From Ginglymostoma cirratum (Eukaryota): a DNA stretch of 64,000 bases. The translations under genes were made by a program, and so were the position numbers. The notes under the pieces are model-generated. The model was not told the origin of the DNA, did no database searches, and was given only the letters and a program-made list of their open reading frames with translations. The stretch lies in the NCBI GenBank assembly GCA_024137785.1, contig JAHRHZ010000041.1, positions 5,531,052-5,595,051 of the forward strand, written 5' to 3'. This document shows, piece by piece, positions 1 to 64,000 of the stretch (positions are counted from its first letter, which is position 1; the number at the start of each line of letters is the position of its first letter).

Positions 1-194
1 GAACAGTGACGGAGAGGTTCCCCAGTGCCGGTACGTATAGAGGGATAGCAACGAAAGGGTTAAGGACTTGTTTCGTTTTCTCAAATTAACCTATTGATCG
101 ACAATCGGCATTTAAAGTCTCCCACTGGTATTTGCTTATCTATTTGTTCCACAGAGAGAATGACCTATTGAGATGTAAACCAGGAAATGTAGGC

Positions 195-530
195 TGACAG
201 TTTAGAGCGAGCTTTACTCTGTATCTAATCCTGTGCTGTCCCAGTTCTAAGAGTGTTTGATCAGCACAACGTAGTTGGAGCTTTACTCTGCCTCTAACCC
301 TGTGCTATGCCTGACCTAGGATTGTTTCATGGGGACAATTTAGAGGAACCTTCACTCTGTATCTAATCCTTGTTGTCCCTGTCCTGGGAGTGTTTGATGG
401 GGGACAGTGTAGAGGAAGCTTTACTCTGTATCTAGCCCAGTGTTGTCCCTGTCCTGAAAGCATTTGATAATGGCAGTGTAGAGGATGCTTTACTCTGTAT
501 CTAACCCTGTGTTGTCCCTGTCCTGGGTGT
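195..530 (+). repeat. ~67-bp minisatellite (CTTTACTCTGTATCTAACCCTGTGCTGTCCCTGTCCTGGGAGTGTTTGATGGGGACAGTGTAGAGGGAG), ~5 copies
   Basis: Direct tandem periodicity is visible; the same unit occurs at 4305-4970 and, inverted, at 27560-27800. Confidence 0.85.
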
Positions 531-974
531 ATTTACATCAGAACAAAGGAACAGGATTACATCATTCAGACCCTCGAGCCTGCTCTGCCATTCAATTAGA
601 TGATGGCTGATCAGTAGCCAAATTCCAAATACCTGCCTTTGGTCCATATCCCTTAATATCTTTGCTTAACAAAAAGTATCTATCGCAGATTTAAAATTAG
701 CAACTGATGAAGCACTAACTAATGTTTGTGGAAAAGAGTTCCAAACCTCTACCAGATTTTGTGTAGAGGTACTTCCTAACATTTCTCCTGAATGGTCTTG
801 CCCTAATTTTAAGAACATGACCCCTAGTTCTAGAATCTCCAAACAGTGGGAATAGTTTACCTTTATCTGCCTTGCCTTTTCTTGTTAATATCTTGAAGAG
901 TTTGATCAGATCACCCCTTAATTCTAAATAAAACAGGCCTAATTTGTATATGCCCTCCACATAACCCATAGAGT

Positions 975-1338
975 TTTTTTTATTCATTCACAGGATGAGG
1001 ATGTTGCTGGCTAAGCTGGCATTTATTGCCCATCCCTAATTGCCCAGAGGGCATTTAAGAGTCAGCCATGTTGCTGTGGTCACATGTAGACTGGACCAGG
1101 TAAGAATAGCAGTTTCCTTCCTTCCCTCCCTGAAGGGCATTAGTGAACCAGACGGGTTTTTCTCCTTTGACAATCAACAATAGATTCATGGTCATCACTA
1201 GATTCTTAATTCCAGATATTTATTGAATTCAAAGTCCACCATCTGCCATGGTGGGATTTGAATGCAGTTCCCCAGAATATTATCTGGGTCTCTGGATTAA
1301 TAGCCCAGCGATAATACCACTAGGCCATCGCCTCCCCC
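975..1338 (-). mobile_element. tRNA-derived SINE with LINE-derived tail; other copies at 5905-6240(+), 19425-19820(-), 22330-22720(+), 26361-26545(+), 36640-36990(+), 44550-44833(-)
   Basis: Shared core CCATCTGGTTCACTAATGCCCTTTAGGGAAGGAAACTG...TGACTCCAGACCCACAGCAATGTGGTTGACTCTTAA...GGGATGGGCAATAAATGC. Confidence 0.8.
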
Positions 1339-2068
1339 CATCCAGCTGTCATTCTTGTAAACCTACATTGTATTCCCTCCAAGGCTAATATATCCTTCCA
1401 AAGGTGTTGTGGCCAGATCTGCCAACAGTACTCCAAGTGGGATCTAACCAGGGTTTGTATAGCTCTAGCATAACATTTGCATCCTTGTACTTCAGTCCTC
1501 TAGAATTAATGGCCAGCTTTCAATTGGCCATTTTGATTATTTTCTGTAAATGTGCATGGCACTTTTATAGGTCTACGCACCCAAACCCCTATGTTTCTTT
1601 GGACATCCATTATATTTAACTTTACACCATCTAGGGAGTATGCTGATCCCTCCTTTTTGGGTCCAAAATGGATAATCTTGCACTTAATTACATTGAATTC
1701 CATCTGCAACAGTTTTGTCCATTTACTTAGTCTTTCATTATTCTTTTGTAATTTCATGCCATCATTCATATTGTCTACAGTGCCGTCTAACTTTGTGTCA
1801 TCAGCAAATGTGGATATATGACATTCTATGCAATTATCCAAGGGATTAATAATTAATGTGAATAATTGAGGCCCTAACACAGATCCTTGTGGAACACCAT
1901 TGGTCACATCCTGCCAATTTGAGTACCTACCCATTGTCACCATTTTCTGTTGCCTGCCACTCAACCAATTTCCCAGCCATGTCAGTAATTTGCCCTCAAT
2001 TCTGCACATTTTTACCTTAGTTAATGGTCTCTTGTGTCAGACATTATCAATGTCATCTGGAAGTCACT

Positions 2069-2510
2069 GAGTCATAGAGTAGTACAGTATGGAAATAGAC
2101 CCTTCGGTCTGACTTGTCCATGCTGACCAGATATCCTAAATTAGTCTAGTTCCTTTTTGCCAGAGTTTGGCCCATATCCCTCTAAACTATCCAAATGTTG
2201 GAATTGTACCAGCCTCTGCCACTTTCTCTGGCGGCTCATTCCATATACTCACCACCCTCTGCATGAAAAATTTGCCCCTTAGGTCCCTTTTATATCTTTC
2301 CCCTCTCAACTTAAACCTATGCCCCTATAGTTTTGGACTCCCCTGCCCTGGGAAAAAGATCTTGACTATTCACCCTATCCATGCCCCTCATGATTTTATA
2401 AACATCTATAAGGATACCCCTCAGCCTCTGACGCTCCGGGGAAAATAGCCCCAACCTGTTCAGCCTCTCATCCAATCCCAGCAGCGTCCTTGTAAATTTT
2501 TTCTGCACTC
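2069..2510 (-). mobile_element. 5'-truncated CR1 3' end nested in the larger CR1
   Basis: RLRGILIDVYKIMRGMDRV CR1 C-terminus and CTCTATGACTC-type tail. Confidence 0.8.
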
Positions 2511-3085
2511 TATTACGCTTAGCACCATGTAAGCAGCATCCACAGACGTTCTCCTGTTCACTACCTTGTTACCTCTTTGAAAACTTCACTGAGGTTTGTC
2601 AGGCATGATCTATCTGTCATGAATCCATGCTGGCTCTCCCTGTTTAACTGAAAATCTTTGAGGTGTTCTGTTACACCATCCTTGATTATAGACTCCAGCA
2701 ATCTTGCCACCACAGATAGTAAGCTAACTGGCTTGTAATTCCTTGGTTTTTCATCCTTCTTAAAAATTGGAGTGACGTGCAATTTTACAATCCAGAGGGA
2801 GAACTTCTGTGTCTGAGGAACTCTGAAAGTCCTTCCTTTAGCACCCTTGATGGAAACCATCAGGTCCTGGGGATTTGCCAATCCTTAATTCCATTAATTT
2901 CCTCATCATTGGTGTTTTACTTACATTAATTTTATTCAGTTCCTGTCCCTGATCTACTATTAATTTTGAGTAAGCTATCCTCCTTTTCTACTGTAAGTAC
3001 TGAGGCAACCTAATTATTAAACATGTCTGCTGTTTCCCATAGTCACTGATGATGTCCCCACAGTCTTTCGTGAGCCAACATTACT

Positions 3086-3113
3086 CTGAAGAAGGGTCTC
3101 GACCCGAAACGTC
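3086..3113 (+). ncRNA. Minimal type-I hammerhead ribozyme core (PLE-associated)
   Basis: CTGAAGA-A-GGGT(CTCG)ACCC-GAAAC-GTC: CUGANGA box, extra A, stem II, GAAA box, palindromic ACGT and GUC cleavage triplet. Stem I is not evident at this locus. Confidence 0.6.
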
Positions 3114-4304
3114 AGCTTTCCTGCTCCTCTGATGCTGCTTGGCCTTGTGTTCATCCAGCTCCACAACGTGTTATCTGATTACTCCTGACCACCTGCTTTC
3201 CCTTTTTGTAAATATAAAATTTGTTCCCATTGATTTTAATGTTCCATGCAAATTTCCTCTCATAATCCCTTTTGGTATCTCTGTTGTGTGGCCTTTTGCT
3301 TGTCTTTGTATCTTTGCCATTTAGTAGGATCTGTGCTATTATTTAAATTTTTGTAAGCCCTTTCTTTTAGTTTTAAGCGATAAAGTCCCGTATCACTTTA
3401 GTTGTCGATGGCTTTTTTTTGTGAAACAAAACTTCTCCCTCTCAGGGTACAAACTGATTTTATATTGTGTTGTATTTCTTTATACATCCTCCACTATACT
3501 TCAGTTGTTTGATTCATTACCAGATTTTCCCAGTTTACTATGGACTGCCTCTCTCTCATCTCATTAAAGTCAGCTTTACTAAATCTAAAATTTGAGTAAA
3601 TGATTCATGCTTTTTGCTTTCAGATGCTACATTGAACTCGATCATGTTATGATCACTATTTGATAAATGTTCACACTTTTTAGAGGATTGATTAAATCCA
3701 GCTCATTATTCATTACTAAATCCAATTTTGCTTGTCCCCTTTTGCTGTTAGAAATTATCCCTGACACACTCTGGACATTCAATACCTTTCTGACAAGTGC
3801 TCGTCTGCTTCTCCCAATCTACGATAAAGTTAAAATCTCTCAGTAATACCATCTGCCTTTGTTGCACTTGTGCCTAACTTCTGCATTTATATAATCTAAC
3901 ACTTTAGATCTGCTACCAAGTGGTACACTTATTACTGTTTTAGATCCTTTAATATTCCTCTGTTCCACCCATGAAGTCTCCACTGAATGCTTTCACCTCA
4001 TTATATCCTCCCTCGCCACTGAACTAATTTTGTTTGTAATAAGTAAGGATAGTCCACCTCCTCTGCCATTTTCCCTGTCTGTCCTGTAAATTTTATAGTC
4101 TGGTATATTTAGCCCTCAATTCAGACCATCCTGCAGCCATGCCTCAGTAATAGTTACTATATCAAAATCTCCAATTTGAATTTTGGACTGCAACTCATTT
4201 AGTCTATTCCTTACATTCCGTGCATTCATAAATAGAATTCTTTTTGGGCCATACACTGTAAACTATCCCTCAGAACCAATGCTTGGTTCACCTGTTTATT
4301 ATTT

Positions 4305-4970
4305 CTGATGGGAACAGTATAGAGGAAGCTTTACTTACAGTTGAAAAGAGTAGAGGGACCTTTACTCTATGTCTGTCCCCTTGTACTTGTCCGGGGAATG
4401 TTTGATGAGGAGAGTGTAGAGACAATGTTACTCTCTATCTCTACCTGTGCTGTCTCTTGGGAATGTTTGATTGGGACAATGTAGCGGGAACTTTACTCTG
4501 TATGTAACCCTGGCTATACCTGTCCTGGGAGTGTTTGCTGGGGATTCCTCTTTATGCTGTATCTGTCCAGGTAGTGGTTGATCAGGACAATGTTAAGGGA
4601 GAACTACTTTCAGTTTAAAAGAATAGAGGGAGCTTTACACTATAAATAACCCTATGCTATCCCCTGTCTCAGGAGTATTTGATGGGGACAGAATAGGGAA
4701 GCTTTACTCTGGAAGTTTTACTTCCTGCTTACTTTTAGTTTGAAAGAGTGGAGGGGCTTTACTTTCAGTTTGGAGGGAGCTTTGCTCAGTGTCTGACCCC
4801 ATGCTATCCCTGTCCTGGGGATGTTTAATATGGACAGCATAGAGGGAGTTTTCTTGTCATTTTAATACAGTAGAGGCGGCTTTACTGTCTATCAAACCCT
4901 GTGTTGTACCTATCTTGGGGTCGTTTGATGGGGATAGTGTTGAGGGACTTTTATTCTGTCTCTAACACAG
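4305..4970 (+). repeat. Degenerate array of the same ~67-bp minisatellite
   Basis: Recurring CTTTACT...TGTTTGATGGGGACAG..TAGAGGGA units. Confidence 0.8.
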
Positions 4971-5545
4971 TATCTTAAAATATTATAAAACAGCCAGAAT
5001 TAGGCCACTTGAGGGTCAGGACTCTGCCCTCGCAGATGTTTATGCTTACAGCAATCTCCTTCCATTGTACTTACTGTGTCTCTATTAGGAAATCCTTCTT
5101 CAGTCTTTCCTGGGGGGGGTTAATGGATCTTTAACAATTCAGCCAATGAAAACCAATTGTTCAAACTTTGCTCCCAATTTCCAAGTTAGCACTGTCCAAT
5201 AGGATGGTGGATATAAAGATTTAAGTAGAACCTTCAAAGAAGAATTGAATAAAACTTGAGGGAGGAGCAAATTTGCATGGATATGGGGAATGGGAGAGGA
5301 ATGGGAGTAACTTGATTGGTGTTTGGAAAAGTTAGCATATATTCGGGGGGGGGGGAAATGTCCTCCTTCTGTGATGACCAATAATTCTACGGAATAATGA
5401 AGATGAAGTTTTACACTACATCTAACCAGTACTATACCTTTCACAGGAATGTATCTTGGGGCAAATGTAGTTTTTTATAACCTATGCTTGAGTGGAAGGA
5501 AGGAGTGAGAAGGTGAGAGTGGAGTGCGGGGGGTAAAATGTGTGA

Positions 5546-5740
5546 CTGAAACTATGGAACACAGTCCAGAGATGTGCAGGCTAGGTGGATTGGCCATACT
5601 AAATTGCCTGTAGTGTTCAGGGATGTGTAGATTAGGTGGGTTATAGGGGAATGGGTCTGGGTGGGATGCTCTGAGGGTCGATGTAGACTTGTTGGGCCAA
5701 AGGGCCTGTTTCTACACTGTAGAGATTCTATGATTCTATG
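5546..5740 (+). mobile_element. HE1/V-SINE 3' part
   Basis: ACAGTCCA.AGATGTGCAGG.TAGGTGGATTGGCCAT.CTAAATTGCC core and CR1-derived GATTCTAT tail. Confidence 0.8.
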
Positions 5741-6354
5741 AATAATGCGACTGGGAAGTGAATTGAATCGGTGCTGAAGATGGTGCAAGGAGGGTGAGTA
5801 GGAGAGGGATGAAGTGAGTCTGGAGAGGGAGGGAATGAGAGTGGGACAGTGTGGTTGAGCTGGAAGGAATGAGAGTTGGTGAGGGGAGATGCCAATCTAT
5901 TGGCAATATCACTGGACTAATAATCCAGATGCCCAGACTGATGGCAGCCAAAGGCAGTGTTTTGTCTTCCCCCATGACAGCTGGTGGAATTTAAATTTGA
6001 TTAATTGTTTTTAAAAAAATGTCGGCTTGAGATTAGTCTCAATAGTCATGACACTGTCATAAATTGCTTTAAATACCCATCTGGTTTGCTAATATCCTGA
6101 AGAAACCTACTGTCTTTACTTGGTCAGTCTGACAGATGACCATCTTCCTTGTGGGTGAGTCTTAACTGTTCTCCAGCGCCATTAAGAATGGGTGGCAAAT
6201 GCTAGCTTCACGAGCAAACCCCATATCCCAGCAACAAATAACAAAGTAACTGGACCATCTGATTAGGTCCATAACTAGCTAAACAATTAGTCAATCCTTT
6301 TGGGTTTTATTAAATTCCTTAATCTCTTCTGAATGATGAAATGATGACCAGGGC

Positions 6355-7180
6355 ATCATGATCAGATGGGCAAATGGGCCGAGGAGTGGCAGCTAGAGTT
6401 TAATTTGGATAAATGTGAGATGCTGGATTTTGGAAAGGCAAATCAGGGCAGGACTTATACACTTAATACCAAGGTCCAGGGGAGTATTGCCGAACATAGA
6501 AACCTTGGGTTGCAGATTCATAGTTCATTACAAGTAAAGTTGCAGGTAGACAGGATACTGAAGAAGGCATTGAGTATAGGAGTTGGGAGGTCATGTTGCA
6601 CATGTACAGGACATTGGTTAAGCCACTTTTGGAATACTACATTCAATTCTGGTCTCCCTGCTGTAGGAAAGATGTTGTGAAACTTGAAAGGGATCAGATA
6701 GAGTTGAAAGGATGTTGCCAGCGTTGGAGGGTTTGAACTACAGGGAAAGGCTGAATTGACTGGGGCTATTTTCCCTGGAGTGTCGGAGGCTGAGGAGTGA
6801 TCTTGCACAGGTTTATAAAATCATGAGGGCATGGAGAGGGTGAATAGTCAAGGTGTTTTCCCCAGGGTAGTGGAGTGCAAAACTAAACGACATGGGTTTA
6901 AGGTGAGAGGGGAAAGATTTAAAAGGGACCTAAGGGGCAACATTTTTACGCAGATGATGGTGCGTGTATGGAATGAGCTGCCAGAGGAAGTGGTGGAGGC
7001 TGGTACAATTCCAACATTTAAAGTGCATCTGGATGGGTATATGAATTGGAAGGGTTTAGAGGGATATGAGCCAAAAGCTGTCAAATAGGACTCGATTAAT
7101 TTAGGATATTTGGTCAGCATGGACCAGTTGGACCAAAGGATCTGTTCCCATGCTGTACATCTCTATGTCTCTATGACTCA
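6355..7180 (+). mobile_element. 5'-truncated CR1 LINE
   Basis: WAEEWQLEFNLDKCE and FFTQ/WNELP-type motifs; CTCTATG tail. Confidence 0.88.
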
Positions 7181-7326
7181 GAAGTTATCCATTCCTCTCA
7201 TGCCCAGTTATTCTCGGAGCAACATTCCACAGGAAATATTGAAACTCCCCAGTACCTCATCCAATACTTGTCCATGAGAATGGGTAATGAGTGGCAACAG
7301 GACATTCTACTGTGGGGCCATCACAT

Positions 7327-8135
7327 TAGAGTCATAGAGTCATTGAGTCATACAGCACGGAAACAGGCCCTTCGGTCCAACCAGTCCATGCTGAACATAA
7401 TCCCAAACTAAACTAGTCCTCTCTGCCTGCTCCTGGCCCATATCCCTCCAAACCTTTCCTATTCATATATCCATCCAAATGACTTTTAAACATTGTAATT
7501 ATACCCACATCCACCACTTCCTCAGGAAATTCATTCCACACATAAACTACCCTCTGTGTAAATAATTTGCTTCATCTCTTTTTTTAAATCTTTCTCTTCT
7601 CACCTTAAAAATGTGCCCTGTAGTCTTGAAGTTCCCCATCTTAGGGAAAGGACAACTGCCATCAATTCTATCTATACCTCTCATTATTTTATAAACTTCT
7701 ATCAGGTCCATGGAATCCCTACAGTGTGGAAACAGGCCTTTCAGCCCAACTAGTTCACACTGACCCTCAGAGCATCCCATCCACCTAATCTGCACATCCC
7801 TGAACATTATGGGCAATTTAACATGACCAATTCACCTAGCCTGAACAACTTTGGACTGTGGGAGGAAACCAGAGCACCCAAAGGAAACCCACACAGACAC
7901 TGGGAGAATGTGCAAACTCCACACAGACAGTCACCCAAGGGTCGAATTGAACCTGGGTCCCGGGTGCTGTGAGGCAGCAGTGCTAACCACTGAACCACCA
8001 TGATCATTCTACATTCCAGTGAAAAAATGTCCCAGCATATCCAGCCTTTCCTTATAACTCAAACTTTCAATACCCGGCACCATCCTGGTAAATCTCTTCT
8101 GAGCCCTCTCCAGTTTGATAATACCCTTCCTATTA
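7327..8135 (-). mobile_element. CR1 3' fragment with a nested HE1 SINE (7705-8003)
   Basis: DLIEVYKIMRGIDR motif interrupted by an HE1 copy. Confidence 0.8.
7705..8003 (-). mobile_element. HE1/V-SINE
   Basis: tRNA-like head GTGGTTAGCACTGCTGCCTCACAGC with B box GGTTCAATTC; V domain GGAGTTTGCACATTCTCCC. Confidence 0.88.
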
Positions 8136-8509
8136 CCTAGACCCCACCTTGAAGCAAAGCCATTCACCTTCCAGTCAAAGAAGGTTCAGTGCATCCGTAG
8201 CTGACTTTTGGTTTCTTTAATAAGGAGATGCTGAGGACAATTGTTGCTGCCCCATCTGTGCTACATTAGTCCATGGAACAATTATTTGTGCGGCCACAGA
8301 GGGGTTGGGTACAGCGTGAAATTCTGACTTACGTTGGCTCACAATAAGTCTCAGATTTAGATTTCTCATCCTCGAATTGAAATTTGACCATCACCCCCAT
8401 TCTATCTATAACCTTCTCTAGCCCTATAAATCACTGAGAGATTTATTTTCCTGCTCTCTGGTCTCTCATGCATGTCCAATTTTCATTTGTCCACCATTGA
8501 TTTCTATGC

Positions 8510-8875
8510 TGTACATACAGACAAAATATTGAAGGGGCTTGACGGGTTGGACACTGAACAGATGTTTCCTCTTGTAGGAAGACCAGGGAGGAGGGAATAT
8601 CTTAAAACTTAAAACTGGGTCTCCCATTTAAAACAGAGAAGATTAGAATTTTTTTGCCTCAGAGAGTCATGAGAGTGAGGAACTCTCTTGCCCAGAGAGG
8701 CAAGGAGCTGGGGTTATTGAATACTTTCAAGGCTGAGGTAGACCTTTTTGATTAACAAATGAATCAAAGATGGGGTTGAGGCTACAATCAGGTCAGCCAC
8801 AAATTTATCAAATGGCAGAGCAGGCTTGAAGGGCTGAATAGCCTTCTCCTGCTTCTAATTGATGTGGTTACATGC
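8510..8875 (+). mobile_element. CR1 3' fragment, apparently inserted into an older L2-like remnant
   Basis: CR1 3' UTR (...GGCAGAGCAGGCTTGAAGGGCTGAATAGCCT...). Confidence 0.7.
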
Positions 8876-9509
8876 TAATATGTACCTTTAGCTGCCTGGT
8901 CCCCAAGCCTTGGATGTCCTTCCCTGCACCTTTCCACTACTCTGTCCTCCTTTAAGAAGCTTAACAGCCACTACTTTGACCAAACCTTTAGTCACCTCTC
9001 CTAAAATCTCCCATCATTCTATTAGTGCCAATACCTATGGCTGAATAAATTCCTCCAATGTTTTACTAGGGGTGTTTTACTTGGGGTTATCTAAATGCAA
9101 ACTGTCACTTCTAAATGCAACAAAGGATGCCAAATGTTTTCCCTGAAGTATATAGGCCTCCAGTACTTCAATGGGCAAGGCCATCTGGTGTCAGATTTAG
9201 GAATACCACAGTTTCTAACCTGTGTGATGGTGGGCTTGGACAGGACGGTAAAAGCAAGCAGAATGACTGCAGGGTTCACTGCTCTCGCGGGACACTGAAT
9301 CTGTGGAATGGACTGGCTGAGAAATGTCTTTGGAAAATAAATGGATCATCCTTGTTTGAGGGTTACAGAGGTATTAATAGATCAGATATGTTCTGGAAGG
9401 AAGTTATAAAGGGTTAGAGAGATTTTAATAGACCAAATTATCTTCAGGAAGGGATTGAATGACTGATATGAACCTGTATGAACTGTGGAATGAGTTGTGA
9501 TCTATTGTT

Positions 9510-9800
9510 TTTTTTTTGATTCACTCACAGGACATGGTCATTGCTGGTTGGATTGGCATTTATTGCCCGTCCCTAGGTGCCTTTAGAAAGTTGTTATGAG
9601 CTGCCTTTGTGAACTGTTGCAGTCCACTTTCATAAGGTAGATCCATGATGCCCTGAGGGAGTGAATTCCAGGATTTTGTCCCAGTGACGGTGAAGGAATA
9701 TATTTCCAAGTCAGGATGGTGAGTGGCTCGGAGGGGGACTTGCGGGAGGTGGTGTTCCCATGTATCTGCTGCCCTCGTCCGGATGGAAGTGGTTTGGAAG
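9510..9800 (-). mobile_element. LINE 3' end whose tail is shared with the 975-1338 SINE family
   Basis: GCATTTATTGCCC.TCCCT tail preceded by LINE-like sequence; a + strand counterpart lies at 37085-37280. Confidence 0.6.
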
Positions 9801-10468
9801 GTGAAGGTGAAGCTTTTCTTCTCTTGTACTCATCAGGAAAAATACAGAAATGTCAAATTTGAGATTGCAACAATTTTTACGACAGAAGAAAAGAGTGATT
9901 AGTAAGTTGACACTAATTGGCTGAAGCATTGCCATGGAGAAAGCACCGGGAAACTATAGGTTCCCCCACGATCCCAATCAGGCCAATCAGAGTCAACCTG
10001 CCAAACAAATCATCCTTTTCTCCTCCTGTACTCTAAAGTGTTCTGAGCTTTCCAAATTTAGCATTTAGCATTTAGCATTCTTGTTTTAGTCTGTAACATG
10101 TCAGTAACAGGTCTCTGATTTTAGCAAGGTCCAAGCTCTGCACTACCAAGTAACTGTTTAATTGCCTAATTCTCATTTTGATCTTTCTTGCATCCTTAGA
10201 AGATCTACCCTTTAGACCTGAAATCAAACAAATTCTACTCCCGTAATTGATACAAAAACTAACAAGCCACATTAGTGAAAATACTTTCACAGTTTGGATT
10301 CATTTTCTAATTTGATCATTGAATTATTGCAATTTGCAATATGGACTGCAGTCAATGTGGGATTTTTGTTAAAAATTGAAAGAACTGCAGATGCTGTAAA
10401 TCCGGAACAAAAACAGAAATTGCTGGAAAAGCTCAGCAGCTCTGATAGCACCTGTGGAGAGAAATCAG

Positions 10469-10507
10469 AGTTAACGTTTCAGATACAGTGACCCCCTCCT
10501 CAGAACT
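10469..10507 (-). ncRNA. Minimal hammerhead core of a second PLE family (element ~10380-10510)
   Basis: AGTT-CTGAGGA-GGGGGTCACTGTATCT-GAAAC-GTT-AACT; AGTT/AACT can form stem I; stem II is degenerate. Related copies at 28773-28810 (perfect GGGTC/GACCC stem, C3 mutated), ~59985-60018 and ~63756-63793. Confidence 0.5.
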
Positions 10508-10644
10508 GTTTTTTGTTGTTACTTTTTAATTAGACAGTTTATTTTGAAAGAAATAAGATTGGTCAGCATTTATTGCCCATCTGTAGATGCCCTGAGAAGG
10601 AGCTGGAGGGTCCTTTTCATGAAGATGATGTTTGCACAATGGAA

Positions 10645-11885
10645 ATTGTTGAACCCTAGACAAGAGCCCATGGTATTGGGATAATATATTAGCATGGGTA
10701 TAGGATTGGCTAACCAACAGAAAACTGAGTTAGGATAAAGTGGACATTTTCATCAAGGTAACTAATGGAGTGCCACAGAGATAAGTGCTGGGACCACAAT
10801 TATTTACAATATTAACCACTTAAGGGCTTTTGGAGTGGAGTGGCAGTGTCCCCACCTTGGAGCCCAGAAAGCCCAAGGATTCAAGTCCCATCAACTCCAG
10901 AAATATGTCATAACATATCTGAACAGGTTATTTAAAACTATCTACATTAATGACTTGGTTGAGGGAAAGTGAATATACTACAGTCATACTTAAAGATGAG
11001 ACAAAAATAGATGGAAAGGTGAGTGATGAGGATGACCTGGTGAGTTCACAGAGAGACACAGACACGTTAGGTGAATGGGCAAAAACTTGACAAATGTTAA
11101 ATGATATTGGAGAATGTGAGGTTTTGTACTTTGGCAGTAAGAATAGAGGAGCTGAATATTATTTAAATCGAGAAAGCTGCAGTGTGGAGTGATTTGGGGG
11201 TCCTAATGCATGAATCCCAAAAGGTAGCATCTAAGTTCAGCAGGTATGCGGAAGGCAAATGGGCTTTGGTGTCCATTTCAAAGAGAATAGATGACAAAAA
11301 CAGTGAGGCCTTGCTAAAAGATACAAGGCACTAGTCAGACCACATCCAGAACACTGTGAACAATTTTGGTCCTCTTAGCTAAGGAAAGATACTCTGGCAG
11401 TGGAGGCAGTCCAGAGAAGATTCTCTATGTTAATTCTGGGTTTGGAGGGATTTTTTTAATGAGGAGACGTTGAGTGGATTAGGCTTGTACTTAATGGAAT
11501 TCAGAAGAATGAGCGGAGAGCTTATTGAAGCATATAAAATTCTCAGTGGACTTGACATGGAGAGGTCGTCTCCCCTCGCTGGAGAGCCTAGGAGCAAAAG
11601 GCATAATCTCACAGTGAAGAGGTTAAGGCAGAGGTGAGGAGGAACTTTTTTTCTCCTGTGGAATTCTTCATCACAGAGGGCTAATGAGGCTGGGTCATTA
11701 AGTGTATTCAAGGCTGATACAGACAGGGTTTTAATCAGCAAGGGAATCAAGGATTATGGGAAAGGGCAGGAGGTGGGGGTTGAGGATTATCAAATCAGCC
11801 ATGATTTTATTAAATGGCAGAGCAGACTTGATGGGCTGAATGGCCTACTTCTGCTTCTATGACTTATGGTTTTATGTTTTTATGG
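10645..11885 (+). mobile_element. Degraded CR1 LINE (RT C-terminal part to 3' tail) with a short SINE nested at ~10823-10935
   Basis: GGAGTGCCACAG...GTGCTGGGACCACAATTATTTACA (GVPQ..VLGPQLF), DDTK-like motif and CR1 tail. Confidence 0.85.
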
Positions 11886-13842
11886 TAATTAGCATTCATT
11901 TCAAAATTACATCAGGAGTTGCAGTCAGACAATTCAAAGTTGCAGCTACTCATCCAGTTCACCAGATGGAGTCAGATTTCTGGGAGAAATCTTCATGTTT
12001 TTTGTGTCTTTCACATTCTCAAAATGTCCCAAAGTGCTTTATGACCAATAAAGTAAATTTTAAAATGGAGTCGCTGTTAGATATTTTCTTAAACAACCTT
12101 ATACACCTCCAGAGAAATTGGCACTTGAACTCAGGCCTCCTAGTCCAGAGGTAGGCATACTACCACTACACCATTACAGCCCTCAGGTAAACAAGGGAAA
12201 CATGGCTGTCCATTTGTATACACCTAGTTGCCACACAGGAGTGGTCATGCCCAGATTATCTGTTTTAATGGCATTTACTGAGGGATAACTATTTATCAGG
12301 AGCTTCTTGCTCTTCTTAAAAATAGTTCAATGGGAAAAAGGGAATTGTTTAACATCTCACCTAGAAGACAGGTACCCACAGCACTCCCTCGGTACAGTAC
12401 TGGAACACCAGCCTGGCTTATAAGGTCAAGGTTCTGGTGTGGAACGTTCTGAGTCAGACATGAGAGAACCATTGGGCTGATACCCAAGAATGAATAATAT
12501 TCATTGCTGCTGAATGTCCATGTTGTTATGAAGCCAGATTTTTCAAGTGGGATTCTTTAAAATACGCTATTTGTAACAATATATTAATATTGCTTCAAAA
12601 TTTAGCCATTAAAATTGAACAATTTAACAAACTTACAAATCTATGTGGGCTGATTTAGGTGACATTTGTCAGGGCTGCAGTGGAAATTTTGTGGACAAGC
12701 TAAGAGACATGATAGCCAAATTTGCTGATGATACAAAACAGGTAGGAAAGTCAGCTGTCAAGAGTGATACAGATAGATTATGTGATTAGGAAAAAACTTG
12801 GTAGCTAGAATCTAATGTTGGAAAATGTCAGGGTGCCCACTCTGACAGGAAGAATAGAGAAGCAGCATACTATTTGAATGGACAGAGCAGAACTCTACCA
12901 TAGGGATCTTGGCCAGTGTTCCTGCAAATCTTTTATTCTTTTGCACCAACTTCTAAGTGACTTTGGATTCATAACTTAATGCCATAAATGGTATTGGCAT
13001 GCTGATCACTATGCCAGACCCTCAGAGTGGCTGCAGTCATGCAGCTTAGTGGGAACATTGATCCTGGCAGAGTTAGTACTCAGTCATCATCTAACTGGTG
13101 CATTTTCCATGCCAACACTTACATCAATCACTGCCCACCAGTCAGCACCTTCAGCTCAAACAGCACAAATTGTTATTCCCCTTTACGTTGGTATTCTTGT
13201 GAATGTCCTGATGAGCTCAAGATGAAAAGCTTGGATAAAAGTTATCTCTTTCAGCAAAACTCAACCAAGTGCCTATCAGATGACTAAATATAGAATTAGA
13301 AATATCATCTCCGTTTTCTTTTGTTTCCCATTCTTTGTTCTGATTTAGCCAGGATGCTAGATCTGTGGTGTTTCTGCTTTTCTTTTTCTTCCCACTCATG
13401 ATGCCCCCCCCCCCCCCTCTGGTATTACATTTTTACTTGGATACCTGACTATCCCAACTACATGGTGTTTTCAAACTTCAGCCTGTATATCGGCTGCTCA
13501 ACTGTGATTCCTCCACAGGAGAATAGCCATCCTCCAAAATACTGGAGAAAGCTACAGATTGACAAATGTGGTAAAGGCTCTTCACCAAATGATTTATCCT
13601 GGTCCTTCTTCCCATTTGATACATAACAACATCTTTACCTTTTGCCCAGACTGGTCTTTGGCTCTTCCTCAGGCACCAGTGGAGGAAGGGTCATCAGATA
13701 TTTTTAAGGTAGAGACAGACTTAACTGACAAAGGAGTCAGGTGTCATTGTAGAATAGAGAGAAAAGTTGAGTTGAGGCCACAATCAGATCCTTATTGAAT
13801 GGAAGTGCACTCAAGGGGCTGAATGGCCTGCTCCTGTGTTTA

Positions 13843-14546
13843 GATAACAAGGTGTAGAGCTGGATGAACACAACAGGCCAGGCAGCATCAGAGGAGCAGG
13901 AAAGCTGACCTTTCGGGTCTGGACTCTTCTTCAGAAATGGGGGAGGGGAAGAGGGCTCTCAAATAAATGGGGGGGGGGGCGGCGGTGATAGAAGGTGGAT
14001 AGTGGAGCGGATAGGATGGGAGAGAAGGCAGACAGGACAAGGAGGTGGGGATGAAGCTAGTAAAGGTGAGTGTAGGTAGGAAGTGGGTGTGGGGGTTGGT
14101 CAGTGAGGTGGGAGGAGCCGAAAGGTGGGAGAGAAGACAGACAGGTCAAGAACGTGGGGGTTAGGGGGGTTCTGGTCTTGGGATGAGGTTGGGGGTGGAG
14201 AGATTTTGAAGCTAGATGCCACCCGGAAACTGGAGGAACAACACCTCATATTCTGCCTTGGAACCTACAACCCAATGGTCTCAATGTAGACTTTAAAACC
14301 CTCTCATCCCCACCTCCTTGACCTGTCCGTCTTCTCTCCCACCTATCTGCTCCACTATCCACCTCCTATCACTGCCCCCCCTCCCTATTTATTTCAGAGC
14401 CCCCTTCCCCTGCCCCATTTCTGAAGAAGGGTCCAAACCCAAAATGTTAGCTTTCCTGCTCCTCTGATGCTGCCTGGCCTGCTGTGTTCATCCAGCTCCA
14501 CACCTTGCTATCTCCGACTCCAGCCATCGGCAGTTCCTACTATCTC
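13843..14546 (+). mobile_element. Penelope-like element (PLE): GIY-YIG C-terminal remnant flanked by inverted pseudo-LTRs
   Basis: 14218-14295 encodes ATRKLEEQHLIFCLGT/LQPNGLNVDF (frameshifted PLE endonuclease end). 13843-14210 is an inverted copy of the 3' UTR. Imperfect flanking duplication CT(G/A)CTCCTGT(G/T)TTT. Confidence 0.85.
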
Positions 14547-15390
14547 TACTCCTGTTTTTGATTTGTACATTTGTAGAACCAGTTCTGAGGACATTAATCT
14601 GTCCTTTCTACTCCCTCTGCCTCTCTCTCTCTCTCTCTCTCCTTCAGTATATATGTGGACCTGGTCTGTGTTTCTAGCGTCTTCATGTTTTAAGTTCAGG
14701 TCCCCATTGACAGCATATGTTCTTTTTAAAACCTCCCATCCACCGAGGTGCAGATTCAATCCATCAACACAACACTCCTCCACTGTGGAGCGAACATTAG
14801 TGGAAGCAAAACAAGCAATGAGAGCTGGGAATTCCTTTGAAGACCAGCTAGCTGCAGTACTGTGTGTACACTGTGGTGAGGAAGATCTGCGAAGATGTGT
14901 GACACGGAGGACACATATCTGATGAGGAGGACATTTTGACACACCCAGTAACCAGCGTGGAGAGAGCAAGCATTCTGTTTCAATCTGAAAGCTGGCTCTA
15001 TGTGTGGCTGTCTTTTTAAACAATGTACAATCTGATACATATCAGTAACAACAGAATCTGCCCTGACAAATTTAATGTAGAACAGGCTGTGCAAAAATAC
15101 ATTATTAATGTGTAAACAGATAATGGGAAGCTGGTAAGGAATTCCAACCTAGGGTCCTTAATTCACACATTCAATATTGGATCATACCTTTTCTTTTATT
15201 CTATATTTTCGCTATTAAACGAACGACAAATATGTTAACCTTGTCGTTTTGGCAGGTTCTTGCTGGTTCAGTCTCAACCCTGTCTCTCTTTCTCTCACTC
15301 TCTCTCTCTTCCCCCTCCATCTCTGTCTCCTTCCCCCTCTCTCTCCCTAAACGAAAAATCCAGGGCTGAATAAATACAATGACAACTTAC

Positions 15391-15469
15391 CCGAGCCACT
15401 AGACAGCAGCATGAGCCCGAGGAAGCAGGAATGTAGGGGAGAAAGAGCCGGGCTAACGTGAAGTTTCAT
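15391..15469 (-). CDS. First coding exon (signal peptide, phase-1 intron) of a gene continuing leftward; probably sodium channel beta-2 subunit (SCN2B) by synteny
   Basis: ATG AAA CTT...= MKLHVSPALSPLHSCFLGLMLLSSGS, then G|GTAAGT, in a GC/CpG-rich region. In human, SCN2B is the next same-strand gene downstream of JAML and starts with a signal-peptide exon. No downstream exon was recognised in 1-15390. Confidence 0.6.
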
Positions 15470-15800
15470 TGCGAATTAGACAGGGATGGAGGGCCACACG
15501 AAGGAGCAGGGGAGGAATTTGCTCCGGCTGGGTAGCTGAAGCTATTGGTCTGGCTGACAGGACCGAGCGAGCTGTGTTCTGGGCTGGAGCTGGAAGGAGC
15601 TCACATTGTGTGGCTTGGGGAGCAGCCGAAAGGGGTCCGGGACCCGTTCGAATCCGTGACAAATGAACGCACCGCAACTGGAGTGGGTTGAGATGTGAAC
15701 CAGCTCCAAATCAGCAGGGTCTGCAAACCTGGGGCCGCTTTCCTGGAGAGGGAGGGTGGGGAAGCCTGGTTGCTGGGCGCCACAATGTGCTATTCCTCCA
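15470..15800 (-). promoter_or_regulatory. GC/CpG-rich 5' UTR and promoter of the SCN2B-like gene
   Basis: CpG-enriched, repeat-free stretch directly upstream of the signal-peptide exon. Confidence 0.55.
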
Positions 15801-17599
15801 CAATTTTATCCCCGTATTTGGGCTTTGAATAAACAGGACATTAACCATTTCAGGTACATTATAAATGCTGCGCCTAAAGGAAAGGAGGAATAAAGGAATG
15901 GAAGGATTGATTTGTCATGAAGAGGGATGACAGGAGGCTGGAGTGAAGTTTAAATACTGGCACAGAATTGTTGGGCCGAATGGCAATAATGCAAATACTC
16001 TGTAAAATGCTTTCTGAAATTAAAATTATTCAAACTTGACTTGCCTATTTACTTCCTTTCCATTCAGAATGTTTTTTTAATTGATGTTTATCATTTTAAT
16101 CTAAATCTTAGATTTTAGCTTCTTTTACACATTCTAAGATTGATCTCAGTTGCTGTTTGCATCCGTTCCTCTCTCCACCTTTGCCCCGCCCATTCATCAC
16201 CCCCTTTCTCTCTTTCCCCCCTTTCCCTCCATACCCTCTCTCATCACTTCCCTACTCCCTTTCTCCCCTCTCCTCCTACTCCCCTTTTGCCATTTCCACA
16301 TTCATTCTGTCAAAGTCCTCACAATTTAAGAAGAAAACCCAACTGCATCTCCTCTTAACATTCTTTGTCATTGTGGAAAAGATCTTACATGTCAATAGAC
16401 ATTGAATATCTCAATATTGTGAGATAATTCTTCATAACTAAAATTTCTTGGCACTGGATTTATCCTGGGAACTTACACTACATGTATCCAATATCTAATC
16501 TGCTTCAGGGTGATCAAAGCTTTAGTACTCTGCACCCTTTTACAAATTTATCACTACCTCCTTTACTGTTTCAGCATGTATCCTGTTTATAAAAAAACAT
16601 AATGTGTTGGCCTTGAAAACATTTGCCTACTGTACTGACACTTTCAGTCCTCTTGCATCCCTCTACATACACATCACTATCTTTCCATTGGCTGCCTTCT
16701 CCCTGTTACTCCTCAGAATATTTTACCTTGCGCATGAAACTGCATTTGCCTCTTGCTTGCCCAACTTACAAACGTATTTTATTGTCCTTCTTGAAACTCT
16801 TCACTTTTTCTATAACTCACTTGCATTGACTCTAAACCAAATTGCAAATTATCTACACAGCAAGAGGACAAGTGGATCATGGCGTGCACCATTTTCACCC
16901 TTTTCTAGTCCATTAATTTCCTTTTCGCCCACTTTCTATCCATTCTGTTACATCTTCTCCTGTAACAGAGTCTGGAATTTTTGCGACAAGACTCCTGAGA
17001 GAGAGAGTATTAAAAGACATCTGAAAAATATCAGCCTGGAATGCCTTTACCTAGCCAATCAGTCACTACTTCATAAAAATCTATAAAATTTGGCAAACAT
17101 GGCTTGCTTTTAATAAATCCACTTTCAGTTTACCCATCCGTTTCTAGATGCTCATTACTTTGTTCTCAAAAATTACTTTCATAGAATCGAATTTGGACTG
17201 ACATTAGGTCAAATAGTCTGCAGTTATCTGGTTCACCTGTGTGTGAACAAGAATGTTCCCTTCATTACCCTCCATTCTCACCTCACAATTCACAATGTTT
17301 TACAACTATGGCCCTTCTTTAGTTTCTTTCAACTATCTAAGGTGTATATATACAGTGATTTATCAACTGTGAGTGGGCTAATTGCTTTCAGAGTGCCTTC
17401 CTAATGTTCAGTTCTTTTAAAATTCACTCATAGGAGGCTCCCAACACCTGGAAGCCTGCCAATATGTAGAATCCATTAAGAGAGTTGCTGCTCGGTCCGG
17501 GATACTCCTGAAAGGACTGGTCTTGATAATTAGAGTTATGTATGCTCCTCTCTCCCAGGCTTTGGAGCAGGGAAGATGGTAAATATTAGTGGATGTGGT

Positions 17600-18020
17600 A
17601 CCAAACATCTCAGCCTCTGAGCCAAGGAGTTATGGGGCTCAGGCTGGGGGCCCATGGACTTCAACACAAAATATAGTCTAACATTCCTAGTGCAGTGCCA
17701 AGGGAGCACCGCAATGTTGGAAGTGCCATCTTTAGATTGAGACCTAAGATAAAGGCTGTGTCTATCCTCTCCAGTGAGCGTAGAAGATCATGTGGCATTA
17801 AATTGTAGAAAATCACAGCAGTTCCTCCAATGCCCTAAGATCAAGCAACATCGTAAAAACAGATTATCTGGGTCATTATCACATTGCTCTTTATGGGATC
17901 TTGCTGTGCACAGATTAGCTGCATTACCAAAGTGACTACTCTTCAGAAGAACCTCATTGCCTGTAAAGCATTCTGGGATGCTTTGAGACTGAGGAGAGAT
18001 GTTGTACAAATGCAAATGTT
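17600..18020 (+). mobile_element. DeuSINE (SacSINE1/AmnSINE-like)
   Basis: Deu-domain-like AACAGATTATCTGG.TCATTATCACATTGCT...GGGATCTTGCTGTGC; tail ...AAATGCAA. Confidence 0.75.
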
Positions 18021-18259
18021 TTCTGTGCAACTCCATTATTCCAAGAAAAGGCCCTCCACTCAAAAGTTTAACTTGGTTTCCCTTCCCATTCAGAATGCCA
18101 AAGCTGCTGAGCATTTCCAGAGTTTTCTGTTTCTGTGACCCAATGTAATTACTTCCTCTCTGAGGTTCTGAACACGTAAGGCTTCAAAACTGTACAGTGG
18201 AACTGTGTTTAATGGGCACACTCTTTGTGAGTAAACTGCTTTGTTGATAAAGAGAATAT

Positions 18260-18475
18260 TTTTCTTACAGAGGGAGTCAGTCTGTGGAATTCTTTACTGC
18301 AGAAGGATGTCAAGGCTGAGTTGTTAAGTACATTCAAGGCTGAGAGATATTTTTAAGCAGTAAAGGAAATCAATGTTTTGAGGGGAAAGTCTGAGAAGTA
18401 GAGTTGAGGATTATTAGATCAGCCATGATCTTAACGAATGTCACACTTCTGCTTTTACATCTTATGGTTGTATGG
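18260..18475 (+). mobile_element. CR1 3' end
   Basis: TGTGGAATTCTTTA...TTCAAGGCTGAG...GAGTTGAGGATTAT.AGATCAGCCATGATCT. Confidence 0.75.
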
Positions 18476-19899
18476 TAATTTGTATTCATTACAGACTTAC
18501 ATCAGGAATTGCAGTCAGATCATTCGAAGTTGTAACTACTCATACAGTTCAGTAGATGGAGAGAGTATTAGCTTCTGGGAGAAGTTTGCAGTACAATGAT
18601 GTCTTTCACAACCTCCTACATCTTGTGGTCTTATGATTTGTTTACAGGATCTCAACAGCACAGAGTTCAGATGTCACTGCGGAGCTCTTGTGGTGTAGCA
18701 CCCTGCCCTGGAACCAACATCTCTGGGTTCAAGTCTCACTTCAGGACCTGATGTTCAAGGAAGACACATTCACAGCATGGTCAAAGGGTTGAGCATCAAC
18801 ATGCCAATCCTTCCACCACATACCAGTGGTAAGAGTGAGAGAAATTCCAGGAAAGTAAGTTGGAGCCTCTACCATCACTATTATAGCCTGAAGCTCCACC
18901 ATGCATGGAGCCGTGCACATTCTCAGTAACTTCCCAGACACCTGGGATGAGCATCCAGATGGCTGTTGTGGATCCGGTCAATACCAAGAGCAGGAGCCTT
19001 AACCCCCATTCTGGCTCTAGTAGATTTAGGGGTTGGTTCCTTGCCCTACCCTGGTGGAGATCATGACACTGTTGGAGTGGGGGAATTGGGCAGAGAAGAA
19101 GAAGAAGGAAGTGTCTCTGAGATACATTTGTGTTATGAGAAATAAGATGACTCATTTTGCTCTTTGTCCCCCAAATTTTAAACAAAATCTGAACAAGTTG
19201 GACACAGGGATTTTCACTGAAATTTCCTTAATATCATAATCCAGATAGAGCATTTATTAATACAACTTTTATTGACAGGTATTGACATATAACACTTTTA
19301 CAGTTGGATCCAGAAGTTGTGTTGTGCTTTTCATTGCGCTCAGATGGAATTATTTTGTTGAGAACAACTGGAAGTTCAGGAACCAGTCTTGCAGAAGGAA
19401 TTTGAGTCACTCCATGTTGTTTTTCTCTATTCTTTCATGTGTTGTCAGTCTCACTGGCAAGGCCAGCATTTGTTGCTCATCCCTAATTGACCTTGAACTG
19501 AGTGGCATGCTCAGCCCCATTTTAGAGGGTCGTTAAGAGTCAACCACATTGCTGTAGGTCTAGAATCACAAGTAGACCAGACAAGGTGAGGATGGCAGAT
19601 TTCCTTCCCTAAAGAACATCAGTGAACTGGATGGGGTTTTACAACAATTGATGATAATTTCCTAGTCACAATTACTGAGACTGGCTTTATATACCAGAGT
19701 TTATTAACCAAATGTAAATTCTAACAGATGCTGTGGTGGGATTTCATCCACCAATCCCCAAAAATTTTATCCTGGGCCTCAGAATTAATAGCCCAGTGAC
19801 ATTACCCATTATCCACCATCTTCATCAAATCAGAACAATCTGACTTAGTCTGGAAGAATTGTGTTTGTCTTTGCTGTTAACAAGATAATGAACACAGCC

Positions 19900-20028
19900 T
19901 CAAAACTTCCAATGATCGTCCTGAAAATCCGAAGGCAAAACCGCATGGGAATGTTCTCCAGGTATGGGAGCATTGGCTACAATAGGTTTAGGAAGATCAT
20001 TGGGTGTCTTTGATTGTAAGATTGAACG
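19900..20028 (-). CDS. JAML: JAML-like terminal coding exon
   Basis: Polypyrimidine tract TTCTGTCTCCAG|CGT TCA ATC... phase 0; RSILQSKTPND...HWKF*. Supported by splice signal and phase, not by recognised homology. Confidence 0.6.
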   Translation of the reverse strand, partial: RSILQSKTPNDLPKPIVANAPIPGEHSHAVLPSDFQDDHWKF

Positions 20029-23000
20029 CTGGAGACAGAACAGAGACAAGAAAATGTTAGGTACAAAATATGCAGCAATCATTTACAAATAGCAGGTTAA
20101 TTTTCTGAGCATTCCCAAATGGTTCACCCAGGAACTGTCTCCACAAACCCATAAGACCATAAGACACGGGAGCAAAAATTAGGCCATTCGGCCCATCAAG
20201 TCTGCTCCACCATTCAGTCATGGCTGATAAGTATCTCAGCCCATTTTTCTCCCACCTCCTCCCCATAACCTTAGATAGGTTCCTGATTGTTAGGGGTATC
20301 AACCTCTGTCTTAAATGTACTCAATGACCTGACCTCCACAGTCTTCTGTGGCAGTAAATTCCATAGGTTCATCATTCTCTGGCTGAAGAAGTTTCTCCTT
20401 AAAGCCATTCTAAAAGGTCTTCCTCTTAATTCTAAGGCTGTGCCCTTGGGTCACAAACTCCAAAAATATACAACAAATGAATTTTGAATTGCTAGAGATG
20501 CCAATGGTTTTAGATTGGGAATCCCAGATCTGAGGCAGTGTACTATTATGTGAGAGGATACAGAGATGAGCAACAATAATAGATCCTTTTGTTTGGAATC
20601 TATGCTTTATCAATGATGGTGAATTTTGAGGTAAGAAAGGAAAAAAAAAACTCCCATATAATGTTTGAGATTGTGCGTAAGACCAACAATACTGAACTGG
20701 ACAAATTGTTCACTCTGTCGCATGACTCAAATCTGAACATACTCAAGTGAGAAGTGAGGGACTGATGAATAAGCAGAAAAATCTTTTAGATGTGAATTAA
20801 ATTGAAGCACATGTTGCCAGACTAGCCAAATGGATCAGAAAGCAATCAACCATTCGACTTCAGTTGTACTTCTCAAGAAAGAAAGGTGTTGGGGAATTTG
20901 GTGAGGTGATGGTAACATGGAGGGAGTGATTTGGTGAGTAGATGTGATTGAGAGGAATGGTGGGAATATAAATAAAAATGAGAGATATGGTAGGAAAATG
21001 AATAAGTGGGATTGAGAGATACAGTGGAAAGGTGAGTGGGTGGGATCAAGGGATACAGTAGGAAGGTCAGTGGGTGGGATTGAGGGATACAGTGGGAAGG
21101 TCAGTGAGTGCGATTGAGAGACACAGTGGGAAGGTCAGTGAGTGAGATTGAGGGATACAGTGGGAAGGTTGAGTGGGTGGGATTGAGGGATACTGTAGGA
21201 AGGTGAGTGTATGGGATTGAGGGATACAGTGGAAAATTGAGTGGGTGGAATGGAGAGACACGTTGGGTAGGTTGAATGGATGGGATTGAGGGATACAGCG
21301 GGAAGGTAAGTGGGTGGGATTGAGAGATACAGCGGGAAGGTAAGTGGGTGGGATTGAGAGATACAGTGGGAAGGTAAGTGGGTGGGATTGAGGGATACAG
21401 TGGGGTGGTGAGTGGGTGGGATTGAGATCACTGAGAGAGTGATGAGTCTGTTGGCCACGTTCTGTTACTGGAGCATCTTTACACAATTTGTGTACCCAAT
21501 GGTTGATGGTACTCAAAAATAAATACGACTTGGATAAGCACACGAGATGCCATAAAATACTTGAAGCTATCGACCATTACACCAAGGGTTGGATTAGACT
21601 GAATAGTTTCTCATTGACTGATGCAGAAAAAGATGGTCCAAATGACTTCCTCCTAAGCTGTTAAACCTATTGAGTTTCTCTGAATCACCACTGATTGTGG
21701 ATATCAGTTAGTCACGCAGGCAATGTCATGTCCTGAATTCATTCTCCCAACAATATTACCATTGTTACATAAGTTTCCTCTTCACCGTTCTTTGAGTCCT
21801 TATTTTTCATTTCCTCCTTGGCTTTATTTTGTCTCTCGGTCTGGACTGGGTTTCGGTTGGTCACAGTGACGTAGCGTGCTATTTCCTGATGGTTAGTGAA
21901 CATATTTGTTTAATCAGCTGGAACTGCATCTTCACGTCACCTTCACTTTCTAATTTAAGTCCATCCCCCACTCCTGCAAAACCCTCTTGTGTCTCTGCAA
22001 TGCTGCACGGGTCAAGGTAGTGTGTGGGTGATAACTGCCTGGGCCATGTCCCACAATTGATCTGCTGATTCCAGCTGTGGCAGAATTAGAAAATTGACTC
22101 TCTCACTGTTGGAGAAACATTCTCTCCCATTCCTGCTCCAATATGACCGCATTGAATAGCAGAGCAGGCTCAAAGGGCTGAATGGCCTACTCCTGCTCCT
22201 ATTTTCTATGTTTGTTCACAGGGTTAGCCCTGGGACAGAAGTTGAATGAAGCCTGGAGATATAAAAGTGATGTTTAGCATGTCCCACAATATGCCTATCA
22301 TAATAGGCGTATCATGTTGGGTCGTGTTACTGCGCTGTTAATCTGGATTAGTGCACTAGAGAACTGAGTTTAAAACCCATCATAGCAAATAATTCAAGTA
22401 ACTTAATATATTTGGAATAAATAGATATTTGGCAGTAATAATGACCGTGAAGCTACCAGATTGTGGCAAAGAGCTATCTGGTTCACTTAACCCTCGAAAG
22501 TGGATATTGCCATCGTGACTCAATCTGGCCTCCATGTGACTCCAGACTCACAGTAATGTGGTTGACTCTCAGCTGCCCTCTGAAACAGCCATTCTGTTGA
22601 TCAAACTGCTACAGAGAAGAAGCAATGTGGGTGAAACTACACCATATAGTTCAGGAAGGCAGCTGGCCACCATCTTGATGGACAATAAGCATTGACATCG
22701 CCAATCATGAATGGATTAAAAGTGAAAGCTCTCTCCATCCCTGTCCACTAAAAGCCAAGCCATTTCCTGGGAGAAGCAAGAAGCCAGATTTAAAAACCCA
22801 AGCTGCACTGGGGAGGAATATTTGGGAGACTCTGTTTCCACCCTCCTACACCATGAATTCCTTGAAATACATGTACTTTGTAAGAGGTTATGTCAGCCTG
22901 AGCCACACAGATTCGGTTCCTACTTGAAAGGATTCAGAAAATGGGTGCCAACCCATGAGCCACCGTCTTGATCTAGAGGCTCACTGTACCCTGGTAAAAG

Positions 23001-26000
23001 GACCAGCCCCTAACGTCTAACTTCAGCCCAGCCTCACACAACAAAAAAATTGTGAGTCCTGGTTCTCCCTAATCCACGTAATTGGATCGAACTGTCAACT
23101 CGGACGCAATCCATTCCCCCCGCCCCATTACCGTATACAACCTCAGTCAGATCATTAGGTAAGGGAATCAAAGGAAAAGGCAGGAAAGTGGAGTTGAGGA
23201 TTATCAGATCAGCCATGATCTCGTCGAATGGCTGAGTAGACTCAATGGGCTGAATGGCCTATTTCAGCTCTTGCAACTTCTGATCAATCATCCTTGTATC
23301 TATGCTGGGAAAGTAAGACTTCAGTAAATGCTGCACTCACTGTGAAGAATCCCTGGATGAACTAAGGTGGCTCAGTGGTTAGCCATGCTGCTTCACAGTG
23401 CCAGGGACCTGGGTTTGATTCCACCCTCAGGTGAGAGTATATGTGGAGTTTGCACATTCTCCCTGTGTCTGTGTGGGTTTCCTCTAGGTGTTCTGGTTCC
23501 TTCCCACAGTCCGAAGATGTGCATGTTAGGTGAATTGCCATAGAAAATGCAGGGTTTAGGGGGTTAGGTAGGAGAGTAGGTCTGGGTGGGATACTCTTCA
23601 GGGGGTTGGTGTACATTCAATGGGATGAATGGCCTGCTTCCACACTGGAGGGATTCTATGATCACTGAATCTGTGTTGACTGTAGTTAACATGTTTCAGT
23701 GACTGAGAAAATAAGTGGATATTCAATATTAAAAGTTTACCTAAAATCTGTACATTAAAGTGCCCCTTACCTCTGAATCTTCAAGCCCTCCTGGATATCT
23801 TCTGCTTGTTGATGCAGAGAATAGGGGAGAAAGTTAAAGATTATTCATTGTGTGGAAAGGAAGGTGACAGCTCAACTCATTTAAATTCTTGCTCCTTGAT
23901 ATACGTACCTTTGACTTCTTATTGACCATTTCTTCCATGTGCTTCCAAGGATAAGTGTGACAAAGAAAATGATAACACCTGCTGCTGTCGTATATATGAT
24001 TATATTCTTTGGAACTGCTTCCACTAACATGGATGGTCTTAAGCTCCGTGTACGTTTGGTGTCTGAAGGAAATAGAAATGTTCAGATAAATTTAAATGTA
24101 AAATCTCTGCCTCGTTGCCCAAAGAGGCATTGATATCACGAAGTTAACAAGTCAGTTGTGTTTCAGGAGAATCTCCCCAAAAACTGTCAATTGATTCAAG
24201 CCCTGATCTTGGATTTAAATGAGGAAGCTAGACAAACACATCAGTGTAGTCCAGTCAGAGGCGTGGATGAGATGCTAAACCTCACTGTTTTATTGAATCT
24301 GCCAATGTCTTACTGAAAGCAACTCAACATTTCCATGACCAAGATCGAATCATCAACCAACACGGGATTAATCGGTTGTGATAAATTGGTCATTCTTTGT
24401 GGTATTTTGTGGGCTAAATGTTGGCCATTTTTATCCACATTACATCAGTGACTCTGCTGAAAATTATCCATCACTTGGTGAGCATTTTGGGATGTATAAA
24501 CATAGAACATAGAACATTACAGCGCAGTACAGGCCCTTCGGCCCTCGATGTTGCGCCGACCTGTGAAACCAATCTGAAGCCCATCTAACCTACACTATTC
24601 CATTATCATCCATATGTTTATCCAACGCCCATTTAAATGCCCTTAAAGTTAGCGAGTCTACAACTGTTGCAGGCAGGGCATTCCATGCCCTTACTACTCT
24701 CTGAGTAAAGAATCTACCTCTGACAACTGTCCTATATCTATCACCCCTCAATTTAAAGCTATGTCCCCTTGTGCTAGCCGTCACCATCTGAGGAAAAAGG
24801 CTTTCACTGTCCACCCTATCTAATCCTCTGATCATCGTGTATGTCTCTATTAAGTCACCTCTTAGCCTTCTTCTCTCTAATGAAAACAGCCTCAAGTCCC
24901 TCAGCCTTTCCTCATAAGACCTTCTCTCCATACCAGGCAACATCCTGGTAAATCTCCTCTGCACCCTTTCCAATGCTTCCACATCCTTCCTATAATGCGG
25001 CCACCAGAACTGTACGCAATACTCCAAGTGCGGCCGCACCAGAGTTTTGTACAGCTGCAACATGACCTCACGGCTCCGAAACTCAATCCCTCTACCGATA
25101 AAAGCTAACACACCGTACGCCTTCTTAACAACCCTATCAACCTGGGTGGCAACTTTCAGGGATCTATGCACATGGACACAGAGATCTCTCTGCTCGTCCA
25201 CACTACCAAGAATCTTACCATTAGCCCAGTACTCTGTATTCCTGTTACTCCTTCCAAAGTGAATCACCTCACACTTTTCCGCATTAAACTCCATATGCCA
25301 CCTCTCAGCCCAGCTCTGCAGCTTATCTATGTCCCTCTGTAACCTGCAACATTCTTCCGCACTATCCACAACTCCACCGACCTTAGTGTCATCCACAAAT
25401 TTACTAACCCATCCTTCTATGTCCTCATCCAGGTCATTTATAAAAATGACAAACAGCAGCGGCCCCAAAACAGATCCTTGCAGTACACTAGTAACTGAAC
25501 TCCAGGATGAACATTTCCCATCAACCACCACCCTCTGTCTTCTTACAGCTTGGCAATTCCTGACCCAAAGGACAAACAACAGTAGCACAAGTGCAGGTTC
25601 TTTCTTTTTTTCATTTAATTTTCTGAATATTTAGCAGTCCCGCCAATACAGATTTAGTGATTGCTCCCTCTTTATGGAAAGTTCCATCCATTAGCTGTGT
25701 GTGTCAGAATATGGGGAACGCTCTGCTTCATTTTGCATCCATTAACTTAATTCATGAGGCTATTGTGAACAGGAGGCCACATAGACAGGTTTTACATAAT
25801 TGCCCACCCACATTGTACTATCTCACAACATCGAGATAAACTTTACATAAAACACATATGACGTAAACCCTTTCAATTAATTCCCAGAGGATTGAATTTC
25901 AAATGATCAAACTCATTCCCATTCACAATCAATACACACAATTCCAACTGACAAAATCCCTTCACATTCAATTCCAAGTGTCCACATCTTATCCACTCTC

Positions 26001-29000
26001 TCACCATTCCCAATTTATGGAAGTATATCACCTTAGTTCTTAGACCATAAGATATTGGAGCAGATGTAGGCCATTCAGCCCATCAAGTTATCTCCGCATT
26101 CAATGAGATCATGGCTGATCTGATAATCCTCAACTCCACTTTTCTGCATTTTCCCCTTAACCCTTAATTCCCATACTGATTTAAAATTGATCTATCCCAG
26201 CCTTATATGTATTTAGTAGCACAACCTGTACAACCATAGATTCACATTCCGCTGAGAAAGAAATCCTTTTATCTCACTCTTAAATGGATGATCCCTTGCT
26301 CTGACATTATGCCCTTTGTTCCTAGATTCACCCACAATGTAAACAGCCTCTCTGCATCTTACCCATCTGGTTCACTAATGCCCTTTAGGGAAGGAAACTG
26401 CCATCCTTACCTGGTCTGGCCTACATGTGACTCCAGACCCACAGCAATGTGGTTGACTCTGAACTGCCCTCTGGGCAATTAGGGATGGGCAATAAATGCT
26501 GCCTAGCCAGTGACACACTCATCCCGTGAACGAATAAAGAAAAACTTTCTGCGCTGTGCTTCTTTGTTGGAAAGGTAATTCAGATAGATGTTGTGGATAT
26601 TTTTAAAACCAGTCTTTCTTTTCCACCCTCTCCCCTTTTTATAGAATCAAGTGCAGCGGGAGATAAAATATGCTTTGAAGTCAATGCCATGGATGAGCAT
26701 TCCAACAGTGGCGTTATTCTTTGCAGAGGTCCGAGGTTACAGCAAATTGTACGACTATATCGAGGATTCCCATTATGGTAAATGTTGTTAACAAAACAGG
26801 GAAATGGGAATTCCACATGGGGAAGTGGATTTTGGCCAACATTTCACTTGATTCCCTCACACTGGGCAGCGAGCTGAACCTTGCATTGTTCTTGAAACCT
26901 GAGACCAGGTGACATGGAGCAAGAGTAAGTCATTTTAACCCCTCACATCTGCTCTGTCTTTGTAGTCCATGGCCATAAAAAAACCCTGTCAAGCCCCTTA
27001 AAAATCCTATATTTCAATAAAGTCTCCCTTCATTTTTCTAAACTCCAATGAGTACAAGCCCAACCAACCCAATCTCTCCTCAAAAGAAAATCTCTCCATG
27101 CCCAGAATCAGCCAAGTGAACCTTATCTGGACTGCCTCCAATGCCAGTATATCTTTCCTTAGATAAGGGGCCCAAAATTGTTACAGTATTCCAGAAAACA
27201 AGGTGTGGAGCTGGATGAACACAGCAGGCCAAGCAGCATCATAGGAGCAGGAAAGCAACTATGTTCTGACTTACCTTGGCACAACACTGTTAGATCAATT
27301 CTGCTTCTATAGATGCTGCTGGATGACCTCGGGATCCGCATATCACAAGTGAAGGAACCTCTGTCGCTGCATTCCACTTCAGATATGAGAATGGAGCCAT
27401 TGCCTTGTCCAATGTCACCCATCCACTGCAGTCTCGGGGAGAATACACTGTCCTGCACAATCACACTGAGGTTTTGGTAGTGAAAGAAAATCTGTGTCGG
27501 AATCAACAAAGAAGTTAACTAAAGATTAAGCATAGCATTTGATAGAGCAAAACACCCTTTACATACTCCCCGTCAAACACTCCCAGGCCAGGGACAGTAT
27601 AGGGTTAGATACAGAATAAAGCTGCCTCTACACTGTCCCCATCAAACACTCCCAGGCCAGGTACAGTAAGAGGTTTGTTCAGAGTAGAGCTTTCTCTACA
27701 CAGTCCTTATCAAACTCTCCCAGGGCAGGGATGGCACAAGGTAAGATACAGAGTAAAGCTCCTTCTGCACTGTCCCCATCAAACACCCCCAGGCCAGGCA
27801 CATCACTCAATGGATCTACAATTAAATTAATTGATCTCATTGAAACTAAATTGAAACTGAACTCTAAAGAAGTGCAGATTAGTGACAAGGTTCCAACACC
27901 AGTCACTTCACAATTTCCCCTCAGCTGGAGAGCAGCACAGTTCATTGTACAGTCCTTGGTTAACTGTTTTCTGATGCATTCAATGTGAAAACATCTCTAA
28001 CAAACATATTCCATATACTAACCAATCAACACTCTCTTGTTGGCCATTATTGATTGTTGTAGCCTTTGAGAATTGGTACTCTTGTGATTCTATCCTGATT
28101 TTAGTGCAAGACAAGAAACTTTGATAAAATGCAATACACAGCCCATTATCTTAATGACGTCAGGGATGGTTTCTATGGAAGTGGAACGATGTCTGCAAAA
28201 TGAGCTGAGAAATCAAACCTCACTTGCAGAAACCTGTTTCAATTACAGGATAAAATAAGTTAGGCCAAACAAGTTCACTAACTAAAGTGTGTCAATGATA
28301 GTGGGCTGAGGCAACATGAACTGACAGAGAAGGCTGTTATGGGTGGTATCACTGCATAGTCTCTGATTGATGGTAGTGGTCTTGTTACTCTTAGGATCAT
28401 AGAGTCCCTACACTCTGCCCATCAGGTCCACACTGACCCCCCCACAAAGAGCACCTCACCCAGACCCACCCCACCCCAGTAACCCTGCACCTCCCATAGC
28501 TAATCCACTTAACCTGTACAGTATAGGACAATTTAGCATGGCCAATCCACTTAATCTGCACATCTTTGGAATGTGGGAGGAAATCAGCACACCCAGCAGA
28601 ACCTCACACAGACACGGGGAGAATGGGCAAACTCCACACAGAGACAGTCACCTGAGGGTAGGATTGAACCTGGGTCCTTAGTACTGTGAGGCAGCAGTGC
28701 TAACCACTGAGCTACCATACCACCCACTTCTCTGGTCTTGCCTGGTCATCCAGCACATTACTATCGAGAAACAGCTGTGAGGAAGGGTCACCGGACCCGA
28801 AACGTTAACTCTGTTTTTTCCTTCACAGATGCTGCCAGACCTGCTGAGCTTTTCCAGCAACTTCTGTTTTTGTTCCTGATTTACAGCATCCACAGTTCTT
28901 TTGGTTTTAATTACTATCAGAAGTTGGTTAGCTCAGTTGGCTAGTTGGCTGGTTGGCTGGTTGGTGATGCAGAATGATACCAACAGCATGCGTTTGATTC

Positions 29001-32000
29001 CTGTATTGGCTGGGTTACCATGAAGGACTCTCCTCCACAATCTCTTCCCGTAGTCTGAGGTACACTGATCCTCATGTCAAACCACCACCAGCTGTGTGTC
29101 TCTCTAATGAAAGAGTGGGGCTACAGTGGCTTTACTTTCACTGTTAATTCAGTTATAGCTGTTCACAGTAAATCTGAAAGAGTGGAAACACTCTGTCTGT
29201 AACTTACTGAAACTATTGTGAACTCTGTGTTGCTGAAATGCTGTGATGTGACAGTGAATGAACATCGGTGTAGTCTTTTTGAGAGGGAACATAATTAGAG
29301 CAATCACCCAGTGATTTATGCTTGTTTAGAATGTGCTTTGGTGCACAGTTTCTGCAGATTCTGTGTAAAATTTCCCAGGGATTGCTGAAAGCTCTGGATG
29401 ACAACATCGCTGCCCTAAATGGTAACAGCTGTTGCCACATTTGATTGAAAGACAAGTTATAAACCATGTTGGTAAAATGCAGCCACTGAGATCGACAGAG
29501 AGCTCTGGAGCACATCACTCACCAAGACCTCCTCGGTATCACTGTCAGGGCTGTGCAACCATTCCAATTTGATGTTGTGCTGTTGAACATCAGTTTGGTA
29601 TTCGAGTTTGCAGTCCAAACGTAACTCCATTCCCTCCTCTACAACCAAGGATTTCGGGGTAGAGATACCAATCGCTAACGTGGAGCAGATACCTGAAGGA
29701 TAGAAACCAACACCCAATACCCATTGATGGGTAGAAGCCTCAGTACCTGGGCTGACAGGCAGTGGATTGATTCCCACTTTTGGTGACGTTACACTAGCTA
29801 TCCTTTAGGCTGTACATAAACTACACAGACACCTTTGAGTCAGAGAGACATACAGCACAGAAACAGGTCCTTTGGTCCAATTCATCCATCCTGACCAGAC
29901 ATCCTAATCTGAGCTGGTCCTTTTTACCAGCATTTGGCCTGTATTCATGTACCCATTCAGATACCTTTTAAATGTTATAATTGTACCCGCCTCCACACTT
30001 GCCCTGGCAGCTCGTTCCATACATACGCTAATCTCTGCATGAAAATGTTACACTTCAGGTCCTTTTTAAATCTTTCCCCTCTCACCTTAACCCTATTTGA
30101 GTAGATTCCAGACCATAAATCTCTCCTGGGTATCCGTTATTCTATGTATAAACCATAGAAACTCCACAATTAGATTCAAGGCTGGAAATCTCTCTTGGGT
30201 ACAAATCCCTGAACCCTGTGATTAGATTCCAGACTATCACTCTCTGCTGCATATCTGTCATTCAATGTATAAACCACACAACCTTCTTGATTAGATTTCA
30301 GTCTCTAACATGCTCCCGGGTATATACTGTCCCCAACGTAAACTGTCTGGACCCTGCAAATACATTCCAGCCTGTATGACACAAATTATAGTATCTGTTT
30401 CTGAGCACAAACCGTAACAGTTATTAGCCACGAATATATTCATTAGCATTAATTACAGCCAAGGAGGTGATAACTATGAAGCTCAGTAACCACATTTGCA
30501 CAATATATGACAAAGAGCAGTGGTCACGAATCTGCTCCCTGGAAACATGACTGCAGACATCCATTGGTCTGTAAATCAACCACTAATCACTGCCTTTAAC
30601 TTTTCTAACAAGTCTATGGTGTTGCCCTTTATCAAACAGCATTTCCAATGCCACCCCTCTCATCAATCCTTCGACTTATGTTGTCAAAGAATTCAGTCAA
30701 ACTCATGATTTACCTCGGCTGGTGTTTATTTATTATTTTAATAAATGAAAGCTAGTTGACGTTGTCCCTGCCAGCAATATTTATTTTAAAAAGATCCCGC
30801 AGACCTTCCTGCACAGAGTAAGAGAAGTTTGCATAAAAGAATCCAAGTTGCAAAACCTGAGCCAAAGCCACAAAGCTACCCGATTTACTATACCGTATGA
30901 GATGTGGAAACCCTGTCAAGGCAGAGCCCGTCTTTAGTACCACCGGCCAGAATAATCGAGCTTCATTTAGGGTTAAATTGCTTCACGATATTAAAACTAT
31001 CGCGAATTGAAGTCAGCTGGGTGCAAAAAGGGGAACTGTGGGTATGCATACGATTGCCAGGCAAGGTGGTGAACCTTCAGGCCTGGCTTCCTCTTTCCAT
31101 CAAAATTAATGCTCTCCTGTGCAGCAAAGCAACTGCGTCGGACATTTCAATGATGCTCCTTCAGTGTGAGTCTCAGCAAAGAGACAGCTGGGATCATATC
31201 TATCAGCGTCTGTACAGAACCTGGACAGATCGTACAAAGGATACGATTTGTGGAACTCAGCAAAGATCTTAAAAACCTTGCATCCAAGCCATGATATCTT
31301 TGTCTCATTAGAGTTTAGGAGAGAAAGCTGTCCCAGGAGAAGTGGAATGGGTTTGTAGTCTGTGCAGTTTACAAGAAGGAGGTGATGCCATTGAAGTATA
31401 AGTTTAGATGGGACTTTCCTGCCTAAAAGTAACAGGAAAGGTGGTGGATGGGCGATTACTGTGGTGAGTTGATGCCAACAAGCTACCTGCCCCTACCCTC
31501 CAATGTTTTGGGGGTAGTTTCATGGGCAACCTTTCTGACCCTGACCAATTGAGGCCTTTAAAGGGTTAATTAATGGCATCTTTAAGGGCCTCAAACTGCC
31601 CAATCAACTTTGTCTCAACAGGAGAGAAAAATGGCAATCTTCTCACTTGTTACAATGAGGTAGATCACCAGCTGCAGTTGGGGGTGGGGCGTGAGGGAGT
31701 GGGGAGGTGGTGGGAGGGGGTTGGGGGGTTGGGGGCGGGGGACAGGCAATCAAGACATAAATGAAGGTCAAAGGGTTACAGCTTAAAGCCATCAATGGTC
31801 CCAGTCCTTTGTGCTGCTGCTCGGCCAGACAGGCAGAGACTTAATTGGGCAAGACATCACTGGAGATGGTGGGGGTGGGGGGGATGGGTATCTCTCAATC
31901 CTAGAGGTACTCGCTCTCACAGTTGGTATTAAAAAATGGAAAGTTCTGGCCATAACATTCTTAGGGATAAGGCGGTTGCTATAGGGAGTTGCTGTGAGAC

Positions 32001-34237
32001 TGTCTTCCCATTAGCTGGAGAATCTAGTTGAGGGTAGGGCAAAGGCCATTTAGCCACTGAGCTGAGGAGAAATGCCTCAAGTCAAAAGGAATATGGATCC
32101 TTGGAATTCTCTATCGCAGAGAACCGTGGAGTCTATATTCAGGATCAGGATGAATAGAGTTCTGGGTACTGAGGCAACCAAAGAATATGAGGTTAGAGTT
32201 AGAAAGTGGAATTGAGATAAAAGATAAAATCTCATTGAATGGAGGAACAAGTTCAATGGGCTGAACGGCCAATTCCTGCTCCAATTTCTTATTGTCTTGT
32301 GTATGAGGTGACTCAGTAGAGGTGTTTAAAGTTATGAAAGGAAGAAACAGAGTAGACAGAAACAGAGGGTCTTTTTCTAACATAATTTCACTGGTGGAAA
32401 TTCCAGAGAATGGGAAGGAATGTCCAACATTGTTTGTTGACTTTAATGAAGAGTAAACTCAGGCATAGTCTAAAATCAGCATTGATCCCAATGCCTTTAA
32501 TTTCCCTATGGTGGGTCCTAATTACCCCCAGAGTGTTTCCAGTGATTGAGGGGTCTTGAATGAAAAGATATCAATGTGAGATTAAATGAAAGAGATTTAG
32601 AAAAAGACAGCAGGAAAATATCTCTCAATTGTTATTCGAGGCAGTTGTGACAGTGTAAATTTCACTAACAAAAATAACAATTGAAACGAAAACAGTGTTT
32701 ATATTTAAAAATACAAATACTGGAGGACTGGAGGATAGGGAGCTAATGTATAGGGAAATAGGACACAGAACAGTGGGTAACAACGTTACCTCAGTATGGC
32801 TACAAGTTGTGGGTTCAAGTCCCACTCACGATTTGAACACAAATGTTGTGGCTGACATTTCGGTGCAGTATGAGGGAGTGCCGCAATGTAGGAGGTGCTG
32901 TTTTTCAGATGATTTGTTAAAATGAGACCCCAATGGACCTGGAAGATTCCAAAGAAGAGTAGAGGTGCTCTTCTCAGTGTCATGGTCAATATTTATCCCT
33001 CAACCAACATCAATAAAAAGATTGTTATCGAATTGCTCAGAGATAGTAAGAACTGCCAATGCTGGAGTCAGAGATAACACAGTGTGGAGCTGGAAGAACA
33101 CAGCAGGCCAGGCAGCATCAGAGGAGCAGGAAAGCTGACATTTTGGGTCAAGACCCTTCTTCAGAAATGAGGAAGAATTCTGAAAAAGGGTCCCAACCCG
33201 AAACATCAGCTTCCTTGCTCCTCTGATGCAGCCTGACCTGCTGTGTTGCTCCAGCTCCACACTGTGTTATCAAATTGCTGTTTGTGGGAGATTGCTGTGT
33301 GTAAATTGACTTCAGTGTTTCCAATTTGACAACATCAGCTATGGTTAAAAATACTTCTTTGGTTGCAGAGCATCTGGGATGTTCTCAGGTCATGAAAACT
33401 GCCACAGAAATATAAGAGATAACAAGGTGCAGAGCTGGATGAACACAGCAGGCCAAGCAGCATGATAGGAGCAGGAAAGCTTGACGTTTTGGGCCTAGAC
33501 CCTTCATCAGAAATGGGGGAGGGGAAGAGGTTTCTGAAATAAATAGGGAGAGAGGCGGAGGCGGATCTTTTACCTCTGTGCCTCCTTTTGTCAATACTGA
33601 CCCTTCAAAACTGGGTCTTCCTGGATTTATGAGGTTCCATATCACACTTAGCTAGGTCTTCCCACCTTCCCATTCATCTCTGTCTTCAAAACCTAACGGT
33701 ACCCTCATCAAAAACAGAAATTTCCAGGGAAACTGAGTAGGTCTGGCACATCTGTGGAGAAAGAGACAGTTAATGTTTCAAGTTCAGAACCAGTTAACTG
33801 TACTTTCTCTCCACAGATACCACCAGACCTGTTGAATTCCTGTTTTTATTTCAGGTTTTCAAAATCCAAGGTGCTTTGTTTTAATTTAGTGCACTGGAAA
33901 TCCATCTCTGCTTGCAGCTATGAAAATGGCTCACCAATTCAGCCTAATCTGAGCTGCTGGTCCCACTGTTCAACTCATTAAGCCCATACTTATAAAGATT
34001 CTATGCAGCTGAATGGACCGATGATGACTGTTGGGTGGGGTTTGGTGTTTAGAGGTGGGTGAACCATATATCAAAACCTCCAAGAATGTAAAAGACCACA
34101 GTCAGCAATCCCAGCCCCAATTACAGCTGTGAATCAGAACCCTCTGCCTAATTCGGGCCATTTTTCCATCAGTGTTTCCAATAAACAAAGCACTTACCAC
34201 AGAATATGAGAGATGACAGGAGCAAGAGGAGATCCAT
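19900..34237 (-). CDS. JAML: Junctional adhesion molecule-like (JAML/AMICA1-like) type I Ig receptor, join(34237-34198,29692-29523,27491-27275,24062-23909,23801-23771,21885-21760,20028-19900), 867 nt, 288 aa
   Basis: Spliced product: MDLLLLLSSLIFCG|ICSTLAIGISTPKSLVVEEGMELRLDCKLEY...KLEWLHSPDSDTEEVL|IFFHYQNLSV...PRLQWMGDIGQGNGSILISEVECSDRGSFTCDMR...DLTVLCQ|DTKRTRSLRPSMLVEAVPKNIIIYTTAAGVIIFFVTLILGSTWKKWSIRSQR|RYPGGLEDSE|EIARYVTV...EEETYVTM|RSILQ...HWKF*. All junctions are GT-AG with consistent phases. The V domain resembles JAML (YYSNLSV, RVHLMGD..NDGS), and YVTM parallels the JAML YMTM motif. Confidence 0.82.
20147..20460 (-). mobile_element. CR1 3' end in the last JAML-like intron
   Basis: (CCATAAGA)n tail and GGCCATTCGGCCCATCAAGTCTGCTCCACCATTCA. 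Confidence 0.8.
21008..21428 (+). repeat. 34-bp G-rich minisatellite (GGGATTGAGGGATACAGTGGGAAGGTGAGTGGGT), ~12 copies
   Basis: Direct tandem periodicity. Confidence 0.9.
21760..21885 (-). CDS. JAML: JAML-like cytoplasmic exon with YVTV and YVTM motifs
   Basis: Branch point CACTAAC then CATCAG|GAA ATA...; ends TAT GTA ACA ATG|GTAATA. Confidence 0.8.
23365..23662 (+). mobile_element. HE1/V-SINE
   Basis: Head, V domain and GATTCTATGA tail. Confidence 0.88.
23771..23801 (-). CDS. JAML: JAML-like 31-nt cytoplasmic exon
   Basis: Phase 2-to-0 exon needed to join the TM exon to the next exon; AAGCAG|A AGA TAT...GAG|GTAAGG. Confidence 0.7.
23909..24062 (-). CDS. JAML: JAML-like transmembrane exon
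   Basis: TTCCTTCAG|AC ACC...; IIIYTTAAGVIIFFVTLILG followed by WKKW; donor AG|GTACGT. Confidence 0.86.
24500..25550 (-). mobile_element. Young 5'-truncated CR1 LINE with an uninterrupted ORF2 C-terminus
   Basis: ORF 24590-25588: [58 protein letters not shown]; (CATAGAA)n tail; CpGs retained. Confidence 0.95.
26361..26545 (+). mobile_element. 5'-truncated SINE directly preceding the captured SC5D segment
   Basis: Same family as 975-1338; tail CATCCCGTGAACGAATAAAGAAAAA. Confidence 0.85.
26546..26973 (+). pseudogene. SC5D: Inverted duplicate of SC5D 44122-44549 (intron + 133-nt exon at 26645-26777 + intron) inside a JAML-like intron
   Basis: 428 bp, 4 substitutions by manual comparison and none in the exon. 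AG/GT splice sites are intact on the + strand. Confidence 0.95.
27275..27491 (-). CDS. JAML: JAML-like Ig V domain, second half
   Basis: ACAG|ATT TTC...; RLQWMGD..NGSILI..DRGSFTC (DxGxY/FxC motif); donor G|GTAAGT. Confidence 0.9.
27560..27800 (-). repeat. Inverted array of the ~67-bp minisatellite
   Basis: CTGTCCCCATCAAACACTCCCAGG...GATACAGAGTAAAGCT units. Confidence 0.8.
28395..28720 (-). mobile_element. HE1/V-SINE
   Basis: Antisense head and V domain. Confidence 0.85.
28925..29140 (+). mobile_element. tRNA-derived SINE of a further family; related copies at 38335-38500(-) and 57000-57190(-)
   Basis: TAGCTCAGTTGG head and AAACCACCACCAG...CTCTAATGA.AGAG core. Confidence 0.6.
29523..29692 (-). 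CDS. JAML: JAML-like Ig V domain, first half
   Basis: TTCAG|GT ATC...; B-strand Cys (LRLDC) and C-strand Trp (KLEW); donor TTG|GTGAGT. Confidence 0.88.
29838..30095 (-). mobile_element. CR1 3' end
   Basis: Same subfamily as 2069-2510. Confidence 0.75.
30100..30380 (+). repeat. Degenerate ~50-70-bp tandem repeat (ATTAGATTCCAG...TATAAACC)
   Basis: TAGATTCCAG-like words recur about five times. Confidence 0.6.
32780..33415 (+). mobile_element. DeuSINE interrupted by a PLE hairpin (33038-33271)
   Basis: tRNA head GGGTTCAAGTCCCACTC, GAGGGAGTGCCGCA, AATATTTATCCCTCAACCAACATC. Confidence 0.75.
33038..33271 (-). mobile_element. PLE-derived hairpin mini-element
   Basis: Inverted arms; TGTTATC(G/A)AATTGCT duplicated at 33023 and 33265. 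Confidence 0.85.
34198..34237 (-). CDS. JAML: JAML-like signal-peptide exon (exon starts at 34252)
   Basis: CCATAG|GTGAGGAACAGTGAA ATG GAT CTC CTC TTG CTC CTG...TGT G|GTAAGT; hydrophobic MDLLLLLSSLIFC; phase 1 matches the next exon. Confidence 0.8.
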
Positions 34238-35138
34238 TTCACTGTTCCTCACCTATGGAGAGAAAGTTAATTCAGTGAAATAACAACTTGCATTTTCAAA
34301 GCTCCTTCGACATAATAAACCATCCCTCGGTAATCTGCAGGGACGCTATCAAATAAAAATTGACCGTCAAACAAAATTTAACTCACATTTGACATAAATA
34401 AATATCGTGACAGCCAACCAGAACCTTAGTCATAGAGGTATGCTTTAAATAGTGCCTGACAAGAGGAAGTGAAGAGGGAATTTCAGAGTTCGGGTATGGC
34501 TGCCAATAGTGAAACAAAGAAAATAAAAGCTGCGCAAGACGCCAGAATTGGAGGAACACAGAGATTTTAAACGATTTGGGGGCTGGAGAAGTTTAAACAG
34601 ATAAGGAGGAGGTGAGGCCGTAGAGGAATTTGAAATCAAAGATGAGAACCTTGAAGTGGTAGCACTGCCAGGCTCAAAATAGGTCTGTGAGCAAAGGTAG
34701 CGATGTGATGGTGGAGCAGGACTTGGAACAAGCAGAGAACTAGGCAGCAGAAATTCAAATGAACAGTTTATACAGGGTGGAAAAGACAGCAAAAGTATAA
34801 CGACCAGAGATAAAGTGCTCAAATGGTGATTGTGGCTAATCATCAGTCCAATGTAGAATGATGTCCATTGACAGATTAGTTCTTTTTTCAGGCTGAACAT
34901 TTTGGTCCCTATGGAGATGTAGGTTACTGGGCTTAGAGTTTCCTTGAACTCATCCAGACCAGGTTCCTTTCTGAATCCCTGTGAGTGCTGCTAGACAGGG
35001 AATCATTGCAGGGTCAAGGGGTGGAGAGCATTGACTTGCAATATCTCCCAAAGTCAAATATCTTCTGACACATCATTGCAGGCTGAAATGTGAAAAATAA
35101 TTGTTAACGAGGCTCTGGGGAAGAGACAACTATAAAGT

Positions 35139-35295
35139 GAGTCAGCAACTTCAGGACAGGAGGGAGACCCCGTACCCCAGTGAGAGTCAGCACCTTCAGG
35201 AGAGGAGGGAGACCCCGTACCCAGTGAGAGTCAGCACCTTCAGGACAGGAGGGAGACCCCGTACCCCAGTGAGAGTTAGCACCTTCAGGAGAGGA
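35139..35295 (+). repeat. 44-45-bp tandem repeat (GAGTCAGCACCTTCAGGACAGGAGGGAGACCCCGTACCCCAGTGA), ~3.4 copies
   Basis: Near-identical direct repeats. Confidence 0.9.
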
Positions 35296-35956
35296 AGGAG
35301 GAAATTGAGGCACAGACAGTGATGTTCCAGAATGAAAGAGAGTGGAGGCAGCTACGTTCCATCTCGTGAGACTTTCACAAACTAAATGAAAGAAATCTTT
35401 GAATACGTTGAATCGGTTAATCAATTGCAAAAAGCAGCAGTGGATGAGAATGTATTGATCTGTTTTGATTTTTTCCTATAACCAACTCCATAGTTCACAG
35501 TTCATTAAACAATAAACACAGGAGTTGGCTATTTTGTCTTCAAGCCTGCTCCATTATTAAACACAATCACGGCTGATCTTGCCCCTCAACTCCATATTCC
35601 CACTCTATTCCCATTTCCCTTCATCCCATCAACATCCAAAAATCTATCAACCTCTGTCTCAAATACAGCCAAAAAACATAGAAGCTACAACCCACAGATA
35701 GATACACCAACACTCATTAACAGCACTATAAAATAATCACTATAATTGTAAAGAATAATTGAGAGTGAGAGAAAAACGTCATTATACTCAGGATCATTCC
35801 GCCAAACATCCATCTTACACACTAATTTGGATTTTAACCCTGTGCTATTTCTGGCAGGTTAAAATAGAACCTATCAATGAGAACAGAAATCTCTGATTAA
35901 CAGCTAATTCACTTTTCCTACAACATGTTTCTGTTTCAGAGCAAGATGGAACTTAC

Positions 35957-36150
35957 AATCCGCAGTCAATATTCCAGTATAATTGCTATGATTCTGTTGC
36001 CAATGCTTCATCTGTGCAGCCTGCTTTTGGTCTTCCTCCTGAGCAGCACCCTGTTCTGTTTCCCTGCGAGTATTAAATTGCTGGTCATGTCATACTGTTG
36101 TTCCTCAATTCACTTTAGGGCCCAGGAAACCGCACTGTGGAAGTGAAGGG
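35957..36150 (-). promoter_or_regulatory. Candidate JAML-like non-coding first exon and promoter
   Basis: Strong donor ATT|GTAAGT at 35956 in non-repetitive DNA upstream of the signal-peptide exon, which has its own acceptor. ETS/IRF-like GGAAGTGAA and RUNX-like ACCGCA motifs near 36130-36147. Confidence 0.35.
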
Positions 36151-39100
36151 TGAACGTTTGGTTACTTTTTCCTCCAAATATCTTAGTTGTGAGGATCACC
36201 GATAATCGAAAACGTGTCTGTAGAAACCTTTACTTTTCAAATGAGCTAAAAGGTAAGGGGAACAGTGTAAAAAATAACAACAGAAGTTGCTAGAGAAGCT
36301 GCAGCATCTGTGAAGAGAAAGCAATGTGAAAAGGTATTGTCGCACTTAGAAATAGCACCAGAAGGGCTTGGCAAAATTACTTGTGCAACAAAAGCTTTAA
36401 AGATATGAAACTGAGAAAATTAAAAATGCAAAACTCAAGTTGACATAATTGATCCAACACTATTTTGAAGAGCAGGGCAGTTCTTCCAGGTACCTTAGAA
36501 CATCAGTGACTAAGTGTCCCCTAATTTTAAGGGATGTCTCTAACTTAGTCTGTTTTTTTGGGAAGTCTTTTGCCCAGTGCCTGTGGGACAGGACAGGCTA
36601 AGTGCCTCAGTTCAGCAATGTGAGTGAAATCAAATGAAGGGGTGGTATTATAGTGGTACTTTCCCTTGACTAACAATCCAAAGGGCCCGGCTAATGTCCT
36701 GGAGACATAGGTTCATCTCGCACCATTAAATCAAATAATCAAATTAAAATAACAGTGACCATATTACCACTATTGTTAAGAACCCGCCTGTCACTCTAAT
36801 GTCCTTTAGAGAAGGGAATCTGGCGTCCTTACCTTGGTTGGCCTATATGTGACTCCAGACCCACAGTAATGTGGTTGACTCTTAACTGATCTCTAACATG
36901 CCCAAGCAAGCTGCTCAGGTCAAGGGCACTTAGAGATGACGACAAATGCTGGCTTTGCCAGTGATGCCCTCATCCCATTAAGGAATAGAATGTGAAAGTC
37001 CATGAGTTAACTGGCGGAAAGATGCTAACATTCTTTGAGAGTTTTGGATGCTGTAAGATTCCCAAGCCACACATCATCCTTTGGAACGAGATCACTATTC
37101 TTTCAGTGTTGCTGGATCAAAATCCTGGAACTCTCTTCCTCATAGCACCGTGGGTGCCCCTGCAGAACAAGTGTTGCAGTCGTTCAAGAAGGCAGTGCAC
37201 CACCACCTTCTCCAGGGTAGGTAGGGCTGAATAATAAATGCTGGGCCAGTCAGCAATACATACACCCCATGCAAGAATATTCAAACATTCCACTCTTATT
37301 CTCACCAAAACGACCCATCCTCTATTATTGCCAACAGCAGTGCCCTACTCCCAGAACCATCCAACTTCCAGTCACAACCAAATAAACTGCTCCTTATGTT
37401 ATTACGATTGATTTGGCCACTCTCTGAATATTTTTTGCTGAACAATTTTTGAGAAACAGATGAGCTGGTCAATATCACACTGTAGTCAGTGGGAGCTTTC
37501 TGTGCACGAATTACAAGTTATTGCGTTTCCAGAGGCTACATAATTGGATGGCAAGAGTTTCAAAATGTCAAGTGGATGTGAAAGCCTGTAGAAATGCCAG
37601 GCTTTTTCTTTCCCATCACATTCCCTTCTGGAATCAGCTATGCAGGAAACTATGACCAGCAAAACTAACTTCATTAATAGGGCATGATTAATAATCAAGT
37701 CTACACATGGGAATGCAGGAGTTGGGTGTGCAATCTCCTTTTGATTTGGAATATCTAGTCATTGGTGGGTATTTTGATATTTAGTAATCAACCTGTTCAG
37801 AGATGTTATTCTACACCTCTGCAGCAGATGGGACTTTAAGATGGGCCTCCTAGCTTGAAGGTAGGTACACTATTATTGCACCACACAATCCGCTCTAGTG
37901 GCCATTTGTATCTGTAGAGAAAGACATATACCTCCCCAACTAATGCGCATGGCCTAAAGTTGCGGTTGGGGAGATCTCATTGAAACTAATCGTAGAAGAA
38001 ATTACAGTTAAACCTCTGGCTTTCCCAAAATCTCTGGTGACTTCAGGTGCACCGATCCTGTTTTCAGTTATACCACAACTACAGACTTTGCAAACCGAAA
38101 GTACTTCACACCAACCTTCCCTCTGGGCACAGCCAAAGCACGCCACAAGATGGAGACAGGGCAGGAAAGGAAATGCAGTAAGACAGTGCACCCCAAACCT
38201 TTCCCCACTCTAACCCCATAATCAAGGCTTGAAACCTGTGGCAACTCCTCAGTGAAACTGGAAGAGTGGATTGGGAAGAGGTGGGCTGCAGGGTGGTGAG
38301 TTGGGGCTTGTTAGAGCAGGGGAAAGGTAATGGTAAAGTCCCCATAATCCCAGAGGACCATAGGGCTGCTCTCTCATTCAGACAGAGGTGACTGGTGGTG
38401 GCTTCACCTGAGGATCACCATGATTCAGGTGTGGGGTGAGGTTGAGATGGTGGAGAACTTCAACTGTTCTAACTCCATCAGAACTCTGGTAGCTATTGCC
38501 ATGTTTGAGCTCCTGGCCTCCCATTTTGGGAAGCTCTACACTAGGGGCTCTTAGTCTGGAGCAGTTTGAAATTATAATATTTAACAAGACAATTTACAGG
38601 ACCCAAGGACAAAGGTGGGTACAAGTAAAAAGGGAACTAAGAGGGTTTACAAGTAAAAGGGTTTACAATCGATTTTAATAAAGTTTTGCTAGAATGATTG
38701 CTAGCATGGGAGAGATGTCCTATGACAAGTGATTGAGTAGAATAAGCCAATATTCTCTGGCATTTAGAGGATTGACAAGTGATCTCATCACAATGTAGAA
38801 AATTGTTTGATGTTTTGGCAGAGTAGATGCTGATGGGCTGTTTCCACAAGTGGAACAAAGGGTGTGTCTCAGGATAAGGGCTCATCTGAATTTCTTCAAA
38901 GTGTTGTGGCTCTTTCAAATTCTCTACCTCAGAGTGTTGTGACACTCAAGATTCAGAAGAGAGGTTTGGACAACGAGGGATTCCACTGACAAAATAGGAC
39001 AGGTAAGCGTAGCCGGGGTAGATTACTGAATGATCCAGAAAGCTAGGGGGCTATATGACCCACTCCCGACCTTACTGAAGTCCTTAGGTCAGAAAGCACT

Positions 39101-39287
39101 TTACAAAGAATGATTGTTTCCAGAGGCTGTTTTATCTAGTATCAGAGGAACAAAAATTCTGCAATCGCTTGATAAACAGGATCAAGCTGTAACTGAAGCC
39201 AGTTGGTACAGGTGGCTGGACAGAGAGTGGGAATACCCAGGAATTTTCCCTGCCTCTAATTATTACTGGTACACTTGTTTCTAACCT

Positions 39288-39845
39288 TAAATCAACCTGT
39301 TCAAAAAGGTGTTATGACCGATCTCCAGGACAGCTGGGACATAAACTGGACTTTCTGCCAGAAGTAGGAACACTACCATTGCACCACAAGTCCCCTCTAC
39401 CATGTAGATGTTCATAGTCAACCTGATGAGGTGTTATGGCATCGCTCTGGAACAAGTGAAACTTCAACTTGGATCTTCTGTCCTAGAGGTAGGGACACTG
39501 CCACCGCACAAGAACCACATTTATACACTGACAAGATGTGTGGGGTGCTGGCATTGCTTCTAATTTCAATACAATGAAGTTTCTTATCCAAATTAAACTC
39601 TATCTTCAACCACAATGAGTACAACGACCTTGCTATGATCTGCATGTGGTCTGTGCTCACAAGTGCCCCCAAGTGGACGATGGTGGCACTGCAGCTTAAC
39701 AAATTTTGAGGTCAGTTTACCAGCTTGAAGATATTTATTCAATGTGATCAGAGACATTATTACATACCACTAGAGCAGGCAAAACTTGAACCTAGGCCAC
39801 CTGCCTCAAAAGTAGAATCTCTACAATTGCACCACATCAGGCCCC
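39288..39845 (-). mobile_element. Cluster of three short (~110 bp) tRNA-derived SINEs; same family at ~10823, 12095, 18680, 37785, 48478 and 57955
   Basis: Repeated ATCAACCTGTTCAGAGATGTTAT.ACAC...GGACTTGAAC...GGTAGG.ACACTACCA.TGCACCACAA. Confidence 0.7.
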
Positions 39846-40087
39846 CTTTAACCAGCTTGAAAATATTTCTCACTAATTCTTCACCATCAGGATGTTGTCA
39901 ACAAAGTCCAGTCTTATAGGAAAACTATAAAGGAGGCAGAAAATGCCAATCAGTCAGCATCTTTGTGGAGAGGAGGTCAATTAGTCCTTTGGATATAGAA
40001 CAACGTGACTTGAAAGAGGAGTTAGGCAAGCAAAAGAGCACGGAGGTAAACCCAAAAAGTAATGTGGGATGTTTTAAAATTTGTCGA

Positions 40088-40296
40088 TATAGTGTGGCGC
40101 TGGAGGAACACAGCAGGTCAGGCAGCAAAGGAAAAGGAGTGTCGACGTTTCAGGCCTAGACCCTTCATCAGCGCTGAAGGAAGGTCTAGGCTCAAAACAG
40201 CGGCTCTCCTACTCCGACGCTGCCTGACCTGCTGTGTTCCTCCAGCTCCACACTATAATCGATTCTGACTCCAACATCTGCAGTTCTTGCTATCTC
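40088..40296 (+). mobile_element. PLE-derived hairpin mini-element (older subfamily)
   Basis: Inverted arms around CCCTTCATCAGCGCTGAAGG. Confidence 0.8.
40144..40171 (-). ncRNA. Minimal hammerhead ribozyme core (PLE-associated)
   Basis: CTGATGA-A-GGGTCTAGGCCT-GAAAC-GTC on the minus strand. Confidence 0.55.
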
Positions 40297-42143
40297 TGTT
40301 TTACTTGGTCATATCATGGACAGAAACTAATGATCAAACACATAATAAAATTATTTCACAAACTTAAGTAACCAGAAAATGTTATGGGGATATAGGAAGA
40401 GGAAGTGGCTGTTCAGTTCCTCCTTGTCCATTCTGGTAATAAATTATGTCAAAACTGATCTACATCTTCAATTCATCTATGTATCTTGGCTCTGCAATCC
40501 TTAATTACAAAAATACAAAAACAAAATCTATCAAATTCTGCCTTGAAATTTTCAATGGATCCCCAGAGGAGACAGCTGAAGAATTCCATGATCCTTTGCA
40601 TGAAGGCATTCTCCGGATAATACCTTAAATGGTTGGACGTTTAAAAGGTAACATTCCTTCTCAAACATTAAAAGTATGAAACTAAGTTGATGCTGGCAAT
40701 ATCTTGGGTTATCATTGCTGTGGCCTAGAATTAGTTCAAAACCAATTTATAGGTATGCGTCTGATCTTTTGGGTTTCTCATGAATAGATGATGTGGTTAG
40801 AAACTCTGCATAAAGACCTCAATCATGTGATCTTGCTCAGAATCTCTATTTACAACCTAGAGTTTGCCCAGAAGCATTTAGAGAAATGTCCTGGGCAAAC
40901 TTCTAGGCCAGCAATTTTCCCAGCTGAAGCAGGACCGTCCAGTCCAAGAACCCAAGCAGTCAGCAGCAGTGAGAACTGATGCTGAGCCCATATCCCTTTT
41001 CTTAGCAGTAGCTGCTGCATTCCATGGCTTACAAAACTTGAGGAATAGAGCGGCAGGTAAATGGGTAATGGCTTAGGGTAGGTCATGGGCTCTTGGTTTT
41101 GTGAAGGTTTTTGGGATGGATTAAGGTTAAGAAAAAACAAGGGAGCTGGGAAGGGAATGTCAGGTCAGGTCAGATCAGGTGGATTTCAGATGCCTGTGAA
41201 AGTCAGGGAGGGGGTCACTAGTGTCCTTCCCCTCCATGGCCAACTGCCTCTACTGGTACAGCTTGTCTAGACTGAGCTGTCCCTACACCTTGGGCTCCTC
41301 AAGGTGTGAATGCCAAACAAATGACACTGAGGCCCAGTTGTTTTTTTCAAAACCCATGTGCACCAAGTTAAGTAGACTCAAACTCAAATACAGCATCCTT
41401 ACAGGTCACACTGGCTCAGAACCCACTACTAAGAGGCATAAAATTTGATGGAAATAAGTAACCCACTCATTAAAGCATTTTTGCATTTTACTGTATATTC
41501 CATTGAATGATCCAAGAAATACAAGACAATGTGAAGTAGGCAGTGAACAATAAACAGGGTGATTTAGGGTATGAATCCAAGCTCCCATAATGGTTCACAA
41601 TTGTATATATGAAATGAAGTATCATCTATACGGGAATCTTTGAGATTGAAAAACAATGATAGGCAAAGATTTTACTTCACAAAGGCTGTACAACACAGAA
41701 CTGTTTTAAAATTGCTCAGAATTGTTAAAATAAAATGAGATCTTTTAGCAATCAAGTCTATTCTTACAATAATATCATACATAATTACAACTAGATGATA
41801 ACCAAGAATCACCCAGACCCTAGATAACACCATTCACAGCATTAACAAAGCTTTCAGGTCATTAATAGATTGAGGCCCTAAACAAGCATTGTACTGTAAA
41901 TTCTTTATAAAAGTACTTCCAGTCTCTGAACAGCTAGTAAAATTAGAATTCCCCTCATTCACAAGGCAACAGGTTGTCTGTTACTGCTACCCATTTCCGA
42001 TACATTTTATTCGTAGTAATAAAATAGGGCCAATTAGAATACTGAGCAATGCCTGGATTATATGACATTCATAGTATTGCTCTTGGCAGGGATGACAGTG
42101 CTTCACTGGAGCAAAGCAAGGGCAAGTAGGGAATGGGAGTAGC

Positions 42144-42590
42144 TCATTCCTCTTTGCTGACATTTTCAGTGGCTGCCTGGCCATTGGAAGGAGAGCTACA
42201 CAGCTTTCCCTCGGCTGTCAACTTTCTCAGGTAGTCATGTGGTCCTTTGCCTTCGAAGGCAGATGGGCACTTGTAGGAGCCTCCAATTCTGTCCCAGAGC
42301 GTAAAATATTGTCCATAATTGTAGTCAAAGTACAGGTGGTGGTCAGTGTGATGGGCTGCACCGTTGATGACCTCCTCAAGGATCTTAGGCACTCTGTAAT
42401 TCCCATCGTGAATGGACACTGTCCAGATGTTGACGAAGATGTAAAGACCCAGGTAGACCAGCTTGTGCAGCGGGAACAGGAATGGATAGATATGATATGG
42501 GATACTCTGCAGGAAGCCATCAATAGGATGAAAAGCGTGACTTGCGAATGGGGTTGCAATCTTCCAGGTATGGTGGGGCTTGTGTAAGCG
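42144..42590 (-). CDS. SC5D: SC5D last coding exon (447 nt incl. TGA)
   Basis: TGCAG|CGC TTA CAC AAG CCC CAC CAT = RLHKPHH...; continues in the ORF-track frame [10 protein letters not shown]...HHTDHH...SKEE*. An AATAAA lies on the minus strand at 42006-42011. Confidence 0.96.
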
Positions 42591-45500
42591 CTGCAGACAA
42601 GAGAGGAATTACATATCAGCATATTAGCGATCACTTGAAACTAAAAATAAAGGCACACAGTTCTAAAAAACAAAACCAAAGGATTTTAAATATCAACCAT
42701 ATTATGATAACACCAAGAAACATGGGACTTGAACATGCATCATCTGGCCCAGAAGCATGGACATTTGACTGATGCTATAAGATTTCTTCAGGAAACAATT
42801 CTATTTACTGAAGATGCTCTTCAGTCATGATCTGGCCCTCATGATGTCAGATGTCCATCAGCATCCAGAACCAGGGCTAGATGCAATAATAAGAAACATC
42901 AGCATTTTAAAATAAATTTATGAAGTGGAAATAAGGTTAGTCGTAGATTTCTGACACATTCCTTTCAGGTAATGCAATCAACATTAACTTTCAAAGGGGA
43001 AACTGAATAATATTAGAGGAGAAATTTAGAGGAAAGACCGGAGTGGGTCTAATGAAGAGCTGCTTCAGTGGGGTGCAAGGTCTCCTTCTGACCTATCCAA
43101 TATCGTCATCAATGCTAGCATGTCTGATTAGCCCCCTTTCGTTGAAGCAGGTATCTAATCGTGACAAATAAAATCTAAACCCCATTTTCAAATCTCTGAA
43201 TAATCTGTGTATGAAAGCCGTACTGCCTTGTAACTCTAACACTTACCTTATAGAGGAGCCTGTGGTGAAGAAACCGATGGATCCAGTAAATACACATGTC
43301 CGTGAAGAACAGAAAGGAGACCATACTGAAGATTACTCCAAACCAACCTGATTAAACAGGAAGACAAAATCATAGGGTGGTAGTTTCCTCAGTATACAAT
43401 CACAGACATTAGCCACCTATTCCAGTTCATCATACACACATGGCTCTAAGCATCACAGTCACAAGCCATAACCTTGAGGATTTTGGGGGAAAAAGTGCCG
43501 GGGGGGGGGGGGGGGCCCCCCTTGTAGAACTCACACCACATGGCACAAACAAAGCAAAGCAGGAGTTAATACCTAAGGAGTACACTTACTGCTCTTTCCC
43601 TGCCCTGCCGTTATTTGAAAAGTGGCTTTTTCCTTGGCCCACTTTACTCAGACAGAATTTCCAGAAATAATAGCTACATTTATACGGCACCTTTAAAATA
43701 GTGGAACATCCCAAGGTCCTTCACATGCAGGTTATCGTACAAACCTTATATTAGGCCACACATGGATACAGGGCAGGTGATCCAATGTTGGGAGGGAGAG
43801 AAGAAAAGAAAGGAAAATGGAAAAAAGGAAAATGGAAAAAAGGAAAATGGAAAAAAGGAAAATGGAAAAAAGGAAAATGGAAAAAAGGAAANNNNNNNNN
43901 NAAATGGAAAAAAGGAAAATGGAAAAAAGGAAAATGGAAAAAAGGAAAGAAAAGCTGAAACTGTTTGGAGGGGGAATGCTTCATCCTAGGCAACCAATTG
44001 AAACTAGAACTCAGGAACCTACAATAGTGGAACCAATGGCAGGAACAGGGAATGGGATTACAACTTGTTCCATACAACTAAGATATTTCCAAAGCAACAT
44101 GTTCATCAGATTCTCAAATCAGCCATGGACTACAAAGACAGAGCAGATGGGAGGGGTTAAAATGACTTACTCTTGCTCCATGTCACCTGGTCTCAGGTTT
44201 CAAGAACAATGCAAGGTTCAGCTCGCTGCCCAGTGTGAGGGAATCAAGTGAAATATTGGCCAAAATCCACTTCCCCATGTGGAGTTCCCATTTCCCTGTT
44301 TTGTTAACAACATTTACCATAATGGGAATCCTCGATATAGTCGTACAATTTGCTGTAACCTCGGACCTCTGCAAAGAATAACGCCACTGTTGGAATGCTC
44401 ATCCATGGCATTGACTTCAAAGCATATTTTATCTCCCGCTGCACTTGATTCTATAAAAAGGGGAGGGGGTGGAAAAGAAAGACTGGTTTTAAAAATATCC
44501 ACAACATCTATCTGAATTACCTTTCCAACAAAGAAGCACAGCGCAGAAATGTTTTCTTTATTCATTCATGGGATGAGGGCATCGTTGGCCAGGCAGCATT
44601 TATTGCCCATCCCTAATTGCCCAGAGGTCAGTAAGGATGACAGTTTCCTTCCCTAAAGGACACTAGTGAACCAGGTGGGTTTTCCCGACAAATCGACAAT
44701 GGATTCATGGTCATCATTAAATTCTTAATTGCAGATATTTATTGAATTCAAATTCCACCATCTACCATGGCAGGATTCGAACCTGGGTCCCCCAAAGTTA
44801 TGTGAGTCTCTGGATTAAGAGTCCAGCGATAATAAGGTCATTTGGTGCAGTATACCTGAGCCAGTTTCTAACAGGTTATAGCTACTGGGCTGTCAAAACC
44901 ACACCTCAGTCATTAAGACCTCTCATTCTAAGACAGCAGCCAGAGGCAAGTTGTTCTGCAGAGGTAGCACAGAGAAATAAAGAATAGAAAGTGAAATAAT
45001 AAGTAATTATGAAATATGAACATAAAATAGTGACTTATAAGCCAAAAAAAAATTAGCATTTCAAAATTTAAAATAAAATCCCATTTGCTGGTCTGAGCAA
45101 GCGTTGTCAAAACAATTTTAAAAACACCCAAGGATTCTATTTTTCCATCAAGCACTGACTCAGGAACTCACACCATTTCCTCCACATGAATGATAGAAAT
45201 ACATGATGCAGAGTATAATATAGTGGTTGCATATACAACACAACAGATATTCCATCTGATGAGTCAACGCAATAGGACATTTCACAAGAATGTCAAGAAG
45301 CCTTTAATTCCATTGCTTTTAAAATGGCCTTGCTGGGACCTTGCTGTGTACTTACACAGGAAAGATTTGCAGGATTGTCAGCATAAAAAAAAAGGTGGTG
45401 TGGTGGTCGAGACTAATTGTTTGTTTATAGGGTTTTTAAAAGAGCTAGCCAATTAAATGAACTGAGAGACGCAGAGACGTCAGGGATATAGCACATACCG

Positions 45501-45708
45501 GCAAATACTGCGGATGTTTCTTCAGTGTGTGATCAAAAATGAAGTAATAGCTAAACATTCCGAAGAGGAGGTAGATAGCAGCGGCTCCCAAATTTGTTAC
45601 AACTAGGAGGCTGATTATCTGGCGTACAGCTTCATCCTCTGGCCAGGAACTGGGGTACACGTATGGTGTGAAGAAGTAGTAGTCTGTGTAATGCAGTACG
45701 ATATCCAT
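42144..45708 (-). CDS. SC5D: Lathosterol oxidase / sterol-C5-desaturase, complete spliced CDS join(45708-45499,44450-44318,43347-43247,42590-42144), 891 nt, 296 aa
   Basis: Translation [26 protein letters not shown]...KHPQYLP|[45 protein letters not shown]|[33 protein letters not shown]|[22 protein letters not shown]...[26 protein letters not shown] closely matches vertebrate SC5D. Three His boxes (HRFLH, HKPHH, HHTDHH). All introns are GT-AG with consistent phases 0,1,0. Confidence 0.97.
43247..43347 (-). CDS. SC5D: SC5D third coding exon (101 nt)
   Basis: AATCAG|GT TGG TTT... = [34 protein letters not shown]; donor AAG|GTAAGT. Confidence 0.96.
43806..43948 (+). repeat. 15-bp purine-rich tandem repeat (GGAAAATGGAAAAAA) spanning an assembly gap (N 43892-43901)
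   Basis: Perfect repeats on both sides of a 10-N gap; true length unknown. Confidence 0.9.
44318..44450 (-). CDS. SC5D: SC5D second coding exon (133 nt)
   Basis: TTTTTATAG|AATCAAGTG... = NQVQREIKY...EDSHYG; donor G|GTAAAT. This frame is not shown in the ORF track. Confidence 0.96.
44550..44833 (-). mobile_element. SINE of the same family in the SC5D intron, directly upstream of the duplicated segment
   Basis: B box GGTTCGAATCC; internal ~54-bp deletion relative to 26361-26545. Confidence 0.85.
45499..45708 (-). CDS. SC5D: SC5D first coding exon (210 nt coding; exon starts at 45716)
   Basis: ACAG|GTTATGCC-ATG start; [19 protein letters not shown]...HPQYLP; donor CCG|GTATGT at 45498. Confidence 0.96.
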
Positions 45709-46533
45709 GGCATAACCTGTAAACCAAAAGAGACGTTAGTGATTCATCATGTATGAAAACTTAATTCCCAGTGAACACACAGCACTCTTTCCAGGTCTTC
45801 ATTCACAGTGACCCTGACTGGACTGACCTATACTGTGAGATGCTTAACTTAAAAACATTCAAAGAAATTCCCTTGTCTGGTATTGTTCAGCAGCAATGCT
45901 TAGATTATTCCCTTTTACAATAATATTAAATAAGTGGAAGAGAATTTCAAAGTAGTCTGTTTAGTGATTAAGCACAAGAATTTAGACTGTCATTTCAACG
46001 TGAGAGGAGCTACATAAACAGTTATCACCAAAGTGCAAAAGCTTTTAGGGTGTCCTGAAATCACTAAAGACACTTTATAAATGCAAGTCTTTCCTTGAAA
46101 AAGTTAAGCACAGCATTTCTATTACCAGATCAGTGATGGGACTGCCATATTTTTAGTGCAAAATAGTCTCCAACGAAAAAGCATGATGCTTCTCTTTTAC
46201 ATTTGCCTTTACCCAAACTTACCATTAACACCAAACCTGTCGCTCACCGTTTGGATTTTGATCATCCACTGCAAATATTCTAAAGGGCCTCCAATAACAC
46301 CACCGTACATTTCTATAGCAACTTCCATGGTGGAAAACATCAAGATGCTTTGTGGCAGCCATTATCTAATTTTATGGGACTTTATAAAAGGAGAACAGAG
46401 AGGTGGAAAGATTTAGGGATCTTAAGTTCAAAGTGGCTGAATAAGGTCAAGGGCATAAATCTGAAGAATTTAGGAACAGATTTAAAGGAGGGTGAGGCCT
46501 CAAGGATCGGAAACAAAAGAAGATTTTAAAATA

Positions 46534-46733
46534 GAGATAACAAGGTGTAAGGCTGGATGAACACAGCAGGCCAAGCAGCATCAGAGGAGCAGGAAAGCTG
46601 ACGTTTCAGAAGAAGGGTCTAGGCCCGAAACGTCAGCTTTCCTACTCCTCTGATGCTGCTTGGCCTGCTGTGTTCATCCAGCCTTACACCTTGTTATCTC
46701 AGATTCTCCAGCATCTGCAGTTCCTACTATCTC
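46534..46733 (+). mobile_element. PLE-derived hairpin mini-element in SC5D intron 1
   Basis: Near-perfect ~73-bp inverted arms plus a 3' tail; 14-bp TSD AAGATTTTAAAATA at 46520-46533 and 46738-46751. Confidence 0.9.
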
Positions 46734-47439
46734 GGAAAAGATTTTAAAATACATGCCTTGCTAAACCTGGAACCAAACATACATCAAACGAGCATTAGGG
46801 TTGGTAAGTGATTAGCACTGGACGTTAATTCAGCCACAGGCAGAGTTTTGGGTAAGCTTAACCTCACGAAGGATGGCATGTGGGAAGTCAGCCAGGACAG
46901 AGTTCAAATCATTGAGGTTGGTAATTTACAATGTTAGAAACTCTGAAGTACAGAAAATATGCTCAGAAATTACTGCAAGACATTCGTCTACAAAATATTT
47001 AGTCTCTTCTATAAAACGCTACAAAAGAATGTCAGTGAACAGGCAAGACCCTAAAACAGAACACTGGATTCAGCCTGATAAGTTGCTTAATTCCAAATAA
47101 AATTATTTTGCATTTAAACATATGGAATGACAATACCCACACTGCAAGGTTATCCAAACACAATATAAACTCAATTCAAAACAACCCTAACATATCATTT
47201 CTTTTCAAAATTATCTTGAAAATGTGTGAAATCCAGAACATGCGACGTCTTTGTGGGTGCTTACATAAAGCTGACAACTGCAAAACCACATTAATCTGAC
47301 ATGCTGGATTTCACTGACATAAACCACTTCACCGTTAACAATCAGGATTGTAACCAGTAGCCACAGGTAAAAAAGCCCTTTGGGTTGGTGTCAGATTTTA
47401 GGCTGATGCTTTCTTTCAGCAGTTTCTTTCATTGTACAT

Positions 47440-47755
47440 TTTGGATGAGACATTAAACAGAGGCTCACATCTGCCTGCTCGGGTAGATGCAAAAGATAGG
47501 GTGGCACTATTTCAAAGAAGAGCAGGACAGAGCTTTTCCCAGCTGGCCAATATTCATTCCCTAATTAGCCTCACAATAAAACAAACGGACCTGGTCATTT
47601 TCCAATTGCTGTTTGTTGAGCTCACCACACGCGCATTGGTTTCAATGTTTCCTAAATTATAACAACGATTCCACTTCAGCAAAGTCCTCTGTTGGCTATA
47701 AAGCACTTTGGAGTTTGTCCAAGGGTCATGCATAGTACTGGGCAAATGCAAGACG
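47440..47755 (+). mobile_element. DeuSINE fragment
   Basis: GGATGAGACATTAAAC...GGCACTATTTCAAAGAAGAGCAGG... Confidence 0.7.
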
Positions 47756-49379
47756 TCACACTTCTATTTGGACTCTGACCAAATTGATCAATTAGGGATC
47801 AAATTAAAGCAAACTACTATGGACACTGAAAAACTGAACTAAAAACACAGTCAGGCAAAATCTCTGGTCTGGCATAGTTTGAGGAGAGAGAACCAAAGTT
47901 AACATGAATTTATTGCTACAGCCCACTTAGAAAAGTGCACCATTTCTTGAACCCCACTACTGCCAGATTTGTGGCAAAAGTTAATGATTTAATCAAAGTA
48001 TATAAAGCCCAGATTTACCAGTCTGATGGAATCAGGCAACCAGAAAACTGACCAGAATCTTGTACATAATAAAAACAATTTATTACAAGTAATTAAATTC
48101 TAACCATAAGTAAACAGTTATGAACCACCAACATATAACTGTACAAATGAAACTAACTCGTGCTTTAAACATACAAACACAAGATTCGTGTGTCAGGAGA
48201 GAAGGCAAAAAAAAAAATGCTAGGGAAACACAGTCCATTAGCCCCAGTCCTCAGTAGGAAAGCAGATTTTTTTTTATTACCAAAACCTTCCGTTCTCCAA
48301 ATATTCTTCATTTCAGACTCTCAGTTCTTTTTCAAAAGATCCAGGGGATTTACTCATCAATTGTTCAGTTTCACAGTCACTGGTCAGAGTCAACAGCTTA
48401 TTATTTTGCTGCAGAGAAATAGAGACAGACCCTGCTTTTTCCAGTCTGCAAAATCTTTTACCACTACAGAAATTTGATCAACCTGTTCAAAGATGTCATT
48501 ACACACCTCTAAAAGCAGGTGGGACTTGAATTCAGGTATCCCCATTCAGAGGTACGGTCACTATCACCGCGCCATTCACACACACGCACACATTTACAAA
48601 CTGCTCAGCTGTCTTGGAATTAGGTTGTGGATATCAGGCTGATGACCATTGGTATTCACAACCTATCACAAGTGCACTAACCAATCAGTGCCCTGTTGCT
48701 TGCAGATCTCACTCTGTACATACTCTGGTGTTTTATCACATCTCCCTAACTGCGTGCAAAGCAATACTGTAAACATACCAAGTGCCAGCAACTTGTTTTC
48801 AAATGTATGGCAATTCTTTCCATAGTCCTTGGTTTAAAAAGAGTTCTTTTTCATTTTAGACCAAAGTCAAAAATACAAAAAAAAGTTGTAGATTTTATGC
48901 TAACATGACTCTTAGTTATGAAGAAGGATCATATTGGACTCAATATTAATTCTTTCTCTCTTTACAGATGCTATCAAACCTGCTGCATTTTTCTCAGCAT
49001 TTTCTGTTTTGTAAATTACACAGTTTCTTTGACAAATAAGGGAAAGCACAGAGCTGGTAGTGAAACTGTGTATAGCAATTCACAAGACAAACTGTCTACA
49101 GTCAACAGCTGTACTATACAATCAGACTGTTAACTGGGGTACAGTCTATTAATTGAAGTGTTAATATGTTATTATGCAGTTTCCACCAGCTACAAATATT
49201 AAAAAAAGCCTGTATCTGACAATAACAAAGAAGTTATGTAAGGAAAGAAAGAAAGCTTAACTTTGTTCTCTTAGGTTCACTGGTGCATGTAACCAGCATT
49301 CATCACTTTTAGAGGTGTAGACATATTTTCCTTCAAGTGCTGCTCAGAAAAAGTGAATATTATTTATTAGGTTTAATAA

Positions 49380-50105
49380 GCAGGAGCAGAAATAGGCCAT
49401 TCAGCCCAGAGCATGCTCCATCAGGCACAGATCATGGCTGATGAGGATTATCCTCAACTCTCCAGTGTCATCCCAGTGACCTTCTCTGGACTGCCTCTAA
49501 TGCCAGGATATCTTTTCTCACATAAGGGGTTAAAAACCATTCACAGAATTCCAATTGTGATCTTTGCATAGTTTTAGCAAAACCGCTCTACTTTTAAATT
49601 CCATTTCCTTTGAATAAAAAGGCCAATATTCTATTTGTCTTTCCGATACCCATCAAACTTGGATACTAGCTTTTTGTGATTCATGCGCAAGGTCTCATAA
49701 ATCCTCAGCTCTGTAGCTTTCCACAGCCTAATAATATTCAGCTCCTCTATTTTCTCTGCCAAAGCATATCACCTCACATACATATTCCGTTTATCAAGTT
49801 TTGCCCATTCGCTTAACCTGCCTATATCCCTCCCCAGGCGCTGTCATATTTGACCTATTTTTGTATCACCTGCAAACTTGGTAACACTGGATTCACTTTC
49901 TTCATCCAAGTCATTAATATATTGTAAATAATCATGACCCCAACATGGATCTTTATACCACTCCATGAATTACAGGTGCCCACCAGAAAATACCCCCTTA
50001 TCCCAATTCTGTTTTTTTATTAGTTAAGCAACTGTTGATTTATGTTAACTTGCTACCTCCAACACCATAGGCTCTTACCTTATAAAACAGTCTAATGTGT
50101 GGTAC
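49380..50105 (-). mobile_element. Degraded CR1 in SC5D intron 1
   Basis: Antisense CR1 tail and RT remnants (TCACCTGCAAACTTGG, TCATCCAAGTCATTAAT). Confidence 0.75.
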
Positions 50106-50759
50106 CCTCCAGTCAACACTGTCTCAGAATTAGGTTGTGGTTATCAGACTGATGACCTGCTGATACCACTGCAATCAATCTGTTAAGTTGTTTTTTTTGT
50201 TTGGGCTAACTAACCCCCACTTTCATTTATATAGTAGCTCAAACCTGCCTCTTCTCTCTCCCCACACCACCAGTGTTAGAGGTGTGCATCAAGATGCCTT
50301 TTGAAGGTTTGCACAACCAGATCGGATTGTGGATTAACAAAACCTCTTGCACTCAACTCCAAAGTACAAGGGTTTTTTTTAAAAAAAAGGGTCTGATCCA
50401 GGAGGCAGCCCCTCTGGCAGTGCTGCACACCCCCTCAGTACTGCAGTGGGTGTAACCTCTGACCCCGGGGTGGATGGTTTGTCAGGGCCACCTTTCGCAA
50501 GCACGAGGCTCCCAAACCATGATCTAATTAAGCCCCAGGCAACTGCCCCTGTAACTCCCTACCATCATCCTTACCCGTTCACTTCCCCTAGCACCCACCA
50601 CTCTATAACTAACATCACTAGTCCTCCTCACTACCTTCCGGTCAGTTCCCCACTGGGCCTGCTCAGTTACTCCTCTTCTTCCCCCTTCCCTTACCCCTAG
50701 GGCCGAGTACCCTCTTCCCCTCCCCTTATCCCCAGGGCTAGTTACCCCTCCCCTTCTCT

Positions 50760-51130
50760 CCTTACCCCAGATTGGTTGCCCCACTCCTACCGGCTGACCG
50801 AGCCTCCGAGGGAAATCTCAAAGCGTCAGTCCCTGAGGCCACTTCTTCGCACAGCATCGACACTCGCTGGTTGCTAAGGGAACGCCCAGGCCCCGCCCCC
50901 ACCCCGCGGCTGGTGAGTGACGGCAGAGTTCGACCAATCAGAGCTCGCGACTCCCACAAGCACTCCACATCTATTGGACAACTTGGCCATCCGTAACGCC
51001 CGATAGCGCCGTTTAACCAATGACTTGAGGAGACGGCAAAGTCTACCAATCATGTGGTGATAGGTGGGGTTTACGGACCCAGTGACAAACACCTCCTCGG
51101 CTCCGATTGGCTGTGTAGTGGCCTGATTGT
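50760..51130 (-). promoter_or_regulatory. SC5D: SC5D CpG-rich promoter and probable non-coding first exon
   Basis: Local CpG enrichment. CCAAT/ATTGG boxes at 50934, 50973, 51017, 51046 and 51106; GC box CCCCGCCCCC 50891-50900; SRE-like GTGGTGAT 51054-51061 and GTGGCCTGAT 51118-51127; X-box-like GTTGCTAAGGGAAC 50870-50883. Candidate minus-strand donor GGG|GTAAGG near 50765. Lies ~5 kb upstream of the first coding exon, whose acceptor requires an upstream exon. Confidence 0.8.
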
Positions 51131-51538
51131 ATCGTCATTAATAGAACCATCAGCTGTTCTCTCCTAAAGGGGCAGATCCCTGGGATTTAAAGGGGCAAAA
51201 GCCTTCGGAATTAAAGGATCAGTTACTGTGGGATTTAAAGGGAAAACAATACTGGTATTTAATAGGGCACCAATACTGACAACTATTGAGCATGTGCATA
51301 GGATGTTATGACAGATTATTGTCACAAGAGGATGGAATCAGGACCTGAGTGTATAGGATCTCATTCTGACTCTCTGACCTCCCGTAATGTGTTTAATGTT
51401 GATATATAGTTACTATACAATTTAATCACACTTTCCAGCTCTTGATCCGCAATACTTCAAGGCGTAATCCAACCACTTCTTAAATATTCCAAGTGAATCT
51501 GCCTCTACTGCTCTTTCAGACTGCAAGTTTGAAATCTG

Positions 51539-52055
51539 AGATAACAAGGTGTAGAGCTGGATGAACACAGCAGGCCAAGCAGCATCAGAGGAGCTGGAAA
51601 GCTGACGTTTCGGGCCTAGACCAAGGTGGGACCATTTCTGAAGAAGGATCTCGGCCTGAAACGTCAGCTTTCCTGCTCCTCTGATGCTGCTTGGCCTGCT
51701 GTGTTCATCCAGCTCTATACCTTGTTATCTCAGATTCTCCAGCATGTGCAGTGCCTACTATCTCTGAAACAAGTTTGAAATCTGTTCTGTGTGAAATCAA
51801 ATCCCTTCTAAATCTCCCATCTTGTACTCCGGTAGGCCTAGACCAAGGTGGGACCATTTCTGAAGAAGGATCTCGGCCCGAAACGTCAGCTTTCCTGCTC
51901 CTCTGATGCTGCTTGGCCTGCTGTGTTCATCCAGCTCTATACCTTGTTATCTCAGATTCTCCAGCATCTGCAGTACCTACTATCTCTGAAACAAGTTTGA
52001 AATCTGTTCTGTGTGAAATCAAATCCCTTCTAAATCTCCCATCTTGTACTCTGGT
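51539..52055 (+). mobile_element. PLE-derived hairpin element with a 222-bp tandem duplication of its 3' arm plus flank
   Basis: 15-bp TSD CAAGTTTGAAATCTG at 51524-51538 and 51770-51784; 51613-51833 is repeated at 51835-52055. Confidence 0.9.
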
Positions 52056-53180
52056 CTACTGATGCCATTTACTTATGGGAATTTCAACTCTGGAGTTTAA
52101 GGTTCAGTAATTTGGGGTTCTAATGGGCTACAATCATGCAAATGAGCGTAATAAAATACTAGACCATCTGTACATTACACTGCCACAAAATGACAATGAC
52201 TAGGAATCTCTGGAGAATGAGCATGTGATTTTGAATGCTATGCTCAAGGCCTTCCTTGACATGTCAGTGCCAGAGTGACTGAAATGCATAGTTATTATCA
52301 GGGACAACATTATTCTTTCACTTGTCAAATTTCCTTTGAATTAGTCATTAAAGTTTTCACCATGAACAAAAGGAGCACTTGTTGACTGTTACTGATGATG
52401 GTAATTTTTATTTTAGTTGGTCATTCTAATGAAAAATTTAAACTGACAGTAACCCTGGCAATTAATGGGACTGCAATCCAGAAATTAACTAATGGACTGT
52501 ATTTATATAGCATTTCTAACATAGTACAATGCCTCAAGCGAGTTAATGTAAGCAATCATCAAAATTTGATCCCAAACCAACCAAGAATTCCTAAGACAGG
52601 TGACCAAAAGCTTGGTCAGAAAGGAGAGAAAAACAGTGGAGAGCTTTAGAAAGGGAATTCCAGAACTTAAGGCTTGGTTGTCGAAGACATGAGTGGCAGT
52701 GGTGATTCTCAGATGCTGGCTAATCAATGTGAACTTTCTGTGAGTATGGCTGTATCAGCTTAAACATCAATATGAATTCTGATCACTATCTACCCAATGT
52801 TTATGACCCCGAATTATGCCTTGTCAGCCAACATGTTCCAGATAAATGAAATGAAAAGTTTGAAATCAGTAATTATTCAGTCAGAGTTGGCCACTGCTCC
52901 CTAATACTGGTGGTAAATAGGACTAGATTAATTTGGGATATTTGATTGACCTGGATGAGTTGGACTGAAGGGTTTGTTTCCAAGCTGTTTGGCTCTATGA
53001 CTGTATAAGCTTCATTTATAAAGCTGTGACATAAGTGTTCTAGCTGACCATTGATGCAGATATTCAGGTTTGTCATGTGTGGTGCAGGTGATGAACTATT
53101 TCAATGTAAATAAATAATTGTTGGAATAGTACAAACATGATGCCTTGCATCATGTGCACTGATTGAATACATGTTTAGTG

Positions 53181-53816
53181 TGTGATGACATGGGCCTTCA
53201 AGAGGGATTATCAATCCTGTTTCCCTTAAAGTGGGGTGTTGTAAAACTGCTGCCAAGGTGTCTGCTCCACAGAAAGCAGAGTACATAGCTTTGGGTTTTT
53301 TAAAAAAATTAGACAAAAGAAGCAGGAGTGGTTGGAGTCAAGCTCAGACAGTCCCAGGGTTTTAGTTTTTGCTTTCAGTTGTTGAAGTTGAGAGATCTTG
53401 CAATTGAAGCTGCTAGATACAGCTCTCTTTCTCTGCTGCTGGATTCATTCTGTCAATGTTTCTTCTCCTGAGCTGCAGGAAATAACAAATGAGGGATGTC
53501 TGTTTTGCTGAATATGCCTGTGTCATGTGTGTGTTTGTAGGATGCTGCTATTTTGGAACAGTTGATGAGTAGTAGCTAAATAATATATTATTTATTAAGT
53601 CTTTGAATAGAGTTAAAGTTATGCCAATCTTCTTTTGGTTGTATTTTAACAGTGGTGTAAGAATAATGTGTGTTTTGCTTAAAGCCTAGTAGTTCGACCA
53701 ATCATATTACTTCTGGAACACAGCACCTTACACTTACCTTTAAATAAGATAAGAGTTAGGGTCTAGGCTATCTCCTTGATATACTTTGAAGGGGGGGGTT
53801 GTTGTAGTCCATAACA
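53181..53816 (+). mobile_element. Probable solo LTR
   Basis: TGTGATGAC...GTCCATAACA imperfect inverted termini; AGTG/AGTA 4-bp flanks. Confidence 0.45.
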
Positions 53817-54249
53817 AGTATCTCAAGATACTCATACTATTTACATAGGAATGCTATATAACTCTGGCTAAACAAAATAAAGTTGTGTTTACCCATAGTC
53901 AAAGCTTTTCTGATGATTTGCCACATCAGTTAAGTTTAAAACATACAAACAGACAATAAGCAATTGGTTTGTTGAAAGTAGTCCAAAATTTTTATATGGT
54001 TTCTATTTTTAAGTATTGATTTGTTAGTTTCAATCACGAAATATTTTTGAAAGTTCATTTTGCGCTGGCTAAGATTCCACGGAGCTGATCCAGTAATAAA
54101 ACCACTGAAACTACCAGTTTAGTGAAAAGCATTACTGCACCTAAAGTGATTTCATAGCAGCACGTTTAGAACTGACTCTGGCCGTTTCACCACTGAGGCT
54201 ATTCTACTCAATGTTTTCATGAAAGAGAATACTTGTTTTAATGACATTT

Positions 54250-54563
54250 GGGATGGCATGGTTGCTCAGTGGTTAGCACTGCTGCCTCACAGCGCAGATT
54301 TGATTCCAACCTCGGGCGACTGTCTGTGTGGAGTTTGCACATTCTCCCCGTGTCTGCGTGGGTTTCCTCCAGGCGCTCTGGTTTCCTCCCATAGTCCAAA
54401 GATGTGCAGGTTTGGTGGATTGGCCATGCTAAATTGCCCACAGGGTCTAGGGTAGGAAATGCAGAGATATGATAGGAGGTGGGCCTGAGTGGGATGCTCT
54501 TTGGAGTGTCGGTGTGGACTCGATGGGTCAAACGGCCTGCTTCCACACTGTAGGGGTTCAATG
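54250..54563 (+). mobile_element. HE1/V-SINE
   Basis: Head, V domain and tail. Confidence 0.88.
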
Positions 54564-55569
54564 ATGCTAGGACCTGAAGTCTACATATTATGTGTGCAGA
54601 GAATTGTTTTAATGTGCAGCCACTGTTATAGTATAAACAAATGTGACAGTTGTTGTCACAGCTTATTGGACACCAGTCTTAGATTTACTGTGTCTTTAGT
54701 AAACTGGCAGTAAAGGCCTGTCGTGTGGGCTTCAGGGTAGAAGTCACATGACTAATGCAAGGCAGGAGGCACACCTACAGTATCGCATTTCTATCTCAAA
54801 CATCCCCCTGTTCATACAAAAGATATTCCAAGCATCATCATTTATACTGAGATAGCCAAGATACTAATAATGCCATAAAGTGTCCTCATGCATTAGCAGT
54901 TCTCTATTCTTGTCAGTTTCTGCACATGCCTTACATGTATGGTCTTTAAATCTGTTTATGGTATGCTAGTATGTTGTCATTGGCTGTTCATTCGGGCACA
55001 GTTCCTTCTCCACAAAGTCTTACCTGTTATTGCCATGGTTGAAGTTGTTGCTCCATTTCTGTTGGTTGGGTGCTATTGACCTCTGCAATCAATGATTAAT
55101 CTGTAGACGTTGCAGATGGTGAGTGATAGGCCACCTGCAGAGAAAGAATGGCAGTAGTTGTGCCTGTTATTGTGGTGTTATATCTAGTCATTCCACTTCC
55201 ACTGCACTATCAAGGTGCCAATTGCTTTGTTCAGATTATCCAATTGGGCTGACTCTCATTCAGGACATTTAAAGTTCACACCTTGACTGACTCTCCAATG
55301 TTTCAACTCTGGCAATTGTTTGGCAGTTGCGTCAAGATGAAATTTGGTATTCCGAAATTTCACCTTGATTTTGTCACTCCAGGAATTCAAGAGGCATGCA
55401 TTGCCCAGGCAGTTGTATAAGATTGCTGAGAGGGGAAGGAAGAAAATTGGGAATGCTCAAGAGACCAGAATTAGAGGAGTGTGCTTAATTTAGAGGATTT
55501 GACATTGGAGGAGATGAGAAATAAGGAGGGGTAGGGCCATAAAATTTAGAAATAAAGGTGATAATTTTA

Positions 55570-56165
55570 CATAAGAACATAAGCACATAAGAACCAAGAG
55601 CAGTAGTAGGCCCCTCGAGCCTGCCCTGCCATTTAATAAGATCATGGCTGATCTTTTTGAGACTCAGCTCCACTTACCCGCCCACTCACCATAACCCTTA
55701 ATTTCTTTACTGTTCGAAAATTTATCTAACCTTGCCTTAAACACATGCAGCGAGGTAGCTTCAACCACTTCACTGGGCAGGGAATTCCATAGATTCACAA
55801 CCCTTTGGGTGAAGAAATTCCTCCTGACCTCAGTTCTACATCTGCTTCCCTTTATTTTGAGGCTATGCCCCCTAGTCCTAGTTTCACCTGCCAGTGGAAA
55901 CAACCTCCCTGCCTCCACCTTATCTATTCCCTTCATAATCTCATATGTTTCTATAAGATCTCCCCTCATTCTTCTGAATTCCAATGAGTATAATCCCAGC
56001 CTACTCAGTCCCTCCTCATAATCCAACCCTCTCAATTCTGGAATCAATCAAGTGAATCTCCTCTGCACCCCCTCCAGTGCTAGTATATCCCTTCTCAAGT
56101 AAGGAGACCAAAACTGCACACAGTACTCCAGGTGTGGCCTCACCAGGACCCTATACAGCTGCAGC
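55570..56165 (-). mobile_element. 5'-truncated CR1 LINE
   Basis: ORF 55664-56047: LYSLEFRRMRGDLIETYEIMKG...FFTQRVVNLWNSLP; (CATAAGAA)n tail. Confidence 0.9.
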
Positions 56166-56392
56166 ATTTTAATTGATTTGAGGTGTTGCTTAGCCAGGAA
56201 CCAATGTAGGTCAACATCAATAATAATGAAATAGATTAGGGAGGTGACATGCTCATTATTTCTAATATTCTGGTCTGTGATGTAATTTAAACTTCTTGGG
56301 TGTGTCCATTAACACAACCTAATGATGGTGGAGTCATTCAAGTGACACTCCAAGGACTTGAGCAAGCAACCTTGGCACATACTTCAGCACCA

Positions 56393-56808
56393 ATGAGGAG
56401 AGATTGACTAGGTTAGGATTGTTTTTGCTGGAGTTCAGACGAATGATGGGGGATCTTATAGAAACTTGTAAAATTCTAACAGAACTGGACAGGGTAGATG
56501 CAGGGAGGATGTTCGCAGTCTGACGATTTGGAGTAGACCATTTTGGACGGAGATGAGGAGACATTTTGTCACCCAAAGAGTGGTGAGCCTGTGGAATTCA
56601 TTATCACAGGAAGTAGTTGATTCCAAAACATTGAATGTATTCAAGGGGCAGCTAGATATAGCACTTTGGGTGAATGGGATTGAACGTTATGGGGAGAAAG
56701 CAGGGTCAGATTATTGAGTTGGATGATCAGCCATCATCGTGATGAATGGCAGAACAGGCTCAAAGGGCTGAATGGCCTCCTCCTGCTCCTATTTTCTAGG
56801 TTTCTATG
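56393..56808 (+). mobile_element. CR1 3' fragment, opposite orientation to 55570-56165
   Basis: GGGGATCTTATAGAAACT...TGTGGAATTCATTA...CR1 tail. Confidence 0.85.
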
Positions 56809-57367
56809 CAGCATTTGCATAACATACATTTAGTCCTTCATGTCTGTTCCATCATCTGTGTGGTGTGTGGCTTATTTGTATCTAAATTCCATTCACTCAT
56901 CTTTGTTCCATTTCCCTTGACATCCTTGGTGAATAAAAAATAGTTACCCTTAGTCTTGAACATTTCCGCTGACTCCTGGCATCTAAAAATAAAGTTGCTG
57001 AAGTATTATCAGACAGCAGGGCTGCTCTCTCATTACAGGAGGATGATTGATGGTGGTTTAACCTGAAGGTCACCATGTCTCAGGTGAACAGTGAAAAGGA
57101 CAATTCTTCATGGTAACCTCAGCCAGTGTGGGAGTTGAACCCAGTCTACATCACAAACTGGTCTTTCATCCAAATCAGCTAACCAGCCCCCTCTACAGCA
57201 ACTACAGTCTGGTTAGACAGAGTTCCAGATTTGCACTAATCATTGTGTGAAGAAAATGTTTCTTGATTTCATTCCTAAAGATTTAACTGGATGTTAAGAA
57301 TAAATCCCCTACCATAGGGAGCTTGTGGGTTCCATATCTATCCAACATAATCCCTTTTATCATTTTC

Positions 57368-57783
57368 ACAGAATCCCTACAGTGTGGAAACAGGCCCTTT
57401 GGCCCAACAAGTCCACACTAACCCTCAGAGCATCCCACCCAGACCCAGACCCTGTAAACCCACCTAATCTACACACCCCTGAACACCATGGGCAATTTAG
57501 CATGGCCAATGCACCTAGTGCACACATCTTTGGACTGTGGGAAGAACCTGGAGTAGCTGGACGAAACCCATGCAGACATGGGGAGCATGTGCAAACTCCA
57601 CACAGACGGTTGCCTGAGGGTGGAATTGAACCCAGGTCCCTGGTGCTGTGAGGCAGCAGTGCTAGCCACTGAGCCACTGTGCCACCCCAACATGTGCAAA
57701 CTCCACACAGACAGTTGTCCGAGGGTGGAATCAAACCTGAGTCCCTGGTGCTGTGAGGCAGCAGTGCTAACCACTGCACCACC
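57368..57783 (-). mobile_element. HE1/V-SINE with a tandemly duplicated 5' head
   Basis: CATGTGCAAACTCCACACAGAC...GCAGTGCTA.CCACTG occurs at both 57586 and 57691. Confidence 0.88.
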
Positions 57784-58159
57784 TCTATATATTTTTTTCT
57801 CACAAGCACCTTGATAATATTAGCCTGTCAATCCCTTACACTTAAGGGAATATAAGCCAAGTATTCACAACCTGTCCACATAAACCAATGATTTCAATCT
57901 TTCCAAGGACACATCTCTACTCATTTTTTAAAAATTTAACCTATTTTTCCTGTAATCAACCTGTGCAGAGATGTCATGCACTGCTGGAGCAAGTAAACCT
58001 GGAACTCTGGGTAGAGACAGAACCTCTATGCCATAGGAGGGCCCTGCATAGTTGCTGCTCATATAAGCAACTCTATTTAGTTCAATTGATTGAATGCCAG
58101 GCTTTTAATCAACTTCTGCATCAAATCCTGGTAAGGTGCATTTAATCTTGAATCTTTTC

Positions 58160-58510
58160 AATGTTTAAAAGAATGCGCCTATAAAGAAACTTTCAAACCT
58201 TAGGACATCCCAATGGGATTTACAGCAATTAAGTTCTTTTGAAGTTTAATCATTGTTTTAATGTAGGGAATACAACAACGAAATAACACACATCGAGATC
58301 CCACAAAGAGCAATGTGATATGACCAGATAATCTGTTTAAGTAATGTTGATTGAAGATGAGTATTGTTCCAGGACAGGGGAAGAATCTCTCTTCTCTTCA
58401 TTAAAACTAATACCATAGAATCATTTACATCTACCTAAGAGGGTGTTGAGCCTTGGTTTAACATCTCACCTGAAAGACAGCTCTGACAGGACAGCGCTCC
58501 CTCAAGCATC
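58160..58510 (-). mobile_element. DeuSINE fragment
   Basis: GATCCCACAAA.AGCAATGTGATA.TGACCAGATAATCTGTTT. Confidence 0.7.
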
Positions 58511-59319
58511 TGCTCAAGTGATTCAAAGTAATGGTTTTCTCAAATTGAGAAAGAACCAGGAGTTTATTCAAAGTTTTCACTCTGTATTTTTGATGGTGAA
58601 GTCTACACAGAGTCTAGATGGGCAGATCAAAGTTCAATAACTTGAGACCCAGGGATCCAAGGAGGCTGCAGGAATTATTGCTGTGCTGGGCCTAGGAAGT
58701 GAAGTTCCAGGTCAGGAGAAGGAAAGGGACTGGCGCTTAATGCCTGCCCAAAGGCACATAGCTTATTGAGGTTTACCACGAACTTCCAAATGAATATAAA
58801 GCTTCCACCTGTCTCCTTGTCTGATTTCGAACTGGCAAAAGATGAGTTGGATGCTGACGTGAAACCAGAGAGTGCTAGAGAAATACAGCAAGTTTGGCAG
58901 CATCTGTGGTGTAAGAAACTGTGTTAACAATTCAAGTCAAATATAACTTATTCAGAACTGTGAATTGGACGCTGTTCTCTCGGTCAGGCAACTGCGTAAA
59001 GCAGCAACAAATAAATTGGGTACAACCAAATGCTGGAAATATGCAACAGAGCAGTCAGCGTGCACTGAGAGAAAGGTCAAGTTACTGTTTGGAGTGCAAT
59101 CCTTTGCCAGAGGTTTGTGTAGAATCACAGACTAATACAATGCAGCAGGCTTTTCAGTCCATCATGACTGTCAGGTCTTTGGTAGAGCTCTCCTATTAAT
59201 CCCAATTCACTGCTCACGCACATTTCCCCTTCAGGTGCTTATCCAATTCCCTTTTCACAATGTTACTACTGAATCCAGCTCTGCGTTCTTTTTGGACAGC
59301 ATGCTCTAGATACTAAGTG

Positions 59320-59655
59320 CGGTGTGGTGGCTAGTACTGCTGCCTCACAGCACCAGGTTCAATTCCACCCTCAGGTGACTCTCTTGTGTGGAGTTTGCAC
59401 ATTCTCCCCATATCTGTGTGATCTTCTTCTGGGTGCTCTGATTTTTTCCCACAGTCCAAAGATGTGCAGGTTGGGTGGATTGGTCATGCTAAATTGCCCA
59501 TTGTGTCCCAGGAAATGTGCAAACTAGGTGGATTAGGTAATGGGAAATGCAGGGTTACAGGGACAGGGTAAAGGGCTGGGATCCTCTTCAGAGGGGTGGT
59601 TTGGACTTGATAGACTGAATTGCCTGCTTCTGCACTGTGGAGATTCTATGATTCT
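59320..59655 (+). mobile_element. HE1/V-SINE
   Basis: Head, V domain and GATTCTATGATTCT tail. Confidence 0.85.
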
Positions 59656-60269
59656 AGCAATTCAATATGTAAGAGTAAAGCTTCCTTTATTTGCCTGATT
59701 CGTTCGCGAATCACTTTGAATCTATCTCCTGTGGTTTTAAGTTTTTCTCAGTTTTATTTTCTCCTTATCAAAGCATACATGAATGTGAACACCTCCATCA
59801 AATCTTCTCTGGTCTTAGGAGAACAATCCTTGAGCTTACCCAGAGTAATCCTAAGATTTTCCATTCCTTTTGGTGAAGTGAAACAATAAAAAAAACTGCA
59901 GATGCTGGAGATCCGGAACAGTCAAAAAGAGAAAGGGCTGGAAAAACTCAGCAGGTCTGGCATCATCTGCGGAGAGGGAAATAGAGTTAACGTTTCCAGG
60001 CCACTTACCCTTCCTCAGTGCCTCTCTCAGAAAGAACTGTTCTCTCCATAGATGCTGATGAATTTGCTGAGTTTCTTCAGCATTTCCTGTTTTTAATCCT
60101 TCTGCAGATTCCTGCCCCCGCCAAGCCCAGGTCCTGACAAATTTGTATTGTTAGAAACAGGGGCAGCAAACAGGTAACATAACCAGAGTGTAGTGTAGAT
60201 TCACTCAGATGGAACATGTTCCACAGGCAAAGAGACACCGGGGGAAGAGATATCCTATCAGTGTAACTC

Positions 60270-60920
60270 CGCCTGTAACCTGTGATGTAAGGACGCTGTG
60301 CATTGAGTGTAGACGCTGCGAGACACTCGGTTAACCTCTTTGAAAAACGAACTTGGAGCTGATGCAAGTTTATTTCAGCCAGTAGTTACAGCCCAGCCGG
60401 TTACCGGGGTCGCCCTAATGATCTGCGTGCTGCTAGTCGCTGGACATGGGACATTGCTGGAGAGCGAGATCAAGGTGAATACTATAATTCGCCTCACGAA
60501 CGGTGCAATCATTTTGAACCCATTGAGAGCTCCGCATCTTTCAGTCCCAAGGTGCTGGATCCCTCCGCCTTTGGGCCTCTTTCGGCCACGATTCAGGAAT
60601 AAGGAGCGACATTGTTGCCAACGCTGGAAACATGCAACCGAGCAGCCAGCATCTCTAAGAGAGGTTAAGACGGGACTCCCGGTCTCTACAATGTTTCTTA
60701 GGCTTTGTTGCTGCATGCTTGCACGTTCACATCACACCAAGCATCTGTAGCCCCCTAAAACAGAATTCGCTCATGGCGCTTCTGGATTTGTTCACAACAA
60801 ATTTGGAGACGAAAAATTGCATCAGGGTTTGGAGAAATTACACGGTCTGGCTTTCTTTCTTGTGTAAAGTTTTCGTGGCCAAGTTCAAAGTCAATACGGG
60901 GCGGGGTTACAGCTGTAGTT
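60270..60920. promoter_or_regulatory. CpG-enriched non-repetitive segment; possible promoter or first exon of an unidentified + strand gene
   Basis: Many CpGs. Candidate donor AAG|GTGAAT at 60475 preceded by ATGs at 60418 (MICVLLVAGHGTLLESEIK) and 60446 (MGHCWRARS, good Kozak). No homology recognised. Confidence 0.3.
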
Positions 60921-62931
60921 GCAAAGTTTGCAGTTAGAAAGCCCTGTGAATTCTCACTGCCAATTGCTTCACAACCGAATACACACGTAACTGGTGTATT
61001 CAGCAATATTTAACATCAGCACTCAGTCTCAGCACCCTCAACCTCCATTTCTCCTGCTGGATATATTAAGGTTCAATAGGTCACAAAATGTTTATAATAC
61101 GACTGCTAATTCAGTGTGTCCTTGTTAGAGGGAAGGGACACCTGGCATTTATATGGCACCTTTCACTACCTCAAGGGCCTCCCAAACAAACTGTAAACCG
61201 TAAAGTTTCTTCGAAGTGTAATCACTGTTGTAGAGAAATCCTAATTTATTCCCAACGCCTTAACCTTCTTAGTTCTTGGCCATCATACTGGTGGGCTCTT
61301 TCCTCGCAACTGCCATGTTGTGCAAGCTAGACAAACAACATCTCAGGATTAAGTATAGAGTTAAATCATTTTTGGCTGAACACCTCCCGTGTGTTTTACC
61401 CACTCTCACCCCCACCTCCTGCCATAATATGGGTTCCTTTCAGCACAGCTAACCCATTTTTCGTGCAGTCATAGTCCCCATTATCACCTTCCCTTCTGCC
61501 CTAAATTACTATGAACAATTCTTTTGTTTGCCGAACTTCTTTCCTCTCTGTCTATGGGGGCTCTGTTTCCACCAATTGCTCACTCCTACCCCTACGCTCT
61601 AAATACCTGAAGGATACTCGAAAAAGTGGAATGCTGTCCTTACAGCACAAATTTTGGTTTGATTTGATTTTATTATTTTCACATACTTATGTAAGTGAAA
61701 GGTATTGTTTTGCATGCTATCCAGGCAAATCATACCATAAGTACGTTAGAGTAATAGAACAGAACACAGAACAAAGTGTTACAACCACAGAGAAGGTGCA
61801 GAGAAAGATCAACTCTAATATATGAGACATCCATTTAAAATAGCATGTGTAAAGTGAACAAGCATTGCTAATGGGCAGAGGTAGATATGGAGACTGCAGC
61901 GATCCCTTGCTAATTCCCATATACCAGCCATTGTCCATTGGATATTGTGTCCATAGAATCTTGGCCTTGAGCCTCTTCGCCTGATGTGGTAGCATAAAAA
62001 GTTCCAAGTCTTCTTTTTTTGCTTATCATATTATCCTGTGTTAATTATTGTTATATAATGTCCTGACTAGGGATACACTGACCGGAAGTGCATCTTTTTG
62101 CTGTCCCAATTACAGTATTTAAACAATGAGAGTTAATTTTAATCAAATCCAGTATTTCTCACAGGTTGTAATCAACAACTGCGCCAGGACTAATTCCAAA
62201 ACAGTTTTCAGGCTTAATTAATTACCCGATCCAGTGATAAGGAGCAAATTAAGCTTATCTAGTAATTCCAAGGTGTAAGAGACAATAAATAATCCTGAAA
62301 ACATTGTAATGTTTCAAATTTAAATGACCTGCATTTAAAACTTTTAATTATTTCTGTTTTTAAAACTAACAAAAATAAGAATAAAACTGAACTAGACGGC
62401 TGATGGATGGACGTTGTAATTTGTGAGTGGAACAAGTTTGGAATGTGATACTGTCATTGCCTCTGCTGTTAGGGTCTGTGTTCTTATTTAAAATCCTTCA
62501 CACATTAAATGGTAGTGTACCAGAGGCCCATGCAATCAACACCTCGCCCACCAAGTCTATAAACCAAGCAGTGCATTAGGCCAATCATTCTTGCAGTACC
62601 CCAAACATACGGTATCTCCTGCCCATGGAATCCTGTCTGCTTAATGTAAGCCTCAGAGCCTCCCACTTAGAATCCTATTCAATCATACAGTGTCTCACTG
62701 CCTGTCCATTAAATACCGTGACACCCAACGCTCCCACTCCGCATCCCTCAACACCCTAACTACTCTCCTTTGTTAAAGTCAGAGTAAATTACTATGCCAG
62801 ACCTGCTGAATTTCTCCAATACTTTTTTTTCGTTTGTTGGAGATTTTCTGACCAATTGTCATTCTTCAAAAGATTTAACAAAACTTTTAGTTCCAGTGGT
62901 TCTCAGGTTCCTAAAGGGGAAGTGTAATGAT

Positions 62932-63158
62932 TGTAACAAGGTCAGCCAGGTGGACCTCATAGAATATGAGTTCTCTGATTGGGTCTGTTAATCTGGTCCA
63001 ATCAGGGAGCCCTGGCTGACAGTTAAGAACAGGAGTGTAAGACATACTGTTCACTCTGAGAGCTGGCTGTGAGGAACCTGGATCAATGTCAAGGACTCTC
63101 TATGTGTAAATAAAGGGTGACTTGGTGATAGGATACCGACCTCTGTGGAGTTATTTCA
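62932..63158 (+). mobile_element. Probable solo LTR (Gypsy-type)
   Basis: TGTAAC...ATTTCA termini; CCAAT boxes and AATAAA at ~63109; no clean TSD. Confidence 0.6.
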
Positions 63159-63565
63159 GTAATCTTGACCAATAAAGTTATCCTCAGGATTCACTATGAG
63201 TGCTGAGAAAATGTTCCTTCTCTATTTGTTTTACACTGTATTTCTGAATCTACTTTTGTTTGAGGAAGAAGGGAAGAGAGGTGCAATCTCAAGATACAGT
63301 TTATGGCTACATTATTTTCTGTACTTAAATGTTGCAATGTCCTCTGTAAGTAACATTTCGCCTCTTACATAATCCTTGATTTGTAGCAGTTATTCCCTAA
63401 GAAAGGACATGTAAACTCAGTACAGAGTAGATACAATTAAGCGTGGATAATAAACGTGAAATAACTACCAAAGGAGAAGAGAATGTAAAATGGGAACAGA
63501 AATTGCTGGAAAAGCTTAGCAGGTCTGACAGCAGCTGTAGAAAGAAAGCAGAGTTAATGTTTCAG

Positions 63566-63755
63566 AGATAGTAGGAACTGCCAATGCTGGAGAATCTGAG
63601 ATAAACGTTGTGGAGCTGGATGAACACAGCAGGCTAAGCAGCATCAGAGGAGCAGGAAAGTTGACGTTTTGGGTCGAGACCCTTCTTCACCGAAACGTCA
63701 ACTTTCCTGCTCCTCTGATGCTGCTTGGCCTGCTGTGTTCATTCAGCTCCACAAC
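63566..63755 (-). mobile_element. PLE-derived hairpin nested in an older PLE (63490-64000, minus)
   Basis: 13-bp TSD GTTAATGTTTCAG at 63553-63565 and 63756-63768. Confidence 0.88.
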
Positions 63756-64000
63756 GTTAATGTTTCAGGACCAGCAACCCTTCCTTAGAACTGATGGTAG
63801 CTGGGAAATGTGTTTTTTATGCAGAAGATAGGGTGCACGGAGGGGTTAAGGAGTAAACAATAGGTGGAGATAGAGCCCAAAGAGAGCGAAAGAACAGTTG
63901 GACAGATAAATGAGTGGATAACGGTCAGCCTGGGAGAATGAATAGCTATTAATGGCTAACAATGGATTCTGTGTCATAGCAGACCATGTGATAACAAGGC

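Follow-up and report, generated by a model that had tools for sequence, protein, structure and literature searches.

A one-V-domain JAML-like gene with a YVTM tail beside SCN2B in the shark Ginglymostoma cirratum

The window, a stretch of 64,000 nucleotides from Ginglymostoma cirratum, carries a JAML-like gene of seven minus-strand exons (Table 1). Their joined frame spans 867 nt and encodes 288 aa followed by a stop, with AG/GT splice sites at the internal exon edges and phases of 1, 0, 1, 2, 0, and 0. The product is a type I membrane protein with one V domain, divided over exons 2 and 3 by a phase-0 intron, a single transmembrane helix, and a tail of 107 aa. The motif EEETYVTM closes exon 6, with its tyrosine at position 21771, and the same exon encodes a second conserved tyrosine motif, YVTV. 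Over 288 aa, the product is 96.5% identical to the whale shark RefSeq model XP_048471604.1 (P0001). The initial annotation had described seven phase-compatible exons, a 288-aa type I protein, one V domain split across two exons, and EEETYVTM in the tail; each of these held, with every exon located where it had been placed.

Table 1. Positions in the window of the JAML-like gene and associated features
Feature	Position	Strand	Description
SCN2B first coding exon	15383..15469	-	tblastn with P0112; same strand, 4.4 kb downstream of JAML-like gene
Exon 7	19900..20028	-	C-terminal tail and TGA stop
Exon 6	21760..21885	-	In-frame, 126 nt; YVTV (Tyr209), EEETYVTM (Tyr243, codons 21771-21760)
Exon 5	23771..23801	-	Juxtamembrane linker
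Exon 4	23909..24062	-	Stalk and transmembrane helix (aa 163-181); phase 2
Inverted copy of part of SC5D	26463..26973	+	511 bp, one exon and flanks, in intron 3; outside JAML mRNA model
Exon 3	27275..27491	-	V strands C'-G, Cys119, extra Cys111 and Cys141, sequons N77, N101; phase 1
Exon 2	29523..29692	-	Signal peptide end, V strands A-C, Cys41, Trp58; phase 0
Exon 1	34198..34237	-	ATG and first part of signal peptide; phase 1
Likely upstream mini-exon, coding end	34387..34395	-	ATG at 34395, three codons, GT donor; optional 8-aa N-terminal extension

The mini-exon is the sole candidate found between 34250 and 46000, and its sequence agrees with the start of whale shark protein model P0001; joined to an acceptor at 34252, it would yield the 296-aa whale shark-type N-terminus. 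A tandem acceptor at exon 5 accounts for one extra serine in some isoform models (P0001 vs P0010). Isoform models P0011 and P0019 lack exon 6, and P0009 and P0022 carry it doubled; inclusion of this YVTM exon in the mRNA is based on the RefSeq models. Contigs of run X1 cover exons 3-5, leaving the unique intron bins without coverage. A contig of run X2 has its start right on the 3' boundary of exon 3, an exon covered by both runs, and the contig's remaining 92 letters explain why the exon 4 bin has a depth of 1.64, the joint itself not being displayed. Raw run X11 reached a depth of about 0.5 over exon 3 and zero depth over exons 4-5, and run X12 gave no coverage there; repeats swamped read placement. 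No RNA records were listed for exon 3.

Scanning the 1668 stop-free segments of the window with a JAML V-domain profile matched exons 2 and 3 only (E 3e-27 and 3e-14; next 0.24), and no second Ig exon pair was detectable, in agreement with the earlier reading of 24063-27274. Intron 3 contains an ORF at 24593-25630, which we take to be of CR1 type, and the inverted SC5D copy, 97% identical to 44632-44122 and without mismatch in its exon part; both elements had been proposed for this intron. The two tandem V domains of mammalian-type JAML are therefore absent here, and the orthologues seen in 13 chondrichthyan species (11 sharks and 2 rays) each have one V domain.

On contig C41, the gene lies directly upstream of SCN2B, followed by SCN4B and a TMPRSS gene, the order being TMPRSS-type gene (+), SCN4B (-), SCN2B (-), and JAML-like gene (-). 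The SCN2B V exon matches SCN2B in the PDB (E 3e-20), and the TMPRSS-type gene, TMPRSS4 or another TMPRSS, carries LDLa and trypsin exons. The human order, as given in passages of PMC2956734, is TMPRSS4, SCN4B, SCN2B, AMICA1, MPZL3, and MPZL2. In the human 11q23 arrangement, a supporting and not a defining feature, MPZL3 and MPZL2 sit immediately upstream of JAML. The shark differs: SC5D is the upstream neighbour, and the JAML-like gene, at 5.55-5.57 Mb, lies 5.4 Mb from separate MPZL3-like (98 kb) and MPZL2-like (122-126 kb) loci on the same contig. None of the seven matches in the shark genome is a further JAML candidate. Looking for CD3 by its ITAM across the genome yielded a single weak match, which lies on a different contig.

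The tail has the two tyrosine motifs of JAML, the second of the acidic-Y[VIM]TM type. A profile built from 14 bony-vertebrate JAML tails, with no sharks among them, scored the shark tail at 14.9 bits and other chondrichthyan tails at 11.3-24.7 bits, against 9.8 bits for the best of 500 shuffles, 3.6 bits for the best non-JAML tail, and -1.6 bits for isoforms without exon 6. In 10,000 tail shuffles, a bare YxxM appeared in 5.4% and acidic-Y[VIM]TM in 0.01%. The match to the tail profile covers a short stretch.

Taken by itself, the V domain hardly distinguishes JAML from P0 and is weak evidence for JAML identity. Mouse JAML gives the top PDB sequence match, at 82.7 bits across two domains, the per-domain scores being 50.6 bits for JAML vs 48.9 for P0 and the identities 28-31% to JAML D1 vs 28% to P0. 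An amniote-only JAML profile of seven rows outscored the MPZL1 profile in six of ten chondrichthyan rows, and a profile of 24 one-domain rows gave mouse D1 140 bits and D2 89 bits. The C-C' region of the shark V domain aligns with mouse D1. All ten chondrichthyan rows share an extra Cys pair absent from the other JAML rows. After the F-strand Cys, sharks read CDMRIPR, and the aligned P0, MPZL, and SCN2B rows read NPP or NLP, the NPP motif of P0/MPZL1-3/SCN2B being defined from the alignment in this analysis. The predicted fold places P0, MPZL1, and SCN2B above JAML (rank 16) in Foldseek; in the VIA comparison, P0 reaches Z 21.0 with an rmsd of 2.0 over 121 aligned residues, JAML being absent from the 50 VIA rows. 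The fold search is unable to separate JAML from P0.

In a 63-row V-domain tree, support was 100/99 for a JAML clade, 100/96 for D1+D2, and 99/90 for D1+D2 with monotremes. The 58-row mixture-model tree returned 100/93 for D1+D2 and 97/88 for the grouping with monotremes. The trees left out P0032, P0033, P0034, P0126, and P0176, partial rows, and the half domain L1_f_D2, and the second tree also omitted 17 near-duplicates; most outgroup row names were assigned by similarity. After the addition of 12 unrelated V domains, the JAML label needed four changes and a single clade appeared in 0% of bootstraps, yet a single JAML clade was not rejected (p 0.256). AU tests rejected shark+P0 (p 0.007) and shark+MPZL1 (p 0.002), on which a P0 or MPZL1 identity was rejected. 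On the expectation that the V domain groups with JAML and not MPZL, the evidence is divided: the clade is supported among P0-family rows and shark+MPZL1 rejected, but the grouping dissolves among unrelated V rows.

This dissolution, the P0-like fold, and the P0-like or MPZL3-like RefSeq names given in most sharks would suit a chondrichthyan-specific P0/MPZL/SCN-beta paralogue that gained its YxxM tail independently, its JAML likeness being long-branch attraction plus a short motif. Such a paralogue is improbable, given the JAML position beside SCN2B, a two-tyrosine tail whose match to bony JAML exceeds that of every shuffle and every non-JAML tail, a V domain without NPP, the rejection of shark+P0 and shark+MPZL1, and the absence of another JAML candidate among the seven genome matches. 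Gene order and the tail, joined with less weight by the V-domain tree, instead give a high probability that the shark gene is the JAML orthologue.

Like mammalian JAML (AMICA1; mouse PDB 3mj6, 3mj7), the shark gene lies beside SCN2B, has a P0-type V domain without NPP and two tail tyrosine motifs, the second YxTM, and matches mouse JAML best by PDB sequence. It differs in having one V domain and not two, a V identity of about 30%, the extra Cys111 and Cys141, a first motif of YVTV instead of a YSSI-like one, and no adjacent MPZL3. With P0/MPZL1-3/SCN2B-SCN4B it shares the single V domain, the closest predicted fold, and a V domain over two exons, as in the shark SCN2B, SCN4B, and MPZL2-like genes, but it lacks NPP in the FG loop, and those proteins lack the YxxM tail. 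The one-V, YxxM-tail layout also recalls CD28, ICOS, and CD28X, which occupy another locus and belong to another V lineage; the CD28 family is marked by a CDR3 proline motif and CD28-type loci, whereas the shark locus is the SCN2B cluster, and no CD28-family chain was among the 29 PDB matches. The resemblance is probably one of design and not of membership. Classical JAMs have V and C2 domains and carry a PDZ-binding motif in a short tail, according to passages of PMC12237671. An identity as JAM-A, -B, or -C was rejected on the single V domain, the lack of C2, the 107-aa tail, and the absence of these proteins from the 29 PDB matches.

JAML of chicken (XP_040546240.1), turtle, crocodile, lungfish, platypus (XP_007655660.3), and echidna also has one V domain, therefore the shark form is not an oddity, and regarding it as a shark peculiarity proved too strong: a single V is the usual condition beyond the placental rows examined. 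Since chicken, platypus, and lungfish JAML likewise lack a second V, two V domains define the placental form and not the gene. These proteins and those of Carcharodon (XP_041030383.1) and Scyliorhinus canicula (XP_038635103.1), both already named 'junctional adhesion molecule-like' in RefSeq, share the same signal peptide, one V domain, transmembrane helix, and Y[VIM]TM tail; these automatically annotated one-domain JAMLs differ from the shark gene only by sequence divergence. Twenty of the 150 matches were named by look-up, with marsupial, amphibian, squamate, chimaera, and lamprey JAML not among them. Two-domain crocodile/bird-like models (P0032, P0033, P0034, P0126, P0176), which join an NPP-type domain to a JAML domain, were treated as fused neighbour genes. 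A literature search turned up no study of one-domain forms of JAML or their evolution, although the D1/D2 duplication may be treated in Verdino 2010/2011, Witherden 2010, and Zen 2005; no functional study of a database-annotated one-domain JAML was found, and in passages of PMC7916592 JAML is scored by BLAST only.

The initial annotation had left a choice between ancestral pre-duplication JAML and lineage-specific domain loss. Given orthology, one V domain is very probably ancestral because the same state recurs from lungfish to monotremes. The other branch, a two-V ancestor from which sharks lost one domain, possibly by the rearrangement that placed the SC5D fragment in intron 3, could draw on the location of that copy, at the place expected for a second pair of V exons, and on the broken upstream gene order. 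It is highly improbable: sharks, ray-finned fish, lungfish, sauropsids, and monotremes would each have had to lose a domain separately; the two trees that date the D1/D2 split early were rejected (p 0.023 and 0.033), which led to rejection of domain loss in sharks; and the SC5D copy is recent, being 97% identical to its source, whereas one domain is common to all 13 chondrichthyan species. Under ancestral one-domain JAML, the trees suggest that placental JAML would have gained its second V domain once the monotreme lineage had split off, when the two V exons were duplicated in tandem, and that D1 retained the older sequence.

The one-V membrane protein with YVTV and YVTM beside SCN2B is thus probably shark JAML in its ancestral one-domain form, a predicted leukocyte adhesion and costimulation receptor that would recruit PI3K through phospho-YVTM. 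By analogy with mammalian work, ligand bound by the V domain would cluster the receptor, Tyr243 would likely be phosphorylated and then bind the p85 SH2 domain, and skipping of exon 6 would produce a non-signalling form. A PI3K role of the YMxM motif in mouse JAML is described in passages of PMC8404475. YxxM-type receptors have already been described in cartilaginous fish, CD28X with EYEDM occurring in sharks and rays according to passages of PMC11599192.

CXADR is the most likely ligand predicted for the V domain, though tentatively and at somewhat less than even chance. A JAML orthologue working as a P0-like homophilic adhesion molecule or with a non-CXADR ligand, CXADR binding having come later in bony vertebrates or mammals, is a possible alternative of lower than even probability. 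The predicted V shape nearest P0 and MPZL1, the limited identity to mammalian D1, the chondrichthyan-only Cys pair, and the cis dimers of human JAML noted in a part of PMC2600739 are consistent with it; the alignment of the C-C' region with mouse D1 and a CXADR-like exon on contig C61 of the shark genome, which could be a paralogue, argue against it. The PI3K reading of the tail is unaffected by this alternative.

The wider proposal is possible but of less than even probability: JAML may have served as a costimulatory receptor since jawed vertebrates arose, being derived from the P0/sodium-channel-beta cluster with a CD28-like one-V YxxM design, its predicted CXADR binding already present in sharks, its signal adjusted in sharks by leaving out or doubling the single tyrosine exon, with the two-domain mouse/human form a recent therian or placental duplication. 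In the JAML crystal structure, D1 reportedly binds CXADR. The CXADR-binding domain is membrane-proximal according to passages of PMC2600739, and one-domain JAML of chicken, platypus, and shark offers a natural test of which domain binds. The surprise is modest, the gene being already auto-annotated as JAML in some sharks. If true, the two-domain JAML of mouse and human immunology would be re-dated to a late duplication, JAML would be placed with the P0/SCN-beta genes and not the JAM family, and a candidate costimulator would be added for shark T cells.

The candidate gene comprises seven minus-strand exons with phases 1, 0, 1, 2, 0 and 0, and its 288-aa product shares 96.5% identity with the whale shark RefSeq model XP_048471604.1 (P0001) and 58-82% with other shark models, confirming the seven phase-compatible exons of the initial annotation. 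The product consists of a signal peptide, a single V domain (predicted at high confidence by structure prediction, approximately residues 21-140), a TM helix spanning residues 163-181, and a tail of 107 aa carrying YVTV (Tyr209) and, as had been proposed, EEETYVTM (Tyr243). The JAML V profile matched exons 2 and 3 only among 1668 stop-free segments of the window, with no second Ig exon pair found, and every RefSeq model of the gene (11 shark and 2 ray species) has one V domain, bearing out the earlier single-domain reading. Cys111 and Cys141, present in 10 of 10 chondrichthyan rows, probably form an extra disulfide. A candidate upstream mini-exon would add eight residues, as in the whale shark model. 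Intron 6 contains an imperfect tandem repeat.

Four sequencing runs were compared with exons 3-5, two of them (X1, X2) presumed RNA. X1 contigs covered the exon bins and no unique intron bins, while raw runs X11 and X12 gave little or no signal. One low-depth X2 contig (2.3) has its start precisely on the 3' boundary of exon 3, and the depth expected from the 92 letters beyond that exon matches the 1.64 observed in the exon 4 bin; this agreement of edge and depth, in a single contig, tentatively points to direct splicing of exon 3 to exon 4. Both tail tyrosines are encoded in one in-frame 126-nt exon, which is missing from isoform models P0011 (whale shark) and P0019 (basking shark) and doubled in gene models P0009 (Mustelus) and P0022 (Heptranchias), suggesting that signal strength is set by the dosage of this exon. 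Lungfish JAML (P0082) carries two YITM motifs.

The gene order on contig C41 is TMPRSS-type (+), SCN4B (-), SCN2B (-) and the candidate gene (-), with the first SCN2B exon 4.4 kb beyond the candidate's stop codon and a UBE4-type gene, presumably UBE4A, 0.65 Mb away on that contig. The SC5D name is our assumption from sequence likeness, the carotenoid oxygenase gene is taken to be probably BCO2, an 11q23 marker, and the exon-like pieces presumably resemble fish glucuronokinase-nucleotidyltransferase. The human order is TMPRSS4, SCN4B, SCN2B, AMICA1 (JAML), MPZL3, MPZL2, CD3E, CD3D, CD3G, UBE4A (PMC2956734). The opposite flank is rearranged in the shark assembly, where SC5D and the carotenoid oxygenase gene lie upstream; SC5D occupies the position held by MPZL3 in human and marks a break in the JAML cluster. 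The inverted SC5D duplicate in intron 3 is recent.

Features in the candidate JAML gene and elsewhere in the genome (C41, contig carrying the gene; C61, another contig of the same genome; L0xx, DNA segments)
Feature	Location	Strand	Remarks
SC5D, multi-exon	window ~42096-45735	-	FA_hydroxylase matches; upstream neighbour
SC5D exon and flanks, inverted 511-bp duplicate	window 26463-26973 vs 44632-44122	+	JAML intron 3; 97% identity, exon without mismatch
Imperfect tandem repeat	window 20979-21427		intron 6
MPZL3-like and MPZL2-like genes	C41:98304-126577 (L041, L044)		near contig start, adjoin POU-domain gene, 5.4 Mb from JAML
Carotenoid oxygenase gene	L028-L030	+	RPE65 family matches
Exon-like pieces of further gene	window 60313-60747; L022:2647-2751, 9127-9282	+	no Pfam match
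CXADR-like first V exon	L052:1441-1653	-	contig C61

The tail scores 14.9 bits on a tail profile of 14 bony-vertebrate rows, against 9.8 for the best of 500 shuffles and 3.6 for the best non-JAML among 122 real tails. The V domain is weaker evidence for JAML than gene order and tail, scoring 50.6 bits with mouse JAML D1 (the first of its two V domains) versus 48.9 with P0; by predicted fold it is closest to P0, MPZL1 and SCN2B, and JAML comes at rank 16. On the expectation that it would group with JAML rather than MPZL proteins, a tree of P0-family rows gave a JAML clade with support 100/99, but the clade dissolved once 12 unrelated V domains were added. Topology tests reject the shark+P0 (p 0.007) and shark+MPZL1 (p 0.002) groupings, while they do not reject one clade for all JAML rows (p 0.256). 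The shark V domain differs from P0, MPZL and SCN2B rows in lacking their NPP motif. Combining gene order, tail match and V-domain results, the gene is very probably a JAML orthologue.

Mouse JAML is described as binding CXADR and signalling through PI3K via a CD28-like YMxM motif (PMC8404475). YVTM is retained from sharks to mammals, and the remainder of the tail diverges. The shark YVTM also fits YxxM, the p85-binding consensus, and since mouse motif, consensus and conservation agree, ligand would, by analogy, probably drive Tyr243 phosphorylation and p85 recruitment. CXADR is a tentative candidate for that ligand, because the shark V domain is only ~30% identical to D1. A CXADR-like first V exon on C61, with CAR as 12 of 12 PDB matches, could be CXADR or a paralogue.

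In two sharks the RefSeq name of the gene is 'junctional adhesion molecule-like'; in the remaining ones it is listed as P0-like, MPZL3-like or uncharacterised. No description of a one-domain JAML was found in the literature searched, where most subscription journals fell outside coverage; JAML is described solely as a two-domain JAM-family protein in the accessible part of a 2025 review (PMC12237671), and a one-V YxxM receptor, CD28X, is already reported in sharks (PMC11599192).

The initial annotation offered either an ancestral pre-duplication JAML or a lineage-specific domain loss. A library search gave 329 matches at E<=0.001, of which the best 150 were listed and 20 of these looked up by name. 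Among these 150, one-domain JAML-named proteins occur in chicken, other birds, turtle, crocodilians, lungfish, platypus and echidna, with a partial coelacanth protein missing its tail, and unnamed one-domain proteins of bowfin, paddlefish and salmonids with the same two-tyrosine tail are here assigned to JAML. Two JAML-type V domains are confined, among the matches listed (no marsupial seen), to placentals (Canis, Smutsia, Marmota, Spermophilus, Galemys, and mouse as 3mj6) and unnamed rows grouping with them. In two trees, D1 and the second domain, D2, form a single group (support 100/96 and 100/93) with the monotreme pair as sister (99/90 and 97/88). Two alternative topologies that place the D1/D2 split early are both rejected (p 0.023 and 0.033, LG+G4). 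D1 and D2 share 47-62% identity within species, and a one-domain profile gives D1 140 bits versus 89 for D2. Judged from these sequences, the second V domain is therefore a tandem duplication later than the monotreme split, in therians or placentals. In MPZL1 of two frogs, Ascaphus and Rhinophrynus (P0027, P0030, P0175), the V domain is also tandemly duplicated, which gives this family a second, separate example of such an event.

With one domain widespread and old-split trees rejected, the ancestral reading is supported and lineage-specific loss is not. The gene is real and conserved and is most likely a JAML in its ancestral form, which reverses the polarity: the two-domain JAML of mammals is the derived state and the one-domain form the older.

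What the first reader, a model, noticed from the sequence alone, without database searches (positions are those of the whole stretch)
26361..26986. SC5D coding exon captured, inverted, into a JAML intron behind a SINE
Seen: 26546-26973 is a 428-bp reverse-complement copy of 44122-44549. It has 4 substitutions, none in the 133-nt SC5D exon, and intact splice sites. The insert reads SINE 3' half + SC5D intron/exon/intron + CATAAAAAAA, is bounded by ACCC...ACCC, and splits a CR1. The donor locus has a SINE of the same family at exactly the same junction, and both share the AATGCTGCCT variant. However, the two SINE parts differ by roughly 10% plus a 54-bp indel, against ~1% in the unique part. Inference: either SINE 3' transduction with later divergence or conversion, or SINE-tail-primed templated copying (template switch or ectopic repair) from the paralogous SINE 17 kb away. 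Either would be an exon-shuffling intermediate.
Basis: partly seen in the sequence, partly recalled or inferred. Interest (0 to 1): 0.8.

Follow-up and report, generated by a model that had tools for sequence, protein, structure and literature searches.

The report
Old inverted SC5D exon copy beside SINE
A 428-base piece of the sterol gene SC5D (one exon with its intron flanks) was copied backwards next to a SINE repeat in an intron of a neighbouring immune-receptor gene 17 kb away. The copy is real and old and seems to be kept like its source by gene conversion, but it lies antisense to its host gene, so it is a curiosity of DNA repair, not a step towards a new gene.

Summary
26546-26973 (+) is a reverse-complement copy of 44122-44549. 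It has 4 substitutions, none in the 133-nt SC5D exon (26645-26777). A 5'-truncated SINE (26361-26545) precedes it and CATAAAAAAA follows. The insert sits cleanly in a LINE remnant, with only ACCC repeated.

The SINE parts differ by 11.5% plus a 54-nt indel, against 0.93% in the unique part (p=3e-7). The best change point is exactly at the SINE end.

New here:
- Contigs of a related species from three studies carry the right junction, and the 428-nt block lies at about twice flank depth. The insert is therefore no assembly artefact, has two copies, and predates that split.
- Both copies in that species seem to share 9 or more states that differ from both window copies. This suggests gene conversion, so 99% identity does not date the event.
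- The host JAML-like gene is on the minus strand, so the exon copy is antisense in its V-TM intron. No transcript of the copy was seen.
- Five T-runs and no poly(A) signal argue against Pol III SINE transduction.

Best reading (about 0.4): a resident SINE paired with the SC5D-intron SINE and DNA synthesis over-copied 428 nt. A one-step 613-nt copy with later conversion (about 0.3) is not excluded. Exon shuffling is not supported. Interest is modest.

The parts
26361..26545 (+). 5'-truncated 3' half (185 nt) of a tRNA-derived SINE. It ends in the family's usual ...GAATAAAGAAAAAC terminus.
   Evidence: Aligns to SINE copies at 974-1157(-), 19419-19635(-) and the donor SINE. The SINE core lies at enormous read depth.
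26546..26644 (+). Copy of the SC5D intron 3' end, with polypyrimidine tract and AG acceptor.
   Evidence: Identical to 44451-44549(-) except 26629 T/C.
26645..26777 (+). Copy of a 133-nt SC5D coding exon, identical to the source exon.
   Evidence: Frame-1 translation [44 protein letters not shown] is read. A spliced mRNA contig of the window's species covers 26644-26779 with 0 differences (record 14).
26778..26973 (+). Copy of the SC5D intron 5' end, starting at the GT donor. Homology ends at 26973.
   Evidence: 3 substitutions against 44122-44317(-).
26974..26983 (+). CATAAAAAAA: untemplated filler, a short A-tail, or the remainder of a SINE tail (compare ...AATAAAAAAAAC of the copy at 974).
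   Evidence: Absent from the donor and from related LINE copies. The same letters occur in organism A's junction contigs. No nearby template was found.
26983..26986 (+). ACCC, repeating 26361-26364. It is either a 4-nt target-site duplication or microhomology, since the SINE consensus itself reads AAACCC(A/G)TCTGG.
26040..27192 (-). Host repeat: decayed 3' part of a LINE ORF2 (KGLDRV region), split by the insert at 26360/26987 with no target loss.
   Evidence: Collinear with 11349-11870(-) and 55630-56131(+) across the insertion point. The motif is shared with the RT ORF at 24593-25630(-).
44122..44549 (-). Source segment in SC5D: intron, exon (44318-44450), intron.
   Evidence: A pre-mRNA contig with the three donor-specific letters then runs on into unlike sequence (record 15).
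44551..44845 (-). Near full-length SINE of the same subfamily in the SC5D intron. It ends ...GAATAAAGAAAAC one base before the source segment and lacks the 54 nt found in the copy's SINE.
42147..43351 (-). Downstream SC5D exons with the His boxes [13 protein letters not shown] and HHTDHH; the last exon ends at the stop near 42147.
   Evidence: Motif scan. Pfam FA_hydroxylase E=1.2e-19 for 42147-42608 and E=0.0065 for 43178-43351.
27275..27492 (-). Second half of the V-set Ig exon of the JAML-like host gene. It is the exon just upstream (in gene sense) of the intron that holds the insert.
   Evidence: Pfam V-set E=1.6e-8. Best solved-structure match is JAML 3mj6, E=3.4e-12. An mRNA contig covers it with 0 differences (record 16).
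23884..24081 (-). Open segment holding the transmembrane stretch of the JAML-like gene; it is the next exon downstream of the insert. A YVTM cytoplasmic segment lies at 21742-21909(-).
   Evidence: Hydropathy and motif scan.

Best explanation
This is a genuine, two-copy, pre-speciation, local inverted insertional duplicate. It is not a mobile repeat and not an assembly error.

Proposed origin (inferred):
1. A 5'-truncated SINE already lay in a LINE remnant in the V-TM intron of the JAML-like gene.
2. A break in or at its A-rich 3' tail was repaired by pairing that SINE, in register, with the homeologous SINE (about 89% identical) in the SC5D intron, 17 kb away and in opposite orientation.
3. 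DNA synthesis ran off the end of the SINE for 428 nt, through SC5D intron, exon and intron.
4. The new end was released and joined to the other broken end. That end still carried the rest of the tail (C+ATAAAAAAA) and the intact target.

Since then, non-allelic gene conversion with SC5D has kept the 428 nt at least 99% alike. The SINE parts were never alike and stay outside the conversion domain. The exon copy is antisense to its host gene and has no demonstrated function.

Shown: the anatomy, the identity step, two copies, presence in a related species, the strands and the host intron. Inferred: the resident SINE, the break, the priming and the conversion.
For: - The copy and source are collinear without any indel across the SINE end (511 nt ungapped). 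The identity step maps to 26546, with 2-lnL interval 26546-26562.
- The copy's SINE keeps 54 nt that the donor SINE lacks.
- SINE distances form a star tree with no branch joining copy and donor.
- CpG decay: 5 of 8 lineage-sites have decayed in the SINE tail against 0 of 14 in the unique part, p=0.002.
- The source lies 17 kb away and inverted. DNA-templated repair or replication switching favours such nearby templates (reviewed in PMC9199198). RNA-mediated insertion lands 'seemingly at random' (PMC5110952).
- The target is intact, with only a 4-nt repeat and a 10-nt A-rich insert that resembles this SINE family's tail.
- The right junction is present in three independent samples of a related species. 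The 428-nt contig lies at 2.0x, 2.1x and 1.7x flank depth and carries at least 9 shared differences from both window copies. Hence there are two copies, old, evolving in concert.
- If the SINE parts had started identical, the same conversion should have homogenised them too. Yet the left 83 nt show 11 differences against 1 in the right 83 nt (p=0.005).
Against: - Both SINE parts share a 1-nt deletion (GCTG-CCT) that four other in-window copies lack. This is what common descent would give, unless it marks a subfamily.
- Copy-donor is still the closest SINE pair (89.2%).
- The adjacent AC/CA difference at 26544-26545 is not predicted by priming with a proofreading polymerase.
- With CpG sites removed, the left-edge against right-edge contrast is weak (6/83 vs 1/83, p=0.12).
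- No SINE-only allele has been seen.
- The evidence for concerted evolution rests on contigs and their depths, not on phased reads.
Confidence: 0.4

Rival explanations
1. One-step copy of 613 nt. The 3' 185 nt of the SC5D-intron SINE and the following 428 nt were copied together. The route was either a replicative template switch or DNA patch with ACCC microhomology, or reverse transcription of unspliced SC5D pre-mRNA, which runs in the same sense as the SINE. The piece was inserted at a staggered break. Later the donor SINE lost 54 nt, both SINE parts diverged, and gene conversion kept only the unique part alike.
For: - The shared 1-nt deletion in both SINE parts.
- A clean single insertion with a 4-nt repeat and an intact target.
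- SINE-part divergence of 10.8-11.5% fits an event somewhat older than the species split, whose flank divergence is 4-8%.
- Conversion explains the low divergence of the unique part.
- Half of the differences in the SINE tail are at CpG sites.
Against: - It needs conversion to stop within 0-16 nt of the SINE end, although the sequences would have started identical there.
- The donor SINE must have been almost mutation-free when copied, because the tree is a star.
- The left and right edges of the block behave differently (11/83 vs 1/83).
- The RNA version adds the improbability of landing 17 kb from the source, and it lacks a poly(A) signal.
Confidence: 0.3
2. Chimeric retrocopy. During target-primed reverse transcription, the LINE enzyme copied a stretch of SC5D pre-mRNA and then jumped to a free SINE RNA at or near the intronic SINE's tail. 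The result is a SINE part of foreign origin fused to the SC5D piece.
For: 5' truncation, an A-rich 3' end and a short repeat at the target. The SINE part ends in the complete family terminus GAAAAAC. The SINE and SC5D run in the same sense, so the pre-mRNA contains both.
Against: - It needs two or three template jumps, one of them exactly at the SINE end without copying any of the intronic SINE's tail.
- There is no poly(A) signal, and only 7 A.
- The target CTTACCC/TGTC is not T-rich.
- The 17-kb proximity is unexplained.
Confidence: 0.1
3. Classical SINE 3' transduction. The SC5D-intron SINE was transcribed from its own Pol III promoter, read through 428 nt and retrotransposed. The SINE parts diverged or were converted afterwards.
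For: A same-family SINE sits at the same junction at the donor. The 1-nt deletion is shared. The donor SINE is near full length with a tRNA-like head.
Against: - Five T>=4 runs lie in the 428 nt, the first a T5 at +55. By established knowledge these terminate Pol III.
- There is no poly(A) signal before the tail.
- SINE identity is 89% against 99% for the transduced part.
- The copy has 54 nt that the source lacks.
- The copy lies 17 kb from its source.
Confidence: 0.05
4. Assembly artefact or collapsed repeat: the copy does not exist in the animal.
For: The SINE and LINE flanks are high-copy, and the window's own species had only RNA runs available.
Against: Single-copy-depth contigs from three independent studies of a related species bridge 26941-27058, with at least 33 nt on each side of the right junction. 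One contig reaches 28 nt across the left junction. The 428-nt block lies at about 2x depth, not at high-copy depth.
Confidence: 0.02

Closest known systems
Repeat-homology-mediated template switching or synthesis-dependent repair (Alu/Alu-mediated rearrangements, FoSTeS/MMBIR, SDSA with over-copying; review PMC9199198)
   Same: Two homeologous SINEs lie a few kb apart, and the junction sits at the repeat. The new segment is copied rather than moved, and it is nearby and inverted. Microhomology and a short inserted stretch mark the other junction.
   Different: The switch lies at the very 3' end of the SINE, so no obviously hybrid SINE results. The product is a small 428-nt insertion, not a kb-to-Mb CNV. 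A resident SINE-only state is inferred, not observed.
Templated sequence insertions (TSIP class 1 and class 2; Onozawa & Aplan, PMC5110952)
   Same: A few hundred bases of transcribed, partly intronic sequence are inserted elsewhere while the donor stays intact. As in class 2, the junctions show microhomology and untemplated letters, with no long TSD, no poly(A) signal and no TTTT/A target.
   Different: TSIP donors map to distant, apparently random regions; here the donor is 17 kb away in cis and a shared SINE marks the junction. The class 1 hallmarks (TSD of at least 5 bp, 10-40 A, AATAAA 10-20 nt upstream) were tested and not met.
LINE-1 / SVA 3' transduction and transduction-driven exon shuffling (hallmarks as summarised in PMC13141329; the classic cases are from my own knowledge)
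   Same: An element followed by its donor-locus 3' flank appears at a new site with an A-rich end. An exon is carried along.
   Different: Those elements are Pol II-transcribed, use a downstream poly(A) signal, and give offspring as similar to the source as the flank is. This is a Pol III SINE with internal terminators in the flank, a dissimilar SINE part, and an exon placed antisense.
Concerted evolution of inverted duplicates by non-allelic gene conversion (established knowledge: palindrome arms, small segmental duplications)
   Same: The paralogs within a species are more alike (0.9%) than the orthologs between species (2.5%). The arms are inverted, 17 kb apart, and have more than 400 nt of near-identity.
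   Different: The block is very short. One arm contains a selected exon and the other is intronic junk. The conversion domain appears to end at a SINE boundary.

Membership tests
Retrotransposon 3' transduction | A source element lies immediately upstream of the transduced flank at the donor locus, in the same orientation. | tested here: met
   The donor SINE ends one base before 44549 in the same sense.
Retrotransposon 3' transduction | The offspring element descends from the source element, so its divergence is comparable to that of the flank. | tested here: not met
   11.5% against 0.93%, p=3e-7. There is a 54-nt indel and a star-like SINE tree.
Retrotransposon 3' transduction | The read-through transcript is feasible and ends at a poly(A) signal followed by a poly(A) tail. 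| tested here: not met
   Five T>=4 runs (Pol III terminators), no AATAAA/ATTAAA in the 428 nt, and a tail of only 7 A after CAT.
Retrotransposon 3' transduction | A target-site duplication typical of the mobilising LINE. | tested here: inconclusive
   Only ACCC (4 nt), which may be microhomology with the SINE. Other in-window copies of this SINE show no clear TSD either.
Class 2 templated sequence insertion / DSB patch | The donor stays intact. The junctions show microhomology or untemplated letters, with no long TSD, no poly(A) signal and no L1 target motif. | tested here: met
   criteria from PMC5110952.
Class 2 templated sequence insertion / DSB patch | The template is reverse-transcribed RNA from a distant locus. 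| not testable with these tools
   The piece is unspliced and lies 17 kb from its donor. RNA and DNA templates cannot be told apart from the sequence.
SINE-homology-primed templated copying | Homeologous repeats lie at acceptor and donor, and the junction is collinear at the repeat. | tested here: met
   511-nt ungapped alignment; change point 26546.
SINE-homology-primed templated copying | The acceptor repeat predates the copied segment (a SINE-only ancestral allele). | not testable with these tools
   The related species already has the full right junction, and no older outgroup was available. Indirect evidence: a star-like SINE tree against a shared 1-nt deletion.
Concerted evolution by gene conversion | Paralogs within a species are more alike than orthologs between species, with species-specific states shared by both paralogs. 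| tested here: met
   4 paralog differences against 11 ortholog differences plus a 3-nt indel. Organism A's block lies at about 2x depth with no alternative contig at 9 of those sites in three samples. This is contig-level evidence only.
Exon shuffling / exonisation | The captured exon lies in the sense orientation in the host intron and is spliced into host transcripts. | tested here: not met
   The host V, TM and YVTM exons are on the minus strand and the exon copy is on the plus strand. RNA contigs show only SC5D-derived forms.

The most novel reading that the evidence does not exclude
SINE-to-SINE homology-primed over-copying could be a recurrent way in which shark genomes move short unique segments, exons included, between neighbouring genes. 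This copy might then be kept at least 99% identical to its source for a reason: inside the JAML-like pre-mRNA it provides a 428-nt (133-nt exonic) perfect antisense to SC5D transcripts, a built-in double-stranded RNA link between the two neighbours.
Probability: 0.05. Interest if true: 0.65.

Novelty: new member of a known kind. Interest (0 to 1): 0.33.

Why it matters
It is a clean, small, fully resolved example of how a dispersed repeat can steer DNA repair to copy a neighbouring gene's exon into another gene. It also shows how gene conversion can then make an old duplicate look young. That is a caution for dating duplicates and 'transductions' by identity alone.

It offers no evidence of a new gene or a new mechanism. 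The exon sits antisense in an intron with no sign of use.

Tried and rejected
- Rfam scan of the whole window: no match, so the SINE is not a curated RNA family.
- Search for a nearby template for the CATAAAAAAA filler: only chance-level matches.
- Search for TSDs of other in-window SINE copies, to learn the family's habit: none were clear.
- A shared CTCATCCC variant as evidence of sisterhood: rejected, because other copies (974-1157 and 36796) have it too.
- CpG hypermutability alone as the cause of the identity step: rejected, because all 7 CpGs of the unique part are intact in both copies.
- Edge effect of conversion alone: the two edges differ (11/83 vs 1/83), though only weakly once CpG sites are removed.
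- Fetching orthologous loci from other sharks: no tool route. I therefore made no large protein search.
- Earlier scan notes: word searches for similar SINE-plus-flank events found nothing.
Full report
**Observation**

An independent repeat search finds inverted arms 26463-26973 and 44122-44632: 511 nt, ungapped, 97%.
- 26546-26973 matches 44549-44122 with four substitutions: 26629 T/C, 26811 T/C, 26840 C/T and 26945 A/C (copy/donor).
- None falls in the 133-nt exon 26645-26777, and the AG and GT splice sites are intact.
- The window holds no third copy.

Upstream, 26361-26545 is the 3' 185 nt of a tRNA-derived SINE. Other copies lie at 974-1330(-), 19419-19806(-) and in the SC5D intron at 44551-44845(-). 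The two SINE parts differ at 15 of 131 aligned positions. The copy also holds 54 nt (26409-26462) that the donor SINE lacks.

The contrast with the unique part (4/428) gives Fisher p=3e-7. The maximum-likelihood change point is 26546, the first base after the SINE, with a 2-lnL interval of 26546-26562.

**Insertion site**

Two related copies of the host repeat (11349-11870 minus, 55630-56131 plus) run straight through the insertion point. The insert therefore split …GCATCTT|ACCC|TGTCAAG… with no loss of target sequence. On the minus strand that repeat encodes the KGLDRV region found near the C-terminus of the RT-bearing ORF at 24593-25630 (Pfam RVT_1). It is a decayed LINE 3' part, so 'splits a CR1' is essentially right.

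The only duplicated letters are ACCC. The SINE consensus itself reads AAACCC(A/G)TCTGG, so this may be 4-nt microhomology rather than a TSD. After the copied block come ten letters, CATAAAAAAA, that are in neither the donor nor the target. They resemble this family's own tail; all six A-runs examined, this one included, are followed by C, for example AATAAAAAAAAC at 974. The window offers no nearby template for them.

**Genes and strands**

SC5D is on the minus strand.
- The source exon is 44318-44450.
- The next exon carries WIHRFLHH (within 43178-43351).
- The last exon carries HKPHH and HHTDHH and ends near 42147. Pfam FA_hydroxylase gives E=1.2e-19.

The copy is therefore outside SC5D. The host gene is also on the minus strand.
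- V-set Ig exon halves lie near 29460-29804 and at 27275-27492. Pfam V-set gives E=1.6e-8, and the best solved-structure match is JAML 3mj6, E=3.4e-12.
- A transmembrane segment lies at 23884-24081 and a YVTM segment at 21742-21909.

The insert thus lies in the V-TM intron, and the SC5D exon copy on the plus strand is antisense to its host. I searched exons one by one by reference and built no joined (spliced) model.

**Reads**

No DNA run of the window's own species was on offer. 'Organism B' runs are RNA.
- In X14, a spliced SC5D contig covers 26644-26779 with 0 differences.
- An intron-retaining contig covers 26750-26973 with exactly the donor letters and then runs on into unlike sequence.
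- A JAML-like mRNA contig covers 27275-27492 with 0 differences.
- Nothing specific to the copy is seen.

'Organism A' is a related species, sampled here in three studies. Its contigs differ from the window by 7.4-7.8% left of the insert, by 4.5% at 27039-27149 and by 2.1% at 27262-27500.
- All three samples have a single-copy-depth contig bridging 26941-27058/9, that is, SC5D-derived letters, CATAAAAAAA and the LINE flank, with 1-3 differences.
- One contig reaches 28 nt across the left junction (26108-26388).
- The 428-nt block is one contig at 2.0x, 2.1x and 1.7x the depth of the flanks.

So the structure is not an assembly artefact. It is present in two copies, not many, and it predates the split of the two species.

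**Concerted evolution**

Organism A's block differs from the window's copy at 11 positions plus a GGA insertion. At nine of these, both window paralogs agree with each other. In all three A samples no alternative contig exists at those nine sites, and depth is doubled. The paralogs inside each species are therefore more alike (0.9% in the window) than the orthologs between species (2.5%), although the duplication is older than the split. Even ignoring depth, 4 paralog differences against at least 11 expected gives P=0.015.

The simplest reading is non-allelic gene conversion between the inverted arms. This rests on contigs, so I rate it likely, not proven. Its consequence is that the ~1% divergence of the unique part does not date the event.

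**Mechanism**

*Pol III read-through from the donor SINE is unlikely.* The 428 nt contain five T>=4 runs on the SINE-sense strand, the first a T5 at +55. They contain no AATAAA or ATTAAA, and the tail is only seven A. That T-runs terminate Pol III is established knowledge.

*Any trans RNA route must also explain the landing site.* The copy sits 17 kb from its source, whereas RNA-templated insertions map 'seemingly at random' (PMC5110952). DNA-templated repair or replication switching, by contrast, uses nearby templates and often inverts them (PMC9199198).

Two DNA-level models remain.

*(a) Resident-SINE model.* A SINE already at the site paired in register with the SC5D-intron SINE. Synthesis over-ran the SINE end by 428 nt, and the end was rejoined to the remaining tail. 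This model explains:
- the step in identity at the SINE end;
- the 54-nt difference;
- the star-like SINE distances (copy-donor 89.2%, copy-c1017 88.0%; four-point sums 30.6/30.6/30.7);
- the CpG contrast (5 of 8 against 0 of 14 lineage-sites, p=0.002);
- the tail-like CATAAAAAAA;
- why conversion, which homogenises the unique part, never included the SINE.

*(b) One-step model.* All 613 nt were copied from a then-young donor SINE, and conversion was later confined to the unique part. Three points favour it:
- the two SINE parts share a 1-nt deletion (GCTG-CCT) that four other in-window copies and the read-derived consensus lack;
- the insertion is clean and single;
- once CpG sites are removed, the left-edge against right-edge contrast is weak (p=0.12).

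I put (a) at about 0.4, (b) at about 0.3, an RT template-jump chimera at about 0.1, classical SINE transduction at about 0.05 and artefact at about 0.02. The adjacent AC/CA difference at 26544-26545 is not predicted by any model without an extra tandem mutation.

**Comparison with known kinds**

The closest kinds are repeat-homology-mediated template switching or SDSA over-copying, and class 2 templated sequence insertions. It fails the defining tests of 3' transduction (descent of the element, a feasible read-through, a poly(A) signal) and of exon shuffling (sense orientation, splicing). I file it as a new member of a known kind.

**Limits and compliance**
- The N run at 43892-43901 was left as it is.
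- Read laying was given 1,601 letters.
- Some rows of its difference table were hidden, so the state of organism A at 26531 and 26544-26545 is unknown.
- Species names are coded, so no divergence time is given.

**Verdict**

New findings are the pre-speciation age, the two-copy status, probable concerted evolution and the antisense placement. Interest is modest.

Noticed in passing
window 25900-27149 against organism A contigs: Between-species divergence is very uneven. It is 7.4-7.8% in the LINE remnant left of the insert, 2.5% in the 428-nt block, 0-2 differences in the 85 nt right of the insert, and 4.5% further right. Conversion with the selected SC5D copy might explain the block, but not the right flank.
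   Followed up: partly
window 27193-27256, with more than 15 further copies (e.g. 14450-14513, 33072-33135, 33417-33480, 46535-46598, 51539-51602, 63609-63660): A 64-nt unit at 90-96% identity recurs on both strands, often as close inverted pairs (e.g. 46534-46607 / 46627-46700, 99% complementary). One copy abuts the LINE remnant just right of the insert, where read depth is enormous. It is probably the hairpin mini-element of scan note s1-879917.
   Followed up: no
window 24593-25630 (-): A 346-aa open segment with an RVT_1 reverse-transcriptase match (E=5.5e-11) and the C-terminal KGLDRV-type region. It is a fairly well preserved LINE ORF2 fragment in the same JAML-like intron.
   Followed up: partly
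window 27567-27802; similar arrays near 200-530 and 4380-4970: A 69-nt tandem repeat, 3.4 copies at 75% identity. Related arrays occur elsewhere in the window on the opposite strand.
   Followed up: no
window 43809-43948 (SC5D intron, just downstream of the source segment in gene sense): A 15-nt minisatellite (AAAGGAAAATGGAAA, about 9.5 copies) interrupted by the assembly gap N10 at 43892-43901. The gap was left untouched.
   Followed up: no
window 19419-19806(-), 36784-37009(+), 22460-22680(+) against 974-1330(-), 26361-26545(+), 44551-44845(-): The SINE has two subtypes in the window. One carries an extra stretch of about 35 nt before GGGCAATTAGGGATGGGCAATAAATG, and the other, which includes both SINEs of this finding, lacks it. 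All copies end A(n)C.
   Followed up: partly
donor locus 44536-44551 and downstream (-): On the SC5D sense strand, the intronic SINE's AATAAA is followed within 7 nt by CA and then a GU/U-rich stretch (TTTCTGCGCTGTGCTTCTTTGTTGG). This looks like a possible cryptic intronic poly(A) site placed exactly at the copy's left boundary. It was not tested.
   Followed up: no
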